Part shown: positions 1 through 64,000 of the stretch, piece after piece
Layout of the letters: each line of letters opens with the position of its first letter
How positions within the stretch are numbered: the stretch's first letter is position 1
Assembly (NCBI GenBank): GCA_012522575.1
Contig: JAAYKE010000028.1
Location: 575 to 64,574 of the forward strand
From: Armatimonadota bacterium
Lineage (GTDB): Bacteria; Armatimonadota; UBA5829
Reading direction: 5' to 3'
DNA length: 64,000 nt
Program-made: the position numbers and the translations under genes
The notes under the pieces: generated by a model
Databases searched by the model: none
Seen by the model: only the letters and a program-made list of their open reading frames with translations
What the model was told of the DNA's origin: nothing

Positions 1-341
1 ATTCCAATCGCGCTAAGTTCGCTTTCCACCCCTTCCTGACCGATTTGATAGACCGTCTTTCCGATAGCTTCGGTCTCCGTCAGATACAGGGCAGTCGCAT
101 AAGATGAGGTCATTATTTCATCGACAGACGCCTCGATCTCAAATCCTTGCAGGCGTGTGGCGTAGGATTGGCGTGAAAGGGAGGAATTGTTGGTGTAAAA
201 ATAAACGGTATCCCCGCGCTTTCGCAGCTCCGCCAGTGTCTCGGCTACATAGGGCTGCCTTTCAGCGCCGCGGTAGATCACCCCGTCGAGGTCGAAGATA
301 TATGTCAGAGGTTGTCTGACAGACGCTTTAGCACACTTCAT
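1..341 (-). CDS. HAD-superfamily hydrolase, subfamily IIA (NagD-like), 5' portion only; 3' end lies beyond the window
   Basis: Reverse-strand translation from ATG (complement of 339-341) gives MKCAKASVRQPLTYIFDLDGVIYRGAERQPYVAETLAELRKRGDTVYFYTNNSS..., with the DxDG(V) HAD motif I and a cap-IIA-like sequence. An in-frame stop lies immediately upstream. Confidence 0.8.
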   Translation of the reverse strand, partial: MKCAKASVRQPLTYIFDLDGVIYRGAERQPYVAETLAELRKRGDTVYFYTNNSSLSRQSYATRLQGFEIEASVDEIMTSSYATALYLTETEAIGKTVYQIGQEGVESELSAIG

Positions 342-512
342 AACGGGTACTCATTTTAGCAACTTAATGCGACGAAGTAAATGATTTTTTTGTTTTTTTT
401 GATTGTCCGCGCTAATTGCATGCAAAAAATAATTTCGCTTCCAAAACTGCCGACTAATGCCCGCTATGGTCTCCATTTGACGCTCAACGGTATGGAGCGA
501 CGGCTGTTGCTG

Positions 513-521
513 TGGTATAAT
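513..521 (+). promoter_or_regulatory. Putative extended -10 promoter (TGgTATAAT) driving the downstream DUF4446 gene
   Basis: tgtggtataat at 511-521. No good -35, but the TGn extension is present. It lies ~95 nt upstream of the ATG at 614. Confidence 0.35.
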
Positions 522-613
522 AGGCCCAATGCGCCGATGTGATTGCGCTTTGGGTTATATCCGCAAACGCAGCATCATCAAAGTGCGCTAAATGCAAGGG
601 TGGATGCGCGGTT

Positions 614-1132
614 ATGCGTGAAGTTGCGGACTTCCTACAAGCAAATGATGCATATTTTCTGCTTGGTTTATCTGTTTTGAGCTTGTTTCTGCTCATTTTT
701 ACTGTTGCGCTCTGGCGAAAACTGGCCGGGCTTAACCGCAGGCGCAACAAAAAACTCGAAGACGGGCGGATCGACGATATCATCGAATATCTCAACACTC
801 AGGCCGATGCTCTGGATGAAATACGCGAGAAGCTCGACTATATGAACTCGATTCAAGCCGAACAGGCGCGCGCATTGGTGTCGTGTGTGAGCAATATCGG
901 CCTGGTGCGCTTCAATGCATTTGACGATGTAGGCGGGGAGCAGAGCTTTGCGGTTGTGCTGCTCGACAAAGCCAAAAACGGGGTGGCATTCAGCAGTCTA
1001 TATGGCCGACAGGATGCGCGCGTCTATGCCAAGGCGATCTGTGCCGGGCAGGGGGAACGGCCGCTTTCCACCGAAGAACAGCAGGCGCTCTCCAAAGCGC
1101 TGGAGCGCTCGGATGCTGCGGCTCTGAGGTGA
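614..1132 (+). CDS. DUF4446-family membrane protein
   Basis: An N-terminal TM helix (FLLGLSVLSLFLLIFTVALW) followed by a VRFNAFDDVGGEQSFAVVLLD...SSLYGRQDARVYAK pattern typical of DUF4446. An RBS (aagggtgga) precedes the ATG at 614. Confidence 0.7.
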   Translation: MREVADFLQANDAYFLLGLSVLSLFLLIFTVALWRKLAGLNRRRNKKLEDGRIDDIIEYLNTQADALDEIREKLDYMNSIQAEQARALVSCVSNIGLVRFNAFDDVGGEQSFAVVLLDKAKNGVAFSSLYGRQDARVYAKAICAGQGERPLSTEEQQALSKALERSDAAALR

Positions 1133-1144
1133 GGGTCTATATCT

Positions 1145-1768
1145 TTGATTTTCAAAAGCTCAAAATCAACCGAAGAGCGAGAACAGGAACGCGCCTCTGA
1201 GCGCGCCTTGATAAACCGCTGCAAAAACGACGAGCCTGGCGCGTTCGATGAGCTGTACACCCGCTTCGAAAAACGGGTATTTAACTGCGCTTTTCATATT
1301 TGCGGCAACTACCACGACGCAAGCGACATAACCCAGGAAGCGTTTTTAAGGGTGTTTAACTCCATCCAGACGTTCAGAGGAGACGCCAATTTTCTCACCT
1401 GGATATATAGAATTGTAACCAATGTCTACCTCGACGAGCGCAAAAAATCCAAGGCGCACCGACAAACCTCCCTTGACGAGTATATCGAACTCGACGAAAG
1501 CTCAGTTGCACGGCAGATAATGGACGACAGCCCGCTGCCTGTGGATATTGTTCAGGCAACCGAGCGAGCGGAAATAGTTCAAAATGCAATAAACTCCCTG
1601 CCGGAATATCAGCGTATTATTGTCACGCTATATCACATGGAAAGTCTGAGTTATGACGAGATAGCGGAAGTTCTTCAGCTTCCCATAGGTACTGTGAAAT
1701 CACGGTTAAATCGAGCGAGATTGGCTCTCGCAGAAATATTGGGGGCAAAACCGGAACTTTTCGGATAG
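1145..1768 (+). CDS. ECF-type RNA polymerase sigma-70 factor
   Basis: Sigma-70 region 2 (FDELYTRFEKRVFNCAFHICGNYHDASDITQEAFLRVF...FLTWIYRIVTNVYLDERKK) and region 4 (LPEYQRIIVTLYHMESLSYDEIAEVLQLPIGTVKSRLNRARLAL) are present. Start is TTG. Confidence 0.9.
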   Translation: MIFKSSKSTEEREQERASERALINRCKNDEPGAFDELYTRFEKRVFNCAFHICGNYHDASDITQEAFLRVFNSIQTFRGDANFLTWIYRIVTNVYLDERKKSKAHRQTSLDEYIELDESSVARQIMDDSPLPVDIVQATERAEIVQNAINSLPEYQRIIVTLYHMESLSYDEIAEVLQLPIGTVKSRLNRARLALAEILGAKPELFG

Positions 1769-1959
1769 ATCATCAGTCTACCAACTAGACCATACAAAAG
1801 CTAAGTAGAACGCTGTGTGGAAAAGCAAAGCACTTAAGTCTATGTGTGCTTATGTAGCTGGCAAATCCGAGTGGCAAGGGCAGAATTCCATTCGGGTTAT
1901 AACGCAGGAAGCGTACTCAGGCTGACTATGGATGTCAGAGGAAGACGGAGCACGTTATT

Positions 1960-2997
1960 ATGAGATGCATTAAAGCCCAGGAATTGTTTTCCACTTACCT
2001 GGAGAAAACAATCCAACCGCCGATGGGCGTAGCATTTGAGCAACACTTGGCAGAGTGCGCTCAGTGCAAATCAGCATACGAGAAATTCCACGCCACTGCT
2101 GTGGTGCTGGACGAAATACCCTCGATTGAGCCGCCGCCTCATCTGCGCTCTGCAGTTATGGCACGCAGTGAGGAAGCGCGACGAACATCGCCCAACAGGG
2201 GCAAGTTGCTGCATTTCCATTGGCCGAGAGTATTCACCCTGCGAGTTCCTGCAAGGGCGTTCGCAGTGGGACTGGCCATGCTTATGGCGACTATTATGCT
2301 GTATCAATTTACACCGCTGCAGTCGGTCACGGCGAACCTGTTCGGAGCCAAAAAGCACGCTGTTCCTTTGGCGGATGATTCCACAGTAGCTCCGATGCCG
2401 ATGCCGTGGGGAGCTGCGGCTGTGGTTGGTGCGAAACATGCCGGGGTCGGCGGCGGGCTTACGATGGGCGTAAATGTCGATACAAGCAGCCGCGAAAGCA
2501 CGGTCTACATATTGAGGCTCGGTGCGCAGGCAAACCAGGCAATATCGGTGCGGGTGCATCTGCTGCGAGAGGACGCACTGCGCGATGGGCTTGACCGCGA
2601 CGATCTGAATAACGTTCTGTATATGGGCGAGGTATCTCCGGGCCAACAGGCCGCGGTTCCGGTGGTGATAACCAAGTGTGCGGAACGCAGGGCGCAGGTG
2701 GCGATGGTGTCCTGGTCGAGCGGAGAAGAAAACTATCAGGAACTGGTCTTCATACCCTGGACATTCGGATCGGTAGTTAGCGAAAGCAATTCGATGACCA
2801 ACGTAGCCGGCTATGATATTCTCAGCGCAATGTCTGCGCACTATGGCGTTGTGATAATGGCTCCGGCTCATCAGATGAACAGATTGTTCACAGTTGCAGT
2901 CGATGCCGCAGAGGCGGGCGATGCCGTGGAGGAAATGGCCGCTCAGATGGGATTGGCCTCCGGGAGGCTCGGCTCATCGGTCTACGCTGTAAAGTAA
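1960..2997 (+). CDS. Anti-sigma factor, zf-HC2 type (membrane-spanning)
   Basis: An N-terminal putative zinc finger H-x3-C-x2-C (FEQHLAECAQCKSAYEKF), a central hydrophobic TM segment (AFAVGLAMLMATIMLY), and a C-terminal extracytoplasmic domain. It sits immediately downstream of the ECF sigma gene. Confidence 0.75.
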   Translation: MRCIKAQELFSTYLEKTIQPPMGVAFEQHLAECAQCKSAYEKFHATAVVLDEIPSIEPPPHLRSAVMARSEEARRTSPNRGKLLHFHWPRVFTLRVPARAFAVGLAMLMATIMLYQFTPLQSVTANLFGAKKHAVPLADDSTVAPMPMPWGAAAVVGAKHAGVGGGLTMGVNVDTSSRESTVYILRLGAQANQAISVRVHLLREDALRDGLDRDDLNNVLYMGEVSPGQQAAVPVVITKCAERRAQVAMVSWSSGEENYQELVFIPWTFGSVVSESNSMTNVAGYDILSAMSAHYGVVIMAPAHQMNRLFTVAVDAAEAGDAVEEMAAQMGLASGRLGSSVYAVK

Positions 2998-3011
2998 ATC
3001 AGTAATAAAAT

Positions 3012-3060
3012 ACCGGCCCGGGTCTGCTCAATTGAGTCAGTCCGGGCCGTTTTATTTTGT
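3012..3060. terminator. Bidirectional rho-independent terminator between the convergent anti-sigma and fliG genes
   Basis: An 8-bp GC stem cggcccgg/ccgggccg (3014-3021 / 3042-3049) with a palindromic loop, flanked by aaaata on one side and ttttatttt on the other. Confidence 0.8.
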
Positions 3061-3084
3061 CTGGCCAATGCGATAGTCGGGCTA

Positions 3085-4104
3085 TTACATAACCACGTCG
3101 TCACCTGTATCGCGAATGTTGATTTCCCCTGCCTCGTCAAGCGATCTGGCGATATTGGATATGCGTCCCTGCGCCGCCTCTACGTCCCTTAATCTCACCG
3201 GGCCGCTCGAATCCATGTCCTCTTTCAGAGTCTCTACGGCGCGCTGAGACATATTTCGGAAGAACACATCCTTTACATTTTCCGAGGACCCTTTAAGGGC
3301 CAGTCGGAGGTCATCCTGAGGAACGTCGCGCAAAATGATCTGTATGGAGCGGTCGTCGAGATTGAGAATGTCCTCAAAAACGAACATCATCTCTTTGATT
3401 TCATCGGCGGTTTCCGAGGCAGTTTCGCTGAGGTACTCCATAATCTTCTTCTCAGTGCCTCGGTCAACGTTATTCAGGATACTGACGACCGCGTCGCTGC
3501 CTCCCACTTCGGCAAATGCGGCGTTATCGCTGGTCGACAGTCTCTGAGTCAGAATCTCGTCAATGCTGCGAACGATCTCCGGATCAGTCGGCTGCATCAT
3601 AGTCAGCCTCAAAGCGACTTCCCCTTGAGCCTGTTCCGGCAGTGCGCTCAATACGTGCGCGGCCTGCTCCGGATGAAGATGACCCAGCACCAGGGCCATG
3701 ACCTGCGGCCGCTCGCTTCTTATGCACTGCGCCAACTGTTGAGGAGAAACAGCCCTGAGCCATCTGAAACTTCCAACTCCGCTGCCGGATGTCAGACGAG
3801 ACAGAAGCTCTTTGGCTTTAGCATCGCCTACTACCTGTTCGAGGATGACACGAGCATAATCGGTGCCTCCCAAAATGGCTCCGTCAGCAAGCGATTTTTT
3901 GCACTCATCGAGAACCTGCGTACGCAGAGACGAATCGATGCGCTTCATCAAAACGATTTCCGCTGTCAGGCGTTCGATTTCATCCGAGGTAAGCTGCTGC
4001 AGGACGCTTGACGACTTTTCCGGGCCAAGCGAAACCAGCAGCACAGATGCCTTCTCGGTGCCTGTGAGGTTTATTGCAGGTTGTTTTGTCTCGTTTTCGG
4101 CCAA
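3085..4104 (-). CDS. fliG: Flagellar motor switch protein FliG homolog (stand-alone)
   Basis: Full-length three-domain FliG pattern: N-terminal LTGTEKASVLLVSLGPEKSSSVLQQLTSDEIERLTAEI, a middle domain, and C-terminal MFVFEDILNLDDRSIQIILRDVPQDDLRLALKGSSENVKDVFFRNMSQRAVETLKEDMDSSGPVRLRDVEAAQGRI. Confidence 0.85.
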   Translation of the reverse strand: MAENETKQPAINLTGTEKASVLLVSLGPEKSSSVLQQLTSDEIERLTAEIVLMKRIDSSLRTQVLDECKKSLADGAILGGTDYARVILEQVVGDAKAKELLSRLTSGSGVGSFRWLRAVSPQQLAQCIRSERPQVMALVLGHLHPEQAAHVLSALPEQAQGEVALRLTMMQPTDPEIVRSIDEILTQRLSTSDNAAFAEVGGSDAVVSILNNVDRGTEKKIMEYLSETASETADEIKEMMFVFEDILNLDDRSIQIILRDVPQDDLRLALKGSSENVKDVFFRNMSQRAVETLKEDMDSSGPVRLRDVEAAQGRISNIARSLDEAGEINIRDTGDDVVM

Positions 4105-4207
4105 TTCCTATCCCTATGCGATGCCTTGCTCCTATATAATAATCGGCCAGAATGCCCTTGCTCCTTAGTATGCGAATGCATCTTGAAAGAGTTATGCCAT
4201 AGGATGT

Positions 4208-5554
4208 ATGATAGAGCCGTCCGCTGATCGAGCGGCGCCATTTGGCTGGATGGAGGCTTATACTGTGTTAGACGAAGCGGCGATTGATCGCCTTAGCGAG
4301 GAGACAACGGAAAAATATCGCAGGCATGTGAACCCCGGTATCGCCGGGATTCTCAACTTCAGCGGTTTCAGCGTGCCGGAGGAGCGGGCGCAGGGATGTT
4401 ACATCTGGGATGCGTCCGGTCGCAAGTTTCTGGACTGCGTAGGCGGTTACGGCGCTTTCAGCCTGGGTCATTTGAACCCAAAGGTCGTCGATGCGGTTCG
4501 AAAGCAGCTCGAAAAGGAGGCTCTCAAGAGCCACTTTTTTATGTCTACGGTACTTGCCGACACCTGCGAACTGATGGCCTCGGTGTTGCCGGAGGGCATT
4601 GAATATTCATTTATCTGCAATTCCGGCACGGAGGCGGTCGAAGGCGCGTTAAAGTGTGCAAGAATCCACACCCGACGCCCTGAGTTTATCGGCGCAACAA
4701 ACGGCTTTCACGGCAAATCCTTCGGCAGTCTTTCGGTTTCAGGCAGAGAAATATATAAAAAGGACTTCGAGCCGCTGCTGCAGGAGACAAAACTGGTCCC
4801 GTTCGGTGATGCCGACGCGCTAGCCGATGCCATCAGCGATCGCAGTGCTGCTGTCATCCTTGAGGTTGTGCAGGGAGAAGCCGGGGTAAATATAGCTCCG
4901 AGCGATTACTTTGGCAGGGTAAGAGAAATCTGTGACGCCAATGGGTCCCTGCTGATCCTGGATGAAGTTCGCACAGGGTTCGGTCGTACGGGCAAAATGT
5001 TTGCCAGTGAGCACTATGGCGTTGTGCCGGATATTGTGACTATGGCGAAGGCCCTCGGCGGAGGCGTAATGCCGGTTGGGGCGTTTTCATCGACTCAGGC
5101 GGTGTGGGAGTCCATGTTTGGCGGCAATCCATATTTGCACTCGACTACCTTTGGCGGCAATCCACTTGCGTGTTCGGCAATAATTGCGGCTATCAATACG
5201 ACGATAGAAGAAAACCTGGTGCAGCGATCCGAGATCCTCGGAGAGAAACTGCTGAGCGGCCTTCAGGCAGTTCGCTCAAAGTATCCCTGGCTGATCAAAA
5301 ACGTGCGGGGCAAAGGCTTGCTGGCCGGCATTGAGTTTGCCGAGGAGGACATTGCCGCGCTGGTTATAGCAGGGTGCGGCAGGCGTGATCTGCTCGCGGC
5401 ATACAGCCTCAACAATCCGAAAGTCGTTCGGGTTGAGCCGCCGCTGATTATCCCGGAGGACGAGCTTGACAGGGCGATAAAAATAATAGCTGAATCGGTC
5501 GAGGAGACTGGCGCGATGATAGAGGCCATAACAAGTGAGGCTGAGTGCGAATAA
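4208..5554 (+). CDS. Class-III PLP-dependent aminotransferase (acetylornithine/putrescine/GABA aminotransferase family)
   Basis: A 448-aa ORF with the ILDEVRTGFGRTGKMFA motif (lysine-containing PLP site region), a GNPLACSA motif, and typical class-III length. The true start may be an internal Met at 4250. Confidence 0.85.
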   Translation: MIEPSADRAAPFGWMEAYTVLDEAAIDRLSEETTEKYRRHVNPGIAGILNFSGFSVPEERAQGCYIWDASGRKFLDCVGGYGAFSLGHLNPKVVDAVRKQLEKEALKSHFFMSTVLADTCELMASVLPEGIEYSFICNSGTEAVEGALKCARIHTRRPEFIGATNGFHGKSFGSLSVSGREIYKKDFEPLLQETKLVPFGDADALADAISDRSAAVILEVVQGEAGVNIAPSDYFGRVREICDANGSLLILDEVRTGFGRTGKMFASEHYGVVPDIVTMAKALGGGVMPVGAFSSTQAVWESMFGGNPYLHSTTFGGNPLACSAIIAAINTTIEENLVQRSEILGEKLLSGLQAVRSKYPWLIKNVRGKGLLAGIEFAEEDIAALVIAGCGRRDLLAAYSLNNPKVVRVEPPLIIPEDELDRAIKIIAESVEETGAMIEAITSEAECE

Positions 5555-5604
5555 TTTCTGATAACGCGGGCGCACTGCGGCTTTAGTCAGAAAGGTGACA
5601 AACA

Positions 5605-5895
5605 ATGCAGGTTACTCTAGTGCATATCAAAGTGAAGCCGGAATATGTCGACGATTTCATCGAAGCTTCCCTGAATAACTCCCGCGCTTCGGTAGAAGAA
5701 TCCGGCAATTTGAGGTTCGATGTTTTGCAGTCAGCCGATGACCCGACCCGGTTTGTCCTGTATGAAGCATACGAAACCGCAGAGGATGCGGTCGCTCACA
5801 AGGGAACCGATCACTATCTTCTGTGGCGAGATACCGTAGCGGATATGATGGCCGAGCCAAGACAGGGGCTTCGCTATGCGGGTCTGAACCTGTAA
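5605..5895 (+). CDS. Antibiotic-biosynthesis-monooxygenase (ABM) domain protein
   Basis: 96 aa with a ferredoxin-like ABM pattern: VTLVHIKVKPEYVDDFIEAS...RFDVLQSADDPTRFVLYEAYETAEDAVAHKGTDHY. Confidence 0.8.
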   Translation: MQVTLVHIKVKPEYVDDFIEASLNNSRASVEESGNLRFDVLQSADDPTRFVLYEAYETAEDAVAHKGTDHYLLWRDTVADMMAEPRQGLRYAGLNL

Positions 5896-5960
5896 CACCG
5901 ATCAAAAGATAATAAAGTTCAGCCTGCAGCATGATCAGAATTGCTGTACAGTCTGAACCT

Positions 5961-5994
5961 CGACAGGCGTCGGTTTACGAATCGATGCCTGTCG
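5961..5994 (+). terminator. Stem-loop downstream of the ABM gene (weak terminator candidate)
   Basis: An 8-bp stem cgacaggc/gcctgtcg with an 18-nt loop, followed by tgcttcttg. Confidence 0.4.
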
Positions 5995-6000
5995 TGCTTC

Positions 6001-6029
6001 TTGCCAATGAATGTGTGTGAGAGTATAAT
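6001..6029 (+). promoter_or_regulatory. Sigma-70 promoter for galE (TTGCCA-17-TATAAT)
   Basis: TTGCCA at 6001-6006, a 17-nt spacer, and TATAAT at 6024-6029, located ~115 nt upstream of galE. Confidence 0.6.
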
Positions 6030-6143
6030 GTGGCAGGTTTGAACATCAACTGTGGCAAGAGCGCTCCAACAATCCATTGGGCTGCACAGAGCGTTTGCTG
6101 CGATGGATATATCTGAAAGTCTTTTCAGGAGGAGCGGGCTTAG

Positions 6144-7130
6144 ATGGCGATTCTTGTAACCGGCGGGCTTGGCTATGTGGGAAGCCATGCGGTAAAACTT
6201 CTGGTGGATCGGGGCGAACAGGTCATTTGTCTCGACAACCTCATATTTGGCCACAAGCAATCCTCCAGCGGTAGCGAAGTGATAGTTGGTGACATCGGCG
6301 ACCAGGATTTGCTGCGCAAGATATTTTCCGCAAACAAAATCGATTCGGTAATGCATTTTGCGGCCTTTGCCGCTGTCGGGGAATCGGTGGAAAATCCCCA
6401 GAAATACTATCTTAATAATATCTCCAACAGCCTGGCTATGCTGCAGGTTATGCTGGAATTCGACGTCAAATTGATGATCTTTTCGTCCAGCGCGGCAACG
6501 TTCGGCGAGCCGGAAACGGTTCCCATTGTCGAGGAACATCCGCAAAATCCAACCAATCCGTATGGGCGATCAAAGCTCATGCTCGAACATATCCTCAAGG
6601 AATATGAGCACGCTTACGGGTTGAGGTCCATCTCGCTGAGATATTTTAATGCGGCGGGCGCGGATCCGTCCGGACTCATCGGGGAGGACCATACGCCGGA
6701 GCATCATCTCATTCCGCTGATCATTAAAGCCGCTATGGGTCAGAGGCCGCAGATCAATATCTTCGGCACAGATTGGCCTACGCCGGACGGGACTTGCATC
6801 AGAGACTACATCCACGTTACCGATCTTGCGCAGGCCCATGCCCTCGGCCTCGACGCACTTCGGCAGGGGAAGTCGACTACGGCCTACAACCTTGGCAACG
6901 GCAGCGGATATTCGGTGATGGAAGTCATCAAAATGGTTGAGAAGGTATCCGGCAGGCCGGTTAAGGCCGTTGCTGACGACCGCAGACCCGGCGACCCGGC
7001 TGTGCTAGTCGCCAGTTCCAAGAAGATCAGCGAGGAGTTGGGCTGGAAACCGAACTATCCGGAGCTTGAGACGATAGTTAAAAGTGCGTGGGAATGGCAC
7101 AGCGGACATCCTGATGGGTATGGAAAGTAA
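6144..7130 (+). CDS. galE: UDP-glucose 4-epimerase
   Basis: A Rossmann motif MAILVTGGLGYVGSH, the catalytic YGRSK motif (YxxxK), and 328 aa. Confidence 0.9.
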   Translation: MAILVTGGLGYVGSHAVKLLVDRGEQVICLDNLIFGHKQSSSGSEVIVGDIGDQDLLRKIFSANKIDSVMHFAAFAAVGESVENPQKYYLNNISNSLAMLQVMLEFDVKLMIFSSSAATFGEPETVPIVEEHPQNPTNPYGRSKLMLEHILKEYEHAYGLRSISLRYFNAAGADPSGLIGEDHTPEHHLIPLIIKAAMGQRPQINIFGTDWPTPDGTCIRDYIHVTDLAQAHALGLDALRQGKSTTAYNLGNGSGYSVMEVIKMVEKVSGRPVKAVADDRRPGDPAVLVASSKKISEELGWKPNYPELETIVKSAWEWHSGHPDGYGK

Positions 7131-7137
7131 ATAAGAG

Positions 7138-7169
7138 GCAGATCACGCACGCTGGAAATCTGCTTTTAT
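7138..7169 (+). terminator. Rho-independent terminator after galE
   Basis: Stem gcagat/atctgc with a 14-nt loop, followed by ttttat. Confidence 0.75.
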
Positions 7170-7209
7170 GAATATCTGACCTGGCGGGTCAATTATCAAA
7201 GGAATTAAA

Positions 7210-8925
7210 ATGGCTGGTTATGATATCGAATCCCTGAGACACAGCACGGCGCACGTAATGGCCCATGCGGTCAAAAATCTCTTCCCTGATGCGCAGGTTG
7301 CCATCGGCCCTTCTATAGAAGACGGGTTCTACTATGACTTTGGAGTCAGTGCGCCGTTCACTCCGGATGATCTGGAGAAGATAAGCGCGGAGATGCAGCG
7401 AGTCATCAAGGCGGGCAAACCATTTGTGCGCAAGGAAATATCCCGCGAGGAGGCTTTGGCGCTCTTTGCCGACGAACCATTCAAGGTCGAGCTAATCGAG
7501 GATTTGCCGTCCGATGAGATCATAAGCATATATGAGGAGGGCGACTTTATTGATCTTTGCAGGGGACCTCATATCGACAATGCCGGGCAGATCAAGGCTT
7601 TCCGACTGTTAAAATCATCCGGTGCATATTGGCGGGGCGACGAGCGCAACGCGATGCTTCAGCGCATCTACGGTACCGCCTTTTCCACTCAGCAGGAACT
7701 TGATGATTATTTGAAGATGATTGAGGAGGCGGAAAAGCGCGACCACAGAAAGCTCGGTCGTGAGCTGGACCTGTTCTCGCTTCAGGAAGAAGCCGGCCCC
7801 GGGCTGGTTTTCTGGCATCCAAAAGGGGCTTTTGTGCGCACGGTGATAGAGGATCACTGGAGATCGGAGCATCTCAATAACGGCTACGATCTGGTTATGA
7901 CCCCGCATATCGCCCGTCAGGATCTCTGGCGCACAAGCGGACATTTGGACTTTTTCAACGAGAATATGTATCAGCCGATGATGGTTGATGAGACGCCTTA
8001 TCTGATCAAGCCCATGAACTGCCCGTTCCATTTGCTGATCTACAAATCGCGTGTGCGCAGCTATCGGGAACTGCCGATAAGATGGGCGGAGTTGGGCACG
8101 GTGTATCGCTATGAGCGTTCCGGCGTGCTGCACGGCTTGTTGAGGGTTCGCGGGTTCACTCAGGACGACGCGCATATAATGTGCTCAAGGGAGCAGTTGG
8201 ACTCTGAGACCAAAAGGGTGCTCGAATTTGTCCTCAGTATGTTGAGGCGCTTTGGTTTTTCGGACTACGAAGTATTTCTTTCCACTCGACCGGAGCAGTC
8301 GGTCGGCGACGATGACGTCTGGGAGCAGGCGACCGATGCGCTGCGTTCGGCGTTGGATGCACAGGGCTTGAGCTATCAGGTCGATGAGGGCGGCGGCGCA
8401 TTCTATGGCCCGAAGATCGACGTTAAAATCAAAGATGCCATCGGGCGCGTGTGGCAATGCAGCACCATTCAGGTCGACTTTAACGAGCCGGAGCGCTTCG
8501 ATTTGACCTATGTTGGCCAGGATAACGCTCATCATCGACCCATTATGATTCACAGGGCGCTGTTAGGCTCAATGGAGCGATTTATGGGCGTGCTCATCGA
8601 ACACTACGCCGGAGCGTTCCCGCTATGGCTGGCGCCGGTGCAGGCGGTGGTCATACCGATCGCCGATCGTCATTCCGAATACGCCGGTAAAGTGGCCGAC
8701 GACTTGCGCGCATCGGGTTTTAGAACCGAAGTTGATGATCGCAACGAAAAGACGGGATATAAAATACGAGAAGCGCAGCTCCAGAAAATACCATATATGC
8801 TGGTGGTCGGAGACCGTGAGCAGGAAGCGGGCGCAGTAGCAGTTCGATCTCGTTCTGAGGGTGATTTGGGCGCAATTAGTGTGGCCGATCTCATTGAGCA
8901 GTTCAAAAAGGAGTTGACAGAGTAA
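7210..8925 (+). CDS. thrS: Threonyl-tRNA synthetase (lacks the N-terminal TGS domain)
   Basis: An editing-domain HxxxH motif ([11 protein letters not shown]), the class II core, and an anticodon-binding domain. Its 571 aa is shorter than the ~640-aa canonical bacterial ThrRS. A terminator hairpin immediately upstream precludes a longer N-terminus. Confidence 0.9.
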
Positions 8926-8979
8926 GGCGGTTTCCGATATACTTTACTCGTCTTGTCGGTTGGGCGGGCATTTTGACTC

Positions 8980-9537
8980 GTGTGGCCGGCTAATCTCATC
9001 AGGGGTGATGTAAAAATAGCCAAGGACCTCAGGGTTAATGAGCGCATTCGGGCGCGCGAAGTCCGATTGATTGACGAGAACGGCGCCCAAGTGGGAATAT
9101 TGCCGTTCCGCGAGGCGTTGGAGAGTGCAAAACAGCGCGGCCTCGATATAATCGAGGTTTCCCCAACCGCCAATCCGCCTGTCTGCCGTATAATGGACTA
9201 CGGCAAGTATAAATATGAGCTAGGAAAGCGGGAACGGGAATCGCAGAAGAAACAACGGATGTCCGAAATCAAAGGCATTCGAATGCGCCCCGGTACTGAC
9301 GAGCACGATTTTCAGTTCAAACTGAGAAACGCGCTCAAGTTCCTCAAAGAGGGACACAAGGTCAAGGTGACCGTGATCTTCCGAAGCAGGGAGTTCACGC
9401 ATCCCGAGTTCGCCAGGGAGTCACTTGGACGCATGGCCGAAGTTGTGAAGGAACAAAACCTGGGCACGGTAGAAAAGCCCGCGTCAATGGAAGGCAGAAC
9501 AATGACTATGATCCTTGCCCCCATTGTAGAGAAATAA
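8980..9537 (+). CDS. infC: Translation initiation factor IF-3
   Basis: VNERIRAREVRLIDENGAQVGILPFREALESAKQRGLDIIEVSPTANPPVCRIMDYGKYKYE matches IF-3. The start codon is uncertain, since infC commonly uses AUU/AUA; GTG at 8980 is the ORF-track start. Confidence 0.85.
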   Translation: MWPANLIRGDVKIAKDLRVNERIRAREVRLIDENGAQVGILPFREALESAKQRGLDIIEVSPTANPPVCRIMDYGKYKYELGKRERESQKKQRMSEIKGIRMRPGTDEHDFQFKLRNALKFLKEGHKVKVTVIFRSREFTHPEFARESLGRMAEVVKEQNLGTVEKPASMEGRTMTMILAPIVEK

Positions 9538-9586
9538 AACAGTCAGCATGGCTCCCTTGAGGGAGTGAGATAACGAGGTATTGATC

Positions 9587-9784
9587 GTGCCGAAACTGAA
9601 AACAAACAAGACAGCGGCAAAACGATTTGAAGTGACCGGCAGGGGTAAAATTCGCCGTGGCAACACGGGTATGAACCACCTTAAAATGAAAAAGTCGGCC
9701 TCTGCAAAGCGCAGACTGTCTATGAAGTCCGGCGTGACAAATGGAGAAAAAAGAGTCATCCGGAAGCTGGTTCCGGGGCTGTAG
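9587..9784 (+). CDS. rpmI: 50S ribosomal protein L35
   Basis: A GTG start gives MPKLKTNKTAAKRFEVTGRGKIRR, with an RBS (aacgaggt) upstream. Confidence 0.9.
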   Translation: MPKLKTNKTAAKRFEVTGRGKIRRGNTGMNHLKMKKSASAKRRLSMKSGVTNGEKRVIRKLVPGL

Positions 9785-9857
9785 TCTCGTCTAATCAGCA
9801 GCGGGGCGGCAGGGATCACCGATGCCTCGGATTTCGATAGCAAGGGAGAACATATAG

Positions 9858-10220
9858 ATGCCACGCGTAAAACGTGGGACAATGACGCATAAGCGTCACC
9901 ATAAAGTCCTTAAAGCCGCCAGTGGTTACTGGGGTGGCAAAAGTCGGCTCTTCAAAACCGCCAAAGAAGCGGTTATGAAGTCCGGGAACTATGCTTACAG
10001 AGACAGACGGAACAAAAAACGTGACTTCCGTCGACTCTGGATCACGCGGATCAGCGCGGGTTGCCGTGCCTACGGAATGCCTTACAGCAGATTTATCGAG
10101 GCCTTGAAAAAGGCCGGAGTAAACCTGGACAGAAAGGTGCTTGCGGATATGGCAATCGCAGACGCACAGGGGTTTGCCGCTCTGGTGGAGCAGGCTAAAA
10201 ACCAGATAGCGACCGCGTAA
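9858..10220 (+). CDS. rplT: 50S ribosomal protein L20
   Basis: [39 protein letters not shown]..., 120 aa. Confidence 0.95.
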
Positions 10221-10400
10221 AAGAGATTATCACCCACATAAGTGGGCACAGCTAAAGACAATTTCGCCCAGCGTCCAATAGCCTAAGGACGAACACATAG
10301 CCGAAATACCTTTCAAGCCGGTCATTATGCCGGAACAGTGTTTGGCGGTGGGTTCGATCGTATGCAATTGGGCGCTGGTCTTTTAAGGGGTCTGTAATTG

Positions 10401-11426
10401 ATGAGCGAACAGGATAACCTTGAGGAGTTGGGAAAGTCGGCGTTGGCGCGAGTCGCACAGGCCGCCACCTCCGCTCAACTCGATGAGATAGATACCGAAT
10501 ATCTTGGCCGAAAAGGTGAGCTGACACTGCAGTTGCGCAAAATCGGGTCGCTGCCTGCAGATCAAAGAAAAGATTTCGGTCAGGCGGTCAATGATATCAA
10601 AGTTCGGATAACCGACGCCATTGAAGCTCGCAAAAAGACGATATCGGGCGGCGAAATCGACGCAAAGCTGGCCGCCGAAGCAGTTGACATCACCATGCCT
10701 GGTCGATTCTATCGCATCGGAAGGCCGCACGTCCTGGTGCAGACCCTCGCTAAGATTAAAGATATATTTATAAGGCTGGGCTATGAGATCGTCGAAAGCC
10801 CGGAAGTTGAATCGTATCACTATAACTTCGAAGCTCTGAACTACCCACTGGATCACCCTGCCATCGACGAGCAGATGAGTTTCTATATTAACGATGAGAG
10901 GCTGCTGCGCACGCATACTACGGCATATCAACACCGTCAAATGGAAAAACGAAAGCCGCCGATTATGGTCTGCACGATGGGCAAATGCTATCGGGTGGAC
11001 GCCGTCGATGCCACGCACAACCACACATTCCACCAGGTGGACTGCTTCTGCGTAGATCGTGGAATCACTATGGCCGACCTGAAGGGCACTTTATATCAGT
11101 TTGCGGTGGAAATGTTCGGAGCCGACACAAATATACGCTTCCGCCCGGATTTCTTCCCGTTCGTCGAGCCGGGAGCCGAAGTTGCAGTGACGTGCTCTAT
11201 TTGCGCGGGTAAAGGCTGCAATGTTTGCAAGGGCAGCGGCTGGCTGGAGTTGGCTGGAGCGGGGATGATTCATCCTAACGTGCTCCGGGGAGCGGGGATC
11301 GATCCTGAGGAGTACACGGGTTTTGCGTTCGGGTTTGGCATAGATCGAATGCCGATGGTTCAACACGGCATAGACGATATGCGGCTGTTTATGGATAATG
11401 ATCTGAGATTTCTGAGGCAATTGTAG
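10401..11426 (+). CDS. pheS: Phenylalanyl-tRNA synthetase alpha subunit (with a Cys4 zinc-knuckle insertion)
   Basis: Class II motifs are present (FRPDFFPFVEPGAEV; GFAFGFGIDRMPM), plus an insertion CSICAGKGCNVCKGSGW. Confidence 0.9.
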   Translation: MSEQDNLEELGKSALARVAQAATSAQLDEIDTEYLGRKGELTLQLRKIGSLPADQRKDFGQAVNDIKVRITDAIEARKKTISGGEIDAKLAAEAVDITMPGRFYRIGRPHVLVQTLAKIKDIFIRLGYEIVESPEVESYHYNFEALNYPLDHPAIDEQMSFYINDERLLRTHTTAYQHRQMEKRKPPIMVCTMGKCYRVDAVDATHNHTFHQVDCFCVDRGITMADLKGTLYQFAVEMFGADTNIRFRPDFFPFVEPGAEVAVTCSICAGKGCNVCKGSGWLELAGAGMIHPNVLRGAGIDPEEYTGFAFGFGIDRMPMVQHGIDDMRLFMDNDLRFLRQL

Positions 11427-11429
11427 GTT

Positions 11430-13475
11430 ATGAAACTGCCCATTGGCTGGTTGAAGGAATTGCTCGACTATGAATGTCCGCCCAGGGAGCTTGCCGATAA
11501 GCTGACTATGGCAGGGCTTGAAGTTGAGGAGATAATGCAGCTTGAAGACGAAACGGTCTTCGATGTAAAGGTGACCCCAAACCGAGGCGATTGGCTGTCG
11601 GTGCTTGGCGTTGCCAGGGAAGCCGCGCCGCTTGTGGACGGGACTTTGAAAATGCCCGATCCGATAATCGAGGGCGCGTCTCCGGCGGCTGGTGAATCTA
11701 TCTCCATCGATATTGAGGACCCCGATCTGTGCTGCCGATATGTGGGCGCGGTGGTTCGCGGAGTGCAGGTCAAGCCGTCTCCGGGTTGGATGCAGTCCCG
11801 GCTGACAGCGGCCGGGATGCGGCCTATAAACAACATCGTAGACGCCACGAACTATGTGATGCTTGAGCTTGGTCAGCCTTTGCATGCGTTCGACCTCAGC
11901 CTTCTGCATAACTCGCACATTATCGTCCGCAGGGCCAGGGCAGGGGAGAAGATCATCTCCCTTGATGGCAGCCCTCGCGACCTCACAGAAGATATGCTGG
12001 TTATCGCCGACAGCGATCGTCCGGTGGCCATTGCGGGAGTTATGGGCGGGCTTGATTCTGAGATCAATGAGCAGACAAAAGATGTGGTAATCGAGGCGGC
12101 CAACTTTGCGGGCACAAGCATCCGCCGCACCTCCAAAAAACTCGGCCTTGTAACCGAGGCTTCATATCGATTTGAGCGCGGAGTTGACCCATCGATTGCT
12201 AAGAAAGCTGCGCTGCGTGCGGCTGAGTTGATATGCGAAATTGCCGGCGGAGAGGCCGCTCAGGGGACAGTGGACGCGTATCCCTGCGTCAAAGAGCCTC
12301 GGCAGATCAAAGCAAGGCCCGAAAGGGCAAACGCCGTTTTGGGAATAGAGCTTACCCCGCAGTCGATGGCGCAGCATCTCAACGCACTCCAGATTGAAAC
12401 TTCGCTGGAAGATGGCCTGCTGGTCTCTATGGTTCCGACGTGCCGCCCGGATGTCGTCAGCGAAATCGACCTTATCGAGGAAATCGGACGCGCTTCCGGT
12501 TATGAGAACCTGCCTTTGACTCTGCCGAAAGCTCGAACAAAAGGCATGGACAGCAAGGAAGGCCTGTTCAGGGACAGGATCAGACGAATTCTAATGTCCT
12601 GCGGCGCTCAGGAGACACTGACCCACAGCCTGGTTGATAGCAATCTTTCCGAGCTTTGCGGATGTGATGAGAGCATGATCCGCCTCCGAAATACGCTCAC
12701 CGAGGAGATAGACTCCCTGCGAGTGCGACTTGTGCCCAATTTGTTGGGCGTGATTGAGCGCAATCAGACTCATGAAATCAACGACGTATGCATCTTTGAA
12801 GTTGGAAAAGTATATTTCCGCACGCCCGAAGGCGTCATCGACGAGAAATTGGCGATAGCGGGAGCGATGTCCGGCAACTTGTGGCGAAATAGCTGGAACT
12901 TGTCGAGTGAGGCTCTGGACGCCGACTTTTTCCTTTGCAAGGGGACAATTGAGAACCTGCTGGACGCGCTCGGCATTAAGTCCGTGCAATTTGCTCCGAC
13001 AGAAGATACTTTTCTGCACCCCACCAGATGCGCGAAGATTCTGGTCGATGGAGTTGAGATAGGAGTTCTCGGCGAGGTGGCTCCGGGGATGCTGGAGGCG
13101 TTCGACGTGAAGGGTCGATCGCAGGTATATGAATTAGATTTTAACGCCCTTATGGGCTGTGTGCCGGATACGCTCACGTATCATCACGTGCCGAAATATC
13201 CCGCTCTGCGCATGCACATGGCGGTGGTAGTATCCGATGAAGTCAAATATGAGCAACTGCAACAAGTAATTGCACAATCCGGCGAGGGTTTTATTGAAAA
13301 AACCGAGTTGCTCGATGTATATAGAGGCGAGCAGGTAGGGACAGGAAGAACCAGCCTGACGATCTCGATGGTTTTTCGATCTCGCGAAAGGACTCTAACC
13401 GACGAGGAAGTCAACTCCGTCCTGGATAATGTAAAAAAGGCCCTGTCTCGCAATCTTGCAGCCGGTTTCAGGTAA
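11430..13475 (+). CDS. pheT: Phenylalanyl-tRNA synthetase beta subunit (short form lacking the B2/EMAP tRNA-binding domain)
   Basis: 681 aa. The B1 start MKLPIGWLKELL runs directly into TPNRGDWLSVLGVARE (B3/4), and B5 plus the FDX-ACB C-terminus are present. Confidence 0.9.
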   Translation: MKLPIGWLKELLDYECPPRELADKLTMAGLEVEEIMQLEDETVFDVKVTPNRGDWLSVLGVAREAAPLVDGTLKMPDPIIEGASPAAGESISIDIEDPDLCCRYVGAVVRGVQVKPSPGWMQSRLTAAGMRPINNIVDATNYVMLELGQPLHAFDLSLLHNSHIIVRRARAGEKIISLDGSPRDLTEDMLVIADSDRPVAIAGVMGGLDSEINEQTKDVVIEAANFAGTSIRRTSKKLGLVTEASYRFERGVDPSIAKKAALRAAELICEIAGGEAAQGTVDAYPCVKEPRQIKARPERANAVLGIELTPQSMAQHLNALQIETSLEDGLLVSMVPTCRPDVVSEIDLIEEIGRASGYENLPLTLPKARTKGMDSKEGLFRDRIRRILMSCGAQETLTHSLVDSNLSELCGCDESMIRLRNTLTEEIDSLRVRLVPNLLGVIERNQTHEINDVCIFEVGKVYFRTPEGVIDEKLAIAGAMSGNLWRNSWNLSSEALDADFFLCKGTIENLLDALGIKSVQFAPTEDTFLHPTRCAKILVDGVEIGVLGEVAPGMLEAFDVKGRSQVYELDFNALMGCVPDTLTYHHVPKYPALRMHMAVVVSDEVKYEQLQQVIAQSGEGFIEKTELLDVYRGEQVGTGRTSLTISMVFRSRERTLTDEEVNSVLDNVKKALSRNLAAGFR

Positions 13476-13536
13476 TTTGTGCCCAAAGTTGACGGTTACA
13501 GCGACCGACGATCGGCAACCGAAAGAGTGCTGTGCT

Positions 13537-15087
13537 ATGCAAACTGCGCCGATAGCATATAGGGTTTTTCGATGGACTTCAGTGGTCCTGGCAGTATGGC
13601 TGACGTGGGTTACGTGGGATGTTTTCCAGGTCAGGCGTGCTGATTTCGCGTCGGCGGCCTGGTTTCTTCTGGCCGGCATACTGGCTGAACTGCTGGTAAA
13701 GGGACAGGATAACGAGAACCGAACCGAGATCACCCCAAGCGCTCCGATCTACTGGGCGGCGGCCTGTGTATTAGGACCTCCGATGGCAATAGCCGTCTGC
13801 TTTGGAAGCTATATTTTTGCGGATATCATTGGCTTGATTGTCTTCGGGTTTGTCCGCAACATAGAAATCCCTCAAAACGGCTCCAACGGCAACGGCCTGC
13901 TATGGAAGCCGATTATTGGCAGATTGAAGCAGACCGGCAGGTGCTGGGAGCGACGACTGCAGGGTGACGGACAGGGCAGGTTGATCGAGACAACTCTGAG
14001 TTGTCCGTGTTCGCTGGTATTGTCCATCGGGCTTGCATCCGTTGTTTACCACTGGCTTGGCGGACGATTTTTGCTTGACGGCGGGCCGACTCATATATGG
14101 TTTGGTTTCATTTTTCCTTTTCTTGGGTTGGCGGCTACGGCGATTGCCCTTGACGTTGTGCAAAACGCTTTGGCCAGCGTTCTTTATGATCCCATTCCCC
14201 GCCAAAACGGTATTTTGGGTTGGCTGGCGCGAACAGGCAATGTGATTATAGGCAACGAGCTTCCGTTGATTCCTCCGCAGAGTCTGCTGGTCATCGTATC
14301 TATGATGCTGTCATATCTGTATGTAAACCTCGGAGCATGGGCGTTCATACTGACCAGTCTGCCGATAGTTGGGCTGCGGGACTATTATTATCAGCGAATC
14401 GCCGAGCAGTCCGCTTATCTGGATACGATAACCACTCTCGCTACCTATATGCAGCATTATCATCCCTATACCCGCGGTCACCTCAAGCGCGTCGCCGACA
14501 TTTCGGAGAAGCTTGCCAGGGAACTGCGACTCTCAGCGGAGAGCATAAATAATATTACCACTGCCGGTTTGCTCCACGATATCGGCAAGATAGGCGTAAG
14601 CGAGGAGATTCTAAATAAGACCTCAACGCTGGAGCCGGAGGAGTGGGATATGATCAAAGAGCACCCGGATAAAGGCGCCGAGATCATAAGCCATCTCGAT
14701 TTTGTGGAGGGCATTGTGGACTGGATACGCTACCACCACAAATGGCACGATGGCCGAGGCTATCCCGAAACAAATACGAGATCTGCGATCCCGATAGAGG
14801 CGTCGATCATAGCGGTTGCCGATTCCTTTGATGCAATGACCGACGACAGGGAACTTTCGCTGGAGTGGATATGCGACTCGTGCGGCTACAGTCCCGATGA
14901 TGACGGTCGTCCTGCCCAATGCCCGTTGTGCGGAGCGCATAAGCGACGAACATACAGGGTTCCGAGAACGCTCGAAGGGGCTATTGATGAGTTGCGCCGA
15001 GGCAGTGGCACGCAGTTTCATCCGGCGGTCGTGCAGGCGTTTCTGAAGATGCTGGACAAGGAAAGGATGCATACGGATGTTGCTTGA
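13537..15087 (+). CDS. Polytopic membrane HD-GYP phosphodiesterase (7TMR-HD-like N-terminal domain, HD-GYP catalytic domain, C-terminal Cys4 zinc ribbon)
   Basis: The N-terminal ~290 aa are multi-TM. An HD motif (LLHDIGKIGV) and HHKWHDGRGYP (HD-GYP) are present. The C-terminal CDSCGYSPDDDGRPAQCPLCG is a rubredoxin-like C-x2-C...C-x2-C ribbon. Confidence 0.8.
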   Translation: MQTAPIAYRVFRWTSVVLAVWLTWVTWDVFQVRRADFASAAWFLLAGILAELLVKGQDNENRTEITPSAPIYWAAACVLGPPMAIAVCFGSYIFADIIGLIVFGFVRNIEIPQNGSNGNGLLWKPIIGRLKQTGRCWERRLQGDGQGRLIETTLSCPCSLVLSIGLASVVYHWLGGRFLLDGGPTHIWFGFIFPFLGLAATAIALDVVQNALASVLYDPIPRQNGILGWLARTGNVIIGNELPLIPPQSLLVIVSMMLSYLYVNLGAWAFILTSLPIVGLRDYYYQRIAEQSAYLDTITTLATYMQHYHPYTRGHLKRVADISEKLARELRLSAESINNITTAGLLHDIGKIGVSEEILNKTSTLEPEEWDMIKEHPDKGAEIISHLDFVEGIVDWIRYHHKWHDGRGYPETNTRSAIPIEASIIAVADSFDAMTDDRELSLEWICDSCGYSPDDDGRPAQCPLCGAHKRRTYRVPRTLEGAIDELRRGSGTQFHPAVVQAFLKMLDKERMHTDVA

Positions 15088-15781
15088 GCTATTAGACTCC
15101 GGCGTGGCTGCGGTTTCGATAGCGGCTCTGTCTATGTCCGGAGCCAGCATATATGTTTCAAGGGTTGTGCTGCCCGCTAAGATGAAACGGGCCTATTTCA
15201 AATCTATCACTGCTCTTGCGGCGGCTGTTGAGACAAAAGATTCCGGCACCGTTGGCCATGCCAGACGAATTGCGGAATTGACGGTTGCGGTGGCTCGCAT
15301 ATTGGGGATAAACGGCAGGGAACTGGAGCGAATTGAGTATGCCGCCCTGCTTCGGGATATCGGAAAAGCCAGCATTCCGCAGGCTGTTCTTGCCAAGACA
15401 ACTCCGCTAACCGAAGAGGAATGGAAGATGGTGCAGTCACATACGCTTCTGGGGGCCGATATGGTGGCGTCGGTTCCGTTTTTGTCGGATACCGCGGATT
15501 ATGTGCGCCACCACCATGAGTGCTGGGATGGATCGGGATACCCGGATAAGCTCAAAGGAGAGGAGATTCCCTTCGGAAGCAGAATTCTGGCGGTGACTTC
15601 GGATTATGACGCGATGACTTCTCAACGACCATATCACGCTGAGCCGATGGATCCGTACAGGGCATTAGAGGAAATCAGGGCCAGCGCTGGCATAAAATAC
15701 GACCCTGCCGTGGTGGAGGCTTTTCTGGATGTATTTGGGGAGGGATTCGTGCTTGTGTCGGAGCTTGCAAGGGTGGCTTAA
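15077..15781 (+). CDS. Cytoplasmic HD-GYP domain phosphodiesterase
   Basis: HARRIAELTVAVARILG...LLRDIGKASIP...HHHECWDGSGYP...AVTSDYDAMTSQRPY. It overlaps the upstream HD-GYP gene by 11 nt. Confidence 0.85.
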   Translation: MLLELLDSGVAAVSIAALSMSGASIYVSRVVLPAKMKRAYFKSITALAAAVETKDSGTVGHARRIAELTVAVARILGINGRELERIEYAALLRDIGKASIPQAVLAKTTPLTEEEWKMVQSHTLLGADMVASVPFLSDTADYVRHHHECWDGSGYPDKLKGEEIPFGSRILAVTSDYDAMTSQRPYHAEPMDPYRALEEIRASAGIKYDPAVVEAFLDVFGEGFVLVSELARVA

Positions 15782-15815
15782 ATAATCGCACTCCGCCCTG
15801 CTGCAGGGAGAATAT

Positions 15816-17417
15816 ATGTTTGTTTCATCTGTGTGGCGTGACAGGCTGTCCCTGCTGAGCATTCTGGCAGTGGCCGCGGCTATGAGGTTCTGGGGTCTGG
15901 GGTGGGGCCTTCCCAACTTCCTGCGCTCATATTCATATCATCCTGATGAGTTTCTCGTCTTAGGCGCGGCGGGTTCGGCACTGGTTACCGGCTTGCCCGG
16001 TCTATACAACTACCCATCGCTGTTCATCTATCTGGTTGCACTGGCGATAGTATCTGTGGCCGCATATATACCGTCTCCGAGTATGGCGGAGATGTATCTG
16101 GCGGCCAGAGTCGTCACCGCAATAATGGGCGTATGCGCGATATTGCTCACCTATTGGGCGGCCAGACGATATTGGGGCAATCGCGAAGCCATCATTGCCT
16201 CCATAGCTCTGTGCATAGCTCCTCTGCACGTGCAGCATTCGCATTTCGCCACGGTGGATGTGCCTTGCACGGTCTTTGTTGCCGCCTGTCTGGGCTTTGC
16301 TGCTATGGTGTTTGGGCGCGGATCAATGCGCGATTACCTGCTCTGCGGGTTAATGGCAGGGTTGGCAGCAGGCACGAAGTATAATGCCGGACTGGTTGTG
16401 TTATCGTTGATTGCCGCTCATTTTCTTGGCAGCAGCCAGCGCAACGCAGGCTTGAGAAGGCTGCTTGCCGCTCTCGGAGGCGCATTGGCCGCGTTTGTCA
16501 TCTCCACTCCCGCAGTCATATTGCGACCCGGACATTTTTTTTACGGACTGACCTATGAACTCAGGCACGCATCCGAGGGCCACGGTTTGGTATTTGCCGG
16601 TACGGGTTCAGGTTTAATCTACACATTCACCTCATCTCTATGGTATGGTCTCGGCCCTGCGCTGGCCATATTCTTTTTGGCAGCATCGATCTATGCCGTA
16701 AGGACGAATAAGAAAGCATTGGTCATACTCGCGTTCGCGGTTCCGTATTACCTGCTTATCTCATTTTCACAGGTGCGGTTCGCGCGGTATGCCTTGCCGT
16801 TGTTTCCCGCCGCCGCCTTGCTGATAGCGTGGATGATCTGCGATATATGGACAAGGCTATCCAAACGCTGGCAATATGGATTGGCAGGTGCGTGTGCTGT
16901 CATATTATTGGGCACAATGTTATACACACTTGCACTGTGCCGCCTGTTTGTTATTTCCGACCCAAGGGATCGCGCTGCGGAATGGATTTTTGCAAATATC
17001 CCGACAGGCAGCGCCATTGGAGTGGCAGATGTCCCGTGGTTCTATTCCCCTCCCTACTCAAAAAACACAGGCTTTGGGACATTGCCACAGCGCGAAAAGG
17101 AAATGCGCAAGGCCCCATACTACCTGCAGTTGACCCGGTCAGGACAATATCGACACAGGCACTGGTGGGTAGTGTCGGATTATGAACTGGACGACGCGAC
17201 ACGGCTAAAGCGTGCATCGGAGCGTATGAGCGAATCCGACAGAAAAGAATGGGAGCGTCTGAGGGCTGCAAGGGAGGCTCTGGAAAAATACTACACGCGC
17301 CGCACATTCCGAAACTCTCTCAGCTTTTGCGGAATTTATCTCGGTTCTACCAGATCACTCCCTCATGATATGCGCTATTGCGCGCCGACTATATGGATAT
17401 ACGAGCGCAAAAAATGA
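15816..17417 (+). CDS. Glycosyltransferase family 39 (ArnT/PMT-like) polytopic membrane protein
   Basis: A 533-aa multi-TM protein with an early DE motif (YHPDEFLVLGAAGS) and ArnT-like topology. An RBS (gcagggag) is present. Confidence 0.8.
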   Translation: MFVSSVWRDRLSLLSILAVAAAMRFWGLGWGLPNFLRSYSYHPDEFLVLGAAGSALVTGLPGLYNYPSLFIYLVALAIVSVAAYIPSPSMAEMYLAARVVTAIMGVCAILLTYWAARRYWGNREAIIASIALCIAPLHVQHSHFATVDVPCTVFVAACLGFAAMVFGRGSMRDYLLCGLMAGLAAGTKYNAGLVVLSLIAAHFLGSSQRNAGLRRLLAALGGALAAFVISTPAVILRPGHFFYGLTYELRHASEGHGLVFAGTGSGLIYTFTSSLWYGLGPALAIFFLAASIYAVRTNKKALVILAFAVPYYLLISFSQVRFARYALPLFPAAALLIAWMICDIWTRLSKRWQYGLAGACAVILLGTMLYTLALCRLFVISDPRDRAAEWIFANIPTGSAIGVADVPWFYSPPYSKNTGFGTLPQREKEMRKAPYYLQLTRSGQYRHRHWWVVSDYELDDATRLKRASERMSESDRKEWERLRAAREALEKYYTRRTFRNSLSFCGIYLGSTRSLPHDMRYCAPTIWIYERKK

Positions 17418-18304
17418 TTGACCTGCACATACAACAATTTCTGGATTATGCCGTCATAGAACGCCGGCTTTCAGCCAAAACTCAGCAGGCGTATGGAAGC
17501 GACCTGTCTCAGTTCGCCTCATATCTCAAAGATGCCGGTATAAAAAAGGCCGGCAAAATCGACGAAAATACCCTGCTTGGTTATGCGGATATGCTCACCG
17601 CGCAGCAACTGCGGCCAACCAGCCTGGCCCGAAAGATGACCGTGGTGCGCAGTTTCATTAAATATCTCATAGGGTTAGGGCATGTATCCAATAGTTGTCT
17701 CGATAGCATCCCGAACTCTCGCCCTCCCCGCGTTTTGCCGAAACATCTCAATGTGGACGAGATCGCCCGCCTTCTTTCGGCTCCAGATATATCAAAAAGC
17801 ATCGGCCTGCGCGATCGGGCAATGCTGGAGACCCTTTACGCCACCGGCTTGCGCGTATCCGAACTGATTAACCTCAAAATAGACGATGTTAACCTAAAGA
17901 TGGGCTTTGTGCGCTGCGTCGGCAAGGGCAACAAGGAACGCATCGTGCCGATAGGTGAGATCGCAATACAACTGATAAATTCCTACATCGCAAGCGCAAG
18001 GGCGGAATTTACAAAGCTCGAACGATCGGAATATCTGTTCCTCAACTATAAAGGCAAGCCGATGACGAGGGGAATGTTTCATACCATTGTGAAAAAATAT
18101 GCGCTGTTGGCGGGCATAGACAGGCCGATCAGCCCGCACATGCTGCGTCACAGCTTCGCCACGCATATGCTCGAACGAGGAGCGGACCTGCGAAGCCTGC
18201 AGGAAATGCTGGGTCACGCGGGGATTGCAACAACTGAGCTTTACACACACGTAACCCGCGACCATTTGCGCGAAATATATAAGGAGGCTCACCCCAGGGC
18301 ATGA
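17414..18304 (+). CDS. xerD: Tyrosine recombinase XerC/XerD
   Basis: An N-terminal SAM-like core-binding domain and a C-terminal catalytic domain: ...HMLRHSFATHMLERGADLRSLQEMLGHAGIATTELYTHV (R...HxxR...Y). The ATGA overlap couples it with the upstream gene. The XerC versus XerD assignment is not resolvable by eye. Confidence 0.85.
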   Translation: MIDLHIQQFLDYAVIERRLSAKTQQAYGSDLSQFASYLKDAGIKKAGKIDENTLLGYADMLTAQQLRPTSLARKMTVVRSFIKYLIGLGHVSNSCLDSIPNSRPPRVLPKHLNVDEIARLLSAPDISKSIGLRDRAMLETLYATGLRVSELINLKIDDVNLKMGFVRCVGKGNKERIVPIGEIAIQLINSYIASARAEFTKLERSEYLFLNYKGKPMTRGMFHTIVKKYALLAGIDRPISPHMLRHSFATHMLERGADLRSLQEMLGHAGIATTELYTHVTRDHLREIYKEAHPRA

Positions 18305-19503
18305 CCGCGGATAGAGCGATAGTGATCGTTTTGGATTCAGTCGGTGTCGGAGCATTGCCTGACGCAGCGGATTATGGCGATTCAGGCTCCAACACTCTGG
18401 CACACGTTGCCGATGCAGTGGGAGGGCTTCATCTGCCCAACCTGGCAAAGCTGGGACTGGGTAATATTATCCCGATAAACGGAGTTATGGCTTCGAAAAA
18501 CCCTGCCGGATGCTTCGGAAAGATGGCGGAGTCGTCCGTAGGCAAAGATACGGCCACCGGGCATTGGGAGATGATGGGAGTTATCACCGCTCGCCCATTT
18601 CCCACATACCCGGACGGGTTCCCCGAAGAAATTATCCGAGAGTTCGAGTCCCGCATAGGTCGCGCCACCATAGGCAACAAAGCCTGCTCAGGAACCGTGA
18701 TTATCGCTGAATTGGGCGAAGAACACGTGCGCACCGCCAGGCCGATTGTATATACATCGGTCGACAGCGTGTTTCAGATCGCCTGTCACGAAGATGTGAT
18801 ACCCGTCGATGAGCTTTATGCGATGTGCGAGGTTGCAAGGTCGATTCTTGTGCCGCCAGACGACATCCAGCGCGTCATTGCACGGCCATTTACAGGCTCA
18901 CCGGGGTCTTATGTGCGAACAGCCGGGAGACGGGACTACGCCCTGCCTCCTCCGCACGACACCCTGCTGGACAGGATAACGCAATCCGGCGGAACTGTCA
19001 CAGGGATAGGCAAGATAGAGGATATATTTTCCGGCAGGGGAATAACCGAGTCCATACATACCGTCGATAATCAGTCCGGCGTTCAAACCACAATTGACGC
19101 TATCGAAAGCGGGCAGGGGACCTTGATTTTCACTAATCTTGTCGATTTCGATTCAGTCTACGGCCATCGTAACGATGCCGACGGCTACGCAAAGGCGTTG
19201 CAGGATTTTGATGACGCGCTTCCCCGCATCCTTACCTCTCTGCATAACGGCGACATTCTGATTATCACCGCAGACCACGGCTGTGACCCCACTATGCCCG
19301 GCACTGATCATTCTCGTGAATATGTTCCATTGCTGGTCTACGGCAAAGCAATTGGCTCCGGAATAGATATCGGGACCAGGTCCTGCTTCTGCGACCTTGC
19401 GGCAACCCTTGCCGAAGCGCTGGGCGTATCAGGCATAGCGTATGGCGAGAGCTTCGCCGATTTGCTCCGATTGCCGATCAATCAACCGGCGCATTTCCTA
19501 TGA
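18301..19503 (+). CDS. deoB: Phosphopentomutase
   Basis: MTADRAIVIVLDSVGVGALPDAADYGDSGSNTL..., 400 aa, with a metal-binding DHG motif near the C-terminus (ADHGCDPT). Confidence 0.9.
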   Translation: MTADRAIVIVLDSVGVGALPDAADYGDSGSNTLAHVADAVGGLHLPNLAKLGLGNIIPINGVMASKNPAGCFGKMAESSVGKDTATGHWEMMGVITARPFPTYPDGFPEEIIREFESRIGRATIGNKACSGTVIIAELGEEHVRTARPIVYTSVDSVFQIACHEDVIPVDELYAMCEVARSILVPPDDIQRVIARPFTGSPGSYVRTAGRRDYALPPPHDTLLDRITQSGGTVTGIGKIEDIFSGRGITESIHTVDNQSGVQTTIDAIESGQGTLIFTNLVDFDSVYGHRNDADGYAKALQDFDDALPRILTSLHNGDILIITADHGCDPTMPGTDHSREYVPLLVYGKAIGSGIDIGTRSCFCDLAATLAEALGVSGIAYGESFADLLRLPINQPAHFL

Positions 19504-19695
19504 TATCCGCGGCGACCTTTATTGGGTTCGTATTGTTGACTATTGCGCATGTGAGCTGTTTGGTGAAGGAATGTCGGGGAATTTAGGGAAGTGATCAATA
19601 TCAGAGCGGCTGCTGCGCTGTTTCATTTTGTCCATGATCCGGCGAGGCATACTGCGCTGGCAAAAAAACGAACTTACAATGGGAAACAGGGTCAA

Positions 19696-20577
19696 ATGGT
19701 GTTATTATTTTCTGTGATGTCTATTGCGCTTACAATTATGGTTCCGTCGACTCAAGCATCGGCGAAACCGAAGTCGTTCACTCTCTGGCAACTTCCGGAG
19801 CAGACCCACAGCCAGATGATGTCTTATGCCATCCGAACTGCGGGCGGCAAGCTAATCGTAATCGACGGCGGCACTGAAGGGGATGCGGATTATCTTAGGA
19901 AATTTATTGTAGAGCAGGGAGGGCACGTGGATGTGTGGTTTTTCACCCATCCTCACTCCGACCATGTTGGCGCGCCGATAGAGATTCTGAAAGACCCGAA
20001 GGGCATTACCGTCGATAAAATCTACGCCTCAAACCTGAAGGTGTCAGAAGTACAGAAATACGAACCCTCCTCGGCGCACACGCAGGCGGAAATCGATGCG
20101 GTGGTAAAAGAGACCAACCGCAGAATGATAGAGTTGACGCTCGGCGCAAAGCTAATCATCGACGGTGTCCATTTTGATATTCTGGGTATTAAGAACCCGG
20201 AGATTCACGCGAACTATATCAATAACTCCAGCATAGTCATGCGTGTATGGGACGCTGAAAAGTCGGTTATATTTCTTGGGGACCTCGGCCCTGAGGGCGG
20301 AAGCAAGCTGCTCGCAGGGCCTTATGGCAAAAAACTGAAGTCAGACTATTGCCAGATGGCGCATCATGGGCAGTCCGGAGTGCGCGGCGATGTATATCAG
20401 GCGATACAACCGAAATATTGCCTCTGGACGACACCCAAGTGGTTGTGGGAAAATGATCAGGGCGGAGGATATGATACCGGCCCGTGGACGACAATGGAAA
20501 CCCGAAAGTGGGCGGATGAACTACAGGTAAAACGCAACTATGCCACCTGGAAAGATGGGCTGGTAAAAATCGACTGA
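19696..20577 (+). CDS. Secreted MBL-fold metallo-hydrolase
   Basis: A signal peptide (MVLLFSVMSIALTIMVPSTQASA) and the metallo-beta-lactamase HxHxDH motif (FTHPHSDHVGA). Confidence 0.8.
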   Translation: MVLLFSVMSIALTIMVPSTQASAKPKSFTLWQLPEQTHSQMMSYAIRTAGGKLIVIDGGTEGDADYLRKFIVEQGGHVDVWFFTHPHSDHVGAPIEILKDPKGITVDKIYASNLKVSEVQKYEPSSAHTQAEIDAVVKETNRRMIELTLGAKLIIDGVHFDILGIKNPEIHANYINNSSIVMRVWDAEKSVIFLGDLGPEGGSKLLAGPYGKKLKSDYCQMAHHGQSGVRGDVYQAIQPKYCLWTTPKWLWENDQGGGYDTGPWTTMETRKWADELQVKRNYATWKDGLVKID

Positions 20578-20629
20578 TATTCCGGCTCAGTCGCGTCGTC
20601 TGTATATTAAGCATATAAGGTTAGGTAAT

Positions 20630-22474
20630 ATGACACAAAAAACCGATCAAAATACTGCGGTAGCGGAACACGATACGCAAAAAAAGAAAATCACCCTTAC
20701 TATTGACGGTCAGGCGCTGACTGTCCCGGAAGGCACAACGATAATGCAGGCCGCAAAGAAGCTGGCCATTCATATTCCGCATATATGCTATCACCCGCAG
20801 TTGCACCTCGAAGGCTCCTGCCGCGTATGTTTAGTCGAGGTCGAGGGGATGCGAAATCCGGTGCCGTCTTGCAGCTATCCCGTGTTCGAAGGGATGGTCG
20901 TTCATACAAATTCCCCGGAAATACGGGAGATTCGCGCAACGATTATCGAGTTGTTGCTGGCTAATCACCCTATGGATTGTCAGACTTGCGAGCGCGATGG
21001 CAACTGCGAACTGCAATACCTGGCCTATATTTCCGGCGCTCGTGAGCGGCCTTATGAGGGCGAAAAGAAGCACAACGAGAAGGATTTCAGCTACGTTTCG
21101 GTTGTCAGAGACCCGGACAAGTGCATCCTCTGCGGACGATGCGTGCGCGTGTGCGCCGAAGTGCAGGGCGTGTCGGCTTTGGGCTATATCCATCGCGGCT
21201 TCAAAACATTCGTTGGCCCGGCATATAATGGCCCGTTTGCAGAAAGCGTGTGCATCGCCTGCGGCCAGTGCATCAACGTCTGCCCGGTGGCAGCATTTTT
21301 GGAAAGAGACCACACAAAAGACGTTATGGCGGCAATCGCCGACCCTGACAAACACGTGATCGTTCAGATAGCTCCCAGCGTTCGAGCTTCCATTGGCGAG
21401 GGATTCAACATCGCACCGGGTCTGCCTATGACCGGCCAGGCGGTGGCGGCCCTGCGCAGGCTTGGGTTTGATGAGGTATTCGACACCCAGATGGGCGCGG
21501 ATGTTACGATTATGGAGGAGGGCACCGAATTCGTCAAACGGCTCAACGGCGAAGGCCCGCTTCCTCTCATCACCAGTTGTTCTTCTGCGTGGATGAAGTT
21601 CGCCGAGCATTTCTATCCGGATTTGCTTGAGAATATCTCCAGCGCAAAGTCCCCGATGAGCATGCTTGGCTCGCTGATCAAAACCTATTATGCCGAGCGC
21701 AAGGGGATCGATCCGTCAAATATATTTACCGTTGGCGCGATGTGTTGCACGGCCAAGAAGTTTGAGGCGGCAAGGCCGGAGCAGCAGCTTGACATCGACG
21801 GCCAGCTTATGCCCTCCATTGACCGCGTAATCACCACGCGTGAGCTGGTTTGGATGATCAAAAACGCGGGGTTGGATTTTGCTCAGTTGCCTGCCGAGGA
21901 TTTCGATCCTGTGCTTGGAATCTCGACAGGGGCCGGTGCGCTGTTCGGAGCCACGGGCGGCTTGGCTGAGGCGGTCTATCGCACAGCATATTATCTGCTC
22001 ACCGGCGAAACTCTGGCCGAAGTGGTCGTAGAGGAAGTTCGCGGCATTGCCAAAGGCATCAAAACCTGGATAGCGCATATCGGGGACAGGTCTATAAAGG
22101 TCGGCGTTGCCCATGGCCTGGGCAATGCGCACAAGCTTCTCGGAATGGTTCGCAGAGGTGAGGGTGATTTCCACTTCATCGAAATTATGGGTTGTCCGGG
22201 AGGATGTATCGGAGGGGGCGGCCAGCCATACGCAAGAGCGGGAGAAGCAATGCCGCTGGATATCGAGACGCTCAAAAAACGAGCCGAGGCGCTGCGGGCT
22301 ATTGATGCAGGCAAGACCCTCAAACGATCCTATGAAAACCCTGATGTTGTGCGGGTTTATAAAGAATATCTGGGTGAGCCGAACAGTGAGCTGGCGCATA
22401 AGTTGTTGCATACAAAATACAAACCGCGCCTGCCTTTGGGCGTATGGAACCCGGACGTGATGCGAAACGACTAA
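20630..22474 (+). CDS. hydA: [FeFe]-hydrogenase catalytic subunit, M3-type architecture (2Fe-2S + His-ligated 4Fe-4S + 2x[4Fe-4S] + H-domain) with non-canonical L1/L2 motifs
   Basis: An N-terminal CRVC...C Fer2, then HPMDCQTCERDGNC, then CILCGRCVRVC and CIACGQCINVCP, then an H-domain with ITSCSSAW (L1), AMCCTAKKFEA (L2) and EIMGCPGGCIGGGGQP (L3). Confidence 0.85.
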   Translation: MTQKTDQNTAVAEHDTQKKKITLTIDGQALTVPEGTTIMQAAKKLAIHIPHICYHPQLHLEGSCRVCLVEVEGMRNPVPSCSYPVFEGMVVHTNSPEIREIRATIIELLLANHPMDCQTCERDGNCELQYLAYISGARERPYEGEKKHNEKDFSYVSVVRDPDKCILCGRCVRVCAEVQGVSALGYIHRGFKTFVGPAYNGPFAESVCIACGQCINVCPVAAFLERDHTKDVMAAIADPDKHVIVQIAPSVRASIGEGFNIAPGLPMTGQAVAALRRLGFDEVFDTQMGADVTIMEEGTEFVKRLNGEGPLPLITSCSSAWMKFAEHFYPDLLENISSAKSPMSMLGSLIKTYYAERKGIDPSNIFTVGAMCCTAKKFEAARPEQQLDIDGQLMPSIDRVITTRELVWMIKNAGLDFAQLPAEDFDPVLGISTGAGALFGATGGLAEAVYRTAYYLLTGETLAEVVVEEVRGIAKGIKTWIAHIGDRSIKVGVAHGLGNAHKLLGMVRRGEGDFHFIEIMGCPGGCIGGGGQPYARAGEAMPLDIETLKKRAEALRAIDAGKTLKRSYENPDVVRVYKEYLGEPNSELAHKLLHTKYKPRLPLGVWNPDVMRND

Positions 22475-22502
22475 GCATCATTATCAGGACACTTAATTAA
22501 CT

Positions 22503-22531
22503 GGCCGGGGTCTGTCCCGGCCACACAAATT
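22503..22531. repeat. GC hairpin, a partial copy of the dispersed repeat head (ggccggg-gtctgtc-ccggcc acacaaa)
   Basis: A perfect 7-bp palindromic stem directly after the hydA stop. The same ggcYgg...ccRgcc-RCAC-RAAC head starts the repeat copies at 22646 and 41402. It may double as the hydA terminator. Confidence 0.45.
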
Positions 22532-22645
22532 TCCGAAAATCGCGAAAGCCCGAAATAAGCGAAACCCGGAAAAGGGAAGGGAAAAAGCAGATTCCTCGGC
22601 ATTCGCCTCGGAATGACAATTTACCTGACGCATTCAGGCGCAATG

Positions 22646-22850
22646 GCTGGGGTGCATATCCCGGCCACACGAACTATGTCATTTCGAATGAAGTGAGAAA
22701 TCTGATTTTTTCGATGTCCGATGTCCGAAGTTCGAGCCGGTATCGCAAGGGGGTGCGCCACCCATCGTACGAAATCTGCTTTTACGGGAAACCGCAAAAC
22801 CCTCACAATATGCCTTCTAACCTCTAACTTCCAACCTCTAACCTCTAAAA
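22646..22850. repeat. Dispersed intergenic repeat, copy A (hairpin head, ~95-nt conserved core, CYAACYTC-rich tail)
   Basis: The core cacgaactatgtcatttcgaatgaagtgagaaatctgattttttcgatgtccgatgtccgaagttcgagccggtatcgc is ~90% identical to 41421-41504. The tail ctaacctctaacttccaacctctaacctctaaa resembles 41520-41549. Confidence 0.65.
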
Positions 22851-23136
22851 AGTTTAGCTCGGAACCTATTGACTTCTCCTCATATCTGACGTACATTGCC
22901 ATAATGGGATTCGCATACAATTGATTGTGTGATTAATCGATGTATGCGCCAATAATCTTAATAAGGCGCCTCGGATTAACAAGCTGAACGTGTTATAAGC
23001 AAAGCGAACATTCTGCTTTATTGGCAACTTAAAGCAAGTTTTTGTTATGCCTCAACCAACTGGTAATCATTTTTAACCAAAGCGATTGCGAGTCTGTTGT
23101 TAGCTGTGGCGTTGAAATTCTTTGGGGGTAGTGCAA

Positions 23137-26100
23137 ATGACAATGCAGCGCGTTTTATTGTATGCGCTCTGCGCGGTTCTTCTCGTTTCTGGTTTTGCCT
23201 ATGCCGATTTGGCTAAAAAACCTCTCCCGTTTTCTAATGTGCAGCCGTGGGACTACGAACTAGGCCCGATATTTGAGGCTGCATCTGCCAGATATCAGGT
23301 GCCTTTGCCGTTGCTTTTGGCATTAGGCCACTTCGGCAGCGCCTTCGAGAACCGGGGAGATTCTCCGACTATCGAGGGCGGATATGGAGTGATGGCTCTT
23401 CGTCAGAATGATATGGGAGGCAATTCCCTGGCCGAGGCAGCAGCTCTTACGGGCGTATCCGAGGAAGACCTCAAAACCAATGCCGAGCTTAATATTATGG
23501 GCGCGGCTGCTGTTTTGGATGCTTATGCCAAGCAACTGCAGGTCGATCGGACCGCCGGTGTTGATGCGTGGCTTGATGTCATCATCAAATACGCGGCCAT
23601 AGACAAAATCGACGAAGATAATCCGGTTCCGGTGTTCAACCGGATGTTTGCAATGGAGGTATATCAAAAGTTGCAGGCCGGAGTCGATACGACGAACTCT
23701 ATGGGCGAGACGTTCAACGCCTCTGCTCAGAATATCGGCTCAATCGACCTTGCCTCACTTGAGCCACCCGGAATGAAAGCCAACGTCACCGGCTATTCAG
23801 GGGCCACATGGTATCCGGCTGCTACCTGCAATTATTCGGCTGTTAGCACAAATAAGAGCGTATTTGTCGTGCACACAATCGAAGGCACCGCATCGGGATG
23901 TCTGGGTTGGTTTAGAAACTGCGCCGCGGAGACATCCTGCCACTATGTTGCATCTGAGGCGGGAGGCATCTGGCAGTGCGTCGACGAATGGCACAGGGCG
24001 TGGCATGTAGGTTGCGCGAATAATTATTCCATCGGATGCGAGCACGAAGGTTACGCAGCATCAGCAAGCCACCCAAAGACTATGTACGATGCCTCTGCGC
24101 TGCTTGCGCGAGACGTCTGCAACAGATGGGGTATCCCCAAAACACACAATCCATGCCAGCATTCAATTCTTGGACACGTCGATGTGAACAACTGCTGGTG
24201 CGGCCCGGGTCACTGGGACCCTGGCGCGGGATGGGACTGGACATACTACATAAATGCCGTAAACGGCACGACTTATGTCAACCCTCCGTATCTGTTCGGG
24301 AGCGGTGCGGAAGGTTGGACAGCCGGCAACAGCGTGTGGTCCAACGGCCTTGTCCATACCGGCTCTGATTGGCGCGGGTCCATATATTTTGACCAGACAG
24401 GCCCGGACTGCTATATATACAGCCCTGAGACCAACTTCACTGGCTCATCTCCGCAGGTACTCAACGTTGACTTCTACCCGCAGGCCGGCACCGGCACAGA
24501 CCACGATATGCAACTGCACTGGAGGACCGCCGCGGAAGGCTCGTTCTCTGCCGACAAGGCCAGCCCGCTTACGGGTTATCAAGGTCAAAATACCTGGAGG
24601 ACGGTCAACCTCAGTATCAATAGCTCAAAATGGACGGGCCAGACAATCAAACAGCTCAGGCTCGACTTCGATAACAACAATCAATCGACCAGATACATCG
24701 TCAACCATGTTGTGCTGCAAAACGCGCTGATCTGGCCGTTTAACAGCGACGTAAACGGATGGACTGCCGGTCACTCGTTGACGGAGACCTGGCACACAGC
24801 CGGTGGCTGGCCGGGGTGTCTGGTTACGGATCAGACCGGCAACGACGCATATATATATAGTCCGACCCTTTCCGGCGCCGGCCTGCCGTACAACTACATA
24901 GGCGGCGTAAATGACTGGGTTAAGGTTCGGGTGTATCCGCAGAACAGTTCGGGTACGGCCCACGACCTGCGAGTATACTGGATATACGATGGCGACGGCG
25001 CCTGGAATGACACCAAATCCGTCCCTGTAACCTACACTGGCAAGAATGGGTGGGTCGATGTCTACGTCCCGGTTGGGCAAAGCACTTACTGGGAGGGCAA
25101 GCACATGACCCGGCTTCGAGTCGACTTCGACGAGGTCAGCCAGGGCACTCGCTGGATTGTCGACGAGATATCAATTGTGCAACTCGGCAAGGACTCCACC
25201 GCCCCGACAGTTCCGACCGGGCTGAATGCAACAGCCGTATCCGGCAGCATTGTCGATCTAAGCTGGACAGCATCGACTGACGCTACTGGAGTCAACGGAT
25301 ACAAGATATTCCGAAACGGAACCCAGATAGCCACCAGCATTTCACCGTCATACAGGGATACCTCCTGTCAGGCGCAGACGACCTATTCATATACTGTCAG
25401 CGCCTACGACTCGGTTGGCAACAACTCGGCCCAGAGCGCGGCCAAGAGCGTGACTACTCTGGCCCCTGACAATCAGCCGCCTACCGTGCCCGCAAATCTG
25501 CGCGTAACGGGGACTACAACGTCCAGCATCTCCCTTGCGTGGAATGCTTCGACGGACAATATAGGCGTGGTCGGCTATCGCATCTATCGCAACGGCGCTC
25601 AAGTCGGCACAGCCACCGGGACTACATACAATGACACCGGGTTGGCTCAGTATTCGACTCATACATACGAAGTCGATGCCTATGATGCCACTCCGAACTA
25701 TTCTGCCAAGAGCGCTTCGGTACTGGGGACAACAGTCGCACTGGTCTTCCAGGACGGCTTTGCGAACCTCAACAACTGGGTTCTTGATCCGGTTGCGGGC
25801 AATAACGTAATGCCCACGCTATCCACTGCTCAAAATCACGGCAGCATATCCGGCGCCAATTCGTTGTATTTTTCCGACGATGCTCCGCACTGGGTATATC
25901 ATGACTTCTCAGACGAGCTTACTTCCGGCGGCTACAGAGCGGGTATTCTCTCCGGCTGGATGTATGACAACGCCGTAAGCAACATGAGAATCGCCTTAAG
26001 AGCATATATGTATGATGCTGCCGGCAATGCCACGGGCATGTATTGGATTGGCGTGACGAACGGCAACCCGCCGAACATCCCGCTCAAATATATGGCCGCT

Positions 26101-27447
26101 GTGTATAATAGCGGTTGGCAATACTTCGACCTTGGCGATCGCACCGAGGGTTGGCATAGATTCGCAATCGAGGTTCTGCCATATACTGGCTCAAACGACC
26201 TCAAGTTCTATATAGATGGAGCTTTGAAGCTGACTACCAACCAGCCTCCTACTGCCGCCAGCTCGACTCTCAAGCGCACGTATCTGGGCTACAACTACAC
26301 GCCCAACCAGCCAACTTACTGGGATGATATTGTTCTGGAGTCAGTTCCTCCGCTTGCGCCGACAGGTGTTTCAGGCACAGCTTTGTCAACTTCTGCCATC
26401 AGGTGGAACTTCACCGACAAGGCCAACAACGAGATAGGCCATCGGGTCTACAACGGCGCTACCAAGGTAGCCCAGCGCGAGGAGTTCGATATCAATTTCG
26501 TCGATGAGACCGGCCTGGCAGCTAACACGACCTACAACCGAACGGTCAAGGCGTATGCGGGCATCCTTGAAAGCCACGCCGCTGCCGGCAGTGGAGTTAC
26601 GCTTTCGGTTCCGCCGAGCGTCTCTAATGTGACCTGTGACAAAGATACCAACACCTGGTATGCTGATGGCAACTTCACATTCACCGCAGTCGGCGGATTT
26701 GGCGCAGGCAAGGTGGATCATTATCAATTCGCGTGGACCAAACAGGCCACGCATACGTGGGCAGGTTCTGAAGCGAGTTGGTCGAGCGGAACTTTGGTTC
26801 AGACTGCGACATCTACGGGCGGTTGGTATCTGCACTTGCGAGGATTCAACTCCGCCAACGTAGCTAATGGCACTCTTGATCCTGGCCCGTTCAACTTCGA
26901 CAGCGACAGCGTTGCTCCGCAGATCAATTCTGTATCAGTGACGCCTTCTATGGTCGCCAGCGGGGATGCGGTTCACGTGACTGTCGATGCCACTGACAAC
27001 ATCGGCGTTACCAGCGTCAAGGCCAACGGCGTTTCTCTGACTAACTCCGGCGGCAACATCTGGACCGGTGACGTCGCTGCTTTGGGCGGCCTGGGCATCC
27101 ATGAGGTGAACATTGTCGCCGAGGACGCCGCAGGTAACACTGCGACCGATTCGTCCGGTTCTTATCTGACTGCCCTTATCCGTGGCGCTTCCAACAAGGC
27201 CGCCCTGGGAGTTGAGATGAACGCGGCTTGCGCTATATATCTCTTCAAGTTCTGGGGCAGGGTAGCAGAGGTCGATGACAATACATTCACCCTCGACGAT
27301 GGCTCCGGTTCGCCTATTACGGTGAACGCTTCCGGCTACAAGAGTGTGATATCGACAGGTGACTACGCGGCCGCTCGAGGTATGCTCAGCATATCAGGCA
27401 GCGACCGCGCCATTCAGAGCGAGGTTAGCTGGATAACTAAGTTCTAG
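23137..27447 (+). CDS. Giant secreted multidomain protein (1437 aa): signal peptide, degenerate lysozyme/SLT-like segment, Amidase_2 (PGRP-type N-acetylmuramoyl-L-alanine amidase), duplicated ~140-aa beta-rich module, 2x FN3, LamG/ConA-like, FN3-like/Ig-like, and a C-terminal OB-fold-like module
   Basis: The Amidase_2 pattern is VVHTIEG...SCHYVAS...AWHVGCANNYSIGCEHEG...GHVDVNNCWCGPGHWDPG. The FN3 pattern is LSWTASTDATGVNGYKIFRNG...YSYTVSAYD. The C-terminus reads LFKFWGRVAEVDDNTFTLDDGSGSPITV. The start was chosen at ATG 23137, which follows the ggggg RBS (the ORF-track TTG is at 23122). Confidence 0.85.
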   Translation: MTMQRVLLYALCAVLLVSGFAYADLAKKPLPFSNVQPWDYELGPIFEAASARYQVPLPLLLALGHFGSAFENRGDSPTIEGGYGVMALRQNDMGGNSLAEAAALTGVSEEDLKTNAELNIMGAAAVLDAYAKQLQVDRTAGVDAWLDVIIKYAAIDKIDEDNPVPVFNRMFAMEVYQKLQAGVDTTNSMGETFNASAQNIGSIDLASLEPPGMKANVTGYSGATWYPAATCNYSAVSTNKSVFVVHTIEGTASGCLGWFRNCAAETSCHYVASEAGGIWQCVDEWHRAWHVGCANNYSIGCEHEGYAASASHPKTMYDASALLARDVCNRWGIPKTHNPCQHSILGHVDVNNCWCGPGHWDPGAGWDWTYYINAVNGTTYVNPPYLFGSGAEGWTAGNSVWSNGLVHTGSDWRGSIYFDQTGPDCYIYSPETNFTGSSPQVLNVDFYPQAGTGTDHDMQLHWRTAAEGSFSADKASPLTGYQGQNTWRTVNLSINSSKWTGQTIKQLRLDFDNNNQSTRYIVNHVVLQNALIWPFNSDVNGWTAGHSLTETWHTAGGWPGCLVTDQTGNDAYIYSPTLSGAGLPYNYIGGVNDWVKVRVYPQNSSGTAHDLRVYWIYDGDGAWNDTKSVPVTYTGKNGWVDVYVPVGQSTYWEGKHMTRLRVDFDEVSQGTRWIVDEISIVQLGKDSTAPTVPTGLNATAVSGSIVDLSWTASTDATGVNGYKIFRNGTQIATSISPSYRDTSCQAQTTYSYTVSAYDSVGNNSAQSAAKSVTTLAPDNQPPTVPANLRVTGTTTSSISLAWNASTDNIGVVGYRIYRNGAQVGTATGTTYNDTGLAQYSTHTYEVDAYDATPNYSAKSASVLGTTVALVFQDGFANLNNWVLDPVAGNNVMPTLSTAQNHGSISGANSLYFSDDAPHWVYHDFSDELTSGGYRAGILSGWMYDNAVSNMRIALRAYMYDAAGNATGMYWIGVTNGNPPNIPLKYMAAVYNSGWQYFDLGDRTEGWHRFAIEVLPYTGSNDLKFYIDGALKLTTNQPPTAASSTLKRTYLGYNYTPNQPTYWDDIVLESVPPLAPTGVSGTALSTSAIRWNFTDKANNEIGHRVYNGATKVAQREEFDINFVDETGLAANTTYNRTVKAYAGILESHAAAGSGVTLSVPPSVSNVTCDKDTNTWYADGNFTFTAVGGFGAGKVDHYQFAWTKQATHTWAGSEASWSSGTLVQTATSTGGWYLHLRGFNSANVANGTLDPGPFNFDSDSVAPQINSVSVTPSMVASGDAVHVTVDATDNIGVTSVKANGVSLTNSGGNIWTGDVAALGGLGIHEVNIVAEDAAGNTATDSSGSYLTALIRGASNKAALGVEMNAACAIYLFKFWGRVAEVDDNTFTLDDGSGSPITVNASGYKSVISTGDYAAARGMLSISGSDRAIQSEVSWITKF

Positions 27448-27467
27448 CTAATATATCGGCTATCTAC

Positions 27468-27498
27468 GCGGCCCGTCTTTGATATAGAGGCGGGCCGC
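27468..27498 (+). terminator. GC stem-loop after giant protein 1 (weak terminator candidate)
   Basis: An 8-bp stem gcggcccg/cgggccgc with a 15-nt loop and no clear U-tract. Confidence 0.4.
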
Positions 27499-27690
27499 AG
27501 TTATATGTCTAAGAAATGACCAGGTAAAAATACTGAGTTGACGTCAGGAACGTTGTAAGGCATACTAAAGCTAGAGTAATTATATTTTAGCGAATGCAAG
27601 CTGTATGGCCTGGACGCACCTCCTCGTGTTGTCTGTAACATGGGCCTCTACTACGTTGTTTGCAGGCTATGACTTGAAGGTGGGGGCGGT

Positions 27691-30600
27691 ATGAGACGGT
27701 TACAAGCAAGACTTGTTTTACTTTTTTGCGTAGTATTACTTACAGTATTTGCGGTCACGGCGCTGCAGGCCAGCGTGGTGGCCGTTCGTTTTTATGCACA
27801 CGGGGATCTCACTGCGGTCAATCGAGCAGTATCCAATGATGTTGCGGCTGCCGAGGCGGCAGTGCGTGCATTGGTTGCAGGGCCATTTGTGGAAGAGAGC
27901 GCGGTAGGCATCTATTCCCAAATCCCGGCTGGAACTAAAATCAAGAAGCTATCGATAGCGGGCAGCGCTGCGGAGATCGATCTCTCTTCAGAGATTCTGA
28001 CCGGCCTGGATGAAGAGAAATTGACCGACATCTTCAACCAGTTCCGCTCCACTGCCGGCGATTTTCCATCCATTACCTCAATCAAACTCACCTGTAATGG
28101 CAAGATTCTGTCTTCATATCTGCCCTCCGCTCCCGATATTGGAGAGCCTGCGCCGCCACTGATCAAGGGCAATGCGGTTGGCCTGAGCGGCAAGTATATC
28201 TGCGTTGGGCCATCGCATGGTCGCTTCTGGAACGGCAGCGGCTGGTATTGGCAGCGCTCTGACCCATGCGGGCTCGGCGAAGCCATTCTGGAGGACACCA
28301 ACAGCATCAGGCTGGTTCAGTATTTGAAGCAGTATGTTACTCAGGACAGCGGGATATTTGCCAGCGCGAGGGAGTTGGATGAAAGCAAATGCTGCCATCC
28401 CAGTACCGGTTTGGCCTGGTGGAAAATGTGTTCACAGTCGTATTTGCGCAATGCCGGCGTGCCCTGTTCCGTATGGGCGAGCTACACAGGCAACTGCGGC
28501 GCGGATAATGCTGCAGGCCGCAGCAGTGATGATATTCGCTGCAGACCTCTCTACGCGGACTGGCTGGGTTATCATATCTACATCGCCATGCACACCAACG
28601 CTGGCGGAGGAACCGGTACCGAGACTTTCTATGATGCAGCGATGGAAAAACCGGCCCACGTTACCAACAGCTATAACCTGGCCAACGCTGTAAATAATGG
28701 AATGGTCAACACCATCCGCAACACTTTCCCCGGCGAGTCGGGCTGGGCTAACAGAGGTGTCAAGAATGGGAACGGCGCCTACGGCGAAATTCGCATTCCC
28801 AACCGACCTGCAATCCTCGTTGAGTTGGGTTTCCACGACCATTGCACAAGGGATGCCGTCTACCTGACAAACGACTTCTTCCGTTCGGTCGCTATGTGGG
28901 GAGCTTACAGCGGGATCTGTGCATACTTCGGCAACACTCCGACCTGGGGCAAATATTCCTGCGAACTTGTCTCAAACACAATTCCATCCACAATGACCAC
29001 AGGCCAGACCTACAGCGCGACTATCACCTACCGCAACCGCGGCGTGGTCTGGATGAGCGCATATAACTTCAAGGTTGGCGCAGTATCAGCCAACGACCCT
29101 CTGATGACTACTCGGCTTTATCCCGTTTCCGGAACGATCAAGCCGGGCAGCAACGCAACTTTCACAATTTCCCTGAAGGCTCCGGCTACCGCAGGGACCT
29201 ATACCACCCAGTGGCAGATGATTCGTGAAGGTTACGAGTGGTTCGGTCCAACGCTTACGAAAAGCGTCACCGTCGTTGCTGCTACCGGCAACATCACCGG
29301 CACAGTTCGCAACGCTGCCGACAACAGCGTTATTTCGGGCGCAACAGTGGCGGTAACAGGCGGTTCATCGGCGACAACAAACGCCTCTGGAGTATACACA
29401 ATCAGCGGCGTCAATCCCGGAACATACACGCTTACTGTAAGCAGGACTGATTTTGTTACACAAACTGCGTCCGTTTCAGTGACCGCAGGAGCGACAACCA
29501 CCAAAGACTTCTCACTGCTGTCGTCTCTTCCTCCGACCGGCGCTATAAAGATCAACGCCGACGCCGAGTATACCAACAACTCCGCAGTGACACTGACCCT
29601 ATCCTCGCCGGATGCTGTTCAGATGCAGTTCAAAAACGAATCTGGTGACTGGAGCGCGTGGGAGAATTATGCGGCGACAAAGGCGTGGAACCTGAGCGCT
29701 GATGACGGCACAAAGACTGTCTTCGTTAAGTATAAGAGCGCCGCCAACATTGAATCCACTGCCACAATCAGCGCCACAATAGTCCTTGATACCACTCCGC
29801 CCACCGGCGCTCTTGAGATCAATTCAAACGCACAATACACCAATGCCGTGGGTGTGACGCTTACGCCATCATCGTCAGACGCCGCTCAGATGCAGTTCAA
29901 AAACGAATCCGGCGATTGGAGTGTGTGGGAGACTTACGCGACTGCCAAGGCCTGGTCTATTACGGCGGGCGATGGGACAAAAACAGTCTATGCCAGGTTC
30001 AAAGATGTTGCCGGCAACGTATCTACTGATACCATCAGCGCAACAATCACCCTCGACATAGTGCCTCCGACAGGCGCTATGGTCATCAATTCAGATGACA
30101 TCTACGCAAACTCCACATCCGTTATATTGACGTTGTCATCTCCGGATGCAGCTCAAATGCAGTTCAAAAACGAGTCGGGTTCCTGGAGCGCGTGGGAAGC
30201 CTATGCCACTAGCGCATCTTGGACTATGAGCGCTGGTGACGGTACAAAAACCGTATTCGTGCAGTTCAAAGACGCTGCGGGCAATGTATCCACTGGTACA
30301 ATTAGTGACAATATAATTCTGGACACAGTTCCGCCAACAGGCTCTATCGTTATCAATAGTCACGCCATATACGCTGTTGATGCAGATGTAACATTGGCTC
30401 TGTCTTCGCCGGATGCGGTTCAGATGCAGTTCAAAAACGACTCTGGCGAATGGAGTGCGTGGGAGAACTATGCCACCAGTAAGGCGTGGACCTTGAGCGC
30501 CGATGACGGGACAAAAACTGTCTATGTCCAGTTCAAAGACATCGCAGGCAACGTCTCCGTTGACACGATAAGCGACACCATAATTCTTGACACCACCCCG

Positions 30601-33078
30601 CCTACCGGCGCTTTGGTTATAAACTCAGGCGCGCAATACACCAACAGCCAGGCGGCGACTCTGACCCTGTCCTCTACGGATGCGGCTCAGATGCAGTTCA
30701 AGAACGAGTCCGGCCCGTGGACAGCCTGGGAGACCTACGCCACGAGCAAGCCCTGGACACTCAGTTCGGTCGACGGGGTGAAAACAGTATTCGTTCGATT
30801 TAAGGACGAAGCAGGCAATGTCACTACTGAGACAATCAGCGCCGACATAACCCTGGACACAGTTCCGCCGACTGGCGCAATAGAGATCAACGGCGGCGCT
30901 AACTATACCAATAACCAGTCGGTCACTCTCGCCCTGTCATCAGCAGATGCCGTTCAGATGCGATTCAAAAACGAGAATGGCGCGTGGAGCGAATGGGAGA
31001 CCTACTCTGCGACCAGGTCGTGGACGCTGAGCGCAGGCGAAGGCGTAAAAACTGTTACCGTTCAGTATAAAGATGCGGCGGGCAACGTCTCTGTTGGAGT
31101 AATAAGCGACTCTATAATCTTCGACATCACCCCGCCCACCGGCTCGATATTGATCAATTCCGGCAATGCCTACGCCAATAACCAGTCGGTCACTCTCACA
31201 CTGTCATCTCCGGATGCGGCTCAGATGCAGTTCAAGAACGAGACTGGTGATTGGAGCGAATGGCAGACCTATTCGACTGCCAAAGCCTGGACTCTGACCG
31301 GCGGCGAGGGAACTAAGACCGTCAGCGTCCGGTTCAAGGACGAGGCTGGCAACGTATCTGTCGGTGTGATCAGCGATACCATCATATTGGACACCATTCC
31401 GCCTACAGGCACAATCGTCATCAACGACGATGCAGTCTATTCCAACACTCTGACCGTTGACTTGGCCCTGTTCTCGGCAGACGCCGTGCAGATGCGATTC
31501 AAGAACGAGGTTGGCCTGTGGAGTGAATGGGAAGCCTACGCACAGACCAAAGAATGGGATCTTCGCACCGGCGACGGTCTAAAGACTGTTTACGTTGAAT
31601 ATATGGACATAGCCGGCAATACGTCCGGTGAATCCGTCAGCGACACTATCACCCTGGTCACAGTTCCTCCGTCGATCAACAGCGTGACTTCACCTGCTCT
31701 TACAAACAAGCAGCCGATCGCGGTCGATTACAACGTCTCCGAGGGCATCTGCGGCCTGAAGAAGGTCACGCTGTGGGCGAAGAAAGGCTCAGGCGGAAAC
31801 TGGACCAACACGGGTATGACTTCAACTAACCCAAGTGGTTACTTTAACTATATGCCCGATGGCGATGCGACTTACTACTTCGACATAGTAGTAGAAGATA
31901 TTGCCAACAACGTTTCCCAGACACCAGTCGGCGGCGGTCGAACCAGCACAAATTATGACGTCACTTCGCCGACCGGCACGATTCTCATCAACGGAGGCGC
32001 ACTCTACGCCAACAATGTATGGGTCACTCTGACGCTTTCGTCAGCAGATGCCTATCAGATGAGATTCAAAAACGAGTCAAGCTCTTGGGGAAGCTGGGAG
32101 TTCTACTCCACAACCAGGGTCTGGTCGCTGAGTTCCGGCGACGGCGTCAAGACCGTCTATGTTCAGTTCAGAGATGAAGCAGGCAACGTCTCTCTCAACA
32201 GAATCAGTGACGTAATTCTGGACACCACTCCGCCCACTGGCACTATCACAATCAACGGCGGAGCGATGTACACCAACAGCACATCCGTCACGCTTACTAT
32301 GTCTGCGTCGGATGCTGTCCAGATGCGCTTTAAGAACGAGACCGGTTCATGGACGTCCTGGGAAGCTTATGCGACCAGTAAGCAGTGGACCTTAAGCTCA
32401 GGTGATGGCCTCAAGACTGTCTATGTGCAGTTTATGGATATCGCGGGCAACGCCTCTTCGTCGAGGATCAGCGATATAATCCTTGATACCACACCTCCGA
32501 GCATATCCATAGGCTCTCCTTCCGTTGCGTCAACTACCAGCGGCCCTGTGACCTATCAAATCAACTTCACCGGAGCCAATGCGGTTACGCTGTCGGCTGC
32601 TGGTGTCGTTTTGAATACTACAGGCTCCGCAAACGCCGGCTCAGTGGCAGTGAGCGGATCCGGCACGGCCAGTCGATTAGTGACTCTGTCCGATATAACC
32701 GGCAGCGGCGCGATCGGTATCTCCATCGTGGCTGGAGCAGCCAGCGATATTGCCGGCAACCTGTCGCCTGGCGTCGGCCCTGGAGCCACTTTCGATGTGT
32801 TGAACGTGCTCCATTCCTACGGCTTAAGTAACAAGGCGGCCTGGGATCCGATTATTAAAACCGCATCGTACAACCAGTTGTTTACGATTTGGGGCAGGGT
32901 TATCTCTCCGGTGGACGACAACAGCTTCGAGATCGATGACGGCTCCGGTATGCCCATAAAGGTTATGCTTTCCGGCCACGGGTTTAGCACTGCTGACTAT
33001 GTTTCGGTGACGGGTTCTCTCGATGTCAGCGGACCTGCGCCGGTTATGAATGCTATATCGGTGAATAAACAAAACTGA
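27691..33078 (+). CDS. Giant secreted multidomain protein (1795 aa): signal peptide, GerMN/Gmad2-like N-domain (tentative), Amidase_3 (MurNAc-L-Ala amidase), 10 tandem ~90-aa Ig-like repeats with one unrelated inserted domain, and a C-terminal OB-fold-like module shared with the upstream giant protein
   Basis: The Amidase_3 pattern is ICVGPSHG...YIAMHTNAGGGTGTETFY...NRPAILVELGFHDH. The repeat unit is PPTGAIxINxxAxYTNxxxVTLTLSSPDAxQMQFKNESGxWSxWExYATxKxWxLSxGDGTKTVxVxFKDxAGNVS. The C-terminus reads LFTIWGRVISPVDDNSFEIDDGSGMPIKV. A strong RBS (aaggtggggg) precedes the ATG at 27691. Confidence 0.85.
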   Translation: MRRLQARLVLLFCVVLLTVFAVTALQASVVAVRFYAHGDLTAVNRAVSNDVAAAEAAVRALVAGPFVEESAVGIYSQIPAGTKIKKLSIAGSAAEIDLSSEILTGLDEEKLTDIFNQFRSTAGDFPSITSIKLTCNGKILSSYLPSAPDIGEPAPPLIKGNAVGLSGKYICVGPSHGRFWNGSGWYWQRSDPCGLGEAILEDTNSIRLVQYLKQYVTQDSGIFASARELDESKCCHPSTGLAWWKMCSQSYLRNAGVPCSVWASYTGNCGADNAAGRSSDDIRCRPLYADWLGYHIYIAMHTNAGGGTGTETFYDAAMEKPAHVTNSYNLANAVNNGMVNTIRNTFPGESGWANRGVKNGNGAYGEIRIPNRPAILVELGFHDHCTRDAVYLTNDFFRSVAMWGAYSGICAYFGNTPTWGKYSCELVSNTIPSTMTTGQTYSATITYRNRGVVWMSAYNFKVGAVSANDPLMTTRLYPVSGTIKPGSNATFTISLKAPATAGTYTTQWQMIREGYEWFGPTLTKSVTVVAATGNITGTVRNAADNSVISGATVAVTGGSSATTNASGVYTISGVNPGTYTLTVSRTDFVTQTASVSVTAGATTTKDFSLLSSLPPTGAIKINADAEYTNNSAVTLTLSSPDAVQMQFKNESGDWSAWENYAATKAWNLSADDGTKTVFVKYKSAANIESTATISATIVLDTTPPTGALEINSNAQYTNAVGVTLTPSSSDAAQMQFKNESGDWSVWETYATAKAWSITAGDGTKTVYARFKDVAGNVSTDTISATITLDIVPPTGAMVINSDDIYANSTSVILTLSSPDAAQMQFKNESGSWSAWEAYATSASWTMSAGDGTKTVFVQFKDAAGNVSTGTISDNIILDTVPPTGSIVINSHAIYAVDADVTLALSSPDAVQMQFKNDSGEWSAWENYATSKAWTLSADDGTKTVYVQFKDIAGNVSVDTISDTIILDTTPPTGALVINSGAQYTNSQAATLTLSSTDAAQMQFKNESGPWTAWETYATSKPWTLSSVDGVKTVFVRFKDEAGNVTTETISADITLDTVPPTGAIEINGGANYTNNQSVTLALSSADAVQMRFKNENGAWSEWETYSATRSWTLSAGEGVKTVTVQYKDAAGNVSVGVISDSIIFDITPPTGSILINSGNAYANNQSVTLTLSSPDAAQMQFKNETGDWSEWQTYSTAKAWTLTGGEGTKTVSVRFKDEAGNVSVGVISDTIILDTIPPTGTIVINDDAVYSNTLTVDLALFSADAVQMRFKNEVGLWSEWEAYAQTKEWDLRTGDGLKTVYVEYMDIAGNTSGESVSDTITLVTVPPSINSVTSPALTNKQPIAVDYNVSEGICGLKKVTLWAKKGSGGNWTNTGMTSTNPSGYFNYMPDGDATYYFDIVVEDIANNVSQTPVGGGRTSTNYDVTSPTGTILINGGALYANNVWVTLTLSSADAYQMRFKNESSSWGSWEFYSTTRVWSLSSGDGVKTVYVQFRDEAGNVSLNRISDVILDTTPPTGTITINGGAMYTNSTSVTLTMSASDAVQMRFKNETGSWTSWEAYATSKQWTLSSGDGLKTVYVQFMDIAGNASSSRISDIILDTTPPSISIGSPSVASTTSGPVTYQINFTGANAVTLSAAGVVLNTTGSANAGSVAVSGSGTASRLVTLSDITGSGAIGISIVAGAASDIAGNLSPGVGPGATFDVLNVLHSYGLSNKAAWDPIIKTASYNQLFTIWGRVISPVDDNSFEIDDGSGMPIKVMLSGHGFSTADYVSVTGSLDVSGPAPVMNAISVNKQN
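29530..32490 (+). repeat. Coding tandem repeat array: 8 consecutive ~270-273-bp units (29530-31660), then 2 more (31962-32490) after a ~300-bp unrelated insert
   Basis: Units begin with cc(t/g)ccgac(c/a)ggc and share the conserved core gatgc(g/t)g(c/t)tcagatgcagttcaa(a/g)aacga. By eye, nucleotide identity between units is ~80-85 percent. Confidence 0.85.
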
Positions 33079-33096
33079 AAACTGAGTGATAGATTC

Positions 33097-33128
33097 GGCC
33101 CGCTTCTGACCCAGCAGCGGGCTTTTTT
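33097..33128 (+). terminator. Rho-independent terminator after giant protein 2
   Basis: Stem gcccgct/agcgggc with an 11-nt loop, followed by tttttt. Confidence 0.85.
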
Positions 33129-33201
33129 GCCTTCTCGTCAAAAAGGACAAATTCTGCTATAATTCGAACAATACTGCTTATAGTTGAAAAGGAGGGCTGG
33201 T

Positions 33202-33981
33202 TTGGCTAACAGAAAGATCGGAGTTACATCTACTTCATTCGCAATGCCCTTTGATGAGATGCTTCCTCTGGCAAAGAGAATGGGCATCAAGGGCGTCCAG
33301 CTTTGGTGCGCCCACGGCGAACACGACGCTAAAATGCTGTCAAAGGATGACAGGCTGCAGTTGTTGGACAAAATCCATTCTCACGGCATGGTAGTGACGG
33401 CTCTATGCGCTGAGGTTGGGGGTTTCACGAACCCTGATACTGTCGAGGCAAACCTGGAGACGGCCAAGGCGGTGGTTGATATGGCCGTGGATATGGATGT
33501 CTACGTCATATCCGGTCATATTGGCGTAATCTCAGATAATCCGAACGATCCCGGCAGGCTTTGCATGAACCAGGCAATGATAGATTTTGGCGACTATTGC
33601 GAGCAAAGAGGCAAAGTCTACGCCAGCGAGACCGGGCCGGAGTCGATCGAACTAATGCGCGAGTTCATAGATGCGCTTCCAAATAAAGGGATCAAGCTTA
33701 ACTACGACCCTGCCAATCTCATTATGAAAGGGATTAATCCGGTCAAGGGCGTGCTGGTCGGCAGGGAGCTGATTGTCCATACCCACGTAAAAGACGGCGT
33801 GCGATATATGGACGGCTCCGCAGAAGAGGTCCCCGTAGGCACGGGTCAGGTTCCTTTCGGGGAGTGGTTCGCGGTGCTTGACGCTGTCGGTTATGATGGC
33901 TTTTTCACCATCGAGCGCGAAGTGGGAGCCAATCGAGTTGCCGACATCAAAGGCGCAATTGAAGTTATAAGGTCGCAGTAA
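33202..33981 (+). CDS. Sugar phosphate isomerase/epimerase (xylose-isomerase-like TIM barrel)
   Basis: QLWCAHGEHDAK...; ...NYDPANLIMKGINP...VHTHVKDG.. is a metal-binding His/Asp/Glu pattern of the AP_endonuc_2/TIM-barrel family. TTG at 33202 follows the RBS aaaggaggg (the ORF-track start is TTG at 33184). Confidence 0.75.
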   Translation: MANRKIGVTSTSFAMPFDEMLPLAKRMGIKGVQLWCAHGEHDAKMLSKDDRLQLLDKIHSHGMVVTALCAEVGGFTNPDTVEANLETAKAVVDMAVDMDVYVISGHIGVISDNPNDPGRLCMNQAMIDFGDYCEQRGKVYASETGPESIELMREFIDALPNKGIKLNYDPANLIMKGINPVKGVLVGRELIVHTHVKDGVRYMDGSAEEVPVGTGQVPFGEWFAVLDAVGYDGFFTIEREVGANRVADIKGAIEVIRSQ

Positions 33982-34138
33982 CTCGCGCATATATCGCGTT
34001 TAACGTCCATCTATTTTGCTTTTTATGGTGACTGTCAAAAAATGTCAGTCACATCGAACAGCGAATCCTGATTTCAGAAAAGCAGGAGAAGAATTATACG
34101 CAGTAATTGGCCGATCCGATTTCAAATAAGCAGTACAG

Positions 34139-34181
34139 TAAAGAGGCCGCCCTTTTGAGGCAGCCTCTTTTATTTTATTAC
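34139..34181. terminator. Bidirectional terminator between the convergent genes
   Basis: Stem aagaggc/gcctctt, T-rich on both flanks (tttattttatt / tttact). Confidence 0.7.
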
Positions 34182-34195
34182 AGATCAATTTCTAG

Positions 34196-34879
34196 CTACT
34201 GACGTCGGAATCTTCTGATAACGCCCAATCCCGTCAACCCGGTTAACAGCGATAGAATCGCCGGTGCGTTCGGCACATACGGCCCTCGCACGATTCCGGT
34301 CAATGTTTGCGGATCATCGACTCCTGCATAAACGACGCCTGCATTTGCACTGGTGGTTACTCCAATGCTGCTAAGCGCCCATAATCCGCCCACGGTCTCA
34401 CCCGGAAGCAAGCCGGGCCAATCTGTGCTAACCCATTTCCAGGCCGGAGGATTGCCGGAGTCGTAGTCTACATGCCAATCAGCCAAAGTCTGCCGCGAAG
34501 TCGTGATCAAATCCGGCGCGATAGACCAGTTTGCGCTAAACTGCGTGATTCCCCAATCCTCAAGATCAAGTGAATCTCCTACTCTAAGGTTCGATACGCT
34601 GTATACATACAGGTATCCGGTGTGCAGACCATCCCCATTGCGCTGAAGCATAGCAGCGGATTGAGCAAGGTCATAGACCGTCTGCTGGACTCTCAAGCGC
34701 AGAGTGCCCGCAGCAGCCATCTGTGCAAGCCAGTCACCGTCAGGGTTAAACATTGTCTCGATACCATATTCACCGACATACCAATACGCTTCCTCTTCAC
34801 TAAGTATGTCGGCTGCCAGCGCCGTTGCACACAAAATAAGCGCTGCGCCGATCAGCCCAATTGCACGGAGATTTTTCAT
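34196..34879 (-). CDS. Secreted protein with a PEP-CTERM-like C-terminal sorting signal (tentative)
   Basis: An N-terminal signal peptide (MKNLRAIGLIGAALILCATALA). The C-terminus VPNAPAILSLLTGLTGLGVIRRFRRQ is a Pro-containing motif followed by a hydrophobic helix and an Arg-rich tail. A strong RBS (ggagaggac) is present. Confidence 0.55.
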   Translation of the reverse strand: MKNLRAIGLIGAALILCATALAADILSEEEAYWYVGEYGIETMFNPDGDWLAQMAAAGTLRLRVQQTVYDLAQSAAMLQRNGDGLHTGYLYVYSVSNLRVGDSLDLEDWGITQFSANWSIAPDLITTSRQTLADWHVDYDSGNPPAWKWVSTDWPGLLPGETVGGLWALSSIGVTTSANAGVVYAGVDDPQTLTGIVRGPYVPNAPAILSLLTGLTGLGVIRRFRRQ

Positions 34880-35163
34880 AATCCTGTCCTCTCCCAAAGG
34901 CGTACTTTAACTACAGTCCTCGCCTTAGTTAAAATAAGCACTGTTAGAATTACCATGTTTCAACGTGCAATTTTCGTGCCAACCGGCCGTCATGCGGGCT
35001 TATACCGGAGAAATATTACCAAAAATAAGGTTGGCATTATATGCTGACACTCATATCAAAAAACCTCTTGACCTGGCCGCAGGTATAGCTATAGAATATG
35101 TGGGCAGGGGTATTTTGCCCGGCATCCTCACATTAACCCCTCCCAGAGTAGGCAACAATAGTA

Positions 35164-36198
35164 ATGACTGAGTCTGTTGTACTGGTAACGATAATAATCA
35201 TAGTTGCGCTCATATTCGACTTTCTGAATGGTTTCCACGACGCAGCCAACTCAATAGCCACTGTAGTCGCAACAAAGGTGCTGTCGCCGTTTCAGGCAGT
35301 TTTGTGGGCGGCATTTTTCAATTTCGTTGCGCCGCTGGTTTTCGGAGTGCACGTCGCCGATACTGTTGCCAAAGTGGTCAATATGGATCAGCTTGGCGAT
35401 AACATGATATATGTGGTGCTGGCGGGTTTGGTCGGGGCGATTGCATGGAACATCATCACCTGGTATCTCGGCTTGCCAACGAGTTCATCTCATGCGCTGA
35501 TAGGCGGACTGGTGGGAGCAGGGTTGATGGCCGCCTATATCAGCCACAATTCCCTGGCCAACGTAATCAAATGGGCTACGATTGACTTGATAGTCATCTT
35601 TATAGTGCTTTCCCCGCTTATCGGATTGGCTATGGGCTTTCTGATTATGGTATCGGTGATGTGGATATTCCGCAATGCCGCGCCCCGTAGGATTGATTCA
35701 TGGTTCAGACGTTTGCAATTGGTGTCGGCGGCTGCCTACAGCCTTGGGCACGGCACAAACGACGCCCAGAAGACAATGGGTGTGATTGGGTTGCTGCTTG
35801 TGACTGCGGGGCATCTGCAGAGAATGCCCGGAGGGGATTTTCCTGTTCCGCTGTGGGTAAAACTGGTATGTGCTGCTGCGCTGGCGTTGGGGACTATGTC
35901 GGGCGGCTGGAGAATAGTCAAGACGATGGGCGTCGGCATAACAAAGCTCAAGCCGGTTGGAGGGTTCTGTGCGGAGACCGCAGGGGCTGCGACTATTATC
36001 GGAGCCTCACTCGCCGGAATCCCCGTCAGCACAACGCATACTATCACAGGTGCAATCGTCGGAGTTGGGGCGACGCATCGCCTGTCTGCGGTAAAATGGG
36101 GGGTGGCCGGTAGGATAGTCTGGGCCTGGATTATGACTATGCCTATGGCTGCGCTTATATCTGCGGGCACATATATGCTTGTTCATTACACTACGTAA
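35164..36198 (+). CDS. pit: Inorganic phosphate transporter, PiT family
   Basis: The PHO4 signature GFHDAANSIATVVATKVL and its internal repeat GHGTNDAQKTMGVI, with a multi-TM topology. Confidence 0.9.
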   Translation: MTESVVLVTIIIIVALIFDFLNGFHDAANSIATVVATKVLSPFQAVLWAAFFNFVAPLVFGVHVADTVAKVVNMDQLGDNMIYVVLAGLVGAIAWNIITWYLGLPTSSSHALIGGLVGAGLMAAYISHNSLANVIKWATIDLIVIFIVLSPLIGLAMGFLIMVSVMWIFRNAAPRRIDSWFRRLQLVSAAAYSLGHGTNDAQKTMGVIGLLLVTAGHLQRMPGGDFPVPLWVKLVCAAALALGTMSGGWRIVKTMGVGITKLKPVGGFCAETAGAATIIGASLAGIPVSTTHTITGAIVGVGATHRLSAVKWGVAGRIVWAWIMTMPMAALISAGTYMLVHYTT

Positions 36199-36233
36199 AC
36201 AATGTTCGATGATACGGAAATGGAGTCTGGAAA

Positions 36234-36860
36234 ATGCGCCTAAGATTAATTCCGAGAGAAGAAAAATTCTTTGATATGTTTGTACAGCAGGCAGAAAATG
36301 TGCTTGTCGGGGCCAAACAGCTCCAGGATTTGCTGGAGAACTACGTCGACCTTGATCAGAAAAGAATGTTGATCGAGAAAACCGAAAGCGTGGGTGATGA
36401 AATTGCGCACAGTATTTTGGAGAAACTCAACACCACTTTTATCACGCCTATGGATAGAGAAGATATTCACGAGTTGACGGCCGCTTTGGATGATATACTC
36501 GACCTGATTCACGCCACTGCCCAGAGGCTGCATCTGTATGGAGTGCGCGAAATCAGGCCGGATGCGGTCAAACTGTCCCATATCATTCTGCGTGCATCCG
36601 ATGAAATCGTCGAACTGATTAAAGACCTTGACAAGATGAAGAATCCAAAAGGAATGAAGGAACGATGGATCGAGGTCAACAGGCTGGAAAACGAGGGCGA
36701 TGCGGTCAGCCGCGCCGCTATAGCTGAGTTATTTGAAAAAGAAGCTAACCCAATAGAGGTGATAAAGTGGAAAGAACTCTACGAGCACCTCGAAACCGCT
36801 ATAGACAAATGCGAGGACGCCGCCAATATCGTCGAAGCGGTCTGCCTCAAAAATGCCTGA
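36234..36860 (+). CDS. DUF47/TIGR00153 family protein (PhoU-like regulator that pairs with PiT)
   Basis: 208 aa, helical, MRLRLIPREEKFFDMFVQQAENVLVGAKQLQDLLENY..., in the conserved pit-DUF47 gene pair. Confidence 0.85.
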   Translation: MRLRLIPREEKFFDMFVQQAENVLVGAKQLQDLLENYVDLDQKRMLIEKTESVGDEIAHSILEKLNTTFITPMDREDIHELTAALDDILDLIHATAQRLHLYGVREIRPDAVKLSHIILRASDEIVELIKDLDKMKNPKGMKERWIEVNRLENEGDAVSRAAIAELFEKEANPIEVIKWKELYEHLETAIDKCEDAANIVEAVCLKNA

Positions 36861-36966
36861 CCTTGATTTGTCCTTGCCGGCTGAGCAATAGTCGAGTATA
36901 CTGGAGTAGCATAGAGAGGGAATACCAACAATAAAGTCCCGTCTTCCCTAATATGGGAGATTCGAT

Positions 36967-37329
36967 ATGGAGGAAGTAATGAGAAGATTTCAGACTGTTA
37001 TTGCCATTATCGCTGCTGTATTGATCATATCGACCGCAGCAATCGCTTCGATAGCGTGGCAGAAAATGTTTATGGACACCTACAAACCGAAGGCTGATAC
37101 TGCGCTTGCAAAGGCCAAGTGCCAGATATGCCACACCAAAGGCGCAGAGCTGAACCTGTATGGCAAAGCTCTGAACGCGAAGCCGAAGACCGCTGCGTCG
37201 TTGAAAGCTGTCGAAAAGCTCGACTCAGATAAAGACGGCTTCACCAATCTCGAGGAAATCAAGGCCGGAACGCTGCCGGGAGACCCAAAGAGCAAACCGG
37301 CGGGCAAGCCTGCCAAACCAGCTAAGTAA
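36967..37329 (+). CDS. Small secreted/membrane-anchored mono-heme c-type cytochrome-like protein with a DxDxDG calcium-binding-like loop
   Basis: An N-terminal hydrophobic segment, a single CQICH (CxxCH) motif, DSDKDGFTNLEE, and a Lys/Pro-rich tail. The alternative start is 36979. Confidence 0.55.
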   Translation: MEEVMRRFQTVIAIIAAVLIISTAAIASIAWQKMFMDTYKPKADTALAKAKCQICHTKGAELNLYGKALNAKPKTAASLKAVEKLDSDKDGFTNLEEIKAGTLPGDPKSKPAGKPAKPAK

Positions 37330-37356
37330 TCGTGGCCGATTAGAAACGCATAGTGG

Positions 37357-37385
37357 ATGGGGCATGAGCAGCAATCATGCCCCAT
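37357..37385 (+). terminator. Strong 11-bp stem-loop after the cytochrome gene (no U-tract)
   Basis: atggggcatga-gcagcaa-tcatgccccat. Confidence 0.45.
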
Positions 37386-37446
37386 TCGCACGTCTAGCCT
37401 ATTGCCGGTTCGCAGGCGGACTTATGGGTTTCTTGAGCCGCCATTA

Positions 37447-37455
37447 TGGTATAAT
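37447..37455 (+). promoter_or_regulatory. Extended -10 promoter (TGgTATAAT) for pgm/pmm
   Basis: tggtataat lies 33 nt upstream of the ATG at 37488, with the RBS aggaggtg in between. Confidence 0.5.
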
Positions 37456-37487
37456 CATCTGGTTCTCGATTAACAGGAGGTGGATTG

Positions 37488-38852
37488 ATGCAGCTTGGAC
37501 CCAGAGAAATCAACAAAAATATATTTAAGGCATACGACATTCGCGGGCTTTATCCCCAGGAAATCGACGACGATGCGGCATACAGGATTGCGCGCGCCTA
37601 CGTGTCGTTGATTGACTGCAAGCGAGTGGTTGTAAGCCATGATATGAGGGAGTCTGCGGACCAGTTCGAGGCTGCCACGATCCGCGGCCTTATTGACCAG
37701 GGAGCGGATGTTGTGCCGGTTGGTTTGGCATCGACCCCTATGTATTATTTTGCGGTCAATCATCTTAAAGGAGATGCGGGCGTGCAGTGCAGCGCGTCGC
37801 ACAACCCGGCTGAGTATCAGGGCTACAAAATGACCGGCCCCGGAGCGATTCCGAGCATAGCCCTGGTCGATAATGAAACGCTTTACAAAAGAGCGTGCGA
37901 GGGCAACTTTGCGGAGCCGAAGCAAAAGGGAACACTGCACGAGCAGGTTGATGTGCTGGATGCCTACTGCGATGCAGTGCTCGACAGCGTAGATATTCAC
38001 GACTTCAAGGATTTGAAGATGGTGATAGACTGCGCCAACGGCATGGGGGGGCACATCCTTCCCGTTCTGTGCAAAAAAGTCGGCAGTGATCCGGTGAGGC
38101 TGTATTGGAGACTTGATGGCAGCTTCCCGAATCACGAAGCCAATCCCCTCAAAACCGAGACTTTGCTTGCGCTGCGCGATCGCGTAGTCGATGAGCAGGC
38201 GTACCTTGGCGTCGCATTCGACGGAGACGGGGACAGGGTAGCGTTTACGGACGAAAAGGGCGGAATTATCCCCGGCGACTTCATCACGGCTTTAATTGCT
38301 CGTGCGATGCTGGAGAAGAATCCGGGCGAGACGATTTTGTACGACCTGCGTTCGAGTTGGATTGTCCCGGAGGAAATAGAAAAAGCAGGGGGCAAAGCCA
38401 TCGAGTGCAGGGTGGGGCACGGCCTCATCAAAAAACAGATGCGCGAGGAAGGCGGCTTCTTTGCGGGAGAGCTTTCCAGCCACTACTATTTCAGCGACTT
38501 CTTCACCACAGATAACGGCGATCTGGCAATGCTGTATGTCATCAAAATGCTGCTGGCAGATGGCAGGCCGATGTCGGAGATAGTCGATCCTCTGCGGAGA
38601 TATTTCCACTCCGGCGAGATCAACTCCGATGTAAAGGATATCCCCGCGGTGCTCAAGCGTCTGAAGGACAAATACGGCCCGGCTGCAAAAAGAGTGACCG
38701 AAATCGACGGTTACAAAGCCGAGTTCGAGGACTGGTGGTTCAACGTGCGCCCGTCTAACACAGAGCCTCTCATCCGCCTGAACCTGGAAGCAAAGAATAA
38801 GGCTAAGATGGAAGAGAAGGTGGCGGAACTGCTCAACGAAATCAGAAGCTGA
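37488..38852 (+). CDS. Phosphomannomutase/phosphoglucomutase (alpha-D-phosphohexomutase)
   Basis: The active-site motif SASHNP (CSASHNPAEYQGYK), a metal-binding DGDGDR motif, and a perfect RBS. Confidence 0.9.
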   Translation: MQLGPREINKNIFKAYDIRGLYPQEIDDDAAYRIARAYVSLIDCKRVVVSHDMRESADQFEAATIRGLIDQGADVVPVGLASTPMYYFAVNHLKGDAGVQCSASHNPAEYQGYKMTGPGAIPSIALVDNETLYKRACEGNFAEPKQKGTLHEQVDVLDAYCDAVLDSVDIHDFKDLKMVIDCANGMGGHILPVLCKKVGSDPVRLYWRLDGSFPNHEANPLKTETLLALRDRVVDEQAYLGVAFDGDGDRVAFTDEKGGIIPGDFITALIARAMLEKNPGETILYDLRSSWIVPEEIEKAGGKAIECRVGHGLIKKQMREEGGFFAGELSSHYYFSDFFTTDNGDLAMLYVIKMLLADGRPMSEIVDPLRRYFHSGEINSDVKDIPAVLKRLKDKYGPAAKRVTEIDGYKAEFEDWWFNVRPSNTEPLIRLNLEAKNKAKMEEKVAELLNEIRS

Positions 38853-38881
38853 TTATAGCCGATATCGTCAAAATGTATAAC

Positions 38882-38905
38882 AGGGGCGGTCTTAGAATCG
38901 CCCCT
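38882..38905 (+). terminator. Terminator-like hairpin after pgm/pmm
   Basis: aggggcg-gtcttagaat-cgcccct, followed by ttcg. Confidence 0.55.
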
Positions 38906-38966
38906 TTCGCACATCAACAGTTGCCTGCCCGAATCCCATGTCCTGAAGCGCATGCCGCCATCTCAT

Positions 38967-38995
38967 TTGACCGCCTCAAACAGGCGGGTTATAAT
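38967..38995 (+). promoter_or_regulatory. Consensus sigma-70 promoter for serS (TTGACC-17-TATAAT)
   Basis: TTGACC at 38967-38972, a 17-nt spacer containing a small palindrome, and TATAAT at 38990-38995. Confidence 0.65.
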
Positions 38996-39042
38996 AACGA
39001 AGCGAACGCAGCCTGCGTTTATCACTTGGAGCGATATCTTTT

Positions 39043-40317
39043 ATGCTTGATGCGAAATTAATCCGAAGCGAGCCTGATAAGGTGCGGCAAGCCCTGATCA
39101 ATCGCAATAATGACACGAAGATTCTTGATGATTTCCTGGAGTTGGACGAACAGCGCCGCAAAGTTTTGTGGGAAGTCGAAGCCTTGAAGGCGGAGCGCAA
39201 CGCTGTATCCGAAGAGATAGCGAAGATGAAAAAGTCCAAACAGGATGCTTCTTCGGAGATTGCGCGTATGCGCGAGGTCGGCAGTCGCATCAAGCAGATG
39301 GACTCGGATGTATCGGCGATTGAATCTCGATTATCCGATATAACTTTTAACATTCCCAACATTCCGCACTCCAGCGTTCCTGTCGGCGCGGATGAATCGT
39401 TCAATGAGACGGTCAAAAATTGGGGACAGCCGAGGGAGTTCGGTTTTGAGCCTGTTCCTCACTGGGAGCTTGCGACTTCCCTCGATATCATAGACTTCGA
39501 GCGCGGAAGCAAGATCGCGGGCAGCGGGTTTATACTTTACAAGGGATTGGGAGCGAGGCTTGAGCGTTCGCTGTTGAACTGGATGCTCGATGTCCATACG
39601 TCAGAACACGGATATCGCGAAGTATTTCCGCCGTTTCTGATCAACCGCCGATCGATGTTAGGTACCGGTCAGTTGCCCAAGTTCGACGAGGATATGTATC
39701 ACACGGATAAGGACGACGACCTCTATCTCGACCCGACCGCAGAGGTTCCCGTAACCAATATATATATGGACGAGATTCTGGACGAGGCGGATTTGCCCCA
39801 GTATTTGACGGCATATTCCGCCTGTTTCAGAAGAGAGGCAGGCTCAGCCGGCAAGGATACGCGCGGATTGCTGCGGGTGCATCAGTTCAACAAAGTGGAG
39901 ATGGTCAAGTTCGTCGCGCCGCATACGTCCTATGATGAGCACGAAAGCCTGCTTGCAAATGCGGAGGCCATTCTGCAGAAGCTCAATTTGCCGTACAGGG
40001 TTGTGCTGCTTTCGACTGGTGACCTGAGTTTTTGCGCGGCCAAGTGCTACGATATAGAAATCTATGCGCCGGGCGTTGATCAATGGCTGGAGGTATCCAG
40101 TTGTTCGAACTTTGAGGATTTTCAGGCCAGGCGCGCAAATATCCGCTATCGTCCGGAGCCGGGAGCAAAACCTGAGTTTATTCATACGCTCAACGGTTCG
40201 GGAGTTGCCCTGCCAACGCTCGTTGTGGCGCGTCTGGAGACCTATCAGCAACCTGACGGCTCCATTGTCGTGCCGGAGGTTCTGCGGCCGTATATCGGCG
40301 CGGATCGCATCAGCTAA
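39043..40317 (+). CDS. serS: Seryl-tRNA synthetase
   Basis: An N-terminal coiled-coil MLDAKLIRSEPDKVRQAL and the class II core with motifs 2 and 3 (FRREAGSAGKDTRGLLRVHQF; GSGVALPT). Confidence 0.95.
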   Translation: MLDAKLIRSEPDKVRQALINRNNDTKILDDFLELDEQRRKVLWEVEALKAERNAVSEEIAKMKKSKQDASSEIARMREVGSRIKQMDSDVSAIESRLSDITFNIPNIPHSSVPVGADESFNETVKNWGQPREFGFEPVPHWELATSLDIIDFERGSKIAGSGFILYKGLGARLERSLLNWMLDVHTSEHGYREVFPPFLINRRSMLGTGQLPKFDEDMYHTDKDDDLYLDPTAEVPVTNIYMDEILDEADLPQYLTAYSACFRREAGSAGKDTRGLLRVHQFNKVEMVKFVAPHTSYDEHESLLANAEAILQKLNLPYRVVLLSTGDLSFCAAKCYDIEIYAPGVDQWLEVSSCSNFEDFQARRANIRYRPEPGAKPEFIHTLNGSGVALPTLVVARLETYQQPDGSIVVPEVLRPYIGADRIS

Positions 40318-40365
40318 GACAGCCTTGCACACATTCCATCGACGCAACGTGAATGGGGACGCTAA

Positions 40366-41253
40366 ATGACAACCAGACTGATCCTTGATACCGATATCGG
40401 CTCAGACGTAGACGATGCCTGGGCGCTGGCTTTGTGCATTGCTTCAGTGGAGATATGTTTACATGGAGTTACCCTGGTGCATGCGAACCTTGACGTGCGG
40501 GCCAGGGTCGCCTTGAAAATGCTCAAGCTGGCCGGTCGGTCGGATGTCCCCGTCTACAAGGGAATATCGAAGCCATTGACCCCGGATTTGCCCTGTCATT
40601 GGGCGGGTTTCGAGGGCACAGAGACCGATTTTTCAGATATCGATGAGTCGCATGCCAAAGATAACGCCATAGACTTTATCCTTGAAACGGTCGACAAATA
40701 CCCCGGAGAAGTGGTGATAGCTCCGATCGGGCCACTTACCAACGTCGCTGCCGCGATTGAGCGCGCCCCGGATACGATGCGCAAGCTGAAACGCCTTGCA
40801 ATTATGGGTTCTACCTATCAAGGCGAAGGTCCCGACTGCGCTGGCGCGGAGCACAACATTAGATGCGACCCTGTGGCTGCTAAAATCGTGCTCGAATCGG
40901 GGATTCCGACTACGTTGGTTGGGCTGAATGTCACTGGTCAGGTCGTGATCAAAAGACAGGACCTGGCGAACATCAAAAACACTCCCTTCGGCGACTACCT
41001 TGCCGCTATGACCGAACAGATTTATAAGTTGTGGCATATCGAGGCGACCTATATGCACGACCCTCTTGCCGTCGCCACCCAGATTGACGCATCCCTGGTA
41101 TCCACTCGCAAAATGTCCGCGTGCGTGCTCGAAGAAGGCAAGGTAGCTTTCAGAGCAGACGAGGCCGGGTCGCTGGATGTGTGCGTCGATGTAGATGTGA
41201 GCAGGTTTGAGGAACTCCTTCTATCGAGAGTAGCGGCTCTATCAAACAGATAG
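40366..41253 (+). CDS. Inosine-uridine-preferring nucleoside hydrolase
   Basis: The DTDIGSDVDDAWALALC signature (DxDxxxDD calcium site). Confidence 0.85.
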   Translation: MTTRLILDTDIGSDVDDAWALALCIASVEICLHGVTLVHANLDVRARVALKMLKLAGRSDVPVYKGISKPLTPDLPCHWAGFEGTETDFSDIDESHAKDNAIDFILETVDKYPGEVVIAPIGPLTNVAAAIERAPDTMRKLKRLAIMGSTYQGEGPDCAGAEHNIRCDPVAAKIVLESGIPTTLVGLNVTGQVVIKRQDLANIKNTPFGDYLAAMTEQIYKLWHIEATYMHDPLAVATQIDASLVSTRKMSACVLEEGKVAFRADEAGSLDVCVDVDVSRFEELLLSRVAALSNR

Positions 41254-41398
41254 CGCCGCCAATGCCCCGCAAATGTCGTCACTGTTATGGTTGAGCGCTC
41301 CCTCGGCAAGGGTATTTATAAACCAAAGGGTAATTAACCGTTTCAAGTGAAAATAGAGGCGTAATATAGTATCAACTCACTCTTCGTGAGTGGTTGAA

Positions 41399-41577
41399 GT
41401 GGCTGGTCTCTGTCCCAGCCGCACAAACTATGTCATTTCGAACGAAGTGAGAAATCTGCTTTTTTCGATATCCGAGGTCAGATGTCCGAAGTTCGAGCCG
41501 GTATCGCCAAACCATACCCAAGCTCTAACCTCCAACTTCTAACCTCTAAACCGTAGTGGCTGGTCTCTGTCCCAGCC
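41399..41577. repeat. Dispersed intergenic repeat, copy B, bounded by a 22-bp direct repeat (gtggctggtctctgtcccagcc at 41399 and again at 41556)
   Basis: The head hairpin ggctgg-tctctgtc-ccagcc, the core 41421-41504 (~90 percent identical to 22665-22748), and the tail ctaacctccaacttctaacctctaaa. Confidence 0.65.
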
Positions 41578-41689
41578 AGATAATCTATCAACGAACACCT
41601 GCTGTCCGAGACGGAGATCGGACACTACGGGCAGGATTGCTCATCATTCGTGAGCTGTTACGTAATATATCTTAAAATTGGCTGGTGAT

Positions 41690-42097
41690 ATGGAGCAGCA
41701 ACCCAATAACTGGACAGGCCAGAGGCAACTGGCAGAAGCATGCTGGTCGCAGGCGAGAGCGAACTACGCAGCCGCTGTGACCCTGTTGGATGCGGGCGTC
41801 TATTTCGCCAGCGTATTCTTTGCCCAGCAAGCCGCCGAGATGGCTTTGAAAGCGGCAAGCATACGAAAGCTCCACAAAATACCCCGAGGCCACAATCTCA
41901 TAAATATGTGCAGCGGGCTGGAGGCTCCTGCGGAGGTGATGAATGCCTCAGCAGAGCTTAATCCGCAATTTCTGTCCACGCGAAGCCCGGAGGCGGCCAC
42001 CGGAGTGCCTGCGCAAAACTACGACCGCAAATCCGCCAGACTGCACCTTCGGATGGCACAGACCATAGTAGATTGGATCAAAGCAACCTTGTATTAA
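41690..42097 (+). CDS. HEPN-domain protein (orphan, no adjacent nucleotidyltransferase)
   Basis: An all-helical ~135-aa protein with AEACWSQARANYAAAVTLLDAGVYFASVFFAQQAAEMALKA, the R-x4-6-H-like RGHNL motif, and HEPN-typical length. Confidence 0.65.
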   Translation: MEQQPNNWTGQRQLAEACWSQARANYAAAVTLLDAGVYFASVFFAQQAAEMALKAASIRKLHKIPRGHNLINMCSGLEAPAEVMNASAELNPQFLSTRSPEAATGVPAQNYDRKSARLHLRMAQTIVDWIKATLY

Positions 42098-42183
42098 CTC
42101 CTTCAGGCTGAGCGTGATAGCCAAATAGCGTTTGCACAGTTCGCCCTATTTGGTGTATAACATATCCGTCAATCCAATGGGAG

Positions 42184-43227
42184 TTGGTTCAAATGCGCAT
42201 CTGCAACGATCCGGACTTCGACAATCTGCTTGCCGTGCTGCGGCGAGAAAAACCTTCGCGTCCCACTCTCTTCGAATTCTTTCTCAACGAAGCTCTATAC
42301 CGCAGGATAGCAGGCGTCGGCGCAGAAGATGAGCTTGACGGCCACGACCACGCACGGATGCTGCTGGCGGCGTTTATGCGAGCGGGATACGATTATGTCA
42401 CTTTATACGGGTCGGATTTGACATTTCCGGCAGGCGATATCGAACAAATGGCAAGCCGCTCCCTTGACCATTGTCCGATTATCTTCGACAGGGATTCATA
42501 TCAGGCGTATCAGTGGCCGGACCCTGCATCGTTCAGTTACTCCAGACTCGATGTAATAGGCGCACAACTGCCTCGGGGAATGAAAATAGTCGTCTGCGGG
42601 CCGGGCGGAGTGCTCGAAAATGTGATGCAGTTGGTCGGCTTCGAAGGCATTTGCCTGATGATGGCTGACGATCCTGATCTTGTCGAGAAGATTTTTGCCG
42701 AGGTCGGATCGAGATTGGTCGAATACTACCGAGTTGCAGCTAGTCATCCTGCAGTCGGCGCGCTGATCTCAAACGACGACTGGGGCTTCAGCGCGCAGAC
42801 CATGCTCAGTCCGGCCGATATGCGTCGATATGTGTTTTTGTGGCACGAGCGCATCGTTCAAGTGATACACGATGCGCAAAAGCCCGCGATTTTGCATTCA
42901 TGCGGCAATCTCGAATCCGTTATGGACGATATAATCGATGTTATGAAATACGACGCCAAGCACTCGTATGAGGACAAGATATGCCCTGTCGAGGAGGCAT
43001 ACGAACGCTGGGGAGACCGAATCGCGATCCTTGGCGGAATAGATTTGGACTTCGTCTGCCGATCCAAACCTGATAAAATAACCCAAAGGGCGCAGGCTAT
43101 GCTAGATCGCGCCGCAAACCGAGGCAGCTACGCGCTCGGCTCCGGCAACTCCATACCATATTATGTGCCCGACGATAACTACTTTGCTCTTATCGAACCC
43201 GTAGTCGCCCTGCGGAGGCATTTGTGA
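42184..43227 (+). CDS. Uroporphyrinogen-decarboxylase (URO-D)/MtaA-like family protein of unknown substrate
   Basis: 347 aa with a URO-D-like TIM barrel pattern (...KPAILHSCGNLESVMDDIIDV...ILGGIDLDF...). It is not in a heme biosynthesis context. Confidence 0.75.
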   Translation: MVQMRICNDPDFDNLLAVLRREKPSRPTLFEFFLNEALYRRIAGVGAEDELDGHDHARMLLAAFMRAGYDYVTLYGSDLTFPAGDIEQMASRSLDHCPIIFDRDSYQAYQWPDPASFSYSRLDVIGAQLPRGMKIVVCGPGGVLENVMQLVGFEGICLMMADDPDLVEKIFAEVGSRLVEYYRVAASHPAVGALISNDDWGFSAQTMLSPADMRRYVFLWHERIVQVIHDAQKPAILHSCGNLESVMDDIIDVMKYDAKHSYEDKICPVEEAYERWGDRIAILGGIDLDFVCRSKPDKITQRAQAMLDRAANRGSYALGSGNSIPYYVPDDNYFALIEPVVALRRHL

Positions 43228-43232
43228 GGGAT

Positions 43233-44771
43233 ATGAATTATCTATTGGGAATAGACATCGGCACCAGCGGAACAAAAGCTCTGCTCATCAATGCGAGCAG
43301 CGGCGGAGAGGTTGTGGCTTCCTCCACAAAGACCTACGACCTGTCCACTCCCAAACCCCTTTGGGCTGAACAGTCACCAGAGGACTGGTGGCAGGGGACC
43401 GTCGATTCCATACGAGATGTGCTCGACAAATCAGAAATCGACGCCCGTCAAATCAAAGGAATCGGCTTATCCGGCCAGATGCACGGCTCGGTTTTTCTTG
43501 ACGAGAACAATCAGGTTCTGCGACCGGCGATTATCTGGTGCGACCAGCGAACTCAGGCGGAGTGTGACTGGATAATGGATACCGTAGGCCGCGATAAAAC
43601 GCTGGAGTTGATCTCTAACCCTGTCCTCACCGGTTTTACTGCGGGCAAGATCATCTGGCTTCGCAACAACGAGCCGCACATATACAATCAGGTTAAAAAA
43701 GTAATGCTGCCCAAGGACTACATACGCCTGCGACTGACGGGCGAATACGCCACCGAGGTATCCGATGCCAGCGGCACTGCTCTGTTCAATGTCGCCAAAC
43801 GAGATTGGGCCTATGAGATGCTGGAGGCGATAGATATCCCTGCGCAATGGATGCCCAAAGCTTATGAGAGCGTGGAGATCAGCGGAAAAATCACTGCCGA
43901 GGCCGCAAAGTTGACCGGCTTGTCGAAGGGAACCCCTGTAGTCGGAGGCGGCGGTGACCAGGCAGCGGGCGCGGTCGGCAACGGAGTAGTGGAGGAGGGG
44001 ATAATCTCGTCCACTGTCGGCACATCGGGCGTGGTATTTGCATTCGCCGATAAGCCGGTAACAGACCCCGAGATGCGCATGCACACATTTTGTCATGCAG
44101 TGCCGGGCAAATGGCACATGATGGGAGTAATGCTGTCTGCGGGCGGGAGCCTGCGCTGGTATCGAGACACATTTGCCGAGATGGAGACACTTATTGCCGA
44201 AGCGCTCGCCACAGACCCTTATACCATTATATGCGGCACAGCGGCGAAGGCTCCCGTAGGAAGCGAGGGACTTATATTCCTTCCATACCTCACCGGCGAA
44301 CGCACCCCATATCCAAACCCGCATGCACGCGGAGTCTTTTTCGGGATCACTCTGCGCACGGGCAGGGATCATTTTGCGAGAGCTATCCTTGAGGGCATAG
44401 CTTACGGGCTGAGAGATTCGTTCGGCATTCTCGAGGAGATGGGAGTGCCTGTAAATCAGGTTCGCGCATCGGGCGGCGGCGCTCGCAGCGGAGTATGGAG
44501 GCAGATTCAGGCCGATGTGACCGGCAAAAACCACGTCACGATAAACATCGACGAAGGCCCTGCGCTGGGCGCGGCTCTGCTTGCAGGCGTGGGCGCGGGT
44601 CTGTATCCGACAGTCGCCGAGGCTTGCAGGTCTGTTATCAAAGTCAGTGACGAGACAAAATTCAAACGCTCTAATAAGAAAAAATATGACGGATACTATC
44701 GTATTTATCAATCGCTCTACCAGTCGTTGCGCGGTCAATTCGACGAGGTGGCGAAGTTGACAAAGGGATAA
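43233..44771 (+). CDS. xylB: Xylulokinase (FGGY carbohydrate kinase)
   Basis: LLGIDIGTSGTKALL; ...GLSGQMHGSVFLD...; and the C-terminal FGGY domain GGGARS. Start is ATG 43233 after GAGGG (the ORF-track GTG 43224 overlaps the upstream stop). Confidence 0.85.
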   Translation: MNYLLGIDIGTSGTKALLINASSGGEVVASSTKTYDLSTPKPLWAEQSPEDWWQGTVDSIRDVLDKSEIDARQIKGIGLSGQMHGSVFLDENNQVLRPAIIWCDQRTQAECDWIMDTVGRDKTLELISNPVLTGFTAGKIIWLRNNEPHIYNQVKKVMLPKDYIRLRLTGEYATEVSDASGTALFNVAKRDWAYEMLEAIDIPAQWMPKAYESVEISGKITAEAAKLTGLSKGTPVVGGGGDQAAGAVGNGVVEEGIISSTVGTSGVVFAFADKPVTDPEMRMHTFCHAVPGKWHMMGVMLSAGGSLRWYRDTFAEMETLIAEALATDPYTIICGTAAKAPVGSEGLIFLPYLTGERTPYPNPHARGVFFGITLRTGRDHFARAILEGIAYGLRDSFGILEEMGVPVNQVRASGGGARSGVWRQIQADVTGKNHVTINIDEGPALGAALLAGVGAGLYPTVAEACRSVIKVSDETKFKRSNKKKYDGYYRIYQSLYQSLRGQFDEVAKLTKG

Positions 44772-44779
44772 GCATACAA

Positions 44780-45730
44780 ATGAATGTCTTAGGCGTAGAT
44801 ATCGGCGGCAGCAATTCGGTTGTCGCTGTGGCCGACCAATCCGGAAGTATTTTTACACACAAGCAAATTCTCACTCCCAATGTCCTTGGCCCAAATTTGA
44901 ATATCGATATGATCCTCACAGCGGCCTGTCAGATAATACAAGAGACGGGCAAATCAATAGACGCCATCGGCATAGGCTGCGGCGGGCCGCTGGATCGCAG
45001 AACCGGCACTCTGCACAAAGTGGCGAATCTTCCCAGTTGGGATGGTATCTGTCTTACGGAAATCTTCGAGGACATAACAGGCGCGCCAGCGTTTTTGGAT
45101 AACGACGCAACGGCTGCTGCTATGGGGGAGGCCGCGTTTGGATCGGGAAAAGGGTTGGCTAACTTCGTATATCTCACCGTCTCCACCGGCATTGGCGGCG
45201 GAATCATAATCAATGGCAAGCCATATCGCGGACACGGCGAAAACGCGGGGGAGATAGGCCACACAAAGATAATCCCCGATGGGCCGCCATGCAAGTGCGG
45301 GGATCGCGGCTGTCTCGAAACCCTCGCATCAGGAACCGCAATCGCCAGGATAGCCAAAGAGGGTTTGGCCGATAACCCGGACTCCATTTTGAACGATGCG
45401 CTCAATGAAAGGGATGGGTTAACCGCCAGATCAGTATCCGTTGCAGCGAAAAAAAGGGACATTTACGCGAACAAAATCTGGTCTGATGCCATGTATCACC
45501 TCGGGCTTGGCGTCGCAAATGTTGTCAACATTCTGAATCCTGAGCTGGTTGTAATCGGCGGCGGGGTCGCTAGCGCTGGTGAAATGCTGTTTAAGCCTGT
45601 AACCGAAGTAGTCAATCAGCGCGCAATGAAGGCTCTGGCGGACGATGTGAAGATAGCTCCGTCTCATCACGGCGATCTTATCGGAGTAATGGGAGCAATT
45701 GCGGTTGCGCTGGAGGGGATGCAGGGCTAG
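44780..45730 (+). CDS. ROK-family sugar kinase (glucokinase-like)
   Basis: VLGVDIGGSN, the CKCGDRGCLE zinc motif, and GIGGGII. Confidence 0.85.
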   Translation: MNVLGVDIGGSNSVVAVADQSGSIFTHKQILTPNVLGPNLNIDMILTAACQIIQETGKSIDAIGIGCGGPLDRRTGTLHKVANLPSWDGICLTEIFEDITGAPAFLDNDATAAAMGEAAFGSGKGLANFVYLTVSTGIGGGIIINGKPYRGHGENAGEIGHTKIIPDGPPCKCGDRGCLETLASGTAIARIAKEGLADNPDSILNDALNERDGLTARSVSVAAKKRDIYANKIWSDAMYHLGLGVANVVNILNPELVVIGGGVASAGEMLFKPVTEVVNQRAMKALADDVKIAPSHHGDLIGVMGAIAVALEGMQG

Positions 45731-46284
45731 TTATCCGATTCGTCTATCATCCGTTTTATGGAGTTGAGGTTTCGCTTTGCCACATTTTTGTAGAAATCGT
45801 CCTCGGCGAACCACACAGCCCTTTGCGCATACGGCAGCGCGCGCTTAGGGTTTTTCAGCTTTTGGGCATACATAACGGCGGCAAGCTGGTTCAATTCCCT
45901 CGAACGAGGGTTTGCCTCCAGACCCTCCATCAGGTAATTCATCGCGCGAATGTTGTTGTTATACCCATACATCAAAATGTAGGTTCCGGTGGAGTAGGCT
46001 TCCACAAAGCGCGGGTCGAGGGCGACAATCATCTTGAGCAGGCCGATCAGGTCCTTATTATTGCACCAGTTCGGGTCGTGCTGAATGAACTCGTGATGAT
46101 ACTTATCGGCCTTAATCCACAACAAATTGGCAAAGACCGTCCGAAATTCTCCGGCGAGTTTATAGACGGCGGAGGTTTGATCCTGCGGCTGTGCCGGTCT
46201 GGCTCGGACGGCGCTGTTTTCGATGATGCACATCCCGCCGAACAGGACGACCATAGCTGCCACAATGCAAATCCTTGATTTCAT
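45727..46284 (-). CDS. Hypothetical secreted helical (TPR-like) protein
   Basis: A signal/anchor MKSRICIVAAMVVLFGGMCII, then a helical repeat-like sequence. It is the last gene of the ABC-2 cluster. No recognisable catalytic motif. Confidence 0.5.
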   Translation of the reverse strand: MKSRICIVAAMVVLFGGMCIIENSAVRARPAQPQDQTSAVYKLAGEFRTVFANLLWIKADKYHHEFIQHDPNWCNNKDLIGLLKMIVALDPRFVEAYSTGTYILMYGYNNNIRAMNYLMEGLEANPRSRELNQLAAVMYAQKLKNPKRALPYAQRAVWFAEDDFYKNVAKRNLNSIKRMIDESDN

Positions 46285-46493
46285 TGACGAGCTTTCCTTT
46301 CCTGCGCGATGCGCTTAATCAGCTTCACTCCATATCCGGCTACAACCACGACTGCCATCAGAAGCGTTTGCAGGTACATTTCCTGGCGATATTCGCCGAT
46401 CTCCCAGTGATGACCAAGTGCATCTGCTCCGTGCGCCCAGGCCGTGCTTATAGAGGCTGCTATGGCTATGCCGAAAGCTATTGCCTTATGCAT
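46281..46493 (-). CDS. Small (70 aa) two-TM membrane protein with His-rich loop (hypothetical)
   Basis: MHKAIAFGIAIAASISTAWAHGADALGHHWEIGEYRQEMYLQTLLMAVVVVAGYGVKLIK. It is tightly packed between the permease stop and the downstream gene start. Confidence 0.35.
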   Translation of the reverse strand: MHKAIAFGIAIAASISTAWAHGADALGHHWEIGEYRQEMYLQTLLMAVVVVAGYGVKLIKRIAQERKARQ

Positions 46494-46495
46494 AT

Positions 46496-47263
46496 TCAGA
46501 CCTCTCTGCTCGCAAAATACGATGCGCCGACCACCAGCGTAAAGGCTATGTAGCAGATGCCATATACCGCCACCTGGCTGAGATACAACCCCGGGATTAT
46601 TTCCTGATGGACAAGGGCTGATTTGAGATTGAAGCATTCCAGATTGGGCAGCGCATGATAGATCAGCAAATACAGCCCCTTCGACAACCCCGCCTGCGAT
46701 TTTTCTATCAACTCGCCGATATATCCGATCTTTATCGTGCCGGCAAGATAGATCATAAAAGTAAGCACGGTGGTGATGGCGGGGGATGCAAATGTGGAGA
46801 TCGTGATGGCCACGGCAGCGATGATTGCAGCCTCAAGCAATGTGAACAGCACGGCCAAACCCAGCGAAGAATCGATGCTGTGCTGATACATCATAATCAG
46901 CGCCCCGAATACAACCGTCATTGCCGCTACGCCAAGCGATACGGTGATAAACGTGCCAAGAAACTTTCCTATCAAATACTGCACCCTGGTCAAAGGGCGC
47001 GCAAGCAGCGGATGAATCGTTCGCGATTCGATGTCATTCGGCACGCCGGTCGCGCCCAGAGCAATCGCCATTGCGGCCCCGCCAAACAGGAGGCAGGTCA
47101 TACAGAGGTCCTTCAAAATCTTGGTCTGCACCCCATCGGTGAATATCGTAAGCAGCGTAGAGCCTGCAATAACAGCCAGCATCAGCAGGCACATAACGTG
47201 AAACACCTGCTTGCGGCTGTTCTCCAAAAGGGACATTTTTGCGATAATCCAGATTCCTGCCAT
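46496..47263 (-). CDS. ABC-2 family transporter permease
   Basis: A 255-aa, six-TM ABC-2 type permease pattern, located immediately downstream of the ATPase. Confidence 0.75.
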   Translation of the reverse strand: MAGIWIIAKMSLLENSRKQVFHVMCLLMLAVIAGSTLLTIFTDGVQTKILKDLCMTCLLFGGAAMAIALGATGVPNDIESRTIHPLLARPLTRVQYLIGKFLGTFITVSLGVAAMTVVFGALIMMYQHSIDSSLGLAVLFTLLEAAIIAAVAITISTFASPAITTVLTFMIYLAGTIKIGYIGELIEKSQAGLSKGLYLLIYHALPNLECFNLKSALVHQEIIPGLYLSQVAVYGICYIAFTLVVGASYFASREV

Positions 47264-47380
47264 ACTATACTCTCTGCTCCGTCATATTGGCCGATATGTT
47301 GCGGTCTGCGTTTTTCGCGTCATATCGAACTAAATAGATATATATTTTCCTCTAATTGCAATTTGAAGCTGCTGATAATC

Positions 47381-48301
47381 TTATGCCGCCAACCTCAGGA
47401 ACGCCTCCTCTAATGACTCACGTTCGGTCTGCAGTCGCAGTATTTTCGCCCCTGACTTTTCCAGCATTCGAATTACCCAGTAAAGCATTTCCGGAGCGAC
47501 GCAAAGTCGTATCGCGCCTGCTTCTTCCTCGATTCCCACTTTTGCGAATTTCAGCGACGCTTTAGTCTCGTCGGTCAAGGTATCCACCTGAATTGTGACC
47601 TGCTTGCCTTTTGCCTGCACATCATCGGGTTTTCCCATAGCCACCAGTTTACCTCTTTTCAACACAGCGATAATGTCGCAGGTGCTTTCGACCTCGCTGA
47701 GCAGATGTGAGCTTAAAAATATCGTTCTGCCTTCGTCTCGAAGCTGCAAAATAAGATCACGAGCGTGACGTCTGCCGATCGGATCCAGTCCTGATGTCGG
47801 TTCGTCCATGATCAACAACTTCGGATCGCCGACTATTGCTTGAGCAATGCCTACTCGTTGAGTGAGACCCTTGGAAAGCTTGCCTATCGGCGTATCGGAA
47901 TATTCGGCGATGCCGCTGCGTTCAAGCGCCGAAATGGAATGCTGCCTAACCTCTTTTCTGGGAACCCCGGCCAGTGATGCGTGCATCGACACAACTTCGA
48001 TTGGCCGAAGAAATTTGTGAAAATACGGCTGTTCGGGCAGATAACCTATCAGCCTGCGTGAACTTGCCGCTGAGGTGGGATTCCCGAAAATGGTCGCGCT
48101 TCCCGAAGTCGGATGCACAAAATCAAGCAGCATCTTGATAGTGGTAGTTTTTCCTGCGCCATTTGGTCCCAAAAAGCCGAATACCGCACCTTCGGGGACG
48201 GCTATATTCAACGAATCGACGGCAATGCGGTCGCCCTTGCGTTTGCCGAGCTTGTAGACTTTGCGCAGATTCTCGGTCTCGATAGGATGGCTCATAAGCA
48301 C
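47381..48301 (-). CDS. ABC transporter ATP-binding protein
   Basis: Walker A GPNGAGKTTTIKML, the signature LSKGLTQRV, and Walker B LLIMDEPTSGLD. Confidence 0.9.
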   Translation of the reverse strand: MLMSHPIETENLRKVYKLGKRKGDRIAVDSLNIAVPEGAVFGFLGPNGAGKTTTIKMLLDFVHPTSGSATIFGNPTSAASSRRLIGYLPEQPYFHKFLRPIEVVSMHASLAGVPRKEVRQHSISALERSGIAEYSDTPIGKLSKGLTQRVGIAQAIVGDPKLLIMDEPTSGLDPIGRRHARDLILQLRDEGRTIFLSSHLLSEVESTCDIIAVLKRGKLVAMGKPDDVQAKGKQVTIQVDTLTDETKASLKFAKVGIEEEAGAIRLCVAPEMLYWVIRMLEKSGAKILRLQTERESLEEAFLRLAA

Positions 48302-48423
48302 CTGATTTCATTTAAGGGTTGTCAACCGGTATTATCGGCAGTTATATGTCGAAACGTGAGTGCAAATCGGCCTTGACGTTGACGGCCTACAGACCTATAC
48401 TAACCCCGTAGTGGAGGAACATA

Positions 48424-50490
48424 ATGTCTACTGACTTTTGCGCTATAGCCTGCTGTTTGATTCTCGCGGCATCGACCGTTTCGGGAGCGGAAAAGCTGCT
48501 CTATCAATTTGATGCTATACCGTCAGGAATAAGCCATAACAATTCAGCAACCAGTATAGTTTCCACCGATCGCGGCAACGCGATGGAGATCGAGTTTCAT
48601 GTAGCTGACTGGCCGAATATATTCGTGAGGCCGACTCAGGGTATGTGGGACTGGAGCGAGGCGGCGGGTTTTGCCGTCGATGTTTACAACCCGCAAGACA
48701 CTATTATCGACGTCAGCGTGCGGGTAGATAATCCGGGAGCGGACGGCATTAGCTTCTGCACCTATGGAAATGCAAAAGCCGCTCCAAAAGCCTGGACTAC
48801 CCTCAGCCTTTACTTCACCAAATCCGCCCCCGCCCTTTGGGGAATGCGCGGCATCCCAAACGTGGGCACGCTGGCTAAGCCAATAGATTTGAGCAAGGTT
48901 ACGGCGTTTCAAGTCTATTTAAGTCATCCCGAAGTCAAGCGCAAGCTGATAATTTCCCGTGCTCGGCTGCTCGAAGGCGAATATAAGGCGGGCGGAGATG
49001 TCAAGCAGCCATTTGTGGATCGATACGGCCAATACAAACACGCTAAATGGCCGGGCAAGCTGACCAAAGAAAGTCAATTCGCCGAATCAGATGTGGCAGA
49101 ACAAGCCGACATCAAGGCCAATCCCGCGCCAAAAGACTGGGATACTTATGGCGGGCTGCTCGATGGGCCGCAACTTGAGGCGACGGGCTGGTTCCGAGCG
49201 CAAAAGCTGGATGGCCGCTGGTGGCTTGTGACTCCGGAGGGTCGATTGTTTTTCTCGATGGGAATGGACTGCGTGCAGCCCTCGCAGCATACGTTCGTAA
49301 CCCAGCGTGAAAAGTGGTTCGATTGGCTTCCAAAAGACGACGATCCGGAGTTTGGAAGATTCTACGGTCAAATTGGCAGCACCCACAGCATGGCCGATAT
49401 TATCGGTGGCAAGGGCAAAGCGGTCAGCTTCTACGAGATCAACTTGGTGCGCAAATATGGCAAGGACTGGTTCGCGAAATGGCGGGATAACACCTACTCG
49501 CGCCTCAACTCCTGGGGATTCAACACAATAGCCAACTGGTCGCATGCCGATGTAATGCAAAACAGCCCAATGCCGTTTACCGCATGCGCGCATATATCCG
49601 CATTAGGCAGATCGATCGAAGGCGGGTCTGGATATTGGGGACGAATGGCCGACGTCTACGATTCAAGATTCGCGGAATCCGTCGATAAGACGATCGCTCC
49701 TATCGCTCGCTTGTATGCTTCCAATCGCTACCTGCTCGGTTATTTTGTGGATAATGAGCTATCCTGGGAGAGTATCGACTGGGGCGCTCTTGCATCCCCT
49801 CCGGATCAGCCTTGCAGAATTGTTTTTATGGATCAACTGAAGAAAAAATATTCGACCTTAGAGGCTGTCAATAAGGCATGGGGCACACACGCTGCAAGCT
49901 GGGACGACCTGCGCGCGCCGGCAAACCCGACCAAAGACAGCGGCGCGGATCTCTCAGAGTTCAGTTATAATTTCGCCCACAAATACTTCGATACTGTCAA
50001 AAGTGCGATTAGAAAATACGATAGAAACCATCTGTATCTGGGCGTTCGGTTCTCCGGGTCGGCTCCTGAACCGGTCGCAAAAGCCTGCGCCGATGTGGCG
50101 GATGTAGTCAGCTACAACATCTACTCAACGGAGCTAAAGTGCAGTAAGTGGCCTTTGAATGGCTCCCTTGACGCGCCCATTATTATTGGCGAATTCCACT
50201 TCGGCGCATTGGACAGGGGCATGTTCCACACCGGTCTTGTTGATGCCAAAAGCCAGAAGGGCAGGGCGGAGAGCTTCATCAAGTATGTTCGCTCCGCTTT
50301 GGATTGCCCATCAATGGTCGGCGTGGCGTGGTTCCAATATATCGACCAGGCGATCACCGGCAGAACTCTGGACGGCGAGAATTACAATATCGGGTTCGTA
50401 ACTGTGGTTGACCAGCCATATCCTGAGCTGGTAAGCGCAGCCCGAAAAGTGAATGCAGAGATTTACAAGCGCCATCTGCGCAGTAAATAA
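48424..50490 (+). CDS. Secreted glycoside hydrolase (N-terminal beta-sandwich/CBM-like module + TIM-barrel catalytic domain, clan GH-A-like; family not resolved by eye)
   Basis: A signal peptide. The catalytic region has GYFVDNELSWE (NE acid/base-like) and a later IIGEFHFG (nucleophile Glu-like), consistent with GH42/GH50/GH5-like retaining enzymes. Confidence 0.65.
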   Translation: MSTDFCAIACCLILAASTVSGAEKLLYQFDAIPSGISHNNSATSIVSTDRGNAMEIEFHVADWPNIFVRPTQGMWDWSEAAGFAVDVYNPQDTIIDVSVRVDNPGADGISFCTYGNAKAAPKAWTTLSLYFTKSAPALWGMRGIPNVGTLAKPIDLSKVTAFQVYLSHPEVKRKLIISRARLLEGEYKAGGDVKQPFVDRYGQYKHAKWPGKLTKESQFAESDVAEQADIKANPAPKDWDTYGGLLDGPQLEATGWFRAQKLDGRWWLVTPEGRLFFSMGMDCVQPSQHTFVTQREKWFDWLPKDDDPEFGRFYGQIGSTHSMADIIGGKGKAVSFYEINLVRKYGKDWFAKWRDNTYSRLNSWGFNTIANWSHADVMQNSPMPFTACAHISALGRSIEGGSGYWGRMADVYDSRFAESVDKTIAPIARLYASNRYLLGYFVDNELSWESIDWGALASPPDQPCRIVFMDQLKKKYSTLEAVNKAWGTHAASWDDLRAPANPTKDSGADLSEFSYNFAHKYFDTVKSAIRKYDRNHLYLGVRFSGSAPEPVAKACADVADVVSYNIYSTELKCSKWPLNGSLDAPIIIGEFHFGALDRGMFHTGLVDAKSQKGRAESFIKYVRSALDCPSMVGVAWFQYIDQAITGRTLDGENYNIGFVTVVDQPYPELVSAARKVNAEIYKRHLRSK

Positions 50491-50547
50491 ATAAACCGGG
50501 CTGCGGATTGCCGCGAGCCGCATACTTATAACTAATTGGAGGAAGAC

Positions 50548-51537
50548 ATGTATGACAGCGCTCTAACAGCGTTGCTGGGCGTGGCGGCCCTTTCGGGGGC
50601 CGCGGTCGCCGCGACAAATCCCGTGACTATCGAAAAGGTTGAGTATCCCAACTACGGTAGTTGCTATAAACTCACCAATGGCTCCGTCGATGTGCTGGTT
50701 ACCCTCGATGTTGGCCCGCGCATCATTTTCTACGGATTCAGCGGCGAAGAAAACAATCTCGCCGAGATTGTCCCGAAAAAGAACGAACTTGACAAATGGC
50801 AGCCGTGGGGCGGGCATCGCTTGTGGCATGCGCCGGAGGTTAAGCCGCGAAGCTATATCCCCGACAACGTGCCGACAACCTCCGAAGTGATCGGCAACAG
50901 CACTGTTGGAGTGGCCTCGCCTCTCGAAGAGCAGACACATATCCAAAAGGCGATGATGATCTCACTGGCGCGCGAAGGCTCCAGGGTAACAATCACCCAT
51001 ACCCTCAAAAACAAGGGACTATGGCCGATTGAACTTGCTGTCTGGGGTCTAACCATTGTAAAAGGCGGCGGAACAACCATAATCCCGCAGGAACCGTTCA
51101 TATCACACGATGAAAAATTGCTGCCGGCGCGTTCGCTGGCGTTGTGGAATTTCACCGATATGAGCGATCCACGGTTCACGTTCGGCAAGCGATACATTCG
51201 CCTGCGCACCGATTCCAACTTGACCAACAACCCGCAGAAACTAGGGGTGGCCAATCGTCAGGGGTGGGCCGGATATCTGCGGGAAAAGAACCTGTTCATC
51301 AAGACATTTTCCTACGATGAATGCGCGAAATATCCGGATTTCGGATGCAATTTCGAGACCTACACAGACGGCGATTTTATGGAAATCGAGACTCTTGGCC
51401 CATTGACCAGGCTCGATCCGGGGGATACCGCGACCCATGTTGAGCATTGGCATCTGTTCAAGGACGTCGATGTGCAGGACAGCGAAGAATCTTTGAGCAA
51501 AGCAATTAACCCGCTTCTCAAAAAAATTACCAACTGA
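50548..51537 (+). CDS. Secreted beta-rich hypothetical protein (possibly carbohydrate-binding/DUF4380-like)
   Basis: A signal peptide MYDSALTALLGVAALSGAAVAA and an RBS ggagga. It immediately follows the glycoside hydrolase gene. Confidence 0.55.
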   Translation: MYDSALTALLGVAALSGAAVAATNPVTIEKVEYPNYGSCYKLTNGSVDVLVTLDVGPRIIFYGFSGEENNLAEIVPKKNELDKWQPWGGHRLWHAPEVKPRSYIPDNVPTTSEVIGNSTVGVASPLEEQTHIQKAMMISLAREGSRVTITHTLKNKGLWPIELAVWGLTIVKGGGTTIIPQEPFISHDEKLLPARSLALWNFTDMSDPRFTFGKRYIRLRTDSNLTNNPQKLGVANRQGWAGYLREKNLFIKTFSYDECAKYPDFGCNFETYTDGDFMEIETLGPLTRLDPGDTATHVEHWHLFKDVDVQDSEESLSKAINPLLKKITN

Positions 51538-51571
51538 CCGGACAGGTAAGTTGGCAGTCGGTAAAACTATG

Positions 51572-51601
51572 AAGGGTGACGATTTGCGAACCGTCACCCT
51601 T
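51572..51601. terminator. 10-bp stem hairpin between the convergent hypothetical gene and apt (bidirectional terminator candidate)
   Basis: aagggtgacg-atttgcgaac-cgtcaccctt, overlapping the apt stop codon. Confidence 0.55.
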
Positions 51602-52125
51602 TAATACTTAATCAGCGAGCAAATATCGTAGCCGTCCAACACTTTCCTGCCGTGCAGAAATTCAAGCTCAATAAGAAAACTAAGCCCGGCAATAGTTCCG
51701 CCCAGTTCCTCGACAAGCTCGACCGCTGCCCTTGCGGTTCCTCCAGTGGCCAGCAAATCGTCCACCACAGCGACTTTCATCCCCGGCTCAATCGCGTCCC
51801 GGTGCATTTCAACCACGTTCGTGCCATATTCCAGTGCATATTCTGCGCTTATTGTGTCGGCAGGCAGCTTGCCCGCTTTGCGAACCGGAACAAATCCGAG
51901 TTTGAGTTGCAGGGCAACCGGCGCTCCCAGTATAAATCCTCTCGACTCAATTCCCACTATCACATCGGGTTTGGCCTGTCTCACGCATTCCGTCATCGAG
52001 TCGACCACTTCTCTAAAAGCCGTCGCATCCTGCAACACAGGAGTTATATCTCTGAAAATCACACCCTCGGCGGGGAAGTCCGGCACATCTCGAATGATCT
52101 GCTTAACAAGGGTTTCTCTGAGCAT
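51601..52125 (-). CDS. apt: Adenine phosphoribosyltransferase
   Basis: FRDITPVLQDATAF and the PRPP-binding VVDDLLATGGTA motif. Confidence 0.9.
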   Translation of the reverse strand: MLRETLVKQIIRDVPDFPAEGVIFRDITPVLQDATAFREVVDSMTECVRQAKPDVIVGIESRGFILGAPVALQLKLGFVPVRKAGKLPADTISAEYALEYGTNVVEMHRDAIEPGMKVAVVDDLLATGGTARAAVELVEELGGTIAGLSFLIELEFLHGRKVLDGYDICSLIKY

Positions 52126-52149
52126 AATATGTCTCCAAACGGCTGATAT

Positions 52150-53175
52150 TTACTTCAAAGACTGCTTATACGGCGGCCACGCTATGCCCTTCTCAGTGAT
52201 AATGGCGCGCACAAGCGCAGCCGGAGTCACGTCAAAGCTGGGATTCAACACCTCAATTCCCATAGGCGCAATCCGATGTCCTTCAATGTGGGTCATCTCC
52301 TCGCGAGCGCGCACTTCAATGGGAATATCATCTCCTGTCTGCAGGGAGAAATCAATGGTAGAGGTCGGAGCGGCCACATAAAACGGGATTCCGTGGTGAT
52401 GCGCCAGCACTGCCACAGGGTAGGTTCCGATCTTGTTCGCAACATCGCCATTCGACGCGATGCGATCCGCCCCTACGACAACGCAGTCTATGCGCCCTTT
52501 GCGCATAAGCGTACCGGCCATATTGTCTGCGATCACAGTCACCGCGATATCATCCTGCGCCAGCTCAAATCCGGTCAGTTTCATCCCCTGCAATCTCGGT
52601 CGCGTCTCATCGGCATAAACGTGGATCAGCTTGCCCATTTCGATGGCGGCGCGTATCACTCCCAAAGCGGTGCCATAGGACACGCAGGCCAGCGCACCGG
52701 CATTGCAATGAGTCAGGACGTGGCCTTCCTCAGGCATCAACTCCGCTCCATTGCGGCCGATTGCGTGACATATTTCCTCGTCTTGAGCGATCATATCAGA
52801 CGCACAGCGTTCTATAAGCTGTTTAATTTCCGCCACCGGCAGATTGCTGTTTCTTGCAGTCCTGAGGGTGGCAATTATTTTGTCTATTCCCCAGAACAGG
52901 TTCACCGCAGTAGGTCTTGTCTTTCTGAGCAAATCAGCGGCGCGGTAGACCCTGTCGACGAATTCGTCCTCAGTATCCGGCGCGCTTTTGGCTGCCAGTG
53001 CGACTCCCAAAGCAGCAGCAACTCCGATTGCAGGCGCGCCCCGGACCTTCATCGTTTTTATTGCATCCGCTATCTGCTGTGTGTTGGACAGCTCAATTGT
53101 GACCAACTCTCCCGGAATTCGGGTTTGATCTATCATCACAACTTTGCCGTCGATATAGTCAACTGTGCGTTTCAT
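52150..53175 (-). CDS. mtnA: S-methyl-5-thioribose-1-phosphate isomerase (eIF-2B alpha/beta/delta family)
   Basis: MKRTVDYIDGKVVMIDQTRIPGELVTIELSN...VRGAPAIGVAAALGVALAA...VVVGADRIASNGDVANKIGTY. Confidence 0.9.
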   Translation of the reverse strand: MKRTVDYIDGKVVMIDQTRIPGELVTIELSNTQQIADAIKTMKVRGAPAIGVAAALGVALAAKSAPDTEDEFVDRVYRAADLLRKTRPTAVNLFWGIDKIIATLRTARNSNLPVAEIKQLIERCASDMIAQDEEICHAIGRNGAELMPEEGHVLTHCNAGALACVSYGTALGVIRAAIEMGKLIHVYADETRPRLQGMKLTGFELAQDDIAVTVIADNMAGTLMRKGRIDCVVVGADRIASNGDVANKIGTYPVAVLAHHHGIPFYVAAPTSTIDFSLQTGDDIPIEVRAREEMTHIEGHRIAPMGIEVLNPSFDVTPAALVRAIITEKGIAWPPYKQSLK

Positions 53176-53187
53176 ATTTTCCGTCCG

Positions 53188-53994
53188 CTATTCCATTCTG
53201 GCAAATTGCAGCGCGCGAGCACAAGGGCAATCGCGAGTGTCCGGCATACGCTTGATCATTTCCAAAATAAGATATCTCACCCGTTCGTTGTTGGACTGCA
53301 ACACATTGACGACCTCGGCGGCGCTGACCGCTTCCACGCCTCCATCAGCCACAATGCCTGTATCATAATCCGTTATCAACGCGATATTGACGTAGCATAT
53401 CTCCTGTTCCAGCGCCAGCACGCATTCCGGATACTGCGTCATATTCACGATGCTCCAGCCCATCTGCGTAAACCAATGGCTCTCCGCACGAGTGGAGAAC
53501 CGCGGCCCCTGTACAACGACAGTAGCGCCGCCGTCGTGCATCGTGATTCCCTGCTCGCGTCCGATTTCCACCGCCAGCTTGCGCAATACCCCGCAATATG
53601 GCTCGGCGGATGATATATGGGTTGCGATCGGGCCATCATAAAACGTATCCCTGCGGCCGGATGTGCGGTCCACAAACTGGTCACATACCACAAAATGTCC
53701 TGGTTTAATATGAGGCTGCAGGCTGCCGACGCAGTTTGGGCCGATGATTTGGGTTACGCCAAGCTGCTTCATCGCATAAACATTGGCCCTGTAGGGGATC
53801 ATGTGGGGAGGATACTGGTGCTGCTTGCCATGTCTCGGCAAAAATGCGACTTTTCTGTCTCCAACCGTGCCGATAGCTATCAGATCACTTGGCGCGCCAT
53901 AGGGAGTTTCGATTTTGATTTCCTCGAACGAGTCCATCAACGAATAAAATCCCGACCCGCCGAACACCCCAATACGGGCGGTATGTTTTGTCAT
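53188..53994 (-). CDS. mtnP: S-methyl-5'-thioadenosine phosphorylase
   Basis: IGVFGGSGFY...PRHGKQHQYPPHMIPYRANVYAMKQLGVTQIIGPNCVGSL, which is the PNP/MTAP family. Confidence 0.9.
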   Translation of the reverse strand: MTKHTARIGVFGGSGFYSLMDSFEEIKIETPYGAPSDLIAIGTVGDRKVAFLPRHGKQHQYPPHMIPYRANVYAMKQLGVTQIIGPNCVGSLQPHIKPGHFVVCDQFVDRTSGRRDTFYDGPIATHISSAEPYCGVLRKLAVEIGREQGITMHDGGATVVVQGPRFSTRAESHWFTQMGWSIVNMTQYPECVLALEQEICYVNIALITDYDTGIVADGGVEAVSAAEVVNVLQSNNERVRYLILEMIKRMPDTRDCPCARALQFARME

Positions 53995-54755
53995 GGGCTT
54001 TCATCTCCCTCCGAATCAGGCTCCTGGATTTCCTCATCAGACTCAGCCGATTGCGCTTGAGTATGTCCCATATATTCTAGTCCCTGCAACGCAGCCGCCT
54101 GTTCCGCCTGTTTCTTGCTTTTGCCTTTTCCGCACCCGACCACTTCGCCTTTCAGCACGGCTTCAATGGTAAAAGTTTTATCGTGGTCCGCGCCCTGCTC
54201 GGCAACCACAATATACTGTGGAACTTCCTTATAAATACTCTGTGTGTGCTCCTGCAGCAGCGATTTATAGTCGCGTATGTGTTGTCTGTGCTCAATGTCT
54301 ATCAAAATAGGCTCCAGGGCCTTCAACACAAACTCCCTGGCCGCGTCCATTCCGCAGTCCAGAAACACCACCGCCACCACCGCTTCAAATGCGTCAGACA
54401 AAATCGACAGTCGCTTGCGTCCGCCGCCTGCCACTTCACCGGAGCTTAACAGGATCATGTCGGCAAGTCCCAGATCCCTGGCGCTCTCAGCCAGTACAGG
54501 CTCGCTTACAGCGACAGCCTTGGCTTTGGCCAGGTCGCCTTCCGCCCTGTCGGGGAACTTCTCATACAGATGCTGCGCCACAACCAGCCCAATTACCGAG
54601 TCCCCAAGAAACTCCAACCGCTCGTTAGACTCAATTCCTTCTTTTTCACCCAGATACGACCCGTGGGTAAGCGCCTGCTCAAGCAGGTCATAATCCGATA
54701 TTTCCACGCAAAGCTTTTGCGCGATCGATTGAAGAGATTTTATATCGAGAGTCAT
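53991..54755 (-). CDS. rnc: Ribonuclease III (with an acidic C-terminal tail)
   Basis: The RNase III signature ERLEFLGDSV, a dsRBD, and a C-terminal EIQEPDSEGDESP. Confidence 0.9.
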   Translation of the reverse strand: MTLDIKSLQSIAQKLCVEISDYDLLEQALTHGSYLGEKEGIESNERLEFLGDSVIGLVVAQHLYEKFPDRAEGDLAKAKAVAVSEPVLAESARDLGLADMILLSSGEVAGGGRKRLSILSDAFEAVVAVVFLDCGMDAAREFVLKALEPILIDIEHRQHIRDYKSLLQEHTQSIYKEVPQYIVVAEQGADHDKTFTIEAVLKGEVVGCGKGKSKKQAEQAAALQGLEYMGHTQAQSAESDEEIQEPDSEGDESP

Positions 54756-54771
54756 CTGACTGGTATATTGC

Positions 54772-55959
54772 TCAAATCAGTTTTGCTGCTGCCCCGGCGA
54801 TTCGGTCCAGGCCTTTTTTAATATTGTCCATGGAAGTCGCATAGGAGAGTCTGATATAATTATCGGCCCCGAATCCGCTGCCGGCGACCGCGGCGACTTT
54901 TGCTTCCTCCAGCAGGAAATCACACAGCATATCCGAATTCTTCACTTTGTCGCCGAAAAGGCCGGATACGTTGGGAAAGACGTAAAATGCGCCGCCGGGC
55001 ATCGCACAGGAAATACCCTCTATATCGTTGAGTCCGTCTACGATAAATCTGCGACGCCTGTCGAACTCCGCGACCATTTCATCGACCACTTCCTGCGGGC
55101 CATTCAGGGCTGAGACTGCGGCGGGTTGGGTGAACGAGACCATGTTCGATGCGCTATGGCTTTGCACCGCCTCCATAGCCGCCACAATCGGCTTCTCCGC
55201 CGCCGCATAGCCTAACCGCCACCCGGTCATAGAAAATGCTTTGGAAAAGCCGTTAATGGTGATAGTGAGCTTTTTGATGTCATCGCCCAGCGATGCGATG
55301 CTGACGTGCGCTCGACCATCATAGATGATCTCTTCATATATCTCATCGCTGAGAACATAAAAGCCCATATCGATCGCCAGTTCGGCTATCTGTTCGATCT
55401 GTTTTCGGTCATAGACGCCGCCGGTAGGGTTTGACGGACTGTTTAGGATCAACTTCTTCGTTTTGGAGGTGACGGCCTTTTTGAGCGCCTCAACAGGGAC
55501 GGTAAAGCCGGTAGATTCATCGCAGTCCACATATACCGGGCGGCCATCCGCCATACCCACGATTTCCGGATAGCTCACCCAATATGGAGCCGGAATGATC
55601 ACCTCGTCGCCGGGGTCAATCGTGGCAAGCACAGCGTTATAAATTGAGTGTTTAGCGCCGAGAGAGACGATGATTTCTCCGGGTTTATATTCCAGCCCGT
55701 TTTCCCGTCCGAGCTTATCGCATATAGCTTTTTTCAGGTCAGCAGTCCCGGAAGTTGGAGTATATTTGGTGAACCCGGACTGCAAAGAAGCAACCGCTGC
55801 GTCTTTAATATGCTGCGGGGTGTCAAAGTCCGGTTCTCCGGCTCCGAAATTGACAACGTCGATCCCTTCGGCCTGCATAGCTTTGGCTTTTGCAGTAATT
55901 GCCAGGGTAGGGGAGGGGCTTACATTGAGCGCCCTGCGTGATATTGATGCCACTGACAT
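54772..55959 (-). CDS. Class-I/II PLP-dependent aminotransferase (aspartate/aromatic aminotransferase-like)
   Basis: 396 aa with NSPSNPTG and the SKAFSMTGWRLGY motif (PLP-Lys). The start Met was chosen after the ggaggt RBS, since the ORF-track start is 36 nt upstream. Confidence 0.85.
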   Translation of the reverse strand: MSVASISRRALNVSPSPTLAITAKAKAMQAEGIDVVNFGAGEPDFDTPQHIKDAAVASLQSGFTKYTPTSGTADLKKAICDKLGRENGLEYKPGEIIVSLGAKHSIYNAVLATIDPGDEVIIPAPYWVSYPEIVGMADGRPVYVDCDESTGFTVPVEALKKAVTSKTKKLILNSPSNPTGGVYDRKQIEQIAELAIDMGFYVLSDEIYEEIIYDGRAHVSIASLGDDIKKLTITINGFSKAFSMTGWRLGYAAAEKPIVAAMEAVQSHSASNMVSFTQPAAVSALNGPQEVVDEMVAEFDRRRRFIVDGLNDIEGISCAMPGGAFYVFPNVSGLFGDKVKNSDMLCDFLLEEAKVAAVAGSGFGADNYIRLSYATSMDNIKKGLDRIAGAAAKLI

Positions 55960-56066
55960 AACCTCCGCGGCGCACAGCGGACAATGGGAACGCATTCCCG
56001 CATTCGCTGCGACGGCCGCAATACATCGTGAGATATCCGATCACAATACGACTACAACTTTATTGG

Positions 56067-57302
56067 CTATTCGAACTTCTTATATATGAGCGTAGCATTC
56101 TGACCGCCGAAACCGAAGGAGTTATTCATCGCATATTCGACCTTCGCCTCCCGCGCTTCATTGGGCACCAGGTCCAGATCACATTCGTCGTCTGGCTCCA
56201 CAAGGTTACGAGTCGGCGGAACGATTCCCTCGTTGATCGCCTTGATACAGACAATGCTTTCGACGGCTCCGGCAGCTCCCAGCAGGTGGCCATGCATAGA
56301 CTTCGTCGAGCTGACCATCAGCTTGCCCGCAGAGTCTCCAAAGGTCATTTTGATACCCTTGCACTCCTCCGGGTCACCTACCGGCGTAGAAGTGCCGTGG
56401 GCGTTTACATAGTCAATTTTATCCGGGTTGATCTTTGCGCAGGCCAGGGCATTGTTCATAGACCTTGCCGCTCCCCGATAGTCTATCACCACCATATGAT
56501 ATGCGTCGGCAGAGCATCCATATCCGATCAGTTCCGCATAAATACGCGCGCCGCGAGCCTTCGCGTGCTCCATCTCCTCCAAAATGAGAATTCCCGCGCC
56601 TTCGCCCATCACAAACCCGTCTCGATCCTTGTCAAACGGCCTGCTGGCATGTTCGGGATCATCATTGCGTGACGACGTGGCCTTCATGGAGCAGAATCCG
56701 GCGCAGCTCAGCGGCCTGATCGCGGCCTCAGCGCCTCCAACGATCATCGCATCCGCATCGCCTCTGCGAATCATGTGCCAGGCTTCTCCCGTGGAGTGAC
56801 TGGCGGTAGCGCAGGCAGTAACCACGGCCATATTCGGCCCCTTTGCCCCGGTAAGGATAGCCACCATCCCGCTGGCCATATTGGCGATCATCATGGGCAC
56901 AAAAAACGGGCTGACGCGCCGAGGTCCGTTTTTCAGCAGGTTTTGATGCTGCACTTCCCATGTCTCGATGCCGCCGATCCCCGATCCGATAAGCACACCG
57001 ACCCTTGGCCCGTTTTCCTCGGTGATCGACAACCCGCTATCGTCCATTGCGTCCAAAGCTGCCGTGGCTGCATACTGAACAAAAGTATCCATCTGTCGAG
57101 CAGTCTTCGGATTTATGCGTTTTGTGGCATCGAAGCCTCTGACCTCTGCCGCTATCTTCGTGGAGTGCTGTGACGCATCGAAGTGGGTTATTGGCCCAAT
57201 GCCGTTTTTGCCCGCCTTCACCGAAGCCCAGAACTCATCCACGCTATTGCCCAGCGGCGTTATCGCCCCAAGCCCGGTTATAACAACTCTTCTTTCTTGC
57301 AT
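56067..57302 (-). CDS. fabF: 3-oxoacyl-ACP synthase II
   Basis: The KAS II active-site Cys region (AVVTACATASHST) and His/His motifs (NAHGTSTPVGD; MHGHLLGAAG). Confidence 0.95.
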   Translation of the reverse strand: MQERRVVITGLGAITPLGNSVDEFWASVKAGKNGIGPITHFDASQHSTKIAAEVRGFDATKRINPKTARQMDTFVQYAATAALDAMDDSGLSITEENGPRVGVLIGSGIGGIETWEVQHQNLLKNGPRRVSPFFVPMMIANMASGMVAILTGAKGPNMAVVTACATASHSTGEAWHMIRRGDADAMIVGGAEAAIRPLSCAGFCSMKATSSRNDDPEHASRPFDKDRDGFVMGEGAGILILEEMEHAKARGARIYAELIGYGCSADAYHMVVIDYRGAARSMNNALACAKINPDKIDYVNAHGTSTPVGDPEECKGIKMTFGDSAGKLMVSSTKSMHGHLLGAAGAVESIVCIKAINEGIVPPTRNLVEPDDECDLDLVPNEAREAKVEYAMNNSFGFGGQNATLIYKKFE

Positions 57303-57435
57303 TAACCCCTACCTAGCCCAAAGGTTCAAAGACCTTACAGGCCTTTGAACCTCTGAAACGACGCTTTACGAGATGTGGAATTATAGATTATGAGCAGTAA
57401 GCGCTTGAGCTTGCTTGCACAGATCAAAATCAACC

Positions 57436-57672
57436 TCAGACGACTTTACCTTCAATATAATCCACTGCCTGCTTGACAGTTCGAATCTGCTCGGCGTCCT
57501 CATCCGGGATCTGAATCTCGAACTCGTCCTCAAAACCAATCACGAGGTCCACAACGTCCAATGAATCAGCGCCAAGGTCATCGATGAAGGATGCTTCCTC
57601 AGTGACCTCTGCCTCTTCTCTTTTCAGCCTGTCAACGACCACTTTCTTTACTCTATCCAGAGTAGTAGACAT
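57436..57672 (-). CDS. acpP: Acyl carrier protein
   Basis: The [12 protein letters not shown] phosphopantetheine attachment motif, 78 aa. Confidence 0.95.
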
Positions 57673-57685
57673 ACTATTTGCCTCC

Positions 57686-58435
57686 TCACATTACCATTCC
57701 GCCGTCCACGGCGATTACCTGACCGGTGATATAGCTGGATGCTTCACTGCACAAAAACAGCACCACCTCAGCCACATCTTCCGGGGTTCCGAGCCGCCGC
57801 AGCGGTATCTGCTGTGCGATACCTGCCTTGGCATCCTCGGGCATCTCTTCAGTCATCACGGTCTGTATGAAACCGGGAGCCACAGCGTTTACATTGATCC
57901 CACGCGAACCAAGCTCCTTTGCAGTTGTCTTGGTAAGCGCGATCACACCGCCTTTGGAGGCAGAGTAATTCGCCTGCCCCGCGTTTCCCATAATGCCCAT
58001 CACCGAGGCCATGTTGACTATCTTTCCCTTGCGCTCCCGCATCATCAACCTGGCCGCAGCCTTTGTGCAATTGAACACTCCCTTCAAGTTCGTGTCCAAA
58101 ACCATATCCCAGTCCTGCTCGCTCATACGCACAAGCAGATTGTCTCGCGTGATGCCCGCATTGTTGACTAGTATATCGATTTTGCCAAACCTGTCAACCG
58201 TAGCCTGCAACATCGCATCGACATCTTCCGGATTCGATACACTGCCATACACCGCCAGAGCCTCGCCGCCCATATCGACAACATCTTTGGCAACCGCGTC
58301 GGCAGCCTCCGGCACGAAGTCGGCTATGGCAATCTTTGCGCCTTCTCTGGCAAGCCGCAGGGCGATTGATCGTCCGATGCCCTTGCCGGCTCTTCCGGCG
58401 CCCGTCACCAAAGCTATCTGTCCTTCAAGTAGCAA
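57686..58435 (-). CDS. fabG: 3-oxoacyl-ACP reductase
   Basis: The [14 protein letters not shown] motif and the catalytic YSASK motif. Confidence 0.9.
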
Positions 58436-58444
58436 GATTCTCTC

Positions 58445-59032
58445 CTATTCGTTATCAGATACCTTTTTGCGCACGTCATAATTAATAAAATCACTCGCGC
58501 CATCGTAGCTTAGTATCTTTGCCGGCACTCCGCCCACAACAGCGGATTCAGGAACATCCTTTGTAACAACGGCATTCGCGCCAATTACAGCGTTGTCGCC
58601 GACAGTGATCTTCCCTACTATTACTGCGCCTGTGTATATCTGAACCCCATTGCCGATTGTTGGAGATCCCCATCTGTCGCCGCGCCCGGCAAATCCAATA
58701 GTGATTCCCTGTGATATATTACACTTCTCCCCTATTTTAACGCCATCGCCGATTATAATGCCGCCAAAATGGCCGATATACAATCCTTTGCCGATATCAG
58801 TCGAACAAGGCAAGTCGATACCGGTGCACATTTGAATCCACTTGTGCCAGAACAGCCCGAACAACTTCATCAGTTGTCTAACCACGGGGATGCGAACTTT
58901 CAAATGCACCCATCGATTATATCTGTATTCCGCCGTCGCCCATAGCCCCTGTGTCAGAAGAAGCAGTTTCAGCTTGGATTGTCCGCTGTAAGCCACATAT
59001 CGATCAATATCAGCTTTGAAATTGTCGAACAT
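58445..59032 (-). CDS. Left-handed beta-helix (hexapeptide-repeat) O-acetyltransferase, serine acetyltransferase/WcaB-like, inserted between fabD and fabG
   Basis: Hexapeptide repeats IGKGLYIGHFGGIIIGDGVKIGEKCNISQGITIG...VQIYTGAVIVGKITVGDNAVIGANAVVTKDVPESAVVGGVPAK. Confidence 0.75.
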   Translation of the reverse strand: MFDNFKADIDRYVAYSGQSKLKLLLLTQGLWATAEYRYNRWVHLKVRIPVVRQLMKLFGLFWHKWIQMCTGIDLPCSTDIGKGLYIGHFGGIIIGDGVKIGEKCNISQGITIGFAGRGDRWGSPTIGNGVQIYTGAVIVGKITVGDNAVIGANAVVTKDVPESAVVGGVPAKILSYDGASDFINYDVRKKVSDNE

Positions 59033-59053
59033 TGCCGTTCATCTACTTTCGAC

Positions 59054-59992
59054 TTAACCAAGCGACTCAACAGACGCCAAATCTCCGACAGAGGCAATCT
59101 CCGCGCCCGGAGCGATCCTTTTAATAAGTCCCGCCAGCACGTTTCCCGGTCCCAATTCTATAAAGCCTTCGGCCCCTGCGTCAAGCATCCTCTGCACCGA
59201 CTCCACCCATCGCACACTGCCGGTGATCTGCCTGGCCAGGTTATCCCTGACCTCATCGGCGCGAGTCTCAAAGTCAGCAGTGTAGTTGGCTGCGACAGGT
59301 ATTGTCAAATCATTGACTGGAGCCGCGTTGAGCGCCTTCAGCAGCAAATCTGCCGCGCTTTGCATTAATGGCGAATGGAACGCGCCGCTTACGTTTAGCG
59401 GCACAACCCGCCTGGCTCCCATTTCAGATGCAATCTCCGAGGCTTTTTTGACGGCGGCCGCTTCTCCGGATATGACAGTCTGGATCGGACTATTGAAGTT
59501 CGCCGCGCATACGACCCCTGCGCCGGAAGCCTTAGAGACGGCCTCTTCCACCTGATCTGCGCTCAAGCCCAATATGGCGGCCATCGCTCCCGGATTGGCA
59601 TCTGCGGCTTCCTGCATCAAACCTGCGCGACTGCGAACCAGCCCAAGCCCTTCCTCCAGCGTAAACGCGCCGGCAGCATACAAAGCCGCATATTCTCCAA
59701 TGCTGTGACCGGCCGCAAAAGCAGGGATCACTCCTTTGCTTTTTACTACTTCATAAGCGGCCACGGCGGATGTAAATAGCGCGGGCTGAGTGTGAATCGT
59801 CTGCTTGAGGTCATCTTCCGGCCCATTGAAACAAAGCTCCGAAAGCGAATATCCAAGCACAGCATCCGCACGCTTGAAAACATCATCTGCAACCCGATAA
59901 TTCTCCGCAAGCTCTCTGCCCATCCCAACGTGCTGAGAACCCTGACCCGGAAATACAAAAGCGATCTTTCTATTTGCAAACTGCTCGGTCAT
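59054..59992 (-). CDS. fabD: Malonyl-CoA:ACP transacylase
   Basis: MTEQFANRKIAFVFPGQGSQHVGM and the active-site GHSIGEY motif. The ORF-track N-terminal extension was rejected (it has no RBS and overlaps fabH). Confidence 0.9.
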   Translation of the reverse strand: MTEQFANRKIAFVFPGQGSQHVGMGRELAENYRVADDVFKRADAVLGYSLSELCFNGPEDDLKQTIHTQPALFTSAVAAYEVVKSKGVIPAFAAGHSIGEYAALYAAGAFTLEEGLGLVRSRAGLMQEAADANPGAMAAILGLSADQVEEAVSKASGAGVVCAANFNSPIQTVISGEAAAVKKASEIASEMGARRVVPLNVSGAFHSPLMQSAADLLLKALNAAPVNDLTIPVAANYTADFETRADEVRDNLARQITGSVRWVESVQRMLDAGAEGFIELGPGNVLAGLIKRIAPGAEIASVGDLASVESLG

Positions 59993-59997
59993 ATTTC

Positions 59998-60993
59998 TCA
60001 ATAAACCCACTTCATAAGACTTGCAGCCCACGTCAAGCCGCCGCCAAAGCCGACCAGCACCACCGTATCGCCTTTCTTGACCTTGCCTGCCTGCACCGCC
60101 TCGTCCAAAGCCAGCGGGATGGATGCGGCGGATGTGTTGCCGCATTTTTCAAGATTGGTGAAAAACTTCTCCGGTGGCAGCCCCAGCCTGTTCACGGCGG
60201 AGTCAATTATGCGGATGTTGGCAGCGTGAGGGATCACCATATCAATATCATCAGTCGTCAGGCCGGCCTTTGTCAAGACGTGCTCAATCGCATCGCTTTG
60301 CACCTTAACGGCAAACTTAAAGACCTCTCGCCCGGCCATCACCACTTTATTGGCATGTTCGTCGAGGTTTTCATGCGTAACCGGCATCTTGCTTCCGCCA
60401 GCCGGTATTTTAAGCGCATCAACTCCGGTACCATCGGCTCCCAAATCAAAGGATATCATTCCCGTGCCGGATTCCACTGGCCCAACTATCGCTGCGCCGG
60501 CTCCGTCTCCGAAAAGAACGCAGGTGCCTCTGTCGGTCCAGTTGGTGACGCTGCTCAATAGCTCCACCCCTATTACAAGAATGCGGTTATAGACCCCGCT
60601 TCTTATAAATACGTCAGCCATCGCAAGTGAGTATACAAACCCCGAACACGCAGCGGCAACATCGAAAGCAGGGGTTCCCACGCACCCGAGCGCACTCTGC
60701 ACCAAGCACGCAGTGGATGGCAATTGCTGATCCCCGGTGAATGTAGCCACAATAATCAAGTCCAGGTCATCTGGCTCTAACTTAGCCCTTTCGAGCGCGA
60801 GCCGGGCGGCCTTTACGGCATAATCCGAACAGCCCTCTCCCTCGGCGGCTATGCGTCGCTCTCGAACTCCGGTCATACTGCGAATCCATTCGTCCGACGT
60901 ATCGACCATCTTTTCGAGATCGGCGTTTGTCAGAACCCTGTCAGGCAAGGCGGAACCCATACTGATAATGCCTGCGTTTCTCAACTCACTCAT
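59998..60993 (-). CDS. fabH: 3-oxoacyl-ACP synthase III
   Basis: The active-site AAACSGFVYSL motif and a C-terminal HAANIRII...CGNTSAASIP motif. Confidence 0.9.
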   Translation of the reverse strand: MSELRNAGIISMGSALPDRVLTNADLEKMVDTSDEWIRSMTGVRERRIAAEGEGCSDYAVKAARLALERAKLEPDDLDLIIVATFTGDQQLPSTACLVQSALGCVGTPAFDVAAACSGFVYSLAMADVFIRSGVYNRILVIGVELLSSVTNWTDRGTCVLFGDGAGAAIVGPVESGTGMISFDLGADGTGVDALKIPAGGSKMPVTHENLDEHANKVVMAGREVFKFAVKVQSDAIEHVLTKAGLTTDDIDMVIPHAANIRIIDSAVNRLGLPPEKFFTNLEKCGNTSAASIPLALDEAVQAGKVKKGDTVVLVGFGGGLTWAASLMKWVY

Positions 60994-61094
60994 TGCATTT
61001 GTCCTTAACGATATGATCCTTATATATGAAGCTTGATGAATAAAGCCCTACACCAACAAGAACATAGAGCCTGAGAAGCATTCGCTATGAAGCA

Positions 61095-62108
61095 TCAGGC
61101 TTCCTTCCCGGCGACGGCTTCGTTCGGCGCTGCCAGCGAATCTCGAATGGCGCTTACCACTCCTCTGCTAGCAGCTTCCTTGGCCGCACGCACGGCATTG
61201 GATATCGCTCTGGCCTTGGATCGACCGTGGCAGATAATGCACATTCCATTCAACCCAAGCAGCGGCGCTCCGCCATATTCGCTGTAGTCGAGATTCTTCT
61301 TAATTCGTCCCAAAAACGGTTTAAGCATTGCAAGAGGGATATAGGCGAGGGGATGGGCGTGCAGCTCCTCTTTAATCAGTCTTTCTATATAGCCTGCCAG
61401 CCCTTCGGCAGTCTTCAGAGCCACATTCCCCGCAAACCCATCGCACACCACCACATCCGTTCGACCGGAAAACAGGTCGCAACCCTCGACATTGCCAATG
61501 AAATTCAGCGATGTCGAGCTTATGGCCTCATGAGCGGCCTTAATAACGTCGTTGCCCTTGGATTTTTCCTCTCCTACCGACAGCAACCCCACGCGCGGAT
61601 TGGCTATCGACAGGACCTTGTCCGCATAAATACTGCCCATAACGGCAAACTGTCTAAGGTTCTCCGAAGAGCAGTTCACTACCGCTCCCGCGTCCAGCAT
61701 CACGGTTCCGCCGCCCGGACTTGGCATAACGCTGGCGATGGCAGGGCGGTCTATTCCCGCAATGCGGCCCAGTCGAAGAGCCGCGACGGCCATCGCCGCT
61801 GCGGTATTGCCTGCACACACCATCGCATCAGCTTTGTTTTCCTTAACAAGCGATGCCGTAACCACAACGGAGGCATCCTTGCGCGTGCGAATGGCGGAAG
61901 CATGTTCGTCCATGCCGATTATCTCGGAGGCGTGCTTAATCTCGACCCTGCTCGATCGGCTGAGATCAGGCGGCAAACAGGATTTGATCCTGGCCTCATC
62001 TCCGACCAGGATCACATCAACGCCGTGATTCTTACTGCCGAGAGCAGCGCCCTTCACTATCTCGGAAGGCGCATAGTCACCGCCCATCGCATCGACGGCT
62101 ATAATCAT
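61095..62108 (-). CDS. plsX: Phosphate:acyl-ACP acyltransferase
   Basis: MIIAVDAMGGDYAP...SMPSPGG..., 337 aa, in the conserved position between rpmF and fabH. Confidence 0.9.
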   Translation of the reverse strand: MIIAVDAMGGDYAPSEIVKGAALGSKNHGVDVILVGDEARIKSCLPPDLSRSSRVEIKHASEIIGMDEHASAIRTRKDASVVVTASLVKENKADAMVCAGNTAAAMAVAALRLGRIAGIDRPAIASVMPSPGGGTVMLDAGAVVNCSSENLRQFAVMGSIYADKVLSIANPRVGLLSVGEEKSKGNDVIKAAHEAISSTSLNFIGNVEGCDLFSGRTDVVVCDGFAGNVALKTAEGLAGYIERLIKEELHAHPLAYIPLAMLKPFLGRIKKNLDYSEYGGAPLLGLNGMCIICHGRSKARAISNAVRAAKEAASRGVVSAIRDSLAAPNEAVAGKEA

Positions 62109-62142
62109 CCCTGAGCTACCTCAGCGTCGTGCGGCGACAATG

Positions 62143-62343
62143 TTAATCGGTTCCCTTCTTATGCTTCTCTTTGACTGAGACCACAAGGCGGCCTTTATAG
62201 TAGCCGCAGGATGGGCAGGCATGATGAGAAAGCGCCGGTGCGTGGCAGCGAGGACATTCAGAAACTCCCGGCAAGCTCAGCTTATAATGAGTCCGGCGAA
62301 GTCGCGTCCTCTGATTAGAGTGTCGTCTTTTTGGTAAAGGCAT
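62143..62343 (-). CDS. rpmF: 50S ribosomal protein L32 (zinc-ribbon form)
   Basis: PKRRHSNQRTRLRRTHYKL...CPRCHAPALSHHACPSCGYYKGRLV. Confidence 0.85.
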   Translation of the reverse strand: MPLPKRRHSNQRTRLRRTHYKLSLPGVSECPRCHAPALSHHACPSCGYYKGRLVVSVKEKHKKGTD

Positions 62344-62413
62344 TTAGTTCTCCTGATCGGAAGCAAGAAGCCGACAATCGGAAACTGCTCAACGCAGCTC
62401 TTGGCTCGCAGCT

Positions 62414-62959
62414 CTAACTTTCCAGTTCATCTTTGAACAACGATCTCAATGCTCCAAACGGCGACTCGTCTGGTTCAACCGTGCAGTCACATGATCCGTC
62501 GTTCAGATTTTTACCGCACTGCGGACAAAGGCCCTTGCAGACCTCATCGCACAGCGGCTTTATTGGCACATTGACCAGTATAGACTGTCGCAAATACTCG
62601 TCAAGATCGAAAACATTATCCACAAACAGCGGCTCAGCCTCTTCATCGGGCGTTTCATCGTCCACCGATTCACTGACAGTCGGCGCCCAGGGCTGGCCTT
62701 CCAACGGCAGAGCTTCCTCGACATCCGACTCAACCGGCATCCTGTAGGCTTTCAAGCACCTGCCGCATTCAAGTTCGACCACGGTTTGAAATTTGCCGCG
62801 AACATCGATAGTCTGGCCGGTATTGCTGAATGCAACCTCCCCGGTTACAGGCTCAACGCACTTTAAGCCGCTTTCATCATCGACTATCGGGCCTTCATTC
62901 AAACTATATTTGATGCGCTTGCCCAGGTGGGCAGCGATTTCGCCAAGGTCCAGCCTCAT
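62414..62959 (-). CDS. yceD: DUF177/YceD family protein
   Basis: 181 aa with paired CxxC motifs (CGRCL...; CPQCGKNLNDGSCDC) and an acidic C-terminus, in the conserved position upstream of rpmF-plsX. Confidence 0.85.
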   Translation of the reverse strand: MRLDLGEIAAHLGKRIKYSLNEGPIVDDESGLKCVEPVTGEVAFSNTGQTIDVRGKFQTVVELECGRCLKAYRMPVESDVEEALPLEGQPWAPTVSESVDDETPDEEAEPLFVDNVFDLDEYLRQSILVNVPIKPLCDEVCKGLCPQCGKNLNDGSCDCTVEPDESPFGALRSLFKDELES

Positions 62960-63138
62960 ATCTCACCCCCACACCGAGTCATACTCATCAAGCGTCTGCC
63001 CATTTTACCACAAACCCCGAAGTACGTAAAAGCCTCCGGAACCGCAATAACTCTTTGAGCCGTCGCCAAGCGTGTTTTTGTAGCGCAAACAACGAAATAT
63101 CCGCCTCATAAACCCGATATGCAGATTATTTACGTCGT

Positions 63139-64000
63139 CTATTGCCCGTTATTTAACAGTTCAACGGTCTCTCTGGCAATCATTCGCTCTTCATTAGTGG
63201 GAATCAAATATATCCTAGTCGCGGCCGACGGATCGCTTATATCCGCAGGGCCGCGCAGGGTTTTGTTCTTTTCCTCGTCTATCTTTATTCCCAAAAACTC
63301 CAGGCCCTTGCAGACGCGCTCTCTGACTTCGCAACTGTTTTCGCCAATGCCGCCTGTGAACACAATGGCGTCGAGGCCGCCCAGAGCCGTCGAATATGCG
63401 CCGATATATTTCCTGATCCTGTAGCAGAACAGCTCCAGAGCCAGCCTGGCCCTGTAGTTGCCCTCACTGGTCGCCTTTTCTATATCGCGCATATCGCTCG
63501 ATACACCGCTCACGCCCAGCAGGCCGCTCTTCTTGTTGATAATGTCGTCAATCTCATTGGGTATGGCGCGCAACTCCTTGGCAAGAAATACCAATATGGC
63601 AGGGTCGAGATCCCCGGCGCGGGTACCCATTACCAGACCCTCAGCGGGAGTCATTCCCATGCTGGTGTCGACGACTTTGCCTCCGAGCACAGCGGCCAGA
63701 CTGCTGCCGTTACCGAGGTGACAGGTGATGATCCGCGTCTTATCCGGCTCCAATCCCTGCTCCGCAAGCTTTTTCTGAGCCTGCCTGGTTACATATTTGT
63801 GCGAAGTGCCATGAAAACCATATCTCCGCACGCCGTATTTCTCATAAAATTTGTAGGGCAGGGCGTAGATGTAGGCATAGTCCGGGATAGTCGAGTGATA
63901 GGCCGTATCAAAAATCGCAACCTGCGGCACATTCGGCATCTTATGCATGCACGCGCGTATTCCCTTGACATTTGCCGGGTTATGCAGCGGAGCCAGTTGG
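63139..64000 (-). CDS. ackA: Acetate kinase, C-terminal ~285 codons (5' end beyond the window)
   Basis: ...VAIFDTAYHSTIPDYAYIYALPY...RRYGFHGTSHKYV...IVFTGGIGENS...IPTNEERMIARETVELL matches AckA. The reading frame stays open to the window edge. Confidence 0.85.
   Translation of the reverse strand, partial: QLAPLHNPANVKGIRACMHKMPNVPQVAIFDTAYHSTIPDYAYIYALPYKFYEKYGVRRYGFHGTSHKYVTRQAQKKLAEQGLEPDKTRIITCHLGNGSSLAAVLGGKVVDTSMGMTPAEGLVMGTRAGDLDPAILVFLAKELRAIPNEIDDIINKKSGLLGVSGVSSDMRDIEKATSEGNYRARLALELFCYRIRKYIGAYSTALGGLDAIVFTGGIGENSCEVRERVCKGLEFLGIKIDEEKNKTLRGPADISDPSAATRIYLIPTNEERMIARETVELLNNGQ

Follow-up and report, generated by a model that had tools for sequence, protein, structure and literature searches.

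Electrons enter the fastest known H2 catalysts at the cubane of the H-cluster, and the ligands that hold this cubane influence maturation and catalytic bias. Serine occupies one of these ligand positions in about 20% of hydrogenase sequences (PMC5855289) and is common at position 5 of motif P1 in group A3 (PMC11406978), the HydDB name for what NCBIfam calls 'group A6' (NF040763). In A. woodii HydA1, Ser301 replaces the cubane cysteine ligand within an active HydABC complex, and the FTIR signature is apparently unaffected (PMC10021017). The engineered C115S variant of the algal enzyme CrHydA1, on the other hand, lost both cluster binding and activity (PMC5855289). Together with C170S and C362S, this variant is the experimental model for serine at cubane-ligand positions, and a dead C115S enzyme beside active natural serine-bearing enzymes implies context-dependent compensation. 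The serine is thus tolerated in many natural enzymes yet destroys the algal model, so what makes it workable is a practical question for hydrogenase engineering.

We analysed a 64-kb stretch of DNA (64,000 nucleotides, here called the window) from an Armatimonadota bacterium. It carries a hydrogenase gene with a serine at this position, and the features that define it are the following:

20630-22474, forward strand: hydA, an ORF encoding a 614-amino-acid M3-type [FeFe]-hydrogenase catalytic subunit of the HydA/HndD type
20684-21349, forward strand: F-domain of HydA (Pfam), with [2Fe-2S], His-ligated [4Fe-4S] and two ferredoxin-type [4Fe-4S] sites
21572-21592, forward strand: motif L1 (P1), TSCSSAW, residues T315-W321 (translation and alignment)
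21740-21760, forward strand: motif L2 (P2), MCCTAKK, residues M371-K377 (translation and alignment)
22181-22228, forward strand: motif L3 (P3), EIMGCPGGCIGGGGQP (translation and alignment)

The closest described system is A. woodii HydA1 (HydABC(D); PDB 7Q4V, 7Q4W, 8A5E), both in sequence (7q4v_A was the top match of a phmmer search against PDB chains, 1.4e-174) and in fold, as 7q4w_A was the closest structure in a search with the AF2 model, which confirms the family. Block means of this model were mostly 85-97 over residues 230-430 and 480-520, and most of the H-domain was of high confidence. The two proteins share M3 architecture, the proton pathway and the serine at the ligand position (Ser301 corresponds to Ser318 in the window), and relatives of the window gene have the same HydB and HydC partner types. 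They differ in that the A. woodii enzyme, about 49% identical, retains both prolines (TSCSPGW and MPC) and lacks the extra cysteine, has alanine rather than glycine at 498, and is encoded in one operon, whereas the hydA of the window lies apart from hydB. HydA1 of Thermoanaerobacter kivui and HydA of Thermotoga maritima (PDB 8A6T, 7P5H), from bifurcating HydABC complexes, share family, architecture and partners; the T. kivui protein differs in its canonical, all-cysteine TSCCP and MPC motifs. CpI of Clostridium pasteurianum (PDB 4XDC, 3C8Y) has the same domain order and pocket residues and aligns without gaps through L1, but it has Cys300, Pro301 and Pro354 and is a monomeric, ferredoxin-dependent enzyme. 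The likeness to the NAD(P)-linked Hnd of Desulfovibrio fructosovorans (HndABCD) lies in annotation and gene order only: several clade members are annotated 'HndD' by JGI, and the operons of relatives include an HndB/HydD-like gene. Group B 'TSCCCP' enzymes (CpIII, ToHydA; bioRxiv 10.1101/2023.06.23.541094, 10.1101/2025.03.17.643706) are a natural class with an extra cysteine adjoining motif cysteines, although theirs is in L1, beside four cysteine ligands, in another phylogenetic group and domain structure. Membership of the window protein in this class was rejected on its TSCSS motif and its TIGR04105 score (170 bits, cut-off 450).

The ORF was confirmed as an intact [FeFe]-hydrogenase gene. 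Pfam identified Fer2_4 (residues 19-95), NADH-G_4Fe-4S_3 (102-140) and Fer4 domains in the N-terminal part, followed by Fe_hyd_lg_C (PF02906, 241-530, 1.1e-85, spanning the whole profile 1-245) and Fe_hyd_SSU (PF02256, 546-600, 4.5e-21). The His-ligated cluster is represented by H113, C117, C120 and C126, which align to CpI H94, C98, C101 and C107. Scores passed the cut-offs of TIGR02512 (462 bits, cut-off 406) and of the multimeric-type model NF040763 (783.8 bits, cut-off 765, full profile 1-571), while the NCBIfam clostridial monomer model failed (565 bits, cut-off 900). An identical protein is encoded on three independent assemblies, in DNA that is about 98% identical to the window, and dN/dS was about 0.02 in comparison with L001 and L010, two relatives in which hydA also lies apart from hydB and hydC. 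Some long-read MAG relatives (L038, L039) have split hydA frames.

The odd active-site motifs of this protein are real. The translation contains LPLITSCSSAWMKF, VGAMCCTAKKFEA and FIEIMGCPGGCIGGGGQP, and nucleotides 21572-21748 run exactly from the threonine of L1 to the second cysteine of L2. L1 departs from the consensus TSCCPxW: the proton-relay cysteine is kept (C317, CpI C299), while the ligand cysteine is replaced by serine (S318, nucleotides 21581-21583, CpI C300) and the following proline by another (S319, CpI P301). L2 reads MCCTAKKFE against MPCxxKxxE, retaining the methionine, ligand cysteine (C373, CpI C355), lysine (K376, CpI K358) and glutamate, with a cysteine in place of the proline (C372, nucleotides 21743-21745, CpI P354). 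L3 conforms to ExMxCxxGCxxGGGQP, with M520, G521, C522 and the bridging C526 at the positions of CpI M497, A498, C499 and C503. An earlier sequence-only reading had aligned the H-domain to CpI by eye, and our global alignment gave the same equivalences: the Cys300-type ligand is lost with the relay Cys299 kept, a new cysteine stands at the Pro354 position beside the Cys355 ligand, and L3 is canonical. Phmmer placed residues 224-325 onto CpI 206-307 without gaps. The A. woodii, T. kivui and CpI chains likewise aligned through L1 with no gap in some 100 residues to either side of it. No register shift can therefore bring a cysteine to position 300, and a shifted alignment was rejected as the source of the motifs.

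The remainder of the catalytic machinery is conserved. The proton pathway is complete (C317, E297, S337, E300 and R304, corresponding to CpI C299, E279, S319, E282 and R286), as are the pocket residues K376, M371, M520, A248-P249-S250 and F439 (K358, M353, M497, A230-P231-S232 and F417 in CpI numbering), and P342 is also among the conserved pathway and pocket residues in the alignment. Because an accepted family member, A. woodii HydA1, also has the ligand serine, the strict L1 motif is an unreliable test of membership.

We determined how widespread the two motif changes are among homologues. In the best 120 database homologue clusters (59-100% identity), TSCS[S/A/P] and MCC occurred together in 120/120, with serine at 300, cysteine at 354 and glycine at 498 in every one. 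S318 and C372 are thus invariant, while the residue after S318 varies between serine, alanine and proline. The hosts are Armatimonadota, Phycisphaerae, including the cultured Anaerobaca lacustris, and one Bacillota MAG. With the motif columns masked, the MCC sequences formed a single clade in 200/200 NJ bootstraps. This clade branches from within TSCSP/MPC enzymes, and only the representative standing for this clade had MCC among 150 representatives at 50% identity. Sequences with Ser300 were monophyletic in 0/200 NJ bootstraps, which suggests either that serine and cysteine switched several times at position 300 or that the deep nodes are unresolved. The rarity implied by the sequence-only reading does not hold for the serine, given its known frequency and its presence throughout these clusters. 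As for the possibility, raised there, that the motif pair marks a known subgroup, this applies to the serine, described in the active A. woodii enzyme, whereas MCC seems undescribed; we found no description of an MCC hydrogenase in the literature. The kind of enzyme and its serine ligand variant are known, and MCC is an uncharacterised motif variant of it. It is the change to a cysteine beside a ligand, conserved throughout the clade, that appears undescribed.

Because C115S is not tolerated in CrHydA1, natural serine enzymes must have changes that compensate, Cys372 being one candidate. Positions 354 and 498 each immediately precede a cubane ligand, and an extra cysteine at one or the other was present in 6/40 Ser300 sequences and 1/99 Cys300 sequences (Fisher p = 0.002, with kinship among sequences ignored). 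A second class of Ser300 sequences has the extra cysteine before the other ligand, with L3 reading E[IV]MCC; its five members (L017, L018, P0127, P0134 and P0192) share at most 54% identity. The enrichment of extra cysteines in Ser300 backgrounds is a hint of functional coupling beyond mere packing.

We next looked at where partner subunits and maturases are encoded. Motif scans (radical-SAM, HydF, NuoF) and tblastn detected no hydE, hydF, hydG or HydB-type (NuoF) gene within the 64-kb window, as the sequence-only reading had also found for maturases and partners. The window likewise contains no hydB, hydC or hydD, and none of them lies in the 10-kb flanks of hydA in L001, L010, L014 and L033. 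In relatives, the operon type is hydD-hydB-hydA-hydC: genes for a NuoF-like HydB and a NuoE-like HydC adjoin hydA in L002-L004, L006-L009, L011-L013, L039, L045, L046 and L051, Armatimonadota relatives and a Bacillota MAG have the order hydB-hydA-hydC, and every less derived relative has hydA flanked by hydB and hydC. A small HndB/HydD-like gene (112-119 amino acids) precedes hydB in these operons. Anaerobaca lacustris has the order hydD-like, hydB, hydA, hydG, hydC, hydE. The HydB proteins of relatives contain GGPSG, two C-terminal ferredoxin motifs (2x[4Fe-4S]) and an N-terminal [2Fe-2S] domain, features proposed as criteria for bifurcating-type beta-subunits (PMC7311640). HydG clusters had the same longest-contig sizes as at least six MCC-type HydA clusters, and a database search with the Anaerobaca HydG matched only Planctomycetota sequences and no Armatimonadota maturase.

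In a relative with 92% identity, hydD-hydB lies on the same contig as hydA, about 100 kb away, and a hydB with 90% identity was found, outside the window, in two of the three samples in which the identical HydA occurs, a match at the level of samples. For this species, neither hydC nor hydD nor any of hydEFG was located. Two features of the window bear on this arrangement:

19591-20577, forward strand: metallo-beta-lactamase-fold (MBL) gene, with a Lactamase_B match and a signal-peptide-like N-terminus
42944-51527, forward strand: collinear block of genes that lie directly upstream of hydD-hydB in the relative with 92% identity (blastn and blastp of L052)

Collinearity between the window and L052 ends at the expected start of hydD-hydB. 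The MBL gene, correctly recognised as a hydrolase upstream of hydA from the sequence alone, is conserved next to hydA, on its upstream side, within this sub-lineage (the pair recurs in L001, L010 and L033); in L002 it sits between hydB and hydA. The same reading had called hydA solitary, a description contradicted by the four-gene operons of relatives and the matching hydB in the same samples. The isolated position of hydA in the window is a derived gene order rather than orphanhood, and with the hyd genes scattered in this way, missing hydBC neighbours are no sign of a monomeric enzyme.

Considering these results, we favour, as fairly probable, a reading in which this HydA is the working catalytic subunit of a flavin-linked, multimeric hydrogenase of group A, with Ser318 as a cubane ligand, Cys372 in the second shell and the operon scattered. 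A normal H-cluster would produce or cleave H2, with C317 relaying protons through the conserved E297/S337/E300/R304 pathway. By homology to the A. woodii cryo-EM model, where Ser301 is the counterpart, we infer that Ser318 provides an oxygen ligand to the [4Fe-4S]H cubane, whose other ligands would be C373, C522 and the bridging C526. Cys372 and Ser319 may be regarded as clade-specific, strictly conserved changes adjoining two of the ligands (position 319 within the S/A/P range given above). They would most likely be a second-shell adaptation to a serine-ligated cubane, through packing, hydrogen bonding or tuning of the potential, and we prefer this role to that of a permanent fourth ligand. 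The F-domain clusters would pass electrons on to HydB and HydC, which would be encoded elsewhere in this species because the ancestral hydD-hydB-hydA-hydC operon was scattered. Motif identity, clade membership, conservation, purifying selection, the partner and maturase genes of relatives and the hydB of the same samples are what we observed; this role of Cys372, the assembly of HydA into a complex and any NAD(P)H-linked or bifurcating activity, to which the sequence marks on relatives' HydB point, are inferred.

Tandem ligation by neighbouring cysteines has a precedent in cluster N2 of respiratory complex I. Here, Cys372 and Cys373 might both ligate the [4Fe-4S]H cluster, permanently or in some redox states, with Cys372 taking the iron of the lost Cys300 and Ser318 becoming a hydrogen-bond donor. 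The invariance of Cys372 in 120/120 clusters and its origin only in a Ser300 background would fit such a swap, as would the separate Ser300 class with its extra cysteine at L3, the 6/40 against 1/99 distribution (again ignoring kinship) and the need for some compensation seen in C115S. Yet A. woodii HydA1 is active with a serine ligand and, like most TSCSP/MPC enzymes, lacks an extra cysteine. Ser318 is itself invariant while its neighbour drifts between serine, alanine and proline, which is unexpected if it had been relieved of ligand duty. The strand-then-coil geometry also suggests that residue 372, lying between the cluster-facing M371 and C373, would ordinarily point away, and, with M371 and K376 to be kept in place as well, the backbone would come under strain from tandem ligation. 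We therefore regard the swap as rather unlikely. Slightly less likely still is the broader proposal that the clade rewired its first coordination sphere, with Cys372-Cys373 on two irons, and that other Ser300 lineages arrived independently at an equivalent arrangement in L3. Such a relocation of a cubane ligand would be a first among natural [FeFe]-hydrogenases, and the cubane potential or catalytic bias would probably be shifted. The clade, which covers at least 120 sequence clusters and several phyla, is in any case a natural experiment, with an invariant serine, an invariant extra cysteine by another ligand and two flanking prolines lost. Should Cys372 prove to be a ligand of the cubane or to tune it, this would indicate residues to transplant into serine-ligated or otherwise-ligated designs; if it does neither, the protein simply joins the other well-conserved HydABC proteins.

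Returning to the multimeric reading with a second-shell Cys372, a competing view of the quaternary structure is that HydA, once parted from hydB and hydC, became a CpI-like, ferredoxin-dependent monomer. The 64-kb window and the four 10-kb hydA flanks without hydB, hydC or hydD are compatible with this, and so are the M3 architecture shared with monomeric CpI and the strong purifying selection on hydA in the separated arrangement. The hydD-hydB pair retained on the same contig in the relative with 92% identity, the 90%-identical hydB in the same samples, the flanking hydB and hydC of less derived relatives and the outcome of the two family models (783.8/765 for the multimeric, 565/900 for the monomeric) all point the other way and make a monomer improbable. 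Loss of one canonical cubane ligand and a window without maturase genes could also be taken to indicate an inactive paralogue, a sensory hydrogenase or a pseudogene that assembles no H-cluster. We rejected the pseudogene and inactive paralogue on the intact frame, the dN/dS of 0.02 and the conserved catalytic residues. Sensory groups C and D were rejected because Pfam finds no PAS or other signalling domain and the relay cysteine and proton pathway are intact, in agreement with the sequence-only reading; the K358, M353 and M497 equivalents are also kept, unlike in sensory groups. As the same serine serves an active A. woodii enzyme, and hydG and hydE adjoin an MCC-type hydA in Anaerobaca, this explanation is very improbable. 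An origin of TSCSS and MCC in a shifted register, a frameshift or misassembly is barely credible: frames are split in L038 and L039, but PDB alignments are gapless, three assemblies encode an identical protein and 120/120 homologues have the motifs.

Scans of 19400-23300 with Rfam and for promoters and terminators returned nothing meaningful, and no tRNA was found in a conserved 77-nucleotide stretch at 41.55 kb. Downstream of hydA we identified one further feature:

22501-22860, no strand assigned: hydA 3' region; the hairpin GGCCGGGGTCTGTCCCGGCC, rich in GC, lies at about 22503-22522, and copies of dispersed intergenic repeats come after it

Two short-read contigs (L048, L049) stop within it, at 22567, and positions 22659-22849 match positions 41413-41550 of the window. 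Positions 22530-22636 are 92% identical to the 107 nucleotides directly 5' of hydB in the same species (L056, 52-158). Finally, a HydA-HydC fusion protein (P0122) was present among the homologues.

The hydrogenase gene and its H-cluster motifs lie in the window as follows:

20630-22474, + strand: hydA ORF, 614 aa
21572-21592: motif L1, TSCSSAW, read from the DNA
21740-21760: motif L2, MCCTAKK, read from the DNA
from 22181: motif L3, EIMGCPGGCIGGGGQP

The H-domain had initially been aligned by eye. A phmmer search of all PDB chains aligned the L1 region without gaps to CpI, T. kivui HydA1 and A. woodii HydA1, and the CpI-numbered map equates C317 with C299, S318 with C300, S319 with P301, C372 with P354, C373 with C355, C522 with C499 and C526 with C503. 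Together, these results show that the by-eye alignment was right, and rule out a register shift restoring a cysteine at ligand position 300. The product has a complete M3 architecture in Pfam (Fer2_4, NADH-G_4Fe-4S_3, two ferredoxin-type sites, Fe_hyd_lg_C at 1.1e-85 and Fe_hyd_SSU). In the CpI-numbered alignment the proton pathway is complete (C317, E297, S337, E300, R304), and both the residues lining the H-cluster pocket (A248-P249-S250, P342, M371, K376, F439, M520) and the His/Cys ligands of the distal cluster (H113, C117, C120, C126) are retained. This sets the product apart from sensory group C/D enzymes; Pfam detected no PAS or other signalling domain in it. The protein passed the NCBIfam model 'NADH-dependent [FeFe] hydrogenase, group A6' (783.8 vs 765 bits) and failed the clostridial monomer model. 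Relative to two 92%-identical homologs, dN/dS is 0.02, with synonymous sites close to saturation. Overall, the gene encodes a genuine HydABC/Hnd-type HydA and is under selection.

The lost cysteine ligand, which the sequence-only reading had singled out as non-canonical, has precedents in a characterised enzyme and in sequence surveys, and this lowers its original interest. A. woodii HydA1, both the top PDB match (1.4e-174) and the top fold match of the AF2 model, has TSCSPGW at L1 where the window protein has TSCSSAW. In its structure, Ser301 takes the place of one of the cysteines that ligate the H-cluster cubane (PMC10021017), and our alignment numbering agrees with that paper (Ser301 in A. 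woodii, Cys299 in T. kivui). Serine at the equivalent of position 300 occurs in ~20% of putative hydrogenase sequences (Kertess et al., PMC5855289), and a Hydrogenedentota survey gives P1 as xTSCxPxW, the fifth position commonly being Ser (PMC11406978). Among 150 database representatives at 50% identity, 83 were TSCCP/MPC, about 20 TSCSP/MPC and exactly one TSCSA/MCC (P0122). More distantly related genome loci were retrieved as well, 29 in all, and nearly every one encoded TSCSP/MPC.

What is new is the invariant cysteine at the Pro354 position together with the loss of Pro301, which mark a large, taxonomically broad, uncharacterised clade. Every one of the 120 top-ranking database clusters (59-100% identity) had Ser300, Cys354 and Gly498; the residue following Ser300 was S in 116, A in three and P in one. 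Named members include Armatimonadota, Sedimentisphaerales/Phycisphaerae, the cultured Anaerobaca lacustris and one MAG labelled Firmicutes. In a neighbour-joining tree with the motif columns masked, MCC sequences formed a single clade in 200/200 bootstraps, nested among TSCSP/MPC sequences, and Ser300 overall was not monophyletic. One database protein, P0068, combines TSCSP with MCC, suggesting that C300S came first, followed by P354C and then the loss of P301. Our literature search turned up no hydrogenase described with MCCTAKK or TSCSS. P0122, which represents the clade at 50% identity, is 773 aa long and naturally fuses HydA (TSCSA/MCC) to a C-terminal HydC-like thioredoxin-type [2Fe-2S] domain.

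In the best-supported reading of these data, the H-cluster would be normal, with the oxygen of Ser318 serving as a cubane ligand as in A. woodii and with Cys372 and Ser319 forming a conserved second-shell adaptation. Consistent with this, Ser318 is invariant while the adjoining residue drifts (n = 120), and A. woodii needs no extra cysteine beside its serine ligand. The position of residue 372 likewise favours it: its two neighbours both face the cluster, and in the AF2 model it comes at the end of strand 365-371 and ahead of helix 375-381. Conversely, engineered C115S in CrHydA1 led to loss of the cluster (Kertess et al., PMC5855289), which shows that a serine requires compensation and counts against this reading. 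Of the Ser300 sequences, 6/40 had an extra cysteine just before a cubane ligand (position 354 or 498), as did 1/99 of those with Cys300 (Fisher p = 0.002, with no phylogenetic correction); statistically, this hints that vicinal cysteines go with Ser300. No two of the five sequences with MCC at L3 share more than 54% identity. These three observations keep a tandem-cysteine ligand swap alive as an alternative, albeit a less likely one.

The extra L3 cysteine (E[IV]MCCxGGC, CpI position 498) occurs in loci L017 and L018 and in database proteins P0127, P0134, P0192 and P0270; all but P0270 have a Ser300 background (TSCSP/SSCSP). It may parallel the MCC change at L2. Another database protein, P0121, is predicted at 4122 aa with seven H-domains (TSCCA[SG]W / MPCTVKK / EIMMCxGGC), six recurring at an exact 444-residue period, and represents either a polyprotein of tandem hydrogenases or an artefact of gene calling or assembly.

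The absence of maturase and partner genes noted from the sequence was borne out: tblastn found no hydB, hydC, hydD, hydE or hydG in the window, and scans for signatures of radical-SAM proteins, HydF and NuoF gave no match in its real ORFs. Three independent assemblies, ~98% identical to the window in DNA, encode the identical HydA with the same upstream genes, so the stand-alone arrangement is real. Two further features bear on it:

19591-20577: secreted-looking MBL-fold gene, conserved upstream neighbour of hydA
42944-51527: block of FGGY kinase, ROK, ABC transporter, GH42 and 333-aa protein genes

The MBL-hydA pair is kept in the closest relatives (MBL identity 67-77% in L001, L010, L033 and L002), with no functional link evident between the MBL gene and the hydrogenase. 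In L002 the MBL gene (6163-7050) lies between hydB and hydA, an order that looks like an intermediate stage. On the 3.05-Mb contig of a 92% relative, hydD-hydB lies ~100 kb from hydA, and neither hydA nor hydC adjoins it. The roughly eight genes upstream of this hydD-hydB (L052, 1-9205) are collinear with window 42,944-51,527. Collinearity ends at 51527, exactly at the expected hydD-hydB start, and an apt/mtnA/MTAP cluster follows in opposite orientation, marking a break in synteny where hydD-hydB would be expected. Two of the three samples holding this exact HydA also contained a hydB 90% identical to that of the 92% relative, in line with the 92% identity of the two genomes' HydA proteins. 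This co-occurrence, while not proof, points to a species that keeps hydB elsewhere, its operon scattered.

Most Armatimonadota loci have hydA flanked by hydB and hydC (tblastn). One Armatimonadota genome (65% identical) and a Bacillota MAG show the order hydB-hydA-hydC, and Anaerobaca has hydD-like, hydB, hydA, hydG, hydC, hydE. The relatives' HydB partners contain GGPSG, two C-terminal ferredoxin motifs and an N-terminal [2Fe-2S] domain, proposed marks of bifurcating beta subunits (PMC7311640). The longest contigs of HydG clusters equal in size those of at least six MCC-type HydA clusters. A conserved small protein, 112-119 aa long, is encoded ahead of hydB (L046 7337-7696, L045 7826-8182, L052 9329-9667); it has a GxATC motif and no Pfam match at E <= 1e-4, and by position resembles a HydD/HndB subunit. 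In two long-read MAGs (MFD series) hydA occupies two overlapping frames (L038 9992-11787, L039 10115-11606), most likely assembly indel errors rather than pseudogenes.

Members of a dispersed intergenic repeat family (window 22501-22860 and 41398-41661, L052 4351-4899, and 1-275 of L056, the species' hydB contig) lie at the borders of the scattered hyd loci, whose rearrangement they may have mediated. The stretch immediately 3' of hydA (window 22530-22636) shares 92% identity with the 107 nt that directly precede hydB in this species (L056 52-158), and window 22659-22849 matches 41413-41550. Short-read contigs end inside these repeats, at window 22567, and in the related genome the same hairpin, GGCTGGTCTCTGTCCCAGCC, is the basis of a tandem array (57 bp x 9.7). 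Two very large secreted proteins are encoded downstream of hydA:

23122-27447: 1441-aa protein, directly downstream
27691-33078: 1795-aa protein, next in order

Both combine N-acetylmuramoyl-L-alanine amidase domains with fn3, Ig-like and carboxypeptidase-regulatory repeats, and their genes keep the same position in the 92%-identical relatives L001 and L010.

Follow-up and report, generated by a model that had tools for sequence, protein, structure and literature searches.

A modular intergenic repeat of an Armatimonadota bacterium with a core hairpin resembling the targets of Ssn nucleases

Results

Organisation of the two repeat-bearing spacers

The window, that is, the entire stretch of 64,000 nucleotides analysed here, contains two copies (A and B) of a modular intergenic repeat. 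Copy A is situated in the spacer between hydA (20630-22474; iron-only hydrogenase by Pfam) and the gene for the first giant amidase protein (23122-27447), and comprises the following features:

22503-22529, plus strand: head hairpin 1, GGCCGGGGTCTGTCCCGGCC (GGCCGGG-GTCTGT-CCCGGCC, at 22503-22522), and ACACAAA; starts unit 1
22530-22589, minus strand: spacer module of an inverted doublet, TTTCCGAAAATCGCGAAAGCCCGAAA...AAAAAGCA, read on the minus strand as the T-run and tail downstream of the reverse hairpin
22590-22617, minus strand: reverse hairpin GTC-ATTCC-GA-GGC-GAAT-GCC-GA-GGAAT-C (GTCATTCCGAGGCGAATGCCGAGGAATC), then TGCTTTTT; from a structural scan
22618-22644, plus strand: junction module AATTTACCTGACGCATTCAGGCGCAAT, a joint of reverse hairpin to head that is also present in L126 and L139
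22645-22677, plus strand: head hairpin 2, GGCTGGGGTGCATATCCCGGCC at 22645-22666 (GGCTGGGG-TGCATAT-CCCGGCC; fold -7.4 kcal/mol), and ACACGAACTAT
22678-22702, plus strand: core 25-nt hairpin GTCATTTCGAATGAAGTGAGAAATC, a candidate protein recognition site of the SRM / CGTC-REP class
22703-22746, plus strand: T-run and heptamer 5' arm, TGATTTTTT CGATGTCC GATGTCC GAAGTTC GAGCCGG TATCGC
22747-22816, plus strand: module of about 60 nt with a GGGTG-CGC-CACCC hairpin, a gap in the A/B alignment; also in L129
22817-22849, plus strand: heptamer tail of the CTAACCT type, forming the 3' arm of the long hairpin

Copy A is without terminal repeats; it is a mosaic in which two units, at 22503-22617 and 22645-22849, are combined. 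Unit 1 matches the inverted doublets of loci L124 and L126, and alignment with these doublets established that its 25-mer hairpin is cleanly absent, leaving a 33-nt gap at the exact site (the forward 25-mer plus 4 nt on each side), with the surviving partner hairpin located on the minus strand at 22590-22617. The module at 22530-22589 is approximately 90% identical to its counterpart in L124, L126, L131 and L136. As DNA, head hairpin 1 folds at -10.3 kcal/mol (z = -4.85) and the reverse hairpin at -5.5 kcal/mol, the ATTCC/GGAAT stem of the latter being a compensatory variant of ATTTC/GAAAT. Downstream of head 2 lies ACACGAAC, and unit 2 contains the forward 25-mer together with the additional module of about 60 nt, a segment that copy B lacks and that encloses a degenerate hairpin 3' half and T-run (GAAATCTGCTTTT, 22771-22783). 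The first-pass annotation of this DNA had reported a GC hairpin with ACACAAA, a second head and a CYAACYTC tail in this spacer, all of which are present, the tail lying at 22817-22849 and again, in copy B, at 41522-41550. What it termed a partial head at 22503 is indeed a head, but one that starts a second unit from which the 25-mer is missing.

Copy B is located in the hydrolase-to-HEPN spacer and is complete:

41361-41368, no strand: left target-site duplication GTAATATA, 8 bp, read from the sequence
41369-41661, plus strand: copy B, a complete 293-bp MITE-like element, with its ends set where similarity among the copies of assembly LSQX01 stops
41401-41420, plus strand: head hairpin, GGCTGG-TCTCTGT-CCCAGCC
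41432-41456, plus strand: core 25-nt hairpin GTCATTTCGAACGAAGTGAGAAATC, the commonest exact form across phyla
41457-41553, plus strand: T-run, then a long imperfect hairpin of heptamer arm GAGGTCAGATGTCCGAAGTTCGAGC and tail GCTCTAACCTCCAACTTCTAACCTC
41558-41577, plus strand: second, identical head, then the degenerate remnant of a further unit (CTATCAACGAAC)
41662-41669, no strand: right target-site duplication GTAATATA, 8 bp, a perfect match to the left copy

The left end of copy B reads GTATCAACTCAC (family consensus GTAACAACTCAC) and the right end GTGAGCTGTTAC, representing 12-nt terminal inverted repeats whose agreement is 11 of 12 bases in the family and 10 of 12 in copy B. At the left end GTAACAACTCAC is followed by a small hairpin, ACTCAC-TCTTC-GTGAGT, while the right end consists of GCTCAT-CATTC-GTGAGC and then TGTTAC; beyond these ends the flanks are unrelated among copies. 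The 25-mer of copy B is followed by TGCTTTTTT, and the 7-nt periodicity is common to both arms of the long hairpin because the GATGTCC heptamers pair with the CTAACCT tail. The last hairpin in left-to-right order is TGTCCGA...TCGGACA, and true tandem units, the counterpart of the copy B remnant, were found in L127 and L141. Between the two copies the head stems differ by a compensatory change (GGCCGG/CCGGCC in copy A versus GGCTGG/CCAGCC in copy B), and copy B folds better than each of 200 shuffled sequences, with z = -3.9 as DNA and z = -6.05 as RNA. The reverse hairpin at 22590-22617, the third head at 41558-41577, and the ends of copy B (41369 and 41661) with their 8-bp repeat had escaped the earlier annotation.

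A dispersed family of modular units

The core segments at 22668-22746 and 41421-41507, which lie 18.75 kb apart, are identical at 75 of 79 aligned bases (95%), or at 86% when one 7-nt indel is counted, a 7-nt unit that is present in the copy B core and missing from copy A; the recurrence at roughly 90% identity that had been estimated previously is thus a fair figure. The 25-nt ATTTC/GAAAT hairpin GTCATTTCGAAYGAAGTGAGAAATC is found twice in the window (22678-22702 and 41432-41456) and in none of 100 dinucleotide-preserving shuffles of it. One further fragment was identified in the spacer at 7131-7209:

7155-7170, plus strand: relic GGAAATCTGCTTTTAT, 16 nt, consisting of the hairpin 3' half and T-run

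A scan of metagenome contigs with the 3' half of the hairpin plus T-run as query returned 26 contigs, about 18 of which, all from assembly LSQX01, contain the complete composite unit (85-95% identity) within unrelated flanks. Besides copies A and B there are consequently at least 17 further copies with differing flanks, on contigs that probably derive from the same organism as the window or from closely related ones; the G+C content of the LSQX01 contigs bearing the unit (0.51-0.54) matches that of the window. The repeat is therefore not confined to the two places from which it was first described. Several LSQX01 contigs harbour two or three copies and many start or stop inside a unit, and public short-read assemblies likewise break inside the 25-mer (L117; L151, in at least 20 samples; L148; L149). 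DNA identical to the window was found in ENA ERZ941572/SRR3166067 and JGI 3300038805, the source being an anaerobic-digester metagenome. A search of a plasmid collection for the element gave no match, and the hairpin does not appear to be phage-borne, since it matched only once among 2.9 million viral contigs.

Each unit is a chain of DNA hairpins, namely a GC-rich head, the 25-nt core, a T-run and a long imperfect hairpin of 7-nt repeats, and units occur singly, in tandem, as inverted doublets or, as in copy B, enclosed by terminal inverted repeats and flanked by an 8-bp duplication of the target site.

Copy B is an insertion

For both the nucleoside hydrolase and HydA the closest named relatives come from Armatimonadota MAGs, and the gene order pgm-serS-hydrolase-HEPN is retained in two relatives, JBMNES01 (L144) and CAZBSI01 (L147). 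In these the hydrolase-to-HEPN spacer measures 134 nt and 124 nt, respectively, versus 436 nt in the window; subtraction of the element and of one 8-bp repeat (436-293-8) leaves 135 nt. This support for an empty site consists of length and synteny, as the L144 and L147 spacers are too diverged for base-level alignment of the junction. The 12-nt terminal inverted repeats and 8-bp duplication indicate that the units insert as mobile DNA, although the perfect duplication is the only one seen: in the other clean complete copy (L137) the duplication matches at 5 of 8 bases, and L126 is rearranged. The earlier suggestion of a dispersed REP/MITE-like repeat is thus upheld by its multiple copies, by the terminal repeats and perfect 8-bp target-site duplication of copy B, and by its absence from the orthologous spacer of two relatives.

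Copies occupy different spacers in the relatives. L144 carries a unit in the pgm-serS spacer, and L147 harbours a five-unit tandem array with a 177-nt period, annotated as a 342-aa gene, and another unit downstream of HEPN. In L150, the closest relative found (HydA 92% identical), hydA-giant1-giant2 is syntenic and the 595-nt hydA spacer holds a different mosaic with two tandem exact 25-mers. As synteny is kept and the repeats lie in different spacers in each genome, the gene block is ancestral and the repeats are gained and lost. The first-pass annotation had also raised the possibility that the copies mark the boundaries of an inserted block, a proposal at odds with the conservation, each in a relative, of the orders hydA-giant1-giant2 and giant2...pgm-serS-hydrolase-HEPN, and with the varying location of the repeats; it is copy B itself that is the insertion. 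No GTAACAACTCAC ends were found beside hairpins in the related genomes, and these ends consequently look lineage-specific.

The core hairpin is found in many phyla and its stem covaries

The core 25-mer is GTC-ATTTC-GA-AC-GAA-GT-GA-GAAAT-C, which consists of GTC, an ATTTC stem, tandem G.A pairs, a two-pair inner stem, a GNA triloop and C; all three window hairpins are of the form GTC-palindrome-C. A scan with GTCATTTCGANNGAAGTGAGAAATC as query, restricted to one genome per species, located the exact 25-mer at no fewer than 114 genome loci in at least 12 phyla as judged by record title. These titles name Bacteroidota (including isolates and complete genomes), Chloroflexota, Ignavibacteria, Nitrospirota, Deltaproteobacteria, Armatimonadota, Clostridia, Alpha-, Beta- and Gammaproteobacteria, Planctomycetia, Fibrobacter, Eisenbacteria, Methylomirabilota and Peribacteria; most loci come from MAGs, so that each assignment carries a binning risk, and several matches lie on megabase contigs. 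At many of the loci an inverted partner is present 10-60 nt further on. When the hairpin was searched for in the literature as a text string, only unrelated primers were retrieved.

Covariation was assessed in a set in which GTCA, CGA, GAG and TC were fixed and three stem positions left free. All three free positions are paired in 81 of 94 unique sequences, with nine types of complementary triplet. In a set of 38 unique 25-mers, compensatory changes were observed at five of seven pairs and 95.9% of cells are paired; the corresponding figure is 84% in shuffles, none of 500 of which reached the observed value, and does not exceed 59% for slid partners. The inner pair varies among A-T, C-G and G-C, the triloop is GNA in 21 of 31 variants, and longer variants carry a perfect stem-loop at the centre. 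The G.A/A.G internal loop forms part of the search anchor, so that its invariance in the anchored set is uninformative; a stem-only scan lacking that anchor nevertheless recovered the loop in all 20 hairpins beside ssn genes that had been selected by protein. Covariation of the stem argues that the hairpin-forming palindrome is maintained by selection. The isolated 25-nt hairpin is weak (-1.3 to -2.3 kcal/mol by nearest-neighbour rules), which favours protein recognition over bulk stability. A C-GNA-G triloop combined with sheared G.A pairs is a classic example of an unusually stable DNA mini-hairpin.

A single-domain GIY-YIG gene accompanies the hairpin in other genomes

Unbiased clustering of the ORFs within 400 nt of the 25-mer at the 114 loci identified, as the top recurrent family, a single-domain GIY-YIG protein of about 98 aa (Pfam PF01541). 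Of the 114 loci, 6 contain the gene, always at a distance of 8-194 nt from the 25-mer. At least four of these genes are bracketed by hairpins of the class, with the flanking pair inverted in L063, L081 and L092, and two of the six are truncated at a hairpin. The reverse test gave the same association, as three of three homologues chosen by protein similarity alone, from Caldithrix abyssi (complete genome), a Burkholderiales MAG and a Melioribacteraceae MAG, have hairpins on both sides within about 250 nt, with several per gene in the form GTCATTTCGA...GAGAAATC. In total, nine loci in other genomes have a class hairpin within about 250 nt of a gene for a GIY-YIG protein of about 98 aa, and the hairpin class is tightly linked to Ssn-like genes in those genomes. 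Pfam PF01541, a size of about 98 aa and a single domain were confirmed for the genes, which are putatively cd10448-like.

The subfamily is very large, with at least 8000 candidates at E <= 1e-10. The best 120 homologues are 66-91% identical to the query where identity was given, their named organisms span several phyla, and none of them is labelled Armatimonadota in a profile search in which most matches are without an organism name. Searches by tblastn and HMM of the window and approximately 270 kb of contigs of the lineage, about 330 kb in all and covering the LSQX01 contigs and Armatimonadota loci, detected no Ssn-like ORF.

Discussion

Relationship to known repeats and to the Ssn system

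Ssn is a single-domain GIY-YIG protein of CDD family cd10448, and its partnership with hairpins was first demonstrated in 2025 by Chenal et al. in four alpha- and betaproteobacterial species (PMC11893778). It binds the Neisseria NTS hairpin CGTCATTCCCGCGMAVGCGGGAATCYRG, which contains dRS3, only as ssDNA and does not bind RNA; binding requires the C that follows the palindrome, and cutting, which takes place a few bases upstream, requires the three bases (GTC) that precede it (PMC11893778). The ssn genes are typically flanked by hairpins, in the layout NTS-ssnA-NTS, and the system reduces the transformation of N. meningitidis by DNA that carries NTS (PMC11893778). In common with SRM, NTS and dRS3, the class described here is an oriented hairpin having GTC directly 5' of an AT-starting palindrome and C directly 3', with hundreds of mostly intergenic and often clustered copies, and with inverted hairpins bracketing a single-domain GIY-YIG gene of about 95-100 aa. 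It differs in that a stem of only 5 bp, followed by a conserved internal loop of tandem G.A pairs and an inner stem-loop that varies, takes the place of a perfect stem of 8-9 bp, in that the identical 25-mer is common to distant phyla, and in that the cognate ssn was not seen in the approximately 330 kb of the window lineage. The published SRM motif, HGTCWYN(0-2)YYVSBRHN(0-5)WNVSBRGN(0-2)RNCYNB, matches none of 173 unique class hairpins and gives no match in the window, where all three hairpins fail it. Judged by its form, the window hairpin may accordingly be viewed as a variant within the SRM / CGTC-REP kind that the published search motif sets apart.

Di Nocera et al. (2013, PMC3733652) described CGTC-tagged REPs, in which the tag is often TGTC and stems start with A-T, and whose dedicated transposase was then unknown. 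The window class shares with these an unpaired CGTC/TGTC tag, a stem of A-T then T-A, a short tail, frequent dimers and the lack of an associated tyrosine transposase; the published families, however, have 8-9-bp stems and 4-5-nt loops and are known from five phyla (PMC3733652), whereas in the window class G.A mismatches interrupt the stem, the loop is of 3 nt, and the distribution extends to further phyla, among them Armatimonadota, Chloroflexota, Nitrospirota and Ignavibacteria. Similar to the NIMEs of Neisseria and the enterobacterial BIMEs, the elements are intergenic mosaics in which small hairpins alternate with longer modules that are gained and lost between copies, although the module sequences are different and terminal inverted repeats and a target-site duplication enclose at least one of the present copies. 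The size of about 290 bp, terminal inverted repeats, 8-bp duplication, multiple copies, intergenic location and strong folding are reminiscent of MITEs such as Correia/NEMIS and Nezha; unlike in MITEs, the interior is a chain of REP-like hairpins that has also spread without terminal repeats, and a parent insertion sequence was not seen in the loci retrieved.

Interpretation of the element

Copy B is a MITE-like insertion and copy A a rearranged mosaic, and in kind this is ordinary REP/MITE biology. The explanation that we consider probable, taken as a whole, is that the family represents non-autonomous modular intergenic repeats of an uncultured Armatimonadota bacterium from anaerobic digesters, with a core hairpin of the Ssn-target type. 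In form, the core belongs to the CGTC-tagged REP / Ssn-related motif class, of the Neisseria dRS3/NTS kind, and TATGTCATTTCGAACGAAGTGAGAAATCTGC as ssDNA would then be a candidate Ssn substrate by analogy. In the known system Ssn binds the folded ssDNA hairpin and nicks a few bases upstream of GTC; by the same token an Ssn-type enzyme may act on the window copies in the source organism, and such action could contribute to the spread, loss or recombination of the copies. Several observations run counter to this explanation, namely the lack of an Ssn-like ORF in the approximately 330 kb searched and of an Armatimonadota label among the best 120 homologues, the failure of all 173 class hairpins to fit the published motif, and the terminal inverted repeats with 8-bp duplication, which are the signature of a DDE-type transposase and not of a single-strand nuclease. 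As regards mobility, the perfect duplication is a single case, and the divergence of the relatives' spacers leaves the empty site without base-level support.

Since the terminal inverted repeats and their duplication point to a DDE-type transposase, the hairpin could be a passenger, and the element would then be an ordinary MITE in which such a transposase recognises the GTAACAACTCAC ends and the Ssn-type hairpin, being inherited, has no role here. The apparently lineage-specific nature of those ends and the absence of an ssn gene from the DNA of the lineage that was searched are in keeping with that reading, which we nevertheless regard as unlikely, given that none of the retrieved loci showed a transposase gene with such ends, that conservation within the unit is highest at the hairpin, that the exact 25-mer or close variants of it together with the TGCTTTTT run are kept in relatives without inverted-repeat ends, and that copy A and the doublets have spread or been rearranged without the GTAACAACTCAC ends.

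A bolder extension of the explanation that invokes an Ssn-type enzyme is possible, though we hold it to be doubtful: hairpins of the form GTCATTTCGA...GAGAAATC and their highly conserved GIY-YIG partner of about 98 aa may constitute a ssDNA nuclease/hairpin system that moves horizontally across at least 12 phyla. Nicking at the hairpin would drive its own excision and copying and would seed lineage-specific mosaics and MITEs, of which the Armatimonadota element would be an example, and both the clean 33-nt absence of the hairpin from unit 1 and the 7-nt arrays beside hairpins might be by-products of nicking. Arrays of 7-nt repeats do adjoin the hairpins in several phyla. If this were true, the long-orphan CGTC-REP super-family would gain a mobilising enzyme and a mechanism.

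It is less probable still that the element works as RNA, i.e. as an intrinsic terminator, as a 3'-UTR stabiliser of the kind proposed for REPs, or as a small RNA encoded in the spacer. The strong RNA fold of the 293-nt element and the T-run after the hairpin are compatible with such a role, as is the orientation of both window copies, which point the same way as both flanking genes; about half of the LSQX01 copies are likewise downstream of a co-oriented ORF, although the ORFs were crudely called and these positions are indicative. Elements that depend on ssDNA favour the lagging-strand template. Co-orientation with genes does not single out an RNA function, as it is equally expected if the hairpins favour that template, and by the same crude ORF calls other copies are found between divergent ORFs or are oppositely oriented. 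Rfam searches, of the window at gathering thresholds and of the spacer at E <= 10, gave only chance-level hits to snoR118 and NsiR4, and a consensus scan found no terminator or promoter site inside either element. The hairpin itself is weak, its triloop and G.A pairs are those of the DNA mini-hairpin referred to above, and Ssn, for its part, does not bind RNA (PMC11893778). These results, with the copies in both orientations and at divergent-ORF positions, speak against the small-RNA or terminator function that the first-pass annotation had put forward; the T-run that it noted after the internal stem does exist, but in the doublets it pairs with an A-run and is one arm of a longer inverted repeat. 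A hammerhead-like or other ribozyme (GUC, hairpin and CUGA) was considered separately and rejected, as the bases after the hairpin vary between loci.

Mobilisation of a REP/REPIN family by RAYT, an IS200/IS605-type tyrosine transposase, is highly improbable despite the inverted doublets of small tagged hairpins and the BIME-like mosaic clusters, given that the tag is (T/C)GTC (TGTC in the window) and not GTAG, that GIY-YIG is the sole recurrent gene family beside the 25-mer at the 114 loci, where no tyrosine-transposase cluster was recovered, and that Di Nocera et al. found no RAYT adjacent to CGTC repeats (PMC3733652).

Significance

The findings extend a recently recognised system to a hairpin conserved exactly across phyla, a structurally distinct class, with tandem G.A loop and GNA triloop, that the published motif misses and that is equally tightly linked to a conserved Ssn subfamily, and which in Armatimonadota forms part of a larger element whose insertion generates a target-site duplication. 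If biochemistry confirms the pairing of enzyme and hairpin, an enzyme family that is wanted as a source of ssDNA tools would gain a new sequence specificity, and there would be a tractable case in which to determine whether Ssn nucleases mobilise their own hairpins. At a practical level, the repeats fragment metagenome assemblies and give rise to spurious ORFs, the 342-aa 'gene' of L147 being an example.

Absence of a hairpin and disruption of presumed partner genes

The 25-mer, the core hairpin of the modular intergenic repeat family (GTC, an ATTTC/GAAAT stem and C), is absent in forward orientation from unit 1, the first part of the mosaic copy in the spacer between hydA and the giant-protein gene, where alignment against the inverted hairpin doublets L124:1-175(-) and L126:1-215(-) revealed a clean 33-nt gap at 22523-22530 comprising CTAT, the hairpin and TGC. 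The unit 1 sequence to the left and right of this gap can still be aligned with the doublets found at other sites. On its left side the gap starts 4 nt upstream of GTC, near the reported cut position of Ssn, a small single-domain GIY-YIG nuclease acting on single-stranded DNA.

At two 25-mer loci Ssn-like GIY-YIG genes (L063 6244-6417 and L068 7125-7349) are cut off exactly at a hairpin of this class, their translations starting or finishing in hairpin-encoded residues (for example ...EMTTER), so that copies of the presumed partner gene are likewise disrupted by the hairpins. Within the Ssn-like subfamily associated with the hairpin, the best 120 matches (P0241-P0360) share 66-91% identity with the query. 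Those with a named organism include Chloroflexi, Burkholderiales, Caldithrix, Scalindua and Ignavibacteria, and many matches are located on very short contigs; together, these observations suggest recent horizontal spread combined with assemblies broken at repeats.

Hairpin units in a related genome

In the related metagenome-assembled genome (L147), positions 7620-8648 between pgm and serS were called as a 342-aa gene without a Pfam match; this region is a tandem array of five hairpin units with a 177-nt period, and the gene call is a spurious ORF. Synteny with the window stops just past HEPN, and the sequence at that point (11824-17939) encodes a serine recombinase, a TraG/TrwB-like ATPase, a DNA methyltransferase and HTH regulators; this block probably represents an integrated mobile element. 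A further unit is positioned at the junction:

L147 11586-11610: hairpin unit, between the syntenic part and the recombinase/ATPase block

Sequence context in the window and at other loci

The window contains a third site of the repeat family, situated in the 7131-7209 spacer:

7155-7170: relic of the hairpin 3' half and the following T-run, GGAAATCTGCTTTTAT

The forward hairpins of the window are all on the G-rich strand, upstream of a switch at about 44000-46000, where cumulative GC skew reaches its maximum; the main ORF strand flips from plus to minus near 45.7 kb, and this combination is the pattern expected for a replication terminus or another switch of replication direction. A coding repeat was also detected within the 1795-aa amidase/Ig-like giant protein, with ten tandem copies of 267 nt (89 aa) at 29531-32457 sharing 64-73% identity.

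Of 117 instances of the 25-mer, 6-10, from different phyla, have runs with a 7-nt period no more than 120 nt away, as compared to 0-4 for periods 4-6 and 8-11. The runs were assigned to loci L033, L077, L078, L090, L099 and L103, and the GATGTCC and CTAACCT heptamers of the window exemplify this periodicity.

Independent short-read assemblies stop within or directly after the 25-mer (ends of L117, L151, L148 and L149), a practical signature which could help to find the repeat family in other metagenomes.

Follow-up and report, generated by a model that had tools for sequence, protein, structure and literature searches.

Two adjacent genes on the forward strand of the MAG of an uncultured Armatimonadota bacterium from an anaerobic digester (positions 23137-33078 of the window, by which we mean the whole 64,000-nucleotide stretch that was analysed) encode giant secreted proteins, ORF A and ORF B, which carry amidase domains of two different families and end in one and the same OB-fold module. 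This C-terminal module, hereafter the tail, had been described in a sequence-only reading as a feature of the amidase pair, but secreted proteins with no other relation to each other carry it, in at least 500 clusters. On balance, we favor the view that A and B are surface-displayed or released amidases that digest foreign peptidoglycan, and that the tail is a phylum-centered anchor or sorting module.

The locus and the two amidase heads

ORF A (23137..27447, +), a secreted multidomain Amidase_2 protein, is 1436 aa long if read from the ATG at 23137, or 1441 aa from an alternative TTG start at 23122; the ATG form is identical to the NCBI protein 'MAG: hypothetical protein GX139_02235 [Armatimonadetes bacterium]'. 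ORF B (27691..33078, +), a secreted multidomain GerMN-Amidase_3 protein of 1795 aa, has an orthologue of 1705 aa in a syntenic locus (L044), and the syntenic relative that we examined carries an orthologue of A at 86% identity. Both ORFs were thus found as the sequence-only reading had noted them. Orthologues of A and B, with synteny kept, are present in at least two other genomes, and the closest relatives of the window come from anaerobic digesters. The locus is chromosomal and flanked by housekeeping genes; on account of these flanks and of the conserved synteny we rejected an origin of A and B in a phage or mobile element.

The pair had been taken for a discrete unit, bracketed by terminators and with its own promoters. 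As for the terminators, a scan found a hairpin after A (27468..27498, +; 14-bp stem with nine GC pairs and a poor T-tract), which may be a terminator or attenuator between the two genes, and inspection of the sequence revealed an intrinsic-terminator-like site after B (about 33098..33128, +), in which the GC stem GCCCGCT...AGCGGGC is followed by TTTTTT (T6). The scan did not list the latter, probably because its loop is longer than 8 nt. The promoters did not hold up, as the scan gave 11 promoter-like matches against a shuffled expectation of 8.9 +/- 3.8, which is no excess. Nor was it borne out that the two genes form one unit: the hairpin parts A from B and, in the syntenic locus of a related genome, a Peptidase_C39_2 protein with the tail is encoded between their orthologues. 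No Rfam family was detected in the 5' region, ORF A or the A-B spacer (best match E 0.81).

ORF A starts with a signal peptide predicted from the sequence (aa 1-23, MTMQRVLLYALCAVLLVSGFAYA followed by D; 23137..23205, +), and its N-terminal hydrophobic window scores 3.03 in a simple window test. Next comes an all-helical SLT/GH23-like domain (aa 25-210; 23209..23766, +). As a single sequence it stays below the threshold of Pfam SLT (PF01464; E 0.004, 17.1 bits vs a cut-off of 21.3), and a profile of 18 A homologues matches structures of the MltC catalytic domain at E 2.3e-5. In this alignment the catalytic Glu of MltC ('IESSF') falls on Gly67 of A ('FGSAF'; profile 'vGSaF'), in a column whose consensus is Gly, and Glu71, four residues further on, is nearly invariant in 26 homologues, so the word 'degenerate' that had been applied to this lysozyme-like stretch is apt. 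The region is helical in the AF2 model, and a fold search with the model of the two-domain head returned amidase matches only; the evidence for an SLT-like fold is the sequence profile together with the helical content. The domain probably binds glycan instead of cutting it.

The Amidase_2/PGRP-type domain that had been recognized in ORF A (aa 242-375; 23860..24261, +) is present. Pfam Amidase_2 (PF01510) matches aa 242-363 at E 2e-23 (83.6 bits vs a cut-off of 26), the amidase profile matches AmpDh2/AmpD at E 1e-9, and the AF2 model of the head matches AmpD in Foldseek at E 4e-8, with endolysins and LytA matched as well. His246, Tyr270, and His347 do not vary among 26 homologues, and the Cys355 position is nearly conserved. 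We take His246, His347, Cys355, and Tyr270 to be the counterparts of His17, His122, Cys130, and Tyr46 of T7 lysozyme, with Cys355 likewise at His+8.

Behind the head of A follows a series of beta-rich modules. The first two are paralogues of ~150 aa (aa 385-680; 24289..25176, +), recognized by reading the sequence for the internal repeat '...GWTAGNS/GWTAGHS...'; Pfam gave nothing here at E<=1 except weak SH3 noise. Two fibronectin type III domains (aa 684-868; 25186..25740, +; Pfam fn3 E 4e-8) lie in a region that also matches the FnIII domain of chitinase A1 in the PDB (E 3e-15) and the NCBIfam model CbhB (region 700-888). They are followed by a putative LamG/concanavalin-like module (aa 869-1070; 25741..26346, +), for which the Laminin_G_3 match is below threshold (E 0.0011, 19.6 bits vs a cut-off of 27.6), and by three more modules of apparent Fn3-like or Ig-like type (aa 1071-1340; 26347..27156, +), whose segments match fn3 (E 0.11) and Big_13 (E 0.0016) weakly.

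ORF B opens with a predicted signal peptide or N-terminal anchor, read from the sequence (aa 1-27, MRRLQARLVLLFCVVLLTVFAVTALQA followed by S; 27691..27771, +). A GerMN (Germane) domain (aa 49-139; 27835..28107, +) precedes the amidase, as the sequence-only reading had it, with a Pfam match above the gathering threshold (PF10646; E 1.9e-11, 45 bits vs a cut-off of 23). Fusion of GerMN to Amidase_3 is mentioned in the Pfam description of Germane and was reportedly noted by Rigden and Galperin in 2008. The Amidase_3 domain (aa 165-415; 28183..28935, +) was likewise borne out, and its catalytic residues are intact. It is interrupted between the second and third zinc ligands by a Cys-rich insert of ~95 aa (aa ~203-296), and the Pfam match (PF01520; aa 278-409, E 2.3e-9, 38 bits vs a cut-off of 27) spans only profile positions 49-172 of 174. 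A profile of the B amidase matches CwlV (9.5e-8) and CwlD (2.8e-7), and the N-terminal half was recovered against LytH (2.7e-5) and CwlD. His176, Glu201, His301, and Glu378 are invariant in the family alignment (columns H26, E51, H151, and E228) and conserved at >=95% in 70 homologues; His301 and Glu378 align with CwlV, and His176 with the His of the CwlD 'GHGG' motif in a weak sub-alignment. Targeting domains of the AMIN, LysM, and SPOR types were not found in B.

The rest of B up to the tail consists of an NBR1-like Ig domain (aa 434-528; N_BRCA1_IG, 2.6e-7) and a CarboxypepD_reg domain (aa 535-609; 9.3e-16), together at 28990..29517 (+), a stalk of ten 89-aa Big_13-like repeats (aa 614-1601; 29530..32493, +), and a last Ig-like module with a weak HYR match (aa 1602-1704; 32494..32802, +). 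In the stalk, whose register was set at PPTG motifs (Pfam Big_13 E 7e-22), eight repeats (614-1325) are followed by a unique beta module (1326-1424) and two further repeats (1425-1601). Tandem Repeats Finder reported nothing on the DNA of B, the 89-aa repeats having diverged at that level. Of the long beta-sandwich arrays that had been described, those of fn3 type in A and of Ig-like/Big_13 type in B are thus real, and the LamG-like part stays under its cut-off.

Such arrays with Ig repeats are adhesin-like, the canonical Glu has gone from the SLT-like domain, and some PGRP-type Amidase_2 domains are non-catalytic binders, as that of A could be. A and B might accordingly be structural surface-layer proteins or adhesins whose amidase-like domains bind peptidoglycan without cutting it. 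Nevertheless, the zinc ligands and catalytic residues that we checked are invariant or nearly so among dozens of homologues of either amidase family, and the Pfam and NCBIfam scans gave no SLH or S-layer family match, which makes a purely structural role very improbable.

A C-terminal OB-fold module on diverse secreted proteins

The tails of A (aa 1341-1436; 27157..27444, +) and B (aa 1705-1795; 32803..33075, +) match each other over a module of ~95 aa (BLASTP E 1e-13), and a tail profile recovers A aa 1341-1436 at E 1e-41 and the ORF B of the window at E 9e-39, so the claim of a shared C-terminal module stands. Its AF2 model (pLDDT 92.7 for the A tail) is the five-stranded closed beta-barrel of an OB fold, with solved OB domains among the fold matches. 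The top structural neighbors are RPA14/RPA32, Stn1/Ten1, and RMI2, and YgiW is among the bacterial ones. The motif WG[KR]V...F.[LVI]DDGSG.P[VI].V...GDY is strongly conserved. In scans of the tails against a Pfam-A copy with models to 2025 and NCBIfam of June 2026, no model covered the module. The resemblance to BOF/YgiW that had been remarked on holds for the fold class and fails for family membership: BOF (PF04076) reaches 16.3 bits on the B tail against a cut-off of 25.8 (E 0.011; RMI2, also weak, E 0.0024) and does not match the A tail, and TIGR00156 reaches 14 bits against a cut-off of 108. Binding of nucleic acid or eDNA, which the RPA-like neighbors could bring to mind, was set aside as unlikely because the tail has a mean net charge of -0.8 and its best-conserved loop is acidic (DDGSG).

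An exhaustive profile search was needed to see how far the tail extends, as a word-indexed protein search gave only three matches. It returned at least 500 representatives (clusters at 50% identity) at E<=1e-3, 220 of them at E<=1e-10. In 171 of 184 proteins, no more than 15 aa separate the end of the tail from the C-terminus (median distance 1 aa), and 79 of the 103 full-length proteins pass a heuristic hydrophobic-window test for a signal region. The cargo is diverse, comprising LVIVD, RCC1, and FG-GAP propellers, Peptidase_S8, GH25, Peptidase_C39_2, FGE-sulfatase, and M6 metalloprotease. A search for loci, made with a 10-sequence alignment and the single pattern F[TES][LVI]DDGSGxP and therefore under-sampling the family, found 42, and those named to phylum are all Armatimonadota except one contig from a bin labeled Acidobacteriaceae. 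One genome of 3.05 Mb holds six tail-matching loci, of which two overlap. Two or more tail genes occur together in 17 of 44 loci. These data favor an anchoring or targeting function for the tail, as had been suggested, and one that would serve far more than amidases.

The neighbors of the tail genes in the 44 loci belong to common families only (GFO/IDH/MocA oxidoreductases, transporters, a GntR regulator, a prepilin-like protein); no conserved sorting-machinery or partner gene lies beside them, which counts against an anchor or sorting role. It is also relevant to another possibility, namely that the tail serves in assembly instead of holding on to a wall or membrane, either plugging into a scaffold in the manner of a dockerin or pairing OB to OB as in RPA14/32 and Stn1/Ten1, to give a multi-enzyme wall-degrading complex. 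The top structural neighbors act by heterodimerizing, dockerin-like modules occupy the same position in Planctomycetes homologues, and diverse cargo and tandem genes would suit such a complex. However, a scaffold-like protein bearing receptor modules in series was not found, nor was a neighbor family that recurs in the 44 loci, and the C-terminal helix of RPA-type trimerization is missing from the tail model. We regard assembly as an unlikely role, although it is compatible with the function that we favor for the heads.

Amidase families in relatives and their possible function

At 90% identity, the amidase head families comprise about 100 clusters for A and about 70 for B, from Armatimonadota and Planctomycetes/Phycisphaerae MAGs; the annotation reads hypothetical protein or N-acetylmuramoyl-L-alanine amidase. 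The sequence-only reading had called the architecture not a recognized one; it is indeed uncharacterized, but it is common in relatives (107 clusters match A and 85 the B head). The fetched parts of the 3.05-Mb genome hold about six B-like genes, most of them confirmed to bear the tail, and several A-like ones. The Planctomycetes homologues of the heads end in dockerin-like (Dockerin_1-like) repeats and other Armatimonadota homologues in Golvesin_C, so that, from the sequences compared, the terminal slot of the amidase heads appears to be swappable between OB tail, dockerin-like module, and Golvesin_C.

In the reading that we favor, A and B would be Sec-exported, zinc-dependent N-acetylmuramoyl-L-alanine amidases, each built of head, stalk, and tail. 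The Glu-less SLT-like module of the A head would most likely hold the glycan strand beside the intact Amidase_2, while the B head would join GerMN, an intact Amidase_3 with its Cys-rich insert, and the NBR1-type Ig domain. From its presumed geometry, the long beta-sandwich stalk may keep the head tens of nanometers off the cell. The tail would stand apart from the enzymology and would most likely tether its cargo to the surface of the producer through an envelope polymer or a partner protein, or else serve as a sorting mark. The heads would cut stem peptides off foreign peptidoglycan, be it debris of dead cells or neighboring cells, as part of a multi-paralogue set of wall-harvesting enzymes. 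We infer that the proteins pass the outer membrane, that the tail anchors them, and that foreign rather than own peptidoglycan is the substrate. Against this account, amidases by themselves cannot get to the wall of intact diderm cells, and A and B lie among housekeeping genes, near which no genes for peptidoglycan uptake or catabolism were found. On the other hand, anaerobic cultures given Micrococcus luteus peptidoglycan as sole substrate showed a specific enrichment of Armatimonadetes OTUs, in a 16S-based study whose OTUs are not linked to this MAG (PMC7511781).

A and B could also be housekeeping autolysins that remodel the producer's own sacculus during daughter separation, insertion of flagella or pili, or turnover, with the tail retaining them at the wall or within the periplasm. 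Amidase_3 and GerMN are characteristic of enzymes that act on the cell's own wall, for example AmiA/B/C, CwlD, and GerM, periplasmic YgiW is among the bacterial structural neighbors of the tail, and the chromosomal, syntenic locus sits amid housekeeping genes. Yet known division amidases do not resemble A and B in size (1436 and 1795 aa) or in having a stalk of some ten Ig-like repeats, the paralogues are many in the fetched parts of a single genome (about six B-like and several A-like in 3 Mb), the tail also occurs on proteins of kinds that typically act at the surface or outside the cell (subtilases, a GH25 lysozyme, many beta-propellers), and the Planctomycetes homologues have dockerin-like ends. 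We therefore doubt that the two proteins serve the producer's own wall.

Doubtful to a somewhat greater degree is an antagonistic or predatory use, in which these enzymes and the proteases and lysozyme that share the tail would attack the walls of living neighbors, with the tail targeting prey or allowing contact-dependent display on the producer. The expansion and tandem arrangement of wall hydrolase families, the co-clustered Peptidase_C39_2 protein, the same tail on GH25 and S8 cargo, and long stalks that put the heads at the tip all fit such weapons. There are, however, no immunity-like small genes adjoining A or B and no secretion-system or toxin-delivery genes within the window, diderm prey deny amidases access to their wall, and enrichment on purified peptidoglycan fits scavenging equally well (PMC7511781).

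A bolder form of the favored reading, which we put forward only tentatively, is that the tail is the cargo tag of an unrecognized, Armatimonadota-centered system for sorting or surface display, and that the giant amidases form a surface 'murein-harvesting' apparatus with the tail-bearing proteases and lysozyme. If this were true, it would explain how anaerobic Armatimonadota live off the peptidoglycan of other cells. Armatimonadota are widespread, and to our knowledge the physiology of the anaerobic ones is essentially unknown. The A and B families are concrete candidates for assay, where the 16S peptidoglycan enrichment had named no enzymes (PMC7511781). In genomes that bear the name Armatimonadota where the record gives a phylum, much of the secreted proteome carries the tail; defining its family would improve the annotation of hundreds of 'hypothetical' proteins and provide a simple predictor of the surface and secreted proteome of the phylum. 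Should it be a true sorting or anchoring signal, it would add a new fold to the few known C-terminal targeting domains. Moreover, the exchange of OB tail, dockerin-like module, and Golvesin_C across phyla amounts to a natural experiment on the retargeting of secreted enzymes.

Comparison with known systems

The amidases A and B are new members of known families. A has the fold and zinc site of the Amidase_2/PGRP-type enzymes (AmpD, AmpDh2/3, AmiD, T7 lysozyme, PlyL/XlyA, and LytA), keeping the His/His/Cys ligands and the Tyr, and its model superposes on AmpD. Known members are small enzymes of one or two domains, whereas A is a secreted protein of 1436 aa with a Glu-less SLT-like domain upstream and some ten beta modules and the OB tail downstream. 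Its N-terminal 190 aa are homologous to the catalytic domain of MltC, and the 'GLMQ'-type motif of the SLT/GH23 enzymes (MltC, Slt70) persists as 'GYGVMAL', but the A family has Gly for the catalytic Glu of the 'ES' motif and a Pfam score under the cut-off. B resembles the Amidase_3 enzymes (CwlV, CwlD, LytH, AmiA/B/C, and Cwp6) in its profile matches to CwlV, CwlD, LytH, and AmiC and in its His/Glu/His zinc triad and catalytic Glu, and differs from them in its 1795 aa, Cys-rich insert, ten Big_13-like repeats, and OB tail.

With regard to the tail, it lies far below the family cut-offs of BOF/YgiW-YdeI and, unlike these, is the terminal module of large multidomain proteins; RPA14/32, Stn1, and RMI2 fit it at least as well. 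Dockerins, cellulosomal or planctomycetal, are likewise small end modules on many different enzymes and hold the place of the OB tail on Planctomycetes homologues of the A and B heads, but the tail has an unrelated fold without the duplicated Ca-binding loop-helix motif. Dockerin_1 (PF00404) did not match in a scan of the tails, the dockerin-like motif being confined to the Planctomycetes homologues, and no cohesin-like partner for the tail was found. Scans of tails and whole proteins against Pfam and NCBIfam likewise gave no match to the T9SS CTD models (TIGR04183, PF18962), and no T9SS genes were seen in the 64 kb of this genome and the fragments of related genomes. In its way of working, nevertheless, the tail is like the T9SS CTD of Bacteroidota, being a beta-rich module of 80-100 aa at the extreme C-terminus of hundreds of unrelated Sec-exported cargoes, mainly in one phylum and in many copies per genome, even though it is an OB barrel and the CTD an Ig-like beta-sandwich. 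If the tail is read as a cargo tag, the T9SS CTD and the dockerin-cohesin pair would be its functional analogues, of unrelated fold. The tail would then be a new form of C-terminal targeting domain.

Locus and flanking genes

The two giant ORFs lie side by side on the same strand, A at 23137-27447 (1436 aa counted from the ATG) and B at 27691-33078 (1795 aa), and both are predicted to begin with a Sec-type signal sequence. Counted from its ATG, A is identical to the database protein P0004 ('MAG: hypothetical protein GX139_02235 [Armatimonadetes bacterium]'). When the first 620 aa of B were run through a word-indexed protein search, nothing identical or nearly identical came up (59% identity at best), and B may be absent from the public record of the source MAG or called differently there.

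Upstream of A lie thrS-infC-pheST, HD-domain proteins, a PMT_2 glycosyltransferase, a XerC/D-type tyrosine recombinase (17378-18304, + strand) and a 614-aa [FeFe] hydrogenase (20630-22474, + strand). B is followed by a xylose-isomerase-like TIM barrel, a PiT phosphate transporter, a PhoU-like protein, phosphoglucomutase, serS, sugar kinases and an ABC-2 transporter. Both flanks are ordinary chromosomal genes, and the window holds no sign of a mobile-element origin for the region. The window also encodes the flagellar motor switch protein FliG (3085-4104, − strand); with the recombinase and the hydrogenase, it fits an organism that is motile and lives as a fermentative anaerobe.

The sequence-only reading had described the pair as a discrete unit with terminators and promoters of its own. 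This was borne out in part: a hairpin with a 14-bp stem (27468-27498) lies between A and B in the 243-nt spacer (27448-27690), and a GC-stem/T6 terminator lies 3′ of B, but promoter-like matches did not exceed their frequency in shuffled sequence. The 662-nt stretch upstream of A (22475-23136) carries no genes and gave no Rfam match; it contains short direct repeats, CTTC(T/C)AACCTCTAA (22814-22848), and several short inverted repeats. At L044, the syntenic locus of a related genome, the equivalent interval contains genes for a methyltransferase and an HTH protein on the opposite strand.

Amidase heads, stalks and relatives

Pfam placed an Amidase_2 domain at aa 242-363 of A (E 2e-23). Across an alignment of 26 A-type heads His246, Tyr270 and His347 are invariant and the Cys at His+8 (Cys355) is conserved, and these residues correspond to the zinc ligands and catalytic residues of T7-lysozyme/PGRP-type amidases. 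In the AlphaFold model of aa 25-409 (pLDDT 83.9), the second half has structural matches to AmpD, phage endolysins, AmiA/AmiE and LytA. The N-terminal ~190 aa form an all-helical domain, whose family profile matches the MltC catalytic domain (E 2.3e-5), in agreement with the degenerate SLT-like stretch proposed earlier; the domain is degenerate because the MltC catalytic Glu ('IESSF') aligns to Gly67 of A ('FGSAF'), where the family consensus is also Gly. Glu71, four residues further on, is nearly invariant. Judged from its sequence, the domain would bind the glycan strand; alternatively, the catalytic residue has possibly shifted.

In B, Pfam identified Germane (aa 49-139), Amidase_3 (aa 278-409), N_BRCA1_IG (aa 434-528), CarboxypepD_reg (aa 535-609) and Big_13, the Amidase_3 match being incomplete, since the domain is interrupted by a Cys-rich insert of ~95 aa. 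With a profile of 11 homologues, the C-terminal half of the domain matched CwlV (9.5e-8) and CwlD (2.8e-7) and the N-terminal half LytH (2.7e-5), while His176, Glu201, His301 and Glu378 are invariant among homologues.

The beta-sandwich array proposed for A is present downstream of its head: two ~150-aa modules that match no family come first, then two fn3 domains, a LamG-like module with a weak match below the cut-off (E 0.0011) and three modules with weak Fn3/Ig-like matches. In the stalk of B a run of eight 89-aa repeats is followed by a single unique module, a further pair of the repeats and finally an Ig-like module. Both proteins join an apparently intact N-terminal amidase head to a long beta-sandwich stalk, and a rival reading makes them adhesins without catalysis.

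The architecture had been called unrecognised, which the database does not bear out: A-like heads (SLT-like plus Amidase_2, ~50% identity) form ~100 clusters and B-like heads (GerMN, Amidase_3, NBR1-Ig) ~70, both in Armatimonadota and in Planctomycetes/Phycisphaerae MAGs. The catalytic domains are further members of known families, and the architecture is uncharacterised yet common in those lineages. L044 keeps the gene order of the window (MBL, [FeFe] hydrogenase, A orthologue, B orthologue, TIM barrel), with an extra tail-bearing gene of 1098 aa between the orthologues (14755-18051 of CAZBSI010000006.1; Peptidase_C39_2, fn3, CBM96) where the window has the hairpin-bearing spacer. In the parts examined of one 3.05-Mb genome there are ~6 B-like genes; several stand in tandem, and the tail was confirmed in most of them. 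Three loci (L013, L018 and L024; JBMNES010000001.1, CAZBSI010000007.1) carry head-to-tail runs of at least three GerMN-Amidase_3 genes of ~1200 aa each, the tail being present in those whose stop codon falls within the stretch read; the runs amount to a pronounced local expansion of secreted amidases within a genome of ~3 Mb.

The C-terminal OB-fold tail

The tail was correctly seen to be shared by A and B, but it is not specific to amidases. When 1.84 billion representatives were searched exhaustively with a profile, it turned up in at least 500 proteins at E≤1e-3 (220 at E≤1e-10), and in 171 of 184 tail proteins no more than 15 residues lie between its end and the C-terminus (median 1). Cargo in 107 such proteins is heterogeneous, comprising propellers (LVIVD, RCC1, FG-GAP, NHL, PQQ), subtilase, GH25 lysozyme, Peptidase_C39_2, FGE-sulfatase and PATR repeats; an M6 metalloprotease likewise bears it. 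Of 103 full-length tail proteins, 79 passed a simple test, based on a hydrophobic window, for a signal region at the N-terminus. The tail is a general C-terminal module, and it behaves like an OB-fold-based targeting module. In six proteins (P0224, P0248, P0253, P0254, P0183, P0164) the OB module lies ~100-200 residues from the N-terminus or occurs in 2-3 copies, which could reflect gene-call fusions or true variants.

Searching one genome per species for a single tail pattern gave 42 loci. Where the record names a phylum it is Armatimonadota, with one exception: a contig from an Acidobacteriaceae-labelled bin, possibly misbinned. The 3.05-Mb genome alone has six matching loci, two of them overlapping. 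Tail genes stand in tandem, two or three together, in 17 of 44 loci, and no adjoining partner or machinery gene was found in these 44. Named members of the tail clusters are all Armatimonadota, annotated as 'hypothetical', 'DNRLRE domain-containing', 'M6 family metalloprotease domain-containing' or 'chitodextrinase'. Neither Pfam-A (copy with models to 2025) nor NCBIfam (June 2026) has a model for the tail, a well-supported domain family new to both.

Proposed role and the C-terminal slot

The OB tail is lineage-restricted and common to a large, diverse secreted proteome, and paralogues are heavily expanded. The tail probably tethers cargo to the cell surface or sorts it there, so that the heads of A and B would act away from the producing cell and cut foreign peptidoglycan. 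Such a role fits the independently reported specific enrichment of uncultured Armatimonadetes OTUs from digester sludge and paddy soil with M. luteus peptidoglycan as sole substrate (PMC7511781); the nearest relatives of the window come from anaerobic digesters. Rival readings make A and B autolysins of the producer's own wall or antagonistic weapons. With these proteins an ecological observation gains enzymes that can be tested, and the tail may be a new signal for sorting or anchoring.

Another rival takes the tail for a dockerin-like assembly module. In Planctomycetes, homologues of both heads have a duplicated Dockerin_1-like motif at the C-terminus (DxDxDGDVDxxDFxxFQxCxxGP; PF00404 at E 4e-5 in one, just over the cut-off, the others slightly under), among them the Planctomycetes/Phycisphaerae proteins P0093, P0074, P0263, P0266 and P0290, while some Armatimonadota homologues (P0008, P0028) end in Golvesin_C. 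The C-terminal slot of amidase-head proteins is a swappable targeting position, in which the Planctomycetes homologues carry dockerin-like ends where A and B have the OB tail.
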